Of a DNA stretch of 33,039 bases, positions 1-33,039 are shown piece by piece. The stretch is from Oligoflexia bacterium (lineage in GTDB: Bacteria; Bdellovibrionota; UBA1018; CAIMNF01), in contig CAIOKW010000014.1 of NCBI GenBank assembly GCA_903858975.1, positions 1 through 33,039 of the forward strand, read 5' to 3'. Every line of letters starts with the position of its first letter. Within the stretch, counting starts at the first letter, position 1. A program made the translations under genes and the position numbers. The notes beneath the pieces were generated by a model. That model saw only the letters and a program-made list of their open reading frames with translations. It had not been told where the DNA came from and did not search any database.

Positions 1-791
1 TGGGCATACTGTCGATTGAGGAGTGTGGTCGTGCTAAAAAATGGGACTCCAAGTCTTAACCAGTAGACCTGTAAAATCAAAAACAAACCAAAATAGAGTA
101 CCCCCAAACCCACGGGCGCTCGGCCCGAGTGAAGGGCGCCCTCGAGGGGGATCACACTCCCCAAAATAATCAAGAACGCCATCAAAATAAGACCCAATTG
201 GCTTCCCGAGTACTTTGGAATCAACACCATCCAATCGCTCATGAAAATAGACCCGAGCAAGTGGGTTGCCAGAACATAAAACAGGGAGAGGACCACCGCC
301 CAAACCCCAAACATCAGCGTTCTTTGTCGGATGAGTCGCACCCAGTTTTGACTCTTTTTAGATTCAATTAAAATGAGGCTGGTGGAACAGAAGTACATCC
401 CAAGAGCCGCACCCAGAAAGAGGACTAGATTATTTGCCTGAAACAAAATCGAAATAAAGAGAGCATTAAACACAAGAAAGAGACTTGTATTTTGCTGATC
501 ACGAACGCTCAATTCCCGGTGGAAATAAAACAAGAGCCCAAAAATTGCTAGGGACCCAAGTGAAAGCAAGCGTCCAAAATAAGACAAGGAATCTGAATAG
601 AGAACCTGAAGTGGGGATTCAAAAAATGCAAGATCCGTTCTAAACGTGAAATAAACGAGTATCGCAGCAATCGCGGGGGAAAGAATCAGTGCCAAGGCCT
701 TCAGGCTCAGCACTCGAAAATTGACAACGACGAGAGATACAAACAAACACCCGATCAAACTAATTTCGGGCAGCCAATTTAATAGAGTCAC
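1..791 (-). CDS. NuoN-like membrane protein, highly divergent; 3' end runs off the window (not in ORF track)
   Basis: Manual translation from GTG at 791 (GTGA overlap with upstream stop) is open to position 1: MTLLNWLPEISLIG...YSDSLSYFGRLL...QANNLVLFLGAALGMYF.... The 'LPEI' N-terminus and 'ANNL..F' segment resemble NuoN, and it is last in nuo gene order. Confidence 0.65.
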   Translation of the reverse strand, partial: MTLLNWLPEISLIGCLFVSLVVVNFRVLSLKALALILSPAIAAILVYFTFRTDLAFFESPLQVLYSDSLSYFGRLLSLGSLAIFGLLFYFHRELSVRDQQNTSLFLVFNALFISILFQANNLVLFLGAALGMYFCSTSLILIESKKSQNWVRLIRQRTLMFGVWAVVLSLFYVLATHLLGSIFMSDWMVLIPKYSGSQLGLILMAFLIILGSVIPLEGALHSGRAPVGLGVLYFGLFLILQVYWLRLGVPFFSTTTLLNRQYA

Positions 792-1771
792 TTGATACCG
801 CCCATCCAATAAAATCCAATTCCTGAACAAATCTGGACTGCCACCACCAACCAGAAACGAACCTTAAGTCGAAGGGTCGCAACTGAAGGCTGGTAACTTT
901 GATACGCAATCAATGTAATGGCTTGTAAGAAATAGCCGGCTAAGAGCACAGAGAGCCAAACGAGATTCAAGGAGATCGCCATTTTAGCCGCGAAAAAAAT
1001 GGCCGTAAAACCAACTAAGCCCGGTAACCCCAAACAAGCTACTTTTGAGAACGCATGATAGCGGGGACCCATTTGAGCTGCAAGTCCCATCAGGGACAGT
1101 GAGCTGACGATCGATACTGAAATTGCGGCAAAGGTCACTTTACCGAGCGCCTCGTTATCAATCATCAAAATAAAGAGCGCAAGTCCAACCCCCGCCAAGG
1201 AAAGATAGATGATCGAGGACTTCATGCGCTGGCGCAAAAAAGCCATCAAGCTTGAATAAATGTAAGTAAAAATTCCGAGCACCGATAGCGCAACGTCCCA
1301 GAGCTGCGCGTTTTCTATTTTCATTTCAGGTCTAATCTTTAAAAGAATCTCAATTCCCACCAGAGATGGAATCACCGCTGCCCCCATAAATGAGGACAGT
1401 GTCAAACGCTCATAATAGCGGTTGAAAAAAAGAACGTGTGGGCCTGTCGGCAATGAAATCAATACTCCCAAGAACATGAGCACGCGAGAAGCTGGCTCAT
1501 CTCCCATCGCCGCCCCCAGAATGGCGCAAAAGATTCCTAGAAAGCTAATAAAGAATTTTTTTTGCACCAAAGGATTACTTGCACGTCTCGCGCCCAAAGT
1601 AGACTGAATGAATGCAACCATGTTTAGAGTTAAAAGCAACAATAGACTCATTGGAATCGACTTTGAAAAGAACACAAGTGCTGCAATCAACACCGACAAC
1701 CAAGATTGAGGCGCTAGGCTCAAGGCCCATGAGGCAGCAACACAAGTACCCAATAAGTTGAGCTCCATCAT
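788..1771 (-). CDS. NuoM-like (antiporter-like) membrane protein, divergent and shortened (~327 aa)
   Basis: Polytopic membrane ORF. 'ACLGLPGLVGF' matches NuoM 'SLGLPGxxGF', and 'AFLRQRMKSSIIYLS' matches 'AxxQxDxKRLIAYSS'. Start moved to ATG 1771 (ATGA overlap with upstream gene). Confidence 0.65.
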   Translation of the reverse strand: MMELNLLGTCVAASWALSLAPQSWLSVLIAALVFFSKSIPMSLLLLLTLNMVAFIQSTLGARRASNPLVQKKFFISFLGIFCAILGAAMGDEPASRVLMFLGVLISLPTGPHVLFFNRYYERLTLSSFMGAAVIPSLVGIEILLKIRPEMKIENAQLWDVALSVLGIFTYIYSSLMAFLRQRMKSSIIYLSLAGVGLALFILMIDNEALGKVTFAAISVSIVSSLSLMGLAAQMGPRYHAFSKVACLGLPGLVGFTAIFFAAKMAISLNLVWLSVLLAGYFLQAITLIAYQSYQPSVATLRLKVRFWLVVAVQICSGIGFYWMGGIK

Positions 1772-2616
1772 GATAGAAAGCCTCCACGTCCGATGAGAAT
1801 AAAAATACCAACACAAATCATGGTGCCTAAAACCACGTAGAACATTCGGTCAAAACCTGACTCGAGTGAGACCGAAGATGTCGCAGGCTCTCGCCCCTCC
1901 CAAACATCTCGATCTGATATCATCCGTCCACCCACCGTAAGTGCCTTCAACATATTGACTCTAAACGCTCGATAGGTTTTCAAAAATCCTTCATTACGCC
2001 ACTTCACCCATGCAAAGAGAGCCGCCACAATAAACACAAAAGAAGATGCCAGGATTACCAGCGAAGATTCTTCTGCCCACTTCTGAATATCCACATGGAA
2101 TCCAAAAAGGATCGCGAGCGTACAGACTGCCTCTAGGAAGGGCAGAATTTTTTGTTCGTGTTTGGCCTTAGACCATCTCAAGAGCTCTGCTGAAAACCAA
2201 TATACTCCAGCCCCTATGAGTGGAATCTCAAGTTGTTCTGGCTGAGGAAAATACTGTCTAAACAATACCAGTGCAGGAATGGTTCCCAGCATCCCGCCAC
2301 CAAAACTCATCGAAATGAGGATCACTCCCAATAGACCACTAAACTCCCTAAATGGCTCGGGTGAAATCGCTCCCATCATAATCAAAAAGAATCCAATAAA
2401 GTCCTTTAGTTGAATCCAAGCGGAAGCCTTCGAATCAATTCGGTGCCAGAGCACCAGACCCGAAAATAAAATTGCTACGAGCGGCCCATGTAGCAATGAA
2501 CCCAAAAGAACCATGACAAATGGAAGAACCCTGCGCTCCCGAATGAGCCCAATGGCACTAAAAATAAAAAACAAGATTGTCGTCTGATCTAGGCGACTCA
2601 ACTCAAGATTCATCAT
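1768..2616 (-). CDS. Membrane protein in the NuoL position of the operon (~282 aa, about half of normal NuoL length)
   Basis: Multi-TM ORF with GGAGG upstream of ATG 2616. It ends in a long hydrophilic/amphipathic stretch and a final TM helix, reminiscent of the NuoL lateral helix plus TM16. Identity rests mostly on position. Confidence 0.45.
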   Translation of the reverse strand: MMNLELSRLDQTTILFFIFSAIGLIRERRVLPFVMVLLGSLLHGPLVAILFSGLVLWHRIDSKASAWIQLKDFIGFFLIMMGAISPEPFREFSGLLGVILISMSFGGGMLGTIPALVLFRQYFPQPEQLEIPLIGAGVYWFSAELLRWSKAKHEQKILPFLEAVCTLAILFGFHVDIQKWAEESSLVILASSFVFIVAALFAWVKWRNEGFLKTYRAFRVNMLKALTVGGRMISDRDVWEGREPATSSVSLESGFDRMFYVVLGTMICVGIFILIGRGGFLS

Positions 2617-2842
2617 GATCGATTTGAACCTCCCCACGGGAAATGGCAAGTTGCGCCACTGCTAGAATTGCGAACAAAAAGACAGCCGTTGAGATGACGC
2701 TTTCTTCAGAAAAGCGGGCACCCACAATTCCAAGAATCGAGAGCGACACTCGCAATACGGCACCCGCGAAGTCAAGGGCATCGCCCGCAATGAATAAGGT
2801 ATAGAGTGAAAAAGTAAGGAGAAGCACGCCTAGAATAATCAT
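2603..2842 (-). CDS. NuoK-like small 3-TM membrane protein, divergent
   Basis: 79 aa with three hydrophobic segments. 'FAILAVAQLAIS' resembles NuoK TM3 'xxxAAAEAAVG'. ATGA-coupled to the upstream gene and in the NuoK position. Confidence 0.5.
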   Translation of the reverse strand: MIILGVLLLTFSLYTLFIAGDALDFAGAVLRVSLSILGIVGARFSEESVISTAVFLFAILAVAQLAISRGEVQIDHDES

Positions 2843-3219
2843 CGCTTCCTCTTTTCTACCGCAACCCCAACCATCATCGCAGCAGAGAAAAGAGACACCA
2901 CGACCACCAGGGGGAGTAGGGAATCAAAAACAAATGGCTTGTCACTCCCCGTGGCCGGAGTTCCAGCATCCATTAAAAGAGGAGTCAGAGACACGCCCAA
3001 TAACACCGCAAGGACTGCCGCCTTTATTTTCTTTCCTGTCGTGATGGTTTGATCTGAACTACCCAGCAAAAACCTCACGCGAGAATTCTGAAACTGAATC
3101 AAAAGGCTCAACACCAATACTAAGACCCCTAAAAAGGGAACCTTCAAACAGAGAAATGCCGAGACCACTAAAAGGAAAACACCATCAAAAATTCGCAACT
3201 TAAAGGTCCCCTCTACCAA
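2839..3219 (-). CDS. Membrane protein in the NuoJ position, divergent
   Basis: 126 aa, about 4 TM segments, between nuoI and the nuoK-like gene, with a basic C-terminus. Assigned by position; start codon uncertain. Confidence 0.45.
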   Translation of the reverse strand: MVEGTFKLRIFDGVFLLVVSAFLCLKVPFLGVLVLVLSLLIQFQNSRVRFLLGSSDQTITTGKKIKAAVLAVLLGVSLTPLLMDAGTPATGSDKPFVFDSLLPLVVVVSLFSAAMMVGVAVEKRKR

Positions 3220-3592
3220 AACTCATTTTAAGATCCTTCACTTCAAACACCGCAGCCTGAACTTCCTTGGTTTGAATGAGAGAATTAGGTTCACAGACCT
3301 CAACGCAAAGACCACAAAAAATACATTTCGAAAAGTCGATGTCGAATCGAGAAACCCAAGGGCGATTGTTTCGCGCATTTACTTTTGCATCTACCTCGAT
3401 GCATGCCGAGGGACACACCTTTACGCAATCTCCACAGCCGGTGCATTTTTCAATTTCATTAAACAGGAGTCCGCGCGCTCGAGCAGGGAAGTCGTCTTTA
3501 CCTCGAGAAGATACCGGATCCGGATAGAACTCGGTGTCGATCTTTCGAGTTTCATTTTTATTGGTGAAATGACCTAAGATTTTCTTAAACAC
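3200..3592 (-). CDS. nuoI: NuoI-like 2x[4Fe-4S] ferredoxin subunit
   Basis: CTGCGDCVKVCP and CIFCGLCVEVCEP motifs, plus 'YP...FPARARG' and 'FDIDFSKC', typical of NuoI. GTG start 5 nt after GGAGG. Confidence 0.88.
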   Translation of the reverse strand: MFKKILGHFTNKNETRKIDTEFYPDPVSSRGKDDFPARARGLLFNEIEKCTGCGDCVKVCPSACIEVDAKVNARNNRPWVSRFDIDFSKCIFCGLCVEVCEPNSLIQTKEVQAAVFEVKDLKMSFGRGDL

Positions 3593-4382
3593 GCGCCCCT
3601 CCTGGCTCAAAGAGTGCGAAACCTAACATCGCAATCAACCAAAGTACTCCCGTAATCGGGAAGAGATACAGAATGCTGATTCGAAGGAGGTCTTTTTGGT
3701 GGAATCGTGGGAAGTAAATTCCACAGATGCGAAACCCTAGATAGAGAATCGTTGCCTTTAAGTGAAAATCAAAAAAGTATTCTCCGCCGCCCAAGAAGAG
3801 TTTCGCCGTTAGCATGGACCAAACGTAGAACCGCGCAGATTGGAGCCAGCCTTTTTTGTCGAGCATGCCTTGAAAGGGGTGCTCTCCAAAGAGGATCATC
3901 CCAGAAAGCTGAAAGGGAATAACGAACAATAACTGACCAAAATTCCAACTCACACTACTCATGTTCGTTGTTTTAGAAATCGTAAAACATCCAAACAGAC
4001 AAAGAATAGCAATAGCACTTGAAACCGCAAAACGAACCTGCTGCCCATCGGATTCAATTCGCTTCGTAACCTGGTTCTTTCCATGCGCCAAGGCAATGAG
4101 CAAATAACCGCTGACCGCGAGGTAAATAAAAATCAAGTAATCAAAATTGAGTGCGATTAAGCCAACAATTGACAACTGGAATGCATAAAGGATCCAAGTC
4201 GTTTTAGACTCGATGTTTTTAATTTCAAGTCTTGCATCCACCCAGGTTTGCCAAATGAAATTACGAAACGCGATTTGCTTTCCGACTCGAGACTCATGGC
4301 GAGCCACCATTCTTTCGCTCATGGCGTACATCAGAAAAGAAAGTGGAAAAATTGAGATGATGGCTAAAATGGCTGAAATCAT
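3585..4382 (-). CDS. nuoH: NuoH-like membrane subunit, divergent (265 aa)
   Basis: 'SERMVARHESRVG' resembles 'ERKxxAxxQxRxG'; also 'HPF', 'FPRFHQKDLL' resembling 'PRxRxDQL', and 'YLFP'. Located between nuoD and nuoI. Confidence 0.7.
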   Translation of the reverse strand: MISAILAIISIFPLSFLMYAMSERMVARHESRVGKQIAFRNFIWQTWVDARLEIKNIESKTTWILYAFQLSIVGLIALNFDYLIFIYLAVSGYLLIALAHGKNQVTKRIESDGQQVRFAVSSAIAILCLFGCFTISKTTNMSSVSWNFGQLLFVIPFQLSGMILFGEHPFQGMLDKKGWLQSARFYVWSMLTAKLFLGGGEYFFDFHLKATILYLGFRICGIYFPRFHQKDLLRISILYLFPITGVLWLIAMLGFALFEPGGARV

Positions 4383-5389
4383 CGATCAAGCTCCGGGATA
4401 GACAGCGACAGACTCTCGAGAATGATGGACACATCCTCGAGTGATTCTCCCTCGAGCGCCGGCGCGATTGCATTTTGAATAAGTTCGGACGGGGAGTGAG
4501 TCACCAGTGACTTCACCTTTAAATCTTGATCAAGCGATAGCTTCATTTTCCAAACTCCTCGCGCAGTTTCAAGCTCTAGGTTCGCGTCTCCGCCACGCCC
4601 CTGGCCCAGCGCCTGAAGATGCACGCTGGATTTTCTTTCTACCAAATGAGCCTCGATGGACTGGCTCATTTTCAAACAATGCTTCAGAGAATAAACCAAT
4701 CTCGACTCAACATGGCTTACCCGTCCGTATCGAGTGGTTTCAATCGAAGCCTCGCTGACAAAGCCGCAATCTCCAAGATCCACAATTTGCCCAAGCGTTC
4801 TCATTCGATTTTGAAAGGTATGCGTCCAACAAAAAAGGGCTTCAAGCCTAGCGTAGTCATTTTGGAAAGTCTTCACCCAGGTTTCAAGACGCTCTTGAAA
4901 TCCTTCCGTCAGATCGTAACGTGCGCCCCCTGGAACCAGATAATAGTAACCGTATCGGGAGCCCGTGAGGAGCTCAAGTAGATCAAGGAGAGACTCTCGA
5001 TGCTTTAAAACAGCATGAAATAGAATTTGAATTCCCATTCGATGCGCCATTTTCGCCAAGTATTTCAGCTGAAAATTAATCTCACTCAGATCACTCGTAA
5101 TGTCTCGAATCCACTCGATTCGATCGCTGACTTCCGTTTTTGTAATTTCTTCAACCGCCTCACTGAAGAGCCGATCAAGCAGCAGAGCACTTTCTGGCTC
5201 TAGGCGGCTCACTCTCAATTGAGCATCACGTATGGGTAAACCCTCTACGGTTTTCTCGATCAGGCGGCTAGCGAAACCAAACTGGGTTTCGACTTTTACA
5301 ATACGATCCCCGCTCATTCCTAAGCGAAGCTTCATGGGTCCAGGGAGCCATTCGTGAATAGGTCCAAGCTCAAGTGTTTCTTGAATCAT
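4379..5389 (-). CDS. nuoD: NuoD-like (49 kDa / NiFe large-subunit fold) subunit, divergent
   Basis: N-terminal 'LGPIH...G..RL...GD.I...GF..R.IEK', 'E.LTGSR......PGG..DL', 'E.ARG' and C-terminal 'ELDR'. No CxxC NiFe ligands. Confidence 0.85.
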   Translation of the reverse strand: MIQETLELGPIHEWLPGPMKLRLGMSGDRIVKVETQFGFASRLIEKTVEGLPIRDAQLRVSRLEPESALLLDRLFSEAVEEITKTEVSDRIEWIRDITSDLSEINFQLKYLAKMAHRMGIQILFHAVLKHRESLLDLLELLTGSRYGYYYLVPGGARYDLTEGFQERLETWVKTFQNDYARLEALFCWTHTFQNRMRTLGQIVDLGDCGFVSEASIETTRYGRVSHVESRLVYSLKHCLKMSQSIEAHLVERKSSVHLQALGQGRGGDANLELETARGVWKMKLSLDQDLKVKSLVTHSPSELIQNAIAPALEGESLEDVSIILESLSLSIPELDR

Positions 5390-5763
5390 TTTTGAACCTC
5401 ACGCAAAGACAAAATTCCATTCATAATCGCTTCGGGGCGGGGCGGACATCCGGTGACATAAATATCTACCGGAATTTTCTCGCTCGAATTCAAGGGGAAC
5501 AAGCCCCCTCCACATGCGCAGGTTCCTACAGCGATGACGTATTTAGGAGCTCGCATCTTTGCATAGAAGCTTTCCACTTCGGTCTGTAGGCTCGCGTTAA
5601 GGGTTCCCTGGATCACTAACAAATTGGCATCCTCTACCTGCTCGGCACGGATGCAACCCAGTCGCTCTAAATCGTAACGACTCGATTCCGTCTGAATCCA
5701 ATCGTCTCCACAGCAAGAGAGTCCAACACGAACGTATTTAAGGGTGGGTTTAAAGGTCTTCAT
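5386..5763 (-). CDS. nuoB: NuoB-like Fe-S (N2) subunit
   Basis: GLSCC, RYDLERLG, PKYVIAVGTCACGGG, VDIYVTGCPPRPEA. The tandem CC is complex I type. Confidence 0.92.
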   Translation of the reverse strand: MKTFKPTLKYVRVGLSCCGDDWIQTESSRYDLERLGCIRAEQVEDANLLVIQGTLNASLQTEVESFYAKMRAPKYVIAVGTCACGGGLFPLNSSEKIPVDIYVTGCPPRPEAIMNGILSLREVQK

Positions 5764-5974
5764 CGGAGTCTTTCTTCAAGTAGTTCTGCGTTGCCAAGAA
5801 GAATGACAAAAAGACTATCATCATGACCAAAATCGCGATTAAATAGGGGATGATCCGAATCTCACTGGAGATGAAAACCGGAAGGGCCATAAGCAGCGGA
5901 ATCCACAAGTAAAGAATCACTTGGGTTATCTGCGTGGTCTTGATCTCAAAGGGCAAAATTCTTTTCGGATCCAT
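5750..5974 (-). CDS. Small membrane protein in the NuoA position (~74 aa)
   Basis: Two TM segments; stop overlaps the nuoB start. Start moved to ATG 5974 to avoid a head-to-head overlap with mfd. Identity by position only. Confidence 0.45.
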   Translation of the reverse strand: MDPKRILPFEIKTTQITQVILYLWIPLLMALPVFISSEIRIIPYLIAILVMMIVFLSFFLATQNYLKKDSDEDL

Positions 5975-5985
5975 TTGTAATGAAA

Positions 5986-6015
5986 AGGCTACTTGAAAGT
6001 GAAAGGGTGAGTCAA
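5986..6015 (-). promoter_or_regulatory. Candidate sigma70 promoter for the nuo-like operon
   Basis: Minus strand TTGACT-N18-TAGCCT ending 11 nt before ATG 5974. Confidence 0.3.
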
Positions 6016-9000
6016 TGCCTGCCGATTCGCGTGAGATAAAATTATCTTCATCCCTAGCCCAAGCCTTCTCCACCTATCGATCTGCCACACAGCAAAAAAG
6101 ATCAATTCAGGTGATGCTTCTCCCTCGTACTGAGCAAATCGAGGAGCTTCAACTCTTGCTTCAGAGCTTTATTGATGCGGAACGAAATGAAGTGGCGCGC
6201 CCCATTGAGGTGTGCCTTTGGCCTGCCTGGGAACATTCGCCCTTTTCACCCGTGTCCTCGTCCATCACCCAAAAGACAGATCGACTTCGAACCTTATCGC
6301 TCCTCAGCAATCCTTCACCCTCCTTGATTATTCTTGCCTCTTTAGAGTCCTGGATCCAACCCACCCTTCCAAAATCAGCGTTTGATCAAGCCCAATTTGA
6401 AATTGAGCTCAATGACGATGCGGGCCTAAGGGATGTGCTTCGCCAAAGACTCAGGAACCTGGGTTATGTTCCCAGTGAACTCGTTCAAGAGCCGGGGCAG
6501 TTTGCATTTCGGGGTGAGATCTTGGATGTCTTTATTCCCACTCATCCCATGCCGGCTCGAATTGAGTTTTTTGATACCATTCCTGAAACCATTCGATTCT
6601 TTCATCCTGAGACTCAGCGCACACAAAAAACGGAAAAACCGCTCCAATCCATCCTCATCTCGCCAGCAGAAGAGGTCTTGTTTCCCTGGAACGAGCAGGG
6701 AAAAATCTTGGAGCGCATTAAGGAATATTGCGATCTAAATCAAATATCCAGGAAAGTTCGGGACCCGATATTTGAAAACGTTCGGAATGGCTTTCTTCCA
6801 GATCATTTTAGGACCTGGTTTCCATTCGTTTATGAAAACTTAGGTCATTTAAAGGACTACTTACCTGAAGATGCGGTATTAAGTGTTCTTGAGCCAGAAC
6901 AGATTCAATTAGAACTGACTCGAACCACTGAATTTTTAAAAAAAGAAGAAACCAAATACTCACAACCTTATTGGATCACACCTTCATTTGATCGCCTCTA
7001 TCCAGCCCTGAGCGCACTGATCGATCAAACCCTGAACCAGGCTCAGAGAATCGTCCGGGCTGCGCCTGAAGACTTAAAAGCAAAGGGACCTATTCCTTTT
7101 GACCCACTCCCTTCGGCAAGGGTGACTGAAAATGAAATTGAAGAGTGGCTAGAGGATGGTTTTAAAGTTTGGGTGGGAACTCGGGGGCTCACCCATCAAG
7201 AACGTCTTCGCTTTTCATTAAAAAAAGTCCAGAAGAACATTGGATTTAAGCTCTTAGGTTTTGATTCAGGGGAATCGTTTCAGTTTCTGACCGAGAAGCA
7301 AATCATTCTTTCAGAGACCGCAATCTTTGGTCAGGCACACCAACACTCCAAGCGCCCCAGTCAACCCAGGCATCCCAAATTTGAACAAACCGAGGGTCTC
7401 GACTTTCAACACCATCAAGATCTGGCGGTGGGTGATTTTGTGGTCCACTCCCTTCATGGGGTTGGAAAGTATGTGGGCCTCCAGGAATTAAAATCCGGAA
7501 ACAAACACCTCGGGGAATATCTTTTGATTGAGTATTCAGGAGGAGATAAGCTCTACCTTCCCGTCTATCGACTGAACACGATTCAGCGTTACGTTGCCTC
7601 TGGAGGAAGCGCTTCACTTGATAAGCTTGGGACGGGTCAATTTGAGAAAGCGAAGCAAAAAGCGCGCGAATCAGCTCGAAAACTCGCAATTAACTTGGTC
7701 GAGATTTACGCCAAACGCGCCCTATTAAAGGGGCCTCGTTTTGATCCGCCTGGCGACGAATACTATGAGTTTTGTGATCAATTTGAATTCACAGAAACCG
7801 AGGGTCAACTGAAGGCCATTCAAGATGTCCTGCAAGACCTAGAGGCCGGAAAACTACTCGATCGCTTGGTGTGCGGAGACGTCGGCTTTGGTAAAACTGA
7901 AGTCGCCATTCGAGCCGCCTTTCAGGCTGTTCAAAGTGGCCATCAGGTGGCACTCTTGGTGCCCACCACGCTCCTTGCGTTTCAGCACGAGCAATCATTT
8001 AAAAATCGAATGAAAGATTTCCCAATTCGAATTGAGTCGATTTCTCGATTTAAGACGAAAAAAATTCAGAATGAAACACTGAAGGAACTGAAAGAGGGAA
8101 AGATCGATATTTTGATTGGCACCCACCGCATACTTTCGAAAGACGTTGAGTGGAATCGCCTGGGTCTACTCATGATTGATGAAGAACATCGTTTTGGGGT
8201 TGAGCACAAAGAAAAAATTAAAGCCATTCAAGCAAATACCCACACTCTCACACTGACGGCGACACCGATTCCACGGACCCTCAACATGGCGATCAGTGGC
8301 CTTAAAGACATCAGCGTGATTAAGACACCTCCGACCAATCGACAGCCAATTAAAACCTACGTTTCAAGCTACTCCGAAGAACTCATCAAGGGCGCACTCG
8401 AGACCGAGCTTGCTCGTGGGGGGCAGATTTTCTACCTCTACAATCGTGTTCAAAGCATTCAGCACCAAGCCGACGAGATTCAAAAACTCGTTCCTCACGC
8501 AAAAGTGATTGTGGCTCACGGTCAAATGTCCGAAGCCGAAATTGAGTCCAAAATGCTTGAGTTTTATCAAGGCCAGGCTCAAATTTTGGTCTGTACCACA
8601 ATTATTGAATCCGGCATTGATGTCCCGAATGCTGGCACAATTCTCATTCATCGCGCCGACCAACTTGGACTCGCTCAGCTCTATCAAATTCGGGGTCGGG
8701 TGGGCCGAAGCCATCGTAAAGCGTTTGCCTATTTACTTGTGAATGATGAATCCACGCTCACTAATGACGCCAAGATGCGACTCGACGTCCTTCAGCGCTT
8801 TGTGGAACTCGGAAGTGGATTTCAAATCGCATCTTACGATTTAGAGATTCGTGGCGGTGGAAACTTCTTGGGTGGTGAACAGTCAGGACATGTGACTTCC
8901 GTAGGACTTGATCTCTTTACCGAGCTTCTGGAAGAGGCCATTCAAGAGCTCAAAGGACAAAAAATCGATGTGGAGGAACGTCATTTTGAGCCCGAAATTC

Positions 9001-9461
9001 AGGTGCCTGCCGTTTGTGAGATCAGTAGTACGCTCGTGCCGGATGCTAAGCTTCGTCTGTCTCTCTATCGGAAAATTTCAAACGCCAGAACGCCCGAGAT
9101 GGTGGATGCACTGTTTGAAGAGTTTCGAGATCGTTTCGGTGAGGTACCAATGGAGACCGAGAATTTATTTTGGCTCATCCGCCTAAAGAACTTACTGAAA
9201 AGAGCCGGCATTGAGCAACTCTCCGTAACTGGAGAGAGAACCTCGATGACCGTCAGAAAAACGTCGCAAGTCGATGCAGATGAGGTCATGAAGATCTATG
9301 CGGGCCCGAAAACGATTCGCGACCCGCGGGTACAACTGACTCCAGACTCCAAGATCCTCCTCACACTTCCATTTTTCAGCCTTCAGAGTCATCTTTTTGA
9401 GCTAGAGGCTTTTCTTAAGAAAATCGCGCCCAAAGCATTTGAAAATGCAAAAACCCACTGA
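6015..9461 (+). CDS. mfd: Transcription-repair coupling factor Mfd
   Basis: 1148 aa. UvrB-homology 'RGEILDVF', RID 'VVH..HGVG.Y', helicase motifs [20 protein letters not shown] and [11 protein letters not shown] motif 'DLEIRG.GN.LG.EQSG', and TRCF C-terminal domain. Confidence 0.98.
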
Positions 9462-9473
9462 TAAACTAAATTT

Positions 9474-10295
9474 ATGAAAAAAATATTTTTGCCTCAGGTT
9501 TTAGCCGGAGTTTTGATTTCAACCCAAATGACTTTTGCGAGCACGGAAGCGGCTCGTGTTAACGATCGTGTCATTACCCTGGAAGACGTGAACTCCAAGC
9601 TCGCCGAGGTCGCTCGCGCCAATCCTCTCAATGCGCCAACTAGAAAACAAATTCTCGATGACCTCATTAAGCGGGAAGCGGCGATTCAAGAAGCTAAAAA
9701 ATTGCGTCTCGACCAAGATCCGGTGGTCACTGAACGCATCAACAACGTCTTATTCTTCGCACTTTTGGAAAAGAAACTGGGCGCTGATTTTGAACGCATG
9801 ACGCTTTCCGAGGCGGAAGCAAAGAACTGGTATGAGAAAAATCCAGAAATTCGTACAAGCCATATCTTTGTAGCGCTCCCCCCAGATGCAACTGCGGATG
9901 ACGAAGCAAAAGCATCAAAGAAACTGGCAAATGCACTTTCAGAAATTAAGTCAGGCAAAGTTTCCTTTGCTGAAGCAGCTCAAAAGTATTCTGAAGACCC
10001 AAGCTCTGCCATGGGCGGAGATCTCGACTACCGAATGAAAGATCGCTTGGACCCGAGCTTTTATAAAGCTGCAATTAAGCTCGGCAAGGTGGGTGATATC
10101 ACTAACCCGATTCGCACTCCATTTGGGATGCATTTGGTACGATTAACCGGTAAACACCCCTGGGTAGAAGTAGATCGCACCCGAGTGAAGCGACTCATCA
10201 TTGAAGAACGCAGACAAGAGCTCGTTGGGCGATTCTTGAACGATTTGCGTCAAAAGACTAAAGTTTCAATCAGCGACAAGTCCCTTAAAGACTAA
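9474..10295 (+). CDS. Periplasmic parvulin-type peptidyl-prolyl isomerase (PpiC/PrsA-like foldase)
   Basis: Signal peptide; 'SHI', 'FAEAAQKYSED...GGDL' and 'PIRTPFGMHL'. Confidence 0.92.
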   Translation: MKKIFLPQVLAGVLISTQMTFASTEAARVNDRVITLEDVNSKLAEVARANPLNAPTRKQILDDLIKREAAIQEAKKLRLDQDPVVTERINNVLFFALLEKKLGADFERMTLSEAEAKNWYEKNPEIRTSHIFVALPPDATADDEAKASKKLANALSEIKSGKVSFAEAAQKYSEDPSSAMGGDLDYRMKDRLDPSFYKAAIKLGKVGDITNPIRTPFGMHLVRLTGKHPWVEVDRTRVKRLIIEERRQELVGRFLNDLRQKTKVSISDKSLKD

Positions 10296-10353
10296 GCTTT
10301 TCTGCTCCTTTAACATTGGAATTACTAGCGTTTTATGAGAAATCTTGGAGGTG

Positions 10354-11310
10354 ATGAACTTTCAAGATTTTTCTTTTTTAGGGCTCGCTCTTTCCTTAAT
10401 GCTGAATCCAGCACACGCTGAAATCGTGGATCGCGTTGAGGCAATTATCAACAAAAAGGCCATCTACAAATCGGATGTGGATTTATACAAGTCAACAATC
10501 TCACTTCGCGCAAAGGTAGATCCCCTTTTTGCCAGTGAGCCGCTCTCAAAGAAAATGAAACCTGCGGACTCTGAGGTCATTGATTTCTTAATTAATGAAA
10601 ATCTGATTCTTGAAAAGTTTCCCGTGGCTGATTCCGAGGTAGAACAAGAGATCAATGGAATCCAAGGTAACCTCAAGATTGATCGGGACTCCTTAAAGGC
10701 CGCTATTCGGCGCGAAGGGTTTAAGTTTGATGACTACTTTAAACTCATGCGCGCCTCTATTTCAAAGAGACAGCTGATTGATCGCGAAATTAGAAATAAG
10801 GCCGCTGTATCTGATGACGACATTCGCGCTGATTTTAACCGCGCGCACGCAGGCTCAAAATCATTCAGGGGCTCGTTTCATCTTTTTCTCATTAAGATCA
10901 CAAAAAAGAATTTTAAAACATCTCAGCTCGCAAAAGAACAGGCGCAAGCGGCGCTTGATTCCATCAAAAAAGCCGAGGCTTTTGAAGAGGTCGCAAAGCG
11001 CTTCAGCGATGATGAGTCTCAAGCGGCGGGTGGCGATTTGGGATACCTTTCTTACAGCGACATGTCGCCTATGCTTCAAAAGGAAGTTCAAAAGATTGGA
11101 CCCGAAAAGGTGGGCGGTCTGATCGAGGACAAACTTAATTACATGATTGTTAAGACAGGAGAGATCAAGGCCGAGAGTGATGCTGGGCTTGAGAAAGAAC
11201 GTGAGTCGATTCGAGGCCGCTTAATGGAAACCGAATTTCGCCACCAAGTTCAACTTTGGCTTGAGCGTGAACGCTCCAAAAACTTCGTAAAAATTAATAC
11301 AAAATCATGA
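10354..11310 (+). CDS. surA: SurA-like periplasmic chaperone/PPIase
   Basis: Signal ending in AHA, SurA N-terminal 'EIVDRVEAIIN', one parvulin domain 'FEEVAKRFSDD...GGDLG'. Followed by pdxA as usual. Start may be 10345-10354. Confidence 0.85.
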   Translation: MNFQDFSFLGLALSLMLNPAHAEIVDRVEAIINKKAIYKSDVDLYKSTISLRAKVDPLFASEPLSKKMKPADSEVIDFLINENLILEKFPVADSEVEQEINGIQGNLKIDRDSLKAAIRREGFKFDDYFKLMRASISKRQLIDREIRNKAAVSDDDIRADFNRAHAGSKSFRGSFHLFLIKITKKNFKTSQLAKEQAQAALDSIKKAEAFEEVAKRFSDDESQAAGGDLGYLSYSDMSPMLQKEVQKIGPEKVGGLIEDKLNYMIVKTGEIKAESDAGLEKERESIRGRLMETEFRHQVQLWLERERSKNFVKINTKS

Positions 11311-12251
11311 AACCCTTTGATCTTGTCATCACTCCCGGCGATCCCGATGGAATTGGTCCAGAAGTGACCGCAAAAGCGATCTTATCGCTTGCGCCGAAAC
11401 TAAAGCATCACTCGCTCGTTATTGTTGGTTCCTCGAAACCTTTTAAAGGCTCCTTTTCAAAACTTCAGCGGCTCGGGGTTGAGTTCTTTGAACCGCCCAC
11501 ACGATCAAGCCCCGGCTATCAATCGGGCTGGGCCATTGAAACGGCCACTCAGTTTGTAATGGCGGCACCCAAATCTCGCGCCCTCATCACGGGGCCCATT
11601 AGCAAGGAGCGTCTTCAAGCGGGTGGTTTTATATTTAAAGGCCACACGGATTTCCTAGCAAACCTCACTGATACAAAAAATGTAACGATGTTATTAGCGA
11701 ATGAGCTTTTCAGGGTCGCGCTCGTTACAAACCACTGCGCACTGAAAGACGTATCAAAAAGGATTACCGAAAAAGCGATTGAGACCACCTTCAGCCACAG
11801 TTTTGATTATGCATCTCAGCTCTTAAATAAAAAGCGACCGAAGATCGCGATCCTGGGTCTGAACCCCCATTCCGGAGAAAACGGAATCCTAGGAGAAGAA
11901 GAGAAGAATGTCATTATCCCAACTATAGCAAAACTGAGGAAGAAATATAAATCAGCCATCATTACTGGTCCTCATCCTGCAGACTCATTTTTTGCAATGG
12001 AAGCTAGAGCTAAGCCCAAGGATCACCATGACGTGATTCTAGCGATGTACCACGACCAAGGACTGATCCCTGTAAAGCTATCTGATTTTAGTCACAGCCT
12101 AAATATGACCTTAGGCCTCCCCATCGTTCGAACATCGGTAGACCACGGAACCGCTTTTGATATTGCAAAGAAAAACAAGGCCGACCCGAGCAGCATGATT
12201 TATGCGATCACTCAGGCGATTCAATATTTAAACTCAAGGAGCAAAGCATGA
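11307..12251 (+). CDS. pdxA: 4-hydroxythreonine-4-phosphate dehydrogenase
   Basis: GDPDGIGPE, GHTDFL, GLNPHSGE, AMYHDQGL, RTSVDHGTAFDIA. Confidence 0.97.
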   Translation: MKPFDLVITPGDPDGIGPEVTAKAILSLAPKLKHHSLVIVGSSKPFKGSFSKLQRLGVEFFEPPTRSSPGYQSGWAIETATQFVMAAPKSRALITGPISKERLQAGGFIFKGHTDFLANLTDTKNVTMLLANELFRVALVTNHCALKDVSKRITEKAIETTFSHSFDYASQLLNKKRPKIAILGLNPHSGENGILGEEEKNVIIPTIAKLRKKYKSAIITGPHPADSFFAMEARAKPKDHHDVILAMYHDQGLIPVKLSDFSHSLNMTLGLPIVRTSVDHGTAFDIAKKNKADPSSMIYAITQAIQYLNSRSKA

Positions 12252-13639
12252 ACCCCACTATTTTTAGAGAGTATGACATCAGAGGAATTGCCGGGACCGA
12301 TCTCACTAAAGACTTCGCCTATGATCTGGGTCGAACCTACGCCGAGTGGGCGCTTGAGAAGTCCAAAAAAGAGACTCTCCTGATTTCAGTTGGGCGTGAT
12401 TGCCGCCTAACGAGTGATGAATATTCTGAGGCGCTTATCCGCGGGCTTCGCGAAGCTGGTTTGTCGGTAATTGACATTGGCGTGTGTCCGACACCGCTCA
12501 CCTATTTTTCTATCCATCACTATAAGACCGATGGCGGAATCATGATCACGGGGTCTCATAACCCTGCTGAATATAATGGTTTTAAAATTGGCCTTGGAAA
12601 AGACACCCTTCATGGCGAGCAAATCCAAGAACTTAAGCATGTGATGATGAAGGGGAACTATAAAAATCGCCCCGTGGGATCACTCACTCAGGCGGAGATC
12701 ATCCCGCATTATCTAAAATATGTGGCCGATCAGATGAAGCCCGCGAAAAAACTGAAAGTGGTGCTCGATGCAGGAAATGGAACCGCATCCAATGTTGCTC
12801 CACAACTTTTTCGAATGATGGGGGCTGAAGTCATTGAGCTCTATTGCGAGCTCGATGGCCGCTTTCCGAATCATCACCCGGACCCTACGGTTCCTAAAAA
12901 CCTGAAGGCCTTGATTGCAGCCGTGAAAGAACATAAAGCCGATTTTGGTGTCGGATATGATGGAGATTCTGACCGGATCGGTGCAGTCGATGAGAATGGC
13001 AAGATCATTTACGGCGATGAACTCATGGTGATTTTTTCTCGAGAGGTTTTGAAGAGCTTCCCTGGGGCTACCATCATTTCTGAAGTGAAATCGAGCCAAC
13101 GACTTTATCAAGATATCCAAAAGCATGGCGGCAACGGAATTATGTGGAAGACGGGCCACTCTCTGATCAAGTCGAAAATGAAGGAAACGAAAGCTCACCT
13201 TGCGGGCGAAATGTCAGGACATATTTTCTTCGCTGATCGCTGGTTTGGATTTGATGATGCGATTTATTCATCGGCTAGGCTCTATGAGATTGTAGCAAGA
13301 GAGGGAAAGCTCTCTTCCCTCACTGCTGATCTGCCCGCGGCGGTGAACACTCCTGAGATCCGTATCGACTGTGAGGAGGATAAGAAATTCACCCTCATTG
13401 AAGAGGCTGCTAAGCTCCTACAAGACCCATCCGCTAAGCTCACCAGCATCGATGGGCTTCGGGTCGATTATCCAGATCACTGGGGACTGATTCGCGCCTC
13501 CAACACCCAGCCAGTTGTCGTGATGCGTTTTGAAGCTCAGACCGAAGAAAAGCTAAAAGAGATTCAAACCAAGTTCGAAAATGCACTTGCGGCTGCCGCA
13601 AAGAAATGTGGTCATGGAGAATTCAAATACGGGCACTGA
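12248..13639 (+). CDS. algC: Phosphomannomutase/phosphoglucomutase (AlgC-like)
   Basis: FREYDIRG, catalytic TGSHNP, metal loop DGDSDR, GEMSGH, RASNT. Confidence 0.93.
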   Translation: MNPTIFREYDIRGIAGTDLTKDFAYDLGRTYAEWALEKSKKETLLISVGRDCRLTSDEYSEALIRGLREAGLSVIDIGVCPTPLTYFSIHHYKTDGGIMITGSHNPAEYNGFKIGLGKDTLHGEQIQELKHVMMKGNYKNRPVGSLTQAEIIPHYLKYVADQMKPAKKLKVVLDAGNGTASNVAPQLFRMMGAEVIELYCELDGRFPNHHPDPTVPKNLKALIAAVKEHKADFGVGYDGDSDRIGAVDENGKIIYGDELMVIFSREVLKSFPGATIISEVKSSQRLYQDIQKHGGNGIMWKTGHSLIKSKMKETKAHLAGEMSGHIFFADRWFGFDDAIYSSARLYEIVAREGKLSSLTADLPAAVNTPEIRIDCEEDKKFTLIEEAAKLLQDPSAKLTSIDGLRVDYPDHWGLIRASNTQPVVVMRFEAQTEEKLKEIQTKFENALAAAAKKCGHGEFKYGH

Positions 13640-16184
13640 GATTTTGGTTAAGGGCGCTCGCGTCCATAATTTGAAAAATATCTCAGTCAAAATACCTCAT
13701 CAAACTCTCACCGTGATTACCGGCCCCTCGGGCTCCGGGAAATCCTCTCTTGCGTTTGATACCATTCACGCCGAGGGGCAACGCCGCTACATTGAAACGT
13801 TTTCTACTTATGCTCGCCAGTTTCTAGAGCAAATCGAAAAGCCCGACGTAGACGAACTGAGTGGTCTCTCGCCCACAATTGCCATCTTACAGAAGACCAC
13901 CTCTTATAATCCACGCTCAACCGTTGGAACCGTAACTGAGATCTACGATCACTTTCGACTCTTGTACTCAAGGGTTTCAAAAGCATTTTGCCCAGGGTGT
14001 GGAGACCCCATTGAGTCTCTCTCCACTCAGCAAATTGTTGATTCGATACTAGCGTCCCCCGAGGGTTCTCGACTATCCATTTTGTCTCCCATCGCACGCG
14101 AGAAAAAGGGTGAGTTCCAAAAGGAGCTGCTTTCACTTAGACAAAAAGGCTTCACCAAGGCGCGCGTCGATGGTGAGATGAAGGACCTATCTGAGCCAAT
14201 CCGCCTTGAGAAAAACTTTAAACACACTATTGAAGTCGTCATTGATCGGGTGATCATCAAAAAGAAGGAAGAGTCGCTTCAGGCTCGTCTTTACGAAAGC
14301 ATTGAGCTGGGTCTCAAACTTTCAAAAGGCCTCCTCACGGTGGTCGAGCATCAAACTTCTGGTAAAAATCCGGAGCGCACCCTTTCACAAAATTTCGCGT
14401 GCAGTAAATGCGATATTTATCTACCGACGCCTGAGCCCAGAGTTTTTTCATTCAATAGTCCACTCGGTGCCTGTAAGCGCTGTGATGGGCTCGGTTTTGA
14501 ATCCTTTTCAGAAGCCTCGGATCAAGATGAGGATGGCGGTGGCTCCGAAGACCAGTCCTATGATTATAAAGAGCCCTGTAAAGAATGTAAGGGCGCTCGG
14601 ATTTCAAGCGAATCCCGCTCCTTTAAAATTTCGAACCTCGATATTGCAGAAGTTTGCGCAAAACCCATCGATGAGCTCGATGCATTTTTAAGTTCCATTA
14701 AGTTAAGCGATCGCGAGATGAAAATTGCAGGCGGTCTTATTAGAGAGACCAAAGAGAGGGTCGGGTTTCTCAGTAAAGTGGGCGTGGGTTATCTATCCGT
14801 AGATCGACCTCTTTTTTCTCTCTCAGGAGGGGAATCTCAAAGGATTCGACTGGCCTCTCAGCTGGGTAGCTCACTCGTTGGAATTACCTATATCTTGGAT
14901 GAGCCATCGATCGGACTTCATCCGAGGGACAATAAACTTCTCATTAACAGCCTGAAGCGCCTCCGGGATCTTGGAAATACTGTCATCGTTGTGGAGCATG
15001 ATGAAGAGACGATGATGGAAAGTGATTTTTTAATCGATGTTGGCCCAGGCGCTGGCGTGCATGGTGGGAATATTATTGCTTCAGGCCTACCCTCAGAAAT
15101 CTTAAAGCATCCGGAAAGTATTACCGGGAAATACCTGTCTCACCGATTAAAAGTTAATCCACCGAAGTTTAGACGCCCGGTTGATCCGAAAAAGATTCTG
15201 AAACTTGAAAAGGTGAACCTACACAATCTGAAAAATGTAGAGGCAGAATTCCCGCTTGGAATCTTCACCTGTGTCACGGGGGTTTCAGGCAGCGGCAAAA
15301 GCTCTCTGATCATGGATACGCTCTACCCCTTACTCCTAAACCACTTCTATGATTCCAATATTCCTGAGATGAGCGCCAAGATTACGAAGGGGATCAAAGA
15401 GGTAGATAAGGTCATCCAAATTGATCAAAGCCCCATTGGTCGTACGCCGCGATCCAATCCAGCAACCTATACCGGCATCTTCAGTTTCATTCGAAGTCTT
15501 TATGCTCAGTTGCCCGAATCTCAGCTACGTTCTTTTAAACCCGGTCGTTTCTCCTTTAACGTAAAGGGCGGAAGATGTGATGACTGTGAAGGGGACGGCC
15601 TCAAAAAAATCTCGATGAGCTTCATGGCTGATGCTTATATCACCTGTGACACTTGCAAAGGCGCACGCTACAAGGCGGATACCCTTCAAGTTCTCTTTAA
15701 GGGAAAGAATATCGCTGAGGTACTTGCGATGTCTGTGGATGAAGCGCTTCCATTTTTCATTAACATTCCTCCGATCAAAGAAAAACTTCAGGTGATGTCG
15801 GACGTGGGCCTGGGCTACATCAAGCTAGGACAAGCTGCGACGACGCTTTCGGGTGGAGAAGCTCAACGAATCAAACTTGCAAAAGAACTTTCACGCCGAG
15901 CTACCGGGAAAACCTTCTTCATTTTAGATGAGCCCTCGACAGGCCTCCATTTTGATGACATCAAAAAACTCCTGGGAATTCTTCACCGTCTGGTGGATCA
16001 AGGAAATACCGTACTCGTGATTGAGCACAATCTCGACATCATCTGTTCAGCTGACCACTTAATGGATTTAGGTCCAGAAGGCGGAAATGCGGGCGGAAAA
16101 ATCATTGCAACCGGCACCCCTGAAGAGCTTTCGAAATCAAAGACGAGTAAGATTGCGCCATTCTTGAAGGCCAAATTAAAATAA
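13614..16184 (+). CDS. uvrA: Excinuclease ABC subunit UvrA (short form, ~856 aa)
   Basis: Two ABC ATPase modules (GPSGSGKSS and GVSGSGKSS; LSGGESQRI and LSGGEAQRI), Zn modules, 'PIGRTPRSNPATY'. Start moved to ATG 13614. Confidence 0.97.
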   Translation: MENSNTGTEILVKGARVHNLKNISVKIPHQTLTVITGPSGSGKSSLAFDTIHAEGQRRYIETFSTYARQFLEQIEKPDVDELSGLSPTIAILQKTTSYNPRSTVGTVTEIYDHFRLLYSRVSKAFCPGCGDPIESLSTQQIVDSILASPEGSRLSILSPIAREKKGEFQKELLSLRQKGFTKARVDGEMKDLSEPIRLEKNFKHTIEVVIDRVIIKKKEESLQARLYESIELGLKLSKGLLTVVEHQTSGKNPERTLSQNFACSKCDIYLPTPEPRVFSFNSPLGACKRCDGLGFESFSEASDQDEDGGGSEDQSYDYKEPCKECKGARISSESRSFKISNLDIAEVCAKPIDELDAFLSSIKLSDREMKIAGGLIRETKERVGFLSKVGVGYLSVDRPLFSLSGGESQRIRLASQLGSSLVGITYILDEPSIGLHPRDNKLLINSLKRLRDLGNTVIVVEHDEETMMESDFLIDVGPGAGVHGGNIIASGLPSEILKHPESITGKYLSHRLKVNPPKFRRPVDPKKILKLEKVNLHNLKNVEAEFPLGIFTCVTGVSGSGKSSLIMDTLYPLLLNHFYDSNIPEMSAKITKGIKEVDKVIQIDQSPIGRTPRSNPATYTGIFSFIRSLYAQLPESQLRSFKPGRFSFNVKGGRCDDCEGDGLKKISMSFMADAYITCDTCKGARYKADTLQVLFKGKNIAEVLAMSVDEALPFFINIPPIKEKLQVMSDVGLGYIKLGQAATTLSGGEAQRIKLAKELSRRATGKTFFILDEPSTGLHFDDIKKLLGILHRLVDQGNTVLVIEHNLDIICSADHLMDLGPEGGNAGGKIIATGTPEELSKSKTSKIAPFLKAKLK

Positions 16185-16214
16185 AAAACCCCCGAACCTT
16201 TTCAGGTCCGGGGG
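16183..16214 (-). terminator. Intrinsic terminator of the atpB-atpE transcript, between convergent uvrA and atpE
   Basis: Minus strand CCCCCGGACCT-GAAA-AGGTTCGGGGG-TTTTTT: 11-bp stem with one G-U pair, GNRA loop, U6 tail. Confidence 0.9.
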
Positions 16215-16241
16215 CCTTTGAACTCTTCAGTTCACTTAAAA

Positions 16242-16568
16242 CTACTTGATTTTAAGGAACGCGATTACGAATGCGTAAAGAACGAGAGACTCGATCAACG
16301 CAAGACCGATAATCATTGGAGTGAATACTTTGTCAGAAGCGGCTGGGTTACGTGAAATCCCTTCAAGCGCTGCTGCTGCAGTTTTACCTTGTCCCATAGC
16401 TCCGCCAAGAGCTGCAAGACCAAGACCCAGACCTGCGCCAAGACCTGCTAGGTCCATAGCTCCGGTGCTAGTTGCTGCTGCCGCTGCAGTGTGAGCTGCT
16501 TCTTGTGCGAATGCCGCGCCTGTCATGAACAAACCTGCTACTGTCATCATTACTGTTTTCATTTTCAT
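16242..16568 (-). CDS. atpE: ATP synthase F0 subunit c
   Basis: GxGxG-rich helix 1, 'RNP' loop, 'LIESL' carboxylate, N-terminal leader. Start chosen downstream of AAGGA. Confidence 0.96.
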
Positions 16569-16615
16569 TTTCTGTTTTCCTTTCATTGAGTTAATTACGA
16601 CGAAACTTTTTCAAA

Positions 16616-17326
16616 TCAGTGATCGTGACTTGCTGATAACGAGATATAGACCATAGTCATCAAACAAAATACGAACGCCTGAACTAGAGCAACAAAGAGC
16701 CCGATCCCGTAGAATATAGCAGGAACTCCATAGGGCACCAAGTTATTAAAAATTCCAAGAACCACGTGGTCTCCCATGATGTTTCCTCGAAGACGAAGTC
16801 CGAGAGAAATCGGGCGAAATACATGGGATGCGATCTCCACGATCAACATCAAGGGAGATAGCCACAAAATTGGGCCAGCAAAATGCTTCAAATATCCAAT
16901 TCCGTTTTCACGGAGGCCAACGTAATTGTAATAAAGAAATACGAAAAGGCCGAGCGCGAAAGTCGTATTGAGATTATCCGTTGGAGGCAACAATCCTGGG
17001 ATCATTCCAATTAAGTTAGACGCAAAAATAAAAATAAAGAGTGCCCCTACAATTGGGAAATACTTCTCTGCTCCGTGCTTGCCCATGACGTTCACAGCAA
17101 GCCCATAAAGTTTTTCGGCAAGGATTTCGAAAAAGTTTCTGAAGGTGAGCTTAGCATCCGGTACGAGGCCTTCATCTTCACGCTTTTTCGCTGCATTCAA
17201 TTGAATGCGAGCAATGAGACCTGCAATGATCACCATCGCTACCACAGCAGTTGCCATGAAAACGTGCCCGTATTCATGAACTTCAAATCCTGGAATCAAG
17301 CTTAACCAATTAAAACCGTGTTCCAC
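16616..17326 (-). CDS. atpB: ATP synthase F0 subunit a
   Basis: 'SNLIGMIPG..PPT', 'RPISLGLRLRGNI' with the essential Arg, 'VQAFVF..L..VYI'. Confidence 0.97.
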   Translation of the reverse strand: MEHGFNWLSLIPGFEVHEYGHVFMATAVVAMVIIAGLIARIQLNAAKKREDEGLVPDAKLTFRNFFEILAEKLYGLAVNVMGKHGAEKYFPIVGALFIFIFASNLIGMIPGLLPPTDNLNTTFALGLFVFLYYNYVGLRENGIGYLKHFAGPILWLSPLMLIVEIASHVFRPISLGLRLRGNIMGDHVVLGIFNNLVPYGVPAIFYGIGLFVALVQAFVFCLMTMVYISLSASHDH

Positions 17327-17332
17327 TATGCT

Positions 17333-17722
17333 TCACCCTTGTTGAGTTTCATTATATCTCCGAGAAATTACCGCAGAAACGAGCGGACCCACAGCCATGA
17401 ATCCAATCCCGAGTAGCGCAGCAGCGTCTGGAGCATTTCTTAATCTTTTCAGCGTTATAGCCAAAAATCCGAGACAAACCAACTTAAAAGTGAGGAAAAT
17501 CACCACCTGAAGGTTTCTGCCGCGCTGCTCAGGCGGGGTAAAGAAGAGTCGCCAAAAGAGAAACACCAAAAAAAGGAGGTCCAGCAGGGTTAGGAGGAAG
17601 ACCTGACAGAAGGCGGATCGCCCTTCAGGCTGATTCCAATAAATCCCAGTACCCATGAGGAGCCACGTGAGACTTACGAGTAGAAGGATATTTAAGAATT
17701 TTTTACTTTGTTCCGGTTTCAT
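17333..17722 (-). CDS. atpI: ATP synthase protein I-like 4-TM membrane protein
   Basis: 129 aa, four TM segments, directly upstream of atpB. Mostly positional. Confidence 0.6.
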   Translation of the reverse strand: MKPEQSKKFLNILLLVSLTWLLMGTGIYWNQPEGRSAFCQVFLLTLLDLLFLVFLFWRLFFTPPEQRGRNLQVVIFLTFKLVCLGFLAITLKRLRNAPDAAALLGIGFMAVGPLVSAVISRRYNETQQG

Positions 17723-17930
17723 GATTCTTCTGATTCTTTTGGATCAAATACACCCGATAAAATCCGATGAGAAGCCCAATAAAGGCTCCCAGGACGGTTG
17801 CAATGTTTTGAAAGGGACGGTTTCGAGTGAGCCAATGGAGCAAACCCCCAAGCGCACTCGGGGTTACGACCACCTCGGCAATGATCACAGTAAAAAGGGC
17901 GAGTTGGCGGTATCGGTTTTCTTCACTCAT
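17703..17930 (-). CDS. AtpZ/AtpI-family (ATPase gene 1) small membrane protein
   Basis: 75 aa, 2 TM segments with a 'G..L.W......P.....G...G...GFY' pattern, leading the F0 genes. Confidence 0.7.
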   Translation of the reverse strand: MSEENRYRQLALFTVIIAEVVVTPSALGGLLHWLTRNRPFQNIATVLGAFIGLLIGFYRVYLIQKNQKNHETGTK

Positions 17931-18754
17931 TTTCGCTTCTTCTTCATTCGTTCATTGAGGCGCACCATCCGCACCTGAATCACGTTTGGTGCTGGATAAT
18001 CTGCTTTGATGGATTGAAAGAGATCGTATGCCTCTTCAAGCTGATCAAGTTCTTCCCGCGTGGCTGCCTCACCAAAGATGGCTTCGACATACATTCTATG
18101 ATTTTTAACCTGACTCTTCTGTTTTAGATCCTGATAAATTTTCAGTGCCTTATTATAAGCCTGTTTATCATTTTCACCCATGGCGTAGCAGGCACCCGCA
18201 AGGTCAAACATAACCTTCATTGCGACTGGAGAATCCGGGTATTCAGTGAGAACGCTTTCATACCACTCGATTGATTTTTTAATACGATTCGTTTGAAAGT
18301 AGGAGCGGGCAATTCGATATTTAAAGTTCGCGATATCCTGCGGTTGAAATCGCTTCGAGGGAAGAAGTTTAGTATAAAACTCAATTGCCTTTTGAAACTG
18401 ACCAAGTTTAGAGAAGTATAATTCCCCAATTTCCATTTGCGCTTGCGGCGCTAACTCTGAATTAGATGCGCGCTCAAGAAATAACTCAAAACCCTTCAGC
18501 GCATCTTCGGGAGCGTTTAAAAAAAGCGCCTTCGTCATTGAAGATCGCCAGAGTGCTTGAAGGCCAATTGCTGAATTCGGTGCCTCCTTCACAACGCGAT
18601 CAAACTCCGAAACCGCGGCCGGATAGTTCTTCTCTGTCCATAGCTTCTCAGCGGTCAAATAGTGATTTGAAGTGGATGACTGAACCGTACATGCCGAAAT
18701 GAGGAAAACGCACAGGGGAGTGAGAGTTTCACCCCCCTTGTAAAACCATTTCAT
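17927..18754 (-). CDS. TPR-repeat lipoprotein (BamD/CpoB-like)
   Basis: Lipobox ISA-C and repeated TPR helices ('A...F..V....P.S', 'YP.S'). Start moved to ATG 18754, just after the gyrA stop. Confidence 0.8.
   Translation of the reverse strand: MKWFYKGGETLTPLCVFLISACTVQSSTSNHYLTAEKLWTEKNYPAAVSEFDRVVKEAPNSAIGLQALWRSSMTKALFLNAPEDALKGFELFLERASNSELAPQAQMEIGELYFSKLGQFQKAIEFYTKLLPSKRFQPQDIANFKYRIARSYFQTNRIKKSIEWYESVLTEYPDSPVAMKVMFDLAGACYAMGENDKQAYNKALKIYQDLKQKSQVKNHRMYVEAIFGEAATREELDQLEEAYDLFQSIKADYPAPNVIQVRMVRLNERMKKKRK
18705..18741 (-). terminator. Terminator-like hairpin just downstream of gyrA, inside the TPR gene start
   Basis: Minus strand ACAAGGGGGGTGA-AACTC-TCACTCCCCTGT then GCGTTTT: about 12-bp stem with a weak U-tract. 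Confidence 0.4.
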
Positions 18755-18755
18755 T

Positions 18756-21233
18756 CTATTGCGTAACTTCCGTCGCAACACCATCATCAGGAATGTTTTC
18801 AACAGCGACCACTTTTTCTCCACTGTCTACCGTCATTAAGCGAACCCCTTGAGTGTTCCGGCTTTGTTCACTAATTTCACCGATTTTAATTCGAATCAAC
18901 TTGCCTCGACTTGAGAAGAGCATGAGGTCATCGCTTGGCGTGACTTGACGAGCGGACATCAGTTGTCCGGTCTTGTCGGTTACTTTTAATGTGATGATTC
19001 CCTTACCTCCGCGGGTTTGAACGCGGTATTCACTGACTGGGGTCCGTTTTCCATATCCCAATTCAGAAACAACCAGAATTTCATTTGAAGATTCTGCTGG
19101 ATGAATAAGTTCCATTCCCACCACTGAATCACCCTCATCTAGGGACATTCCGTATACTCCGTAAGCCGTACGGCCCATCGGGCGAACATCTTTTTCGGCA
19201 AAGCGTATACTCATTCCACTTGCTGAGGTCATGAAAATTTCATTACTTCCATCAGAAATGCGCGCACCAATTAAAGCGTCTCCTTCTTCGATCGAGATCG
19301 CATTAATACCGGTCGTGCGAACGTTTTTGTATTCAGAAAGCGCGGTTTTCTTCACGATTCCCGATTTCGTTGCCATCACGAGGAAGTTGTTCTCGTTATA
19401 GTCTTTCACCGGGAGAATCATCATTACCTTTTCATCCGCTTGAAGCGTAAGAAGGTTCACAATGGCTTTTCCTTTTGAAGTTCGGGTGGCTTCAGGAATC
19501 TTATAAACCTTCACTACGTGGAGGCGCCCTTTGTCTGTCAAACAAAACAATTGACTGAGAGTGGTGGTCTTAAAGATTTGATTCACAAAATCTTCATCAT
19601 CGGTATTCATTCCGATGATTCCTTTTCCGCCTCGGCCCTGGGATTTAAATTGATTTGGATCCTGACGCTTGATGTAGCCAGTACGAGTAATCGTTAGAAG
19701 TGTCGGCTCATCAGTAATCAAGGATTCAATATCAATATCAGAACTTTCATCCAAAGTGATCTCGGTTCGGCGATCATCGGCATAGCGTTCACGAATCTCA
19801 GTCAATTCACCGCTAATGATTTCATATACGCGTGACTCTTTTGAAAGGATGTCTTTTAAGTCGCCAATGATTCGGAGGACTTCGTTGTACTCATCGATAA
19901 TTTTGTCACGCTCAAGACCGGTCAAGCGCTGAAGTCGCATATCAAGAATGGCTTGGGCTTGAAGTTGTGAAAATGCAAATTTAGTCATGAGGCCCGTGAG
20001 GGCTTCAGGTGCGTTTGCGCTTGCACGAATGAGTGCGATCACTTCGTCTAGATGCTCAACTGCACGCTTTAAGCCTTCCAAGATATGAAGCCTTGCTTCC
20101 GCTTTTCTGAGATCAAACACAGTTCTTCGAATGACGACGTCTTTACGGTGCTCAATAAAGGCCTGAATCATGTCCTTCAGGTTGAACATCTTCGGTTGAT
20201 GATGATCAATCGCAAGGAGTGCGATCCCGTAGCTATCTTGTAGTTGGGTCATTTTATAGAGTCGATTGAGGACTACGCTTGAGCTCTCGTTCTTCTTAAT
20301 TTCGATTACAATGCGCATTCCGGTACGGTCTGATTCATCCCGAATATCAGAAATACCCTCAAGCTTGTCGTCGTTCACGAGATCTGCAATTTTCTCAATG
20401 AGCTTTGCTTTGTTCACCTGATAAGGAAGTTCAGTGACGATAATGCGTTCTCGATCGTTCTTATAAGTTTCGATCTCGCTTTTAGCGCGAATGGTAATGA
20501 CGGCACGTCCTGTTTTATAAGCAAGCTTCAGCACGTTACCACCAAAGATCGTTCCACCGGTTGGAAAATCAGGGCCCTTCACAAACTCCATCAATCCATC
20601 TACGTCGAGGCTTGGATTATTGATCAGAGCAAGCGTTGCATCTACCACTTCACCTAAGTTGTGAGGAGGAATGTTCGTCGCCATCCCAACCGCAATCCCG
20701 GTTGAGCCATTAATGAGCAAATTAGGAATCTTTGTCGGAAACACCAATGGCTCTTGTAATGAACCATCGTAGTTCGGTCCAAAATCTACGGTTTCTTTTT
20801 CAAGATCCGCTAGGATTTCATCCGTGATTTTTTCCATCCGAATTTCGGTATATCGCATCGCCGCTGCTGAATCCCCATCGATCGATCCGAAGTTTCCTTG
20901 CCCATCAATCAGCGGATAACGGAGCGAGAAATCCTGTGCCATCCGAACGATGGTGTCATAAACTGCGCTGTCGCCGTGCGGGTGATACTTACCAATGACA
21001 TCCCCGACGATACGCGCGGATTTTTTATAAGCCTTATTATAGGTATTCCCTAAATCATACATCGCATAAAGTGCGCGACGGTGAACGGGTTTTAGTCCAT
21101 CTCTAACATCAGGCAATGCTCGTCCAATAATGACGGACATGGCGTAATCGAGATAGGCTCCGCGCATCTCATCTTCAATATTAACTTGAACAACGTTGCT
21201 CATTTTTTCAGGTGGTTGATTTGGTGTTTCCAT
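18756..21233 (-). CDS. gyrA: DNA gyrase subunit A
   Basis: [11 protein letters not shown], catalytic AAMRYTE, GyrA box QGRGGKG, beta-pinwheel C-terminal repeats. Confidence 0.99.
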
Positions 21234-21246
21234 GTGTCTCTATTTC

Positions 21247-22257
21247 CTAAAAACGATAAACTGCGGATCCCCAGGTGAATCCACTTCCGAATGCTGCTGA
21301 TGCGACCAGCATTCCTTTTTTGAGTTTTCCTGCTCTGACGGCTTCATCTAATCCAATGGGAATGGTTGCTGCCGTCGTATTTGCAAATTTTTGAATCGTA
21401 TTAAAGACCTTGTGTTCTGGAATATTGAACTGCTTTGCGATCATGTCATTGATGCGGAGATTGGCTTGGTGAAAAATGAATAGATCAATGTCTTCGATCG
21501 ACAATTCGTTTTGCTTAAACGCCGCCTGAAGCGCTTCTGGCATGCGCTTCACAGCGTTCAAGAATACAGTTTTGCCATTCATCTGTGGGAAATGAAGCTT
21601 GTCTTCTATTTCTTTGGTTCCAATGCGATCACTGGAGTTTCCGCTCCCAGGAGCAGCAACCCAAAGCTCCTCGGCAAAGGTGCCATCTGCGTAAAGATGG
21701 GTAGAGAGAACGTGAGAGTCTGTTTTGACATCTTTCACTTCTGTGGCACACATTACCACGGCTCCGGCTCCATCTCCGAAGAGTACTGCGACGTCGCGCC
21801 CCTGATCATTCTTTTCAAGCCCTTTTGATTGAAGCTCTGCCCCTACGACCAAAATTTTCTGGTACATACCGGTGCGAATGAATTGGTCAGCAATCGACAT
21901 GGCATAGATGAAACCCGTACATTGTTGGCGAACATCGAGGGCCGGGATTCCTGGCACACCCAGTTTCTTTTGAAGGAAACATGCGGTACCCGGAAACTCA
22001 TGGTCTGGTGAAAGCGTTGCTACGATAAGCATATCGATTTCACTCTTATCCATGTTCGCATTTTTAAGTGCGACTAGAGCAGCTTCATACGCAAGATCAG
22101 AGGTTGAAGTGTCATCAGCAGCCCAATGACGTTGTTCAATCCCGGTCCTTTGACGAATCCACTCATCAGAAGTATCCATCATTTTTGCCAAATCATCATT
22201 TTTGATGATCTGAGGCGGGACATACATTCCTGTAGAAACAATTTTTGAACGTAGCAT
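21247..22257 (-). CDS. fabH: 3-oxoacyl-ACP synthase III (FabH family)
   Basis: DTSDEWI..RTGI, catalytic Cys (QQCTGF), His (FHQAN) and Asn (FANT), LFGDGAGA, FGSGFTWG. ATG 22257 follows GGAG. Confidence 0.95.
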   Translation of the reverse strand: MLRSKIVSTGMYVPPQIIKNDDLAKMMDTSDEWIRQRTGIEQRHWAADDTSTSDLAYEAALVALKNANMDKSEIDMLIVATLSPDHEFPGTACFLQKKLGVPGIPALDVRQQCTGFIYAMSIADQFIRTGMYQKILVVGAELQSKGLEKNDQGRDVAVLFGDGAGAVVMCATEVKDVKTDSHVLSTHLYADGTFAEELWVAAPGSGNSSDRIGTKEIEDKLHFPQMNGKTVFLNAVKRMPEALQAAFKQNELSIEDIDLFIFHQANLRINDMIAKQFNIPEHKVFNTIQKFANTTAATIPIGLDEAVRAGKLKKGMLVASAAFGSGFTWGSAVYRF

Positions 22258-22269
22258 TGAATTCTCCAA

Positions 22270-24696
<2,427 letters not shown>

Positions 24697-24712
24697 TCAC
24701 TTCGGGGTATTC

Positions 24713-25882
24713 TTAAATTACTTTTCCTTGATTCATTTGAATCGATATTCCTCTTGAACCTAAACTTCGTGAAAGGTCGTCCGTTGACGTCACGAAAATT
24801 TGTAGCTCGGAATTCTCCAAGTAATTTAATAAAAATCCCCTACGAGTCGAATCAAGCTCCGATGAAAAATCATCAATGAGCAGCACAGGTTGAACCTCAG
24901 TCTTTTTTTCAAACTCCTCAAGCTCTGCAAGCTTAAGAGCCAAAAGGACTGATCTAATTTCACCCTGGGAACCTACATTCACTAAATCCGCATCAAGGTG
25001 AGATTTTTGGTTCCCAACCTTAAACACCAGATCATCCCGGTGAGGACCCACCAGACTCGTTTTACGGACCCTTTCCAGGGGTCCTTTTTCGGTGAGTTTT
25101 TGATGTAAGTTTTCCATTAAAATTTGTATCGACGGGAGATCAAAATGTCCAGTAAAATGAAGGGTTTCCCCTTGTTTATATGCTAAATTTACGGGCGTTT
25201 GATGGGGTGCAATATTTGATAAAAATTCTAAGACGGGTGCAGCAATTTTCTGGAGGTAGGATAGTCTCCAAAAGATCAATTCTGCTCCCGATTTAATGAT
25301 GTTTTCATTGAGGATTTTAAGTAGCTGAAAATCAAATCGTTCTTCCTGCTTTAAGAGTGCATTTTTTTGATCGAGTGACTTTTGATAGTGTTTCAGAATG
25401 TTCAAGTATTCGGGATTTTCACTGGAGATGACTTGGTTCAAGTAATTGCGCCTGAGGCTCGGCTCGCCCCTCATGAGGTCCGTGGAAGTGGGATTGAGGT
25501 TGATGGCATGGAATTGAATCGGAGAGTGATGGAGCTTGACCCCGAAGTAATCGAGAGCGCTCTTAGAGAGCTTTTGATTAATATAGGCCCTCTTTTCAAA
25601 TCGGGAGGGTCCCTGAACCAGCTCAACTTTGAGTTCAGCCTCCGTCGTGGCATCAATTTTAAAGGCCCCCTTGACCTGTCCAAACTCTTTTCCCTGTTTG
25701 AGTAAGGCATGGAGGTCGGAATCTCTAAATGATCTTAAATTGGAAAGGAGGTAGATCGATTCAAGGATGCTGGTCTTTCCTTGAGCATTCAAACCATGAA
25801 TGAAATGAATCCCTCGATCACAAGGAATTGCAACCTCTTCTAGGTTCCTAATATTTCTGATCGTGAGCTTCTCAAGTTTCAA
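24713..25882 (-). CDS. recF: DNA replication/repair protein RecF
   Basis: GLNAQGKTS, GPHRDDL, GSQGE, LLIDDFSSELD; lies between dnaN and gyrB. Confidence 0.97.
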   Translation of the reverse strand: MKLEKLTIRNIRNLEEVAIPCDRGIHFIHGLNAQGKTSILESIYLLSNLRSFRDSDLHALLKQGKEFGQVKGAFKIDATTEAELKVELVQGPSRFEKRAYINQKLSKSALDYFGVKLHHSPIQFHAINLNPTSTDLMRGEPSLRRNYLNQVISSENPEYLNILKHYQKSLDQKNALLKQEERFDFQLLKILNENIIKSGAELIFWRLSYLQKIAAPVLEFLSNIAPHQTPVNLAYKQGETLHFTGHFDLPSIQILMENLHQKLTEKGPLERVRKTSLVGPHRDDLVFKVGNQKSHLDADLVNVGSQGEIRSVLLALKLAELEEFEKKTEVQPVLLIDDFSSELDSTRRGFLLNYLENSELQIFVTSTDDLSRSLGSRGISIQMNQGKVI

Positions 25883-25887
25883 TGAAA

Positions 25888-26991
25888 CTAGATTCTCATC
25901 GGCATGATCACGTAACAGTGGTTTTTGTGACCCGCGGATTGAATGAGACCAGGCTTAGTCTTATCTTTAAAATTAAATTCAATATCGCTGTCTTTCATTA
26001 CTTCAAGACAATCGAGCATGTACTTCGCATTGAATCCAATTTCAAAATCTTCACCATGATAATCCAAACTGATCTCGTCGCGAGCTTCTCCCATATCTGG
26101 ATTCGATGAAGCGACTGAAAGTAATCCGTCATGAATATTCAATTTAACCCCTTTGCTCTTTTCATGAGCCATGAGGGATACTCGTTTTAAAGCTCCAAGA
26201 AGGTCTTCCCGTTTAAGCTTTGCTACCTTATCCAAATTTTGAGGAATCACTTGGCGGTAATCTGGATAATCAGCCTCAATTAAACGGATGAATAAGAATG
26301 AATTTTCACTCTTTGCGTAGAGGTATCCTTTTTCAAATGCAATTCCGATATTTTTAGTTCCCTGAAGCATTTTATGAAGTTCAGTAAGTCCTTTTTTAGG
26401 AATAACTACTCCACGTTTCAATTCGAGGGGTTTAGCAAAAACTTCATAGTCAATGTAGGAAAGTCGATGCCCATCGGTAGCTGTCATGCGCGTCAGGCCA
26501 TCCGGAAGGACTTCAAGATACACACCATTTAAGTGGTAACGAGTAGCATCGGTTGAAACAGCAAACTCAGTCTTATCAATCATCTCGCTTAAGCGTTCTG
26601 AATTTGCATAAATATAATTTTTTTCTTCAAATAGGGGAAGGCTTGGGAATCCTTCCGCTGAAATACTGACCACATTGAAGCGTGCCTTATTGCAATTAAT
26701 TTCAACCCAATGATTAGGCTTCAAATTAAAGTGCATCACTTGATTTGGAAGTTCTTTGGTAATGTCTAAAATGTGCTTTGTAGATAGAGTAAGCTTTCCA
26801 GGGTTTTCAATATTCGCATCTAAATTGATTTGAATACCTACTTCAAGGTCAGTTCCACTTAAAGTGAGTTTATCATTCTTGGCTTCAAAGAGAATGTTCC
26901 CCAGAATTTCCATTGTGTGTTTCTTCTCAATGACTGAAGAAATCTTTTGTAATGCGTTTAAAAGTTGATCCCTTTGAATACTGAACTTCAT
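25888..26991 (-). CDS. dnaN: DNA polymerase III beta sliding clamp
   Basis: 367 aa; TDLE, ATDGHRL, C-terminal VIMPMRI. Confidence 0.98.
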   Translation of the reverse strand: MKFSIQRDQLLNALQKISSVIEKKHTMEILGNILFEAKNDKLTLSGTDLEVGIQINLDANIENPGKLTLSTKHILDITKELPNQVMHFNLKPNHWVEINCNKARFNVVSISAEGFPSLPLFEEKNYIYANSERLSEMIDKTEFAVSTDATRYHLNGVYLEVLPDGLTRMTATDGHRLSYIDYEVFAKPLELKRGVVIPKKGLTELHKMLQGTKNIGIAFEKGYLYAKSENSFLFIRLIEADYPDYRQVIPQNLDKVAKLKREDLLGALKRVSLMAHEKSKGVKLNIHDGLLSVASSNPDMGEARDEISLDYHGEDFEIGFNAKYMLDCLEVMKDSDIEFNFKDKTKPGLIQSAGHKNHCYVIMPMRI

Positions 26992-27449
26992 ATCTATTCA
27001 CCCACCTTGAATGAAGAAGGACTCTCATAAAAATATATATATATAAAGATCATAGTAGTCATAGGGGTGTGGACGGTGTGGAAAACTCATTAAGTGATTG
27101 AAATAATGATAGAAAGACCTTCAAGGTGCGGTGTAAAACCCCTGTGGGATAAAAACGAGCTTTTGGGGGATTACTCTGATTTTGAGGGAACATCCAAAAA
27201 GTGGGACTTATCCCCCCTTTTTTCCACCAAAAAAGAGACATTTTGTCCTAATGAGCGAGTCAGTGAGTCTCAAATTCTTGTTTATCCCCCGAAATCATTC
27301 ACCAAGATGGTGATTTAACGGTTAATGAATTGGGGATAAATAGTCTATCGGGGGGTCATTTTGGGGATAAGTTTAATAAATACCTAATTTAATTAGGAAT
27401 TTAATTCACCAACCCCATTTCAAGCTTTCGTGGATAAGTTACTAACCGC
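26992..27449. other. Chromosomal replication origin oriC
   Basis: Non-coding 458 bp upstream of dnaN. AT-rich tract (~27027-27047), TAG trio-like repeats (27053-27064), GGG, tandem boxes TGTGGACGG and TGTGGAAAA (27068-27085), then about 9 more DnaA-box-like 9-mers up to 27437. Confidence 0.9.
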
Positions 27450-30251
27450 TTAAAGTGCTTTCCCAGAACCAATTTCAATAGTTTTAGGGGAACACTCTGG
27501 TGCTGACTCCAATTGGATCTTTTTCTCACCATTTTCTTCAATGATTCGAAACTTATTCTCATGGTTTAGTTCTAGATTGGTCTTCACTTCATCGAGAGCC
27601 GCGATGTTTGCAGGTTTACCATTGATGGTCTTACCCATTGCTTCATTCATGAGAATAGAATCATCTTTAGAGAGGGTAGTCACCTTTGATGAACGAGGCT
27701 TAGTGAAATCATGAATCTCTATCTTACCTGATTCGATATCTTTTACGATAGCCATCTTCCCATTTTGATAAGACTCAACAACGTAGTTACCCGATTTTTT
27801 CATCGAGATACTTTGAGCAACACCGTCTGGAGTTTCAAACTCTAAGAGTCCTTTCTCAGGATTGTATTTTGTTTCAACGGCCTTTGATCCTTCAATCCCT
27901 TCAAGGTGTTTACTTTGAATTTTCTTCAGGCTCTCCAGTTTATCTTTCGCTGCTTGAGATGCACCGAAGATATCTTCTGATGGCTTAATCACATGAAGCT
28001 CTTCCACATCATTCATCGCAATTTTAGATGCTTCTTCACCCTTGCCTGAATTTCTGAGCTCTTGCAGTTTAGCAGCAGCCGTATGATTGATGGCATCGCC
28101 TTCAGGTACACCCAATTTAGAAACAGGGCGTTCCCACTCACTATCCATTTTATTAGTGATCGGAAATCCCTTTTTCTGCCACTCTTTGACTTCTTCAGGT
28201 TTTACTTTAGAAGCATCGAGGAGTTGGATGGTTCCCGTTTCAAGGTTCTTAACCACAATCTCACCCTCTTCACCTACTTTAATGCCTGTAGATTGAAGGT
28301 GATTTGGATCAAGAACTTTAAATGCTTGCGGGTGCTCTTTGGTGGTAAATACTGCTCCCTGGTCCCGAAGTTTGCTGACTTCTTCCAGGGTGAGAGTTTT
28401 CACCGCTTTCTCAGTCACTTGACTGCCTTGCTTGATCACCACGGTACCGTCTTTACTGATAGGAACTCCAAGTTCCTCACTGTAGCGAGTCGCAAATTTT
28501 CCATCCTTAAGATCACGGAAAGTTTTCTTACTCATTCGAAGGATCGTTTCACCGTCTGAGGACACTTCTGTAAGAGAAACCCCAGCACGATTAAACTGAG
28601 CCATTTGCTCGCTACTCAGTGAAGAAGCAGGGACTCGCATCACTTGATTGCCTTTTTTATCAAAGGTGATTCCAGCCTTCGATGCGCCTGCTACTTCAGT
28701 CAGTTTCGCGTACATGCGTGCAATTTGAAATTCGCTCATTCCAATCCCAGCACTACTGAGGAGGTTTGCACCCGTAACCGCTCCTGCACCCATGATTCGA
28801 TTATCAAAAGCGAGGTATTTACCGAAAGCATCTTTAGCTCCTCGGGCTGTGGAGATCACCACTTTTCCCGGAATGGATTTAGAGACCGCCTCACCGGTGA
28901 GTTTGATCCCATCAATCACTTTTGAATACTTGGGCTTCATGATTGCGGCGTAAACCTTGCCACTCTTGAACGCATTCCAAGATTTGATGACGGTTTTAGA
29001 GATTGGTTTAGTAGTGGTGACTACTGCTTTACCAATCCATTTCGCTTTAGTTTCTACAACATTCATAGCCTTAGTGATGGCAGTCGATTTTCCTGCTAGT
29101 TTAATTTTGGGAAGGGTCTTGGAAGCAGCAGCGATGACTTCAGCAAGTTTGGGTCCAAGCTTTGTTACTGCCGTTTTGAGTGCACCATAGCCTACGCCCA
29201 TTGTGAAGGTGAAGCCAACAACGTCAGAAGCGACTCGTCCACCAATTTCACACATGAGCTGACCTTTTTGGGCGCAGTTCATACATTTCGATTCTCTCTC
29301 AAAGAGACCCACATAGGTGAGTTCTTTGATGAAGTCGAGGACTTGGTTAAATTTGTGTTTTAACCATCCTTCTTTATCTTTTTCATAATCTTTTACTTCT
29401 TTTTGATCGGCTTGAGAAACAGCATGAATATTGGTTGCCGTTTTATCCTCAGTTTTGTGCCAGGCATCCCAGAAGAGCCACTTGGCACCTTTGGCAACTT
29501 TGTCGCCGCACCACTTGAGGCCTTCCCAAACGAGTTTTGCCAGGCCAGTGATGGATTCCCAAATCCCTTTCAGGAGTCCTTTCACCATATTCATAGCGCA
29601 AGAAGACACTTGTCCGACTATGGAAGTTTTAGGACAACCATCGTTTCCTTTGGTGAATGCATTGACGAGAAGAGTTCCCATGCCAGTGGTTGCCGCTGCG
29701 ATGGCTGGTTTCCAAAGGCAGTAGTTGTTACAGGGTTCTTTTTTAAATTTCATCTGGTCGGCAAGTGAGCAGGCTTCTCCGGGAGGTGTTGCGTCTGAAT
29801 CTTCTTTTAAGCTTTCGTGATGTACAATGGAGCATTGAGAACAATTGGGAGTTTCAACATCGATATTGTACTCAGCGATGAGTTCATCGGAGAGCTTGTT
29901 CATGTGGTAAAGTTTGTCTCGTTCTTGAGCGCAGTTTTTAATCTGCATGTCCTCATCAGAGATATGAGTAGAAAGTGTGAATGCTCTTGTTTCGTCGATT
30001 TCACCATCTTTGTTTGAGCATTGTTGTGAAAAAAGCTCATTTTGGTTCATGGTTTCACGAACATATTGCTCTGCTTCGATCGCAGTATCAATTTTAAGTT
30101 CTGATGCCGTCCTTGAACTCTCAGAGTCAAGTTGTTCAGAAACGCGTGTCCCAGTTTTAATCAATCCCATTTGGGCTTGAGATACAGGAATGTTGCCAAT
30201 GAAAAGTTGAAGGCATAGAATACTAAGAATAGTTTGATTAAGGGTCTTCAT
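27450..30251 (-). CDS. Large secreted hypothetical protein (933 aa): Cys-rich N-terminus, central hydrophobic/amphipathic helices, degenerate C-terminal repeats
   Basis: Long clean ORF, AGGAG RBS, Sec-type signal peptide ending SQA. No family recognised. Confidence 0.85.
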   Translation of the reverse strand: MKTLNQTILSILCLQLFIGNIPVSQAQMGLIKTGTRVSEQLDSESSRTASELKIDTAIEAEQYVRETMNQNELFSQQCSNKDGEIDETRAFTLSTHISDEDMQIKNCAQERDKLYHMNKLSDELIAEYNIDVETPNCSQCSIVHHESLKEDSDATPPGEACSLADQMKFKKEPCNNYCLWKPAIAAATTGMGTLLVNAFTKGNDGCPKTSIVGQVSSCAMNMVKGLLKGIWESITGLAKLVWEGLKWCGDKVAKGAKWLFWDAWHKTEDKTATNIHAVSQADQKEVKDYEKDKEGWLKHKFNQVLDFIKELTYVGLFERESKCMNCAQKGQLMCEIGGRVASDVVGFTFTMGVGYGALKTAVTKLGPKLAEVIAAASKTLPKIKLAGKSTAITKAMNVVETKAKWIGKAVVTTTKPISKTVIKSWNAFKSGKVYAAIMKPKYSKVIDGIKLTGEAVSKSIPGKVVISTARGAKDAFGKYLAFDNRIMGAGAVTGANLLSSAGIGMSEFQIARMYAKLTEVAGASKAGITFDKKGNQVMRVPASSLSSEQMAQFNRAGVSLTEVSSDGETILRMSKKTFRDLKDGKFATRYSEELGVPISKDGTVVIKQGSQVTEKAVKTLTLEEVSKLRDQGAVFTTKEHPQAFKVLDPNHLQSTGIKVGEEGEIVVKNLETGTIQLLDASKVKPEEVKEWQKKGFPITNKMDSEWERPVSKLGVPEGDAINHTAAAKLQELRNSGKGEEASKIAMNDVEELHVIKPSEDIFGASQAAKDKLESLKKIQSKHLEGIEGSKAVETKYNPEKGLLEFETPDGVAQSISMKKSGNYVVESYQNGKMAIVKDIESGKIEIHDFTKPRSSKVTTLSKDDSILMNEAMGKTINGKPANIAALDEVKTNLELNHENKFRIIEENGEKKIQLESAPECSPKTIEIGSGKAL

Positions 30252-30276
30252 GACCGAGTTCTCCTGTAAATTCGTT

Positions 30277-30855
30277 TTACTTGGTGGCAGGTTTTGTAGC
30301 GCTGGCTACAGTCTTTTCACATTTTAAAGTTTTGATGGTTTCATCCACAATCTTGTTATCTGTTTTTTCATATTCAGAATGAGTGATGGACTTTAAATGA
30401 TAGAGTCGTCGGCCATTGCAGAGAACGAATATAGACCGTTCATAGAATTTACCTGTGGGTAGTTCATAGTGGTAGCCAAGGGTGTGAGCCTCTTCGATGC
30501 CAGTCCATTTCGTTTTTTGGTAAGAGTCATAGCTAATGGATTTACCTTCAAATTTTTCAAGCCAGGCCTCCCTTCCGCTCATATAGGATTTAATGTCTTT
30601 ATCCCCTTGATCGAATACTTTGTCGGTATCAGCGGCACCTGAAGGGGTGATTCCAATCACGGTTCGATGGCCTTCTTTATTGTCGGGGCCTATGAGGGAT
30701 ACTGGGAATCCGTAGAAATCCTTTGGGGTTTGCCAACCATTCGGCACATTGATGGTGAATTGATCATCTCCGACCGTAAAGTTTTTCACGCTGGCGTGAG
30801 CAAGAGCAGAGGAGGTGAGGATAATAGTAGCGGTCCAGAGAACAAATTTTTTCAT
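30277..30855 (-). CDS. Secreted hypothetical protein, possible DcrB/PsbP/Mog1p-like fold
   Basis: Signal ending AHA. 'FTINVPNGW', late beta strands 'GRRLYHL' and terminal helix 'VDETIKTLK' follow the PsbP/DcrB pattern. Fold call is by eye. Confidence 0.7.
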   Translation of the reverse strand: MKKFVLWTATIILTSSALAHASVKNFTVGDDQFTINVPNGWQTPKDFYGFPVSLIGPDNKEGHRTVIGITPSGAADTDKVFDQGDKDIKSYMSGREAWLEKFEGKSISYDSYQKTKWTGIEEAHTLGYHYELPTGKFYERSIFVLCNGRRLYHLKSITHSEYEKTDNKIVDETIKTLKCEKTVASATKPATK

Positions 30856-30980
30856 GAATCAGGGCGTCCTTTCCCAATAGTTTCACTCTATTTAGGATGG
30901 AGGCTTTTATGCGCTAATTCAAAGTAAAAGTTCGTTGAAGAAAAGAATTTAACGTCAATCTTTTGAATGGTTTTAGTATT

Positions 30981-32432
30981 TTAGAGTTGTTCTCGAATGG
31001 TTTCGATATTTTTCCGAAGTTCCGGATTGGTTTCAATTTCCGCTTCAATTTTTTGATGAGCATGAACCGCAGTAGAATGATCTTTGCCAAAAATTTGACT
31101 AATTTCCCTGAACCCAAGATTTGTGTATCGGCGGATAAGGTACATCGCAATTTGACGTGGGAGTGAGAAATTCTTAGCTCGTGAGACCCCTTTGAGATCC
31201 TTGATTTTCAAATTGTAGTGTTTTGAGACGGCATTTAAAATCATCTCAACGGTATATTCTTGGCCTTCCTCAGGAATGGAGCTTTGAAGAACTTGTTTCG
31301 CGAGATCAAGGGTGATCTCAGATCCCGTGAGTGCTGCATATTGCTGGAGTTTCACAAGCGCCCCATGAAGATTTCGGACGGTATCTCGCACGTAGGTTCC
31401 TAGGAATGTCGCCACTTCATCTGGAAGGTAAACATCATCGGATTCTGCTTTGGCTTTTAGGATCGCGATTCGTGTTTCGATTTCGGGTGGACGAATATCA
31501 GCAACCAGTCCCATTTCAAATCGGGTTCGAATTCGTTCCTCAAGGCCATCAATATCCTTAGGCGCTTTATCGGAGGTCAACACGATCATTTTTTTCATGG
31601 ATACGAGGGTGTTGAAAGTGTGAATAAACTCTTCTTCAGATCTGTCCTTACCTACAATAAATTGAACATCATCGATGAGGAGTAGGTCTACGTTTTCCCT
31701 GTATTTTGCCCTGAAATCGCCTGGTTTTTTATGCTGAAGACTTTCGATAAATTCATTCACAAATTTTTCTGCAGAAACAAAATAGGCGCGAATGTGCGGG
31801 TTCTTCTTTTTAATGTGGTTTCCAATCGCGTGTAGAAGGTGTGTCTTTCCAACAGCAGGTTGCCCATAAATAAAGAGGGGATTAAATTGTACTGCAGGGT
31901 TTTCTGCAGTTGAGAAAGCGGATGCGTAGGCGAATTGATTTGAAGGGCCCACGATATAATTATCAAAGGTAAGATTTTGATCGATGTGGTCTTCGACAGG
32001 GCCGCGGGATGATTTTGATTGAAAGCCCCCTTTTGATGGAGAAGGGGAGTGGGTGTTTAATGTCGTAGTGGTTCGCTCCTCTGGGGTTTCACTGGGTGGT
32101 GCGAGCGGGTTTTCCATTGGTGATTGAAATGATTGAGATTTTTTCGCTGCCCCCTCATCTGAATCAGAGGATTTTTGAACGGCGATCGACACTTCGCAGG
32201 CTTCACCAATGACTTCGGAGACTGCGTTTTCGATGTCTGCTTTAAAGGTGGTTTCGATAAAATTGGCGTAATAGTGGTTGGGTGCGGAGAGATGGATTCT
32301 GACCCGGCCTGGGCCCAAACGTTCAGCATTTCCCCAGCTTAACGCGTCTAGCCAAAATTTAACTGCATTAGCATCCGGATGATTTTGGAGGATCTGGAGG
32401 TAGGCAGTGGCCCATAGGTTCGTTTGATTCAT
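30981..32432 (-). CDS. dnaA: Chromosomal replication initiator DnaA
   Basis: TFDNYIVGPSN, FNPLFIYG..GKTHLL, LLIDDVQF, RIRTRFEMGL, PRQIAMYL, DHST. Confidence 0.99.
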   Translation of the reverse strand: MNQTNLWATAYLQILQNHPDANAVKFWLDALSWGNAERLGPGRVRIHLSAPNHYYANFIETTFKADIENAVSEVIGEACEVSIAVQKSSDSDEGAAKKSQSFQSPMENPLAPPSETPEERTTTTLNTHSPSPSKGGFQSKSSRGPVEDHIDQNLTFDNYIVGPSNQFAYASAFSTAENPAVQFNPLFIYGQPAVGKTHLLHAIGNHIKKKNPHIRAYFVSAEKFVNEFIESLQHKKPGDFRAKYRENVDLLLIDDVQFIVGKDRSEEEFIHTFNTLVSMKKMIVLTSDKAPKDIDGLEERIRTRFEMGLVADIRPPEIETRIAILKAKAESDDVYLPDEVATFLGTYVRDTVRNLHGALVKLQQYAALTGSEITLDLAKQVLQSSIPEEGQEYTVEMILNAVSKHYNLKIKDLKGVSRAKNFSLPRQIAMYLIRRYTNLGFREISQIFGKDHSTAVHAHQKIEAEIETNPELRKNIETIREQL

Positions 32433-32497
32433 TTAAAGCGTCCTGGATTGGTGGAAGGGTCGAAGTTAGCATGAAGATTGGGGCCTGACAATGGTTT

Positions 32498-32539
32498 GGT
32501 GGATAGCTTGGTTGACAAGTACCCCCTGAATCCTATAAA
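32498..32539 (+). promoter_or_regulatory. sigma70 promoter of rpmH-rnpA with adjacent/overlapping DnaA-box-like sites
   Basis: TTGACA (32512-17)-N16-TATAAA (32534-39). Box-like GGTGGATAG (32498-506) and GGTTGACAA (32510-18). Confidence 0.6.
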
Positions 32540-32577
32540 ACATGTCTTCAACAAATTTTGGTTAAAGGAATTAGAGT

Positions 32578-32727
32578 ATGAAACGTACATTTCAACCTTC
32601 TCGCAAAAAGAGAACAAAGACCCACGGTTTCCGCGCACGCATGGCGACTGCAAACGGACAAAAAGTTTTGAAAGCACGCAGAGCACGCGGCCGCAAGAAC
32701 CTTGTTCCAACTGTAGCTTCTAAGTAA
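32578..32727 (+). CDS. rpmH: 50S ribosomal protein L34 (not in ORF track)
   Basis: Manual translation [49 protein letters not shown]; AAGGA RBS; divergent from dnaA. Confidence 0.98.
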
Positions 32728-32740
32728 TTTAAATCCTTTC

Positions 32741-33039
32741 ATGGATTTTCCGAAGAACGCGCGAGTTAGATTCAAATCAGAATACCTTGAGTTTTTTAAG
32801 GGTAGCGATGTGAAACGCTTGGGTGTTTGCACCTTATTTCGTATTGCAAACGAAAAGGGTGAGGCTCGTGTTGGGATGACCATCAAAGCCAAAGTGAATA
32901 GCGTTTATCGCAATAAATTAAAGAGACAAATTAGAGAGTGCTTCCGGGCGAACCGGAAAGCACTCTCTTCGTTTGATTACAACGTGGTGATTCCGGGTGG
33001 AGTGCGGGTTCAGTATAAAACTCCGAAACTGGTACGAAA
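32741..33039 (+). CDS. rnpA: Ribonuclease P protein component, partial (runs off window)
   Basis: MDFPKNARVR...RVGMTI.....SVYRNKLKRQIRECFR (RNR motif), directly after rpmH. Confidence 0.93.
   Translation, partial: MDFPKNARVRFKSEYLEFFKGSDVKRLGVCTLFRIANEKGEARVGMTIKAKVNSVYRNKLKRQIRECFRANRKALSSFDYNVVIPGGVRVQYKTPKLVR

Follow-up and report, generated by a model that had tools for sequence, protein, structure and literature searches.

A miniaturised complex-I-like gene module beside canonical nuoA-N in uncultured Bdellovibrionota derives from an 11-gene paralogue lacking NuoEFG

Analysis of a 33,039-nt stretch of DNA from an Oligoflexia bacterium (here called the window) showed that the ten genes at its start are a miniaturised descendant of a complex-I-like paralogue of 11 genes (A, B, C, D, H, I, J, K, L, M, N) that lacks NuoEFG. 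This full-size paralogue sits between mfd and the canonical nuoA-N operon throughout an order of uncultured Bdellovibrionota. The ten open reading frames (ORFs) of the window lie on the minus strand at positions 1-5974, contain no internal stops and follow the order A' B' D' H' I' J' K' L' M' N'. They are given here together with the neighbouring mfd gene:

A', 5750..5974, minus strand: 74 amino acids (aa) from a conserved ATG; small, with 2 predicted transmembrane (TM) helices, at the NuoA position
B', 5386..5763, minus strand: 125 aa; NuoB homologue lacking ~30 N-terminal residues, with the four N2-cluster cysteines retained
D', 4379..5389, minus strand: 336 aa; NuoD fold with the quinone ligands replaced and the NiFe cysteines absent
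H', 3585..4382, minus strand: 265 aa; divergent, shortened NuoH with the acidic TM5-6 loop deleted
I', 3200..3610, minus strand: 136 aa; NuoI homologue with both CxxCxxCxxxC motifs, the best-conserved subunit
J', 2839..3219, minus strand: about 116-126 aa; 3 predicted TM helices, at the NuoJ position
K', 2603..2842, minus strand: 79 aa; 3 predicted TM helices, at the NuoK position, with both membrane glutamates absent
L', 1768..2616, minus strand: 282 aa from a conserved ATG; truncated antiporter-like protein with a C-terminus of TM helix, amphipathic helix and TM helix
M', 788..1771, minus strand: 327 aa with about 10 TM helices; truncated NuoM-type protein without TM5 Glu, TM7/TM8 Lys and TM12 Glu
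N', 1..791, minus strand: first ~263 codons; NuoN-type protein without TM5 Glu, TM7 Lys and TM12 Lys
mfd, 6015..9461, plus strand: divergently oriented ORF, a conserved neighbour that marks the locus and lies outside the complex

A first-pass annotation of the window had described ten co-oriented, translationally coupled ORFs in nuo order, and the overlaps that it quoted were all found on the coding strand: ATGA at 5386-89, 4379-82, 2839-42 and 1768-71 and GTGA at 788-91. It had also called the operon intact, which holds for the stop-free ORFs but not for N', of which only part lies in the window. It begins at the first position of contig C14, and the 19 nt there also form the end of contig C311; the N' frame, cut by the edge of C14, extends on C311 to about 454-467 aa. 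The putative join of the two contigs rests on this 19-nt overlap, the continuity of the frame and synteny. A canonical 14-gene nuoA-N operon follows on C311 ~37 nt past N'; the second, canonical nuo set that had been suggested as a check is located in the same genome, and its position directly beside the module had been overlooked. At the related locus L006, the spacing between N' and nuoA is 38 nt, and no terminator-like site was found between the two genes.

The reported absence of nuoC, nuoE, nuoF and nuoG stands for the ten-gene set but not for the locus, where these genes are present in the canonical operon past N'. None of the ten products gave a NuoE, NuoF or NuoG family match (0 in Pfam, NCBIfam and hhalign), and the E, F and G genes at the locus are members of the downstream operon. 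Likewise, no PF00329 match indicative of NuoC was obtained in the ten-gene set, and since B' and D' overlap by 4 nt, there is no space for nuoC between them. The proposed association with mfd in related genomes was recovered as well: mfd lies upstream at L006-L010 and L048-L053 and also in four genomes without the module. No candidate partner gene linked to the locus was found.

Clear Pfam and NCBIfam matches were obtained only for B', D' and I', with weak ones for H' and M'. B' (Pfam PF01058, 7.7e-21; NCBIfam NuoB, 4e-33) aligned to canonical B in hhalign (99.7%). Its four cysteines are found in every one of the 15 paralogue rows and align with those of P. denitrificans NuoB (chain 8qby_B), and the pattern CC...C...C, which includes the tandem Cys-Cys of complex I, is retained in 10/10 B rows of the genus and its sister genus. 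I' aligned to canonical I (hhalign, 98.8%) and gave Pfam Fer4 matches; its eight cysteines are invariant in all paralogue rows (14/14). Identity between the window and L006 amounts to 86% for I' and 74% for B'. Since folding alone could preserve such Fe-S ligands, their conservation is not proof of electron flow.

D' aligned to canonical D over 330 columns (hhalign, 99.2%) and gave Pfam and NCBIfam family matches. Its AF2 model (pLDDT 91.8) retrieved Nqo4 as the top Foldseek match (E 1e-18, TM 0.88). His38 and Tyr87 of Nqo4/NuoD are given as the quinone headgroup ligands, with Asp139, in PMC4758237. A phmmer alignment with T. thermophilus Nqo4 (2fug_4) places P16 of D' at H38, P65 at Y87 and R117 at D139, and proline occupies both ligand positions (H38, Y87) in 9/9 D' rows of the genus. 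An equivalent of His38 occurs in 0 of 15 paralogue rows and one of Tyr87 in 1 of 15, while both occur in 4/4 canonical rows. MbhL was the second-best phmmer match of D', and MbsL ranked 27 in Foldseek; the NiFe cysteines of MbhL (CGIC) align to E64 and S67 of D' (phmmer). Among the invariant and near-invariant columns of the 27-row D' family alignment there is no Cys, and the D' pocket holds no ligand residue conserved family-wide.

The membrane subunits are more divergent, and the assignment of A', J' and K' is based solely on position and size: hhalign revealed no homology of A' to NuoA and none for J' or K'. A' shows 61-85% identity in 9/10 other genus genomes and 36% in L043, with dN/dS of 0.00-0.02, and J' is conserved in position in 11/11 genomes, with dN/dS of 0.05-0.08. 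Pfam NADHdh was matched by H' at E 0.0017 and by its L043 orthologue at 6.6e-9, the latter above the cut-off; in hhalign, H' aligned to the H subunit of the full-size paralogue (75%). M' gave a weak NCBIfam match to NuoN (8e-4) and aligned to M of the full-size paralogue (hhalign, 88%), as did N' to its N subunit (90% over 439 columns). L' had no sequence-family match in Pfam, NCBIfam or hhalign. A wide VIA-align search with its AF2 model (pLDDT 71) returned mostly NuoL/M/N, Mrp, MBH and MBS subunits in the top rows at Z 7-8.6, with an rmsd of about 3.2 A over 155 residues, a moderate structural match; VIA-align itself warns that unrelated helical models may reach about Z 13.

The predicted L'-M' complex scored 0.66, 0.64 and 0.66, compared with 0.00 for the best control; the mark for this score is reached by 116/157 solved complexes and 2/215 mismatched pairs. 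The runs had at least 91% of contacts in common, with a partner pLDDT of at least 67, and the amphipathic helix of L' (residues 219-234) rests on M' in the prediction. The score may stem from the likeness of the pair to solved NuoL-NuoM pairs.

Glu and Lys residues of NuoK, NuoL, NuoM and NuoN form the relay of canonical ion pumping in complex I. Alignments showed that the two Glu of NuoK and the TM5 Glu, TM7 Lys and TM12 Lys/Glu of NuoL/M/N are absent from the module, with relay positions taken from the canonical subunits encoded in the same genomes; at 15-25% identity, these single-residue calls are less secure than those for B', D' and I'. Across the 11 genus sequences of M', no conserved acidic residue was found, and a conserved-charge scan showed that M' also lacks any conserved Lys or His placed in a hydrophobic context. 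Conserved charges in fairly hydrophobic surroundings were found in N' (E15, R57, R252 and R283) and in H' (E167, H168, K209 and R218).

Descent of the module was traced by synteny and phylogeny. The arrangement mfd / paralogue / nuoA-N was found in families f1, f8, f10 and f12. In a tree of D sequences, D' of the genus and that of its sister genus group in one clade (100/99) that joins the D sequences of the full-size paralogue, the nearest relatives of D', and canonical D sequences form a separate clade (100/100); branches in this tree are long. The full-size paralogue (L049-L053) occupies the same locus and strand with the same gene order, and its Fe-S ligands are equally retained. It has a small NuoC (ORFs of 132-243 aa, with PF00329 confirmed on the 132-aa ORF of L049), whereas the module has none. 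Its H (344-389 aa), L (635-670 aa), M (491-509 aa) and N (490-516 aa) are far from the 265 aa of H', 282 aa of L' and 327 aa of M', and Pfam still identifies its H, J, M and N. The loss of NuoC is common to the genus and its sister genus, which carries an intermediate form, and the shrinkage of subunits is greatest in the window's genus, where A, B, D, H, J, K, L and M are shortened. A published description of the miniature module or of the full-size paralogue was not found.

Judging from the sequences, most residue losses are older than the genus and already present in the full-size paralogue. At 4 of its 5 loci (families f8 and f10), the equivalents of Nqo4 H38 and Y87 are likewise lost, and the NuoK Glu and the TM5 Glu and TM7 Lys of L/M/N are also gone at these loci. 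The first-pass annotation had proposed a membrane complex that keeps its Fe-S wire without a canonical quinone site or pumping residues, and the ligands of B' and I', the exchange of H38 and Y87 for Pro and of D139 for Arg, and the alignments of the membrane subunits are all in line with this. Redox sensor, scaffold and uncoupled electron conduit are the candidate roles that it put forward. Its description as "stripped" fits the missing residues, but these losses mostly predate the genus and are seen in a paralogue that has NuoC and L/M/N subunits of 490-670 aa. The statement that the operon fits no class was too strong for a reduced descendant of an EFG-less 11-subunit paralogue found at the same locus order-wide.

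Of the 13 genus genomes that carry D', 11 were verified to have the layout of ten plus fourteen genes with mfd in divergent orientation. Since the identical gene set and order, mostly with 4-nt overlaps, recurs in 10 further genus genomes, the arrangement is far beyond chance. Overlaps typical of translational coupling are conserved across the genus, and all ten genes are free of frameshifts and stops in 11 genomes, though some subunits are down to 22-45% identity. For 4 close species pairs, dN/dS was 0.00-0.08 for all ten genes and 0.00-0.06 for canonical A-F, confirming that the set is maintained and not decaying, as had been proposed. Between the window and L006, dN was 0.09-0.50 for the module and 0.05-0.25 for canonical A-F. 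All ten genes are missing from 4 genomes of a single clade, and the module behaves as all or none. Since this four-species clade discarded it, the module is dispensable under some conditions; the start of the nuo operon in these species is apparently normal (nuoA to nuoD or nuoE examined). An in-frame TAG was observed in paralogue D of a more distant genome (G019).

The gene order of the module matches that of respiratory complex I (Nuo/Nqo, 14 core subunits; T. thermophilus 4hea, E. coli 7p61). B', D' and I' share the NuoB, NuoD and NuoI folds, with ligands for clusters N2, N6a and N6b present; H', M' and N' are homologous to NuoH, NuoM and NuoN; and L' combines an antiporter-like N-terminal half with a lateral-helix-like C-terminus. 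Unlike complex I, the module lacks NuoE, F, G and C, has H38, Y87 and D139 replaced, shows no pump residues in A, H, K, L, M and N, and has L' and M' of about half size. EFG-less 11-subunit enzymes lack the NADH-oxidising module, as does the window's set; this NUO11 class is defined in PMC4758237, and a Desulfitobacterium 11-subunit enzyme appears in PMC11238625. Cyanobacterial/chloroplast NDH-1, Fpo and a split B-C-D-I cluster of other Bdellovibrionota (L058-L061) are also counted in this group. Their D is short and misses the canonical insertion, like D', and the EFG-less 11-subunit type is the likely ancestral type of the paralogue. These enzymes retain NuoC, however, and the ten genes of the window fall short of the eleven that define NUO11. 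Furthermore, QHPxTHG and DRxDY (H38 and Y87) are present in the split-type D at 4/4 loci from other families of the phylum, whereas D' has neither.

Group 4 [NiFe] hydrogenases (Ech/Mbh/Hyf) carry Ni-Fe Cys pairs that are not present in D'. Ehr complexes are described in PMC6349859 as hydrogenase-related with NiFe ligands missing. Together with Mbx and MBS (6u8y), whose function like theirs is largely unknown, they have a large subunit without ancestral active-site ligands and a small subunit with a [4Fe-4S] cluster, as in the module. By description they are set apart from it by hydrogenase-type gene sets and Mrp-like subunits and are thought to pump ions; unlike them, the module has strictly nuo order, a tandem Cys-Cys in B' and truncated antiporter-like subunits. 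Descent from complex I is favoured over descent from Ehr because of this strict nuo order and because the nearest relatives are NuoD, NuoB and NuoI.

Our working model combines this descent with a small Fe-S membrane complex that neither uses quinone canonically nor pumps, and as a whole we hold it with middling confidence. The products would build a separate, small L-shaped complex, in which B', D' and I' form a peripheral module with three [4Fe-4S] clusters of the N6a, N6b and N2 type. This would bind H', with A', J' and K' alongside and a short L'-M'-N' arm held by the lateral helix of L'. By analogy with other EFG-less relatives, electrons would enter at I' from a soluble low-potential donor, pass to the N2-type cluster in B' and exit to an acceptor other than a quinone held by the canonical His/Tyr pair. 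Since the Glu/Lys relay is gone, it would pump no ions in the canonical way. The module is probably produced jointly with canonical complex I, as the gap between N' and nuoA is about 37-38 nt and a terminator is absent. We infer that it functions as a non-pumping Fe-S module or as a pseudo-complex partner of complex I.

It is possible, though on balance rather unlikely, that the products work with canonical complex I as a co-transcribed structural partner, assembly platform or redox-sensing regulator, with clusters that serve folding or sensing. Such a role would suit a module that is invariably found immediately upstream of nuoA-N in the same orientation, tens of nt away and with nothing resembling a terminator in between, that has lost all known catalytic and coupling residues despite strong selection, whose D' pocket has no family-conserved ligand residue and whose interfaces persist as subunits shrink. 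However, a scaffold of ten membrane and Fe-S proteins would be expensive, the strongest conservation, in I' and B', is equally compatible with redox work and folding, and the four module-less species retain their apparently normal nuo start. We also find it doubtful that the stripped, progressively miniaturised paralogue is a multi-subunit pseudo-enzyme co-transcribed with canonical complex I in one 24-gene unit, kept order-wide as a non-catalytic partner of complex I or of the membrane, be it a scaffold or assembly platform or a three-cluster redox sensor.

Energy conversion by an oxidoreductase that uses non-canonical acceptor-binding residues, and other charged residues for ions, appears improbable. 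The strong purifying selection on every membrane subunit would fit, and a non-canonical ion path is conceivable because conserved charged residues persist in or near the membrane segments of N' and H'. Also, NuoD of Sulfolobus, Nautiliales and Desulfurobacteriales is listed without H38, Y87 and D139 in PMC4758237. Against this, neither a conserved acidic residue nor a conserved Lys or His in hydrophobic surroundings occurs in M', K' lacks both glutamates, roughly half of the 14-helix core is missing from L' and M', and the NuoH loop and NuoB N-terminus that line the quinone tunnel are deleted. That the module is a decaying, functionless duplicate heading for loss is hardly credible and already contradicted: its rate of evolution by dN is several-fold that of the canonical set, D-tree branches are long, one clade is module-less and the G019 paralogue carries a TAG codon, but dN/dS of 0.00-0.08 for all ten genes excludes decay, the genes are intact in 11 genomes despite low identities, coupling overlaps are conserved and loss, where seen, concerns the entire module.

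To our knowledge, natural "minimal" or "dead" versions of the enzyme are missing from work on complex I, where truncated and point-mutated forms are usually engineered instead. The locus offers a graded natural series from a full-size 11-subunit form via the sister-genus intermediate to a ten-subunit form with L' and M' of about half size, every form being under strong purifying selection and adjacent to a normal complex I. Provided that the products assemble, the series would reveal which helices and interfaces serve architecture and which serve energy conversion; if the pseudo-enzyme reading were true, the path from 11 full-size to ten half-size subunits would outline the minimal architecture that holds a complex-I-type assembly together. 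It also poses the question of what role an Fe-S wire plays on a membrane arm that does not pump. Among uncultured freshwater Bdellovibrionota the module is widespread, and since databases annotate its genes simply as NADH-quinone oxidoreductase subunits, metabolic reconstructions may over-count complex I.

The ten minus-strand genes at the start of the window (A', B', D', H', I', J', K', L', M' and N', the prime marking a paralogue of the nuo gene of the same letter) form an intact, selected and progressively reduced descendant of a complex I-like paralogue lacking NuoEFG, and a normal complex I operon follows them head-to-tail. As judged from conserved residues, this module is predicted to keep three Fe-S clusters; the residues known to serve quinone binding, NiFe binding and pumping are lost. 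It is a reduced form of that paralogue and hence not a new class, and the statement of the first-pass annotation that it fits no class goes too far. The module was read as ten consecutive ORFs without internal stops (window positions 1-6073), with gene starts picked by conservation across relatives:

5750-5974, minus strand: A', 74 aa
5386-5763, minus strand: B', 125 aa
4379-5389, minus strand: D', 336 aa
3585-4382, minus strand: H', 265 aa
3200-3610, minus strand: I', 136 aa
2839-3219, minus strand: J', 116-126 aa
2603-2842, minus strand: K', 79 aa
1768-2616, minus strand: L', 282 aa
788-1771, minus strand: M', 327 aa
start at 791, minus strand: N', running past the window edge
6015-9461, plus strand: mfd, divergent from the module

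Five overlaps between module genes that had been quoted earlier were confirmed (four ATGA, one GTGA). The ATG of A' (5974, minus) and that of mfd (6015, plus) are 40 bp apart (5975-6014). No sigma-70-like promoter was found in this gap or in 5600-6400, so the promoters of mfd and A' must either lie partly in coding sequence or belong to a different type.

Family scans identified B' as NuoB (Pfam 7.7e-21, NCBIfam 4e-33), the first 200 residues of D' as NuoD (Pfam 1.3e-17, NCBIfam 5.7e-37) and I' as NuoI (4.9e-20, Pfam/NCBIfam), none of them reaching its equivalog cut-off. Matches were weak for H' (NADHdh, 0.0017) and M' (NuoN, 8e-4), and none was found in Pfam or NCBIfam for A', J', K', L' and N'. 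Using hhalign against the full-size paralogue, an 11-gene NuoEFG-less set (A, B, C, D, H, I, J, K, L, M, N), we obtained 75% for H' versus H, 88% for M' versus M and 90% for N' versus N (439 columns); for A', J', K' and L', nothing was detected with profiles of the canonical set or the full-size paralogue.

A Pfam NuoD scan revealed a second NuoD in most genomes of the order, located about 10 kb upstream of the canonical NuoD wherever both listed matches share one contig. At five loci from three other families (L049-L053), the paralogue set lies directly between mfd and canonical nuoA-N. All eleven genes were seen in four of these five; at L051, J, K and L were not found by BLAST. The full-size paralogue has a small C, and its L, M and N measure 635-670, 491-509 and 490-516 aa. 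The sister-genus locus L048 is intermediate, with no C and with L, M and N of 414, 334 and 389 aa. Within the window's own genus, L043 (G008:C78; 2809-4206 and 5254-6186, minus) encodes an L' of 466 aa and an H' of 311 aa, the latter above the Pfam NADHdh cut-off, and by these predicted products represents an intermediate stage of the shrinkage inside the genus. In a maximum-likelihood D tree, D' of the genus and the sister genus formed one clade (100/99) with several-fold longer branches, placed among paralogue D sequences of family f10, and canonical D formed a separate clade (100/100). The tree and the synteny together rule out an independent recent duplication of the canonical operon. Upstream of the paralogue, a search for an extra partner gene at more distant loci found only mfd (six of six checked).

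The Fe-S ligands are kept. B' has an intact tandem Cys-Cys and two further N2 cysteines, and the N2 cysteines of B are present in every row: nine from the genus, one from the sister genus and five from the paralogue. Both CxxCxxCxxxC motifs of I' occur in 14 of 14 rows.

The catalytic residues of D are replaced. A phmmer alignment with Thermus thermophilus Nqo4, ungapped over residues 27-224, places P16, P65, K113 and R117 of D' at His38, Tyr87, Thr135 and Asp139. Of these, H38, Y87 and D139 have quinone-site roles according to the accessible parts of PMC4758237. The H38 equivalent occurs in none of 15 paralogue D rows and the Y87 equivalent in L051 only; both His and Tyr are present in all four canonical D rows and in all four split-type D from other families of the phylum. 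At the positions of the MbhL NiFe cysteines, D' has E64 and S67, and a group 4 hydrogenase was ruled out because D' lacks these cysteines. In addition, B' lacks about 30 N-terminal residues and H' the acidic TM5-6 loop.

The membrane subunits show corresponding losses. Two membrane positions of canonical NuoK are Glu; in the four full-size paralogue K rows, the first reads Gln, Gln, Val and Gln and the second Gln, Ala, Gln and Gln, and K' has Glu at neither. Each of canonical L, M and N carries Glu in TM5, Lys in TM7 and either Lys or Glu in TM12. In paralogue rows, these sites are occupied by Gln, Leu, Ser, Arg, His and the like; the full-size rows retain the TM12 Lys or Arg of N, L051 retains the canonical L/M/N residues in part, and L', M' and N' have none of the set. 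The positions were taken from the canonical copies of the same genomes; the roles of these NuoK, NuoL, NuoM and NuoN residues in pumping, and their E. coli numbers, are those of the complex I literature. The paralogue at L051 (G109:C26, family f12) is less stripped, having a D with the Tyr87 equivalent and an M with a TM8 Lys and a TM12 Glu; its D branches nearest the canonical clade.

Predicted structures were examined for D' and L'. The D' model (pLDDT 91.8, pTM 0.90) matched T. thermophilus Nqo4 best in Foldseek (E 1e-18, TM 0.88), and the top 50 comprised 49 complex I 49-kDa/NuoD chains and one MbsL. For the L' model (pLDDT 71), Foldseek returned no PDB match at E <= 0.001, and the ESM Atlas gave no usable match. 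With VIA-align (wide), antiporter-like subunits (complex I, Mrp, MBH, MBS, FHL) made up six of the top seven rows and most of the top 26, with Z of 7-8.6 and, for several, an rmsd of about 3.2 A over 155 aligned residues (model 1-156). This gives moderate support for a putatively antiporter-like L', since the tool warns that unrelated helical models reach such scores. The C terminus of L' (TM, amphipathic helix, TM) resembles the lateral helix of NuoL. Complex prediction for M'-L' scored 0.66, 0.64 and 0.66 (best control, 0.00), reaching a mark that 116 of 157 solved complexes and 2 of 215 mismatched pairs reach. The runs had at least 91% of contacts in common and a partner pLDDT of at least 67, and L' 46-89 and the amphipathic helix 219-234 touch M' in the predicted complex. 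As NuoL-NuoM complexes are already solved, this modeled pass is a likeness to NuoL-NuoM and no proof of binding.

For the function of the module, we give about even credence to a reading in which the ten products would assemble on their own into a small L-shaped complex, the Fe-S wire would deliver electrons to a non-canonical acceptor, and the complex would not pump.

The position of the module bears on a second reading. A canonical nuoA-N copy, which the first-pass annotation had proposed to look for, is present in the source genome (2.63 Mb, 351 contigs, 85% complete) on contig C311 (14,566 bp), with products of 120, 167, 186, 426, 160, 426, 472, 363, 147, 180, 102, 616, 498 and 485 aa in order. 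The assembly breaks inside N': C311 ends with the same 19 nt that begin C14, the contig of the window, and the N' frame continues across the overlap. Joined in silico, the contigs carry 24 co-oriented genes, with an N' of 454-467 aa that stops about 37 nt before nuoA. The putative join is supported by the overlap and the frame continuity and backed by the same layout in relatives. At L006, the N'-nuoA gap is 38 nt and contains no terminator-like site. Among the public runs listed, no RNA run contained the window sequence. Of the ten-gene operon described earlier, the intact ORFs stand; that N' is cut at the window edge and that the module abuts canonical nuo had escaped notice. A non-catalytic partner of this complex I is an unlikely though serious alternative to a self-assembling, electron-conducting complex.

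That the module is an enzyme still converting energy via non-canonical residues appears improbable. Charges conserved in 11 genus sequences are E15, R57, R252 and R283 of N' and E167, H168, K209 and R218 of H'; M' has no conserved acidic residue across 11 genus sequences. The remaining probability is reserved for something not considered.

Searching proteins with D' gave 54 more clusters (224-342 aa, 41-66% identical), beyond which identity dropped to <=31% (clusters P0056-P0063, whose Pfam domains and source names mostly indicate NuoD or NuoCD). The suspected link to mfd was borne out: the order mfd, A' B' D' H' I' J' K' L' M' N', canonical nuoA onward was found at ten of ten loci (L006-L010 from species genomes; L042, L043, L044, L046 and L047 from the same genus), with gene overlaps of mostly 4 nt across relatives. 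At L045, the module ends after I' at the contig end. Identity to L006 was 86% for I', 85% for A', 74% for B', 66% for D', 64% for H', 62% for N', 59% for L', 57% for M', 55% for K' and 47% for J', and 94% for canonical B, 92% for D, 88% for F, 87% for E, 82% for A and 69% for C. The orthologue comparison suggested earlier gave a dN/dS of 0.00-0.08 for each of the ten module genes and 0.00-0.06 for canonical A-F (Nei-Gojobori, four close species pairs; dS is saturated in distant pairs). Together with the lower identity, these sequence comparisons indicate that the module, though evolving at several times the rate of the canonical set, is under strong purifying selection. Decay into pseudogenes, ruled out by dN/dS and by ten intact genes in 11 genomes, is highly implausible. 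Foreign DNA or mis-binning was likewise ruled out by G+C (0.44-0.47 in the module versus 0.44-0.49 in the next 19 kb) and by synteny in many genomes. In a more distant genome, a paralogue D (G019:C22:45709-46806) has one in-frame TAG, possibly a pseudogene or a sequencing error.

Among 116 species genomes of the order searched, full-length D' was present in 13 of the 17 from the window's genus; more distant full-length forms occurred in the sister genus (G017, L048) and another family (G066, L049). In the four genus members without D' (G005, G010, G012 and G016; 77-93% complete), mfd directly adjoins canonical nuoA, and all ten module genes are therefore absent. These genomes form one clade in a canonical A+B+C+D tree (FastTree support 1.0), which would most simply reflect a single loss of the whole module.

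Full-text searches of the literature turned up no account of this stripped, reduced paralogue. The accessible parts of PMC4758237 only call the Bdellovibrio nuo clusters "split," and its Fig. S2 (deltaproteobacterial nuo clusters) could bear on the tandem layout. PMC13147790, in its accessible parts, reports two nuo clusters in Bdellovibrionota and nothing further, and PMC4453560 does not mention Bdellovibrio.

Downstream of mfd, the window contains two PPIase (SurA-like) genes, pdxA and a phosphoglucomutase gene (9474-13639), and an ATP synthase A-chain gene in the area of 16616-17722, with a preceding 129-aa ORF that matches no family. A replication-origin neighborhood follows at 24713-32432, where the minus strand carries dnaA (30981-32432), dnaN (25888-26991), recF and gyrB. 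The dnaA-dnaN interval contains a 192-aa ORF as well as a 933-aa ORF (27450-30251) with no Pfam match at 1e-5. At 26-28 kb the G+C content is down to 0.38-0.39, and a sign change in GC skew is seen near 29-30 kb.
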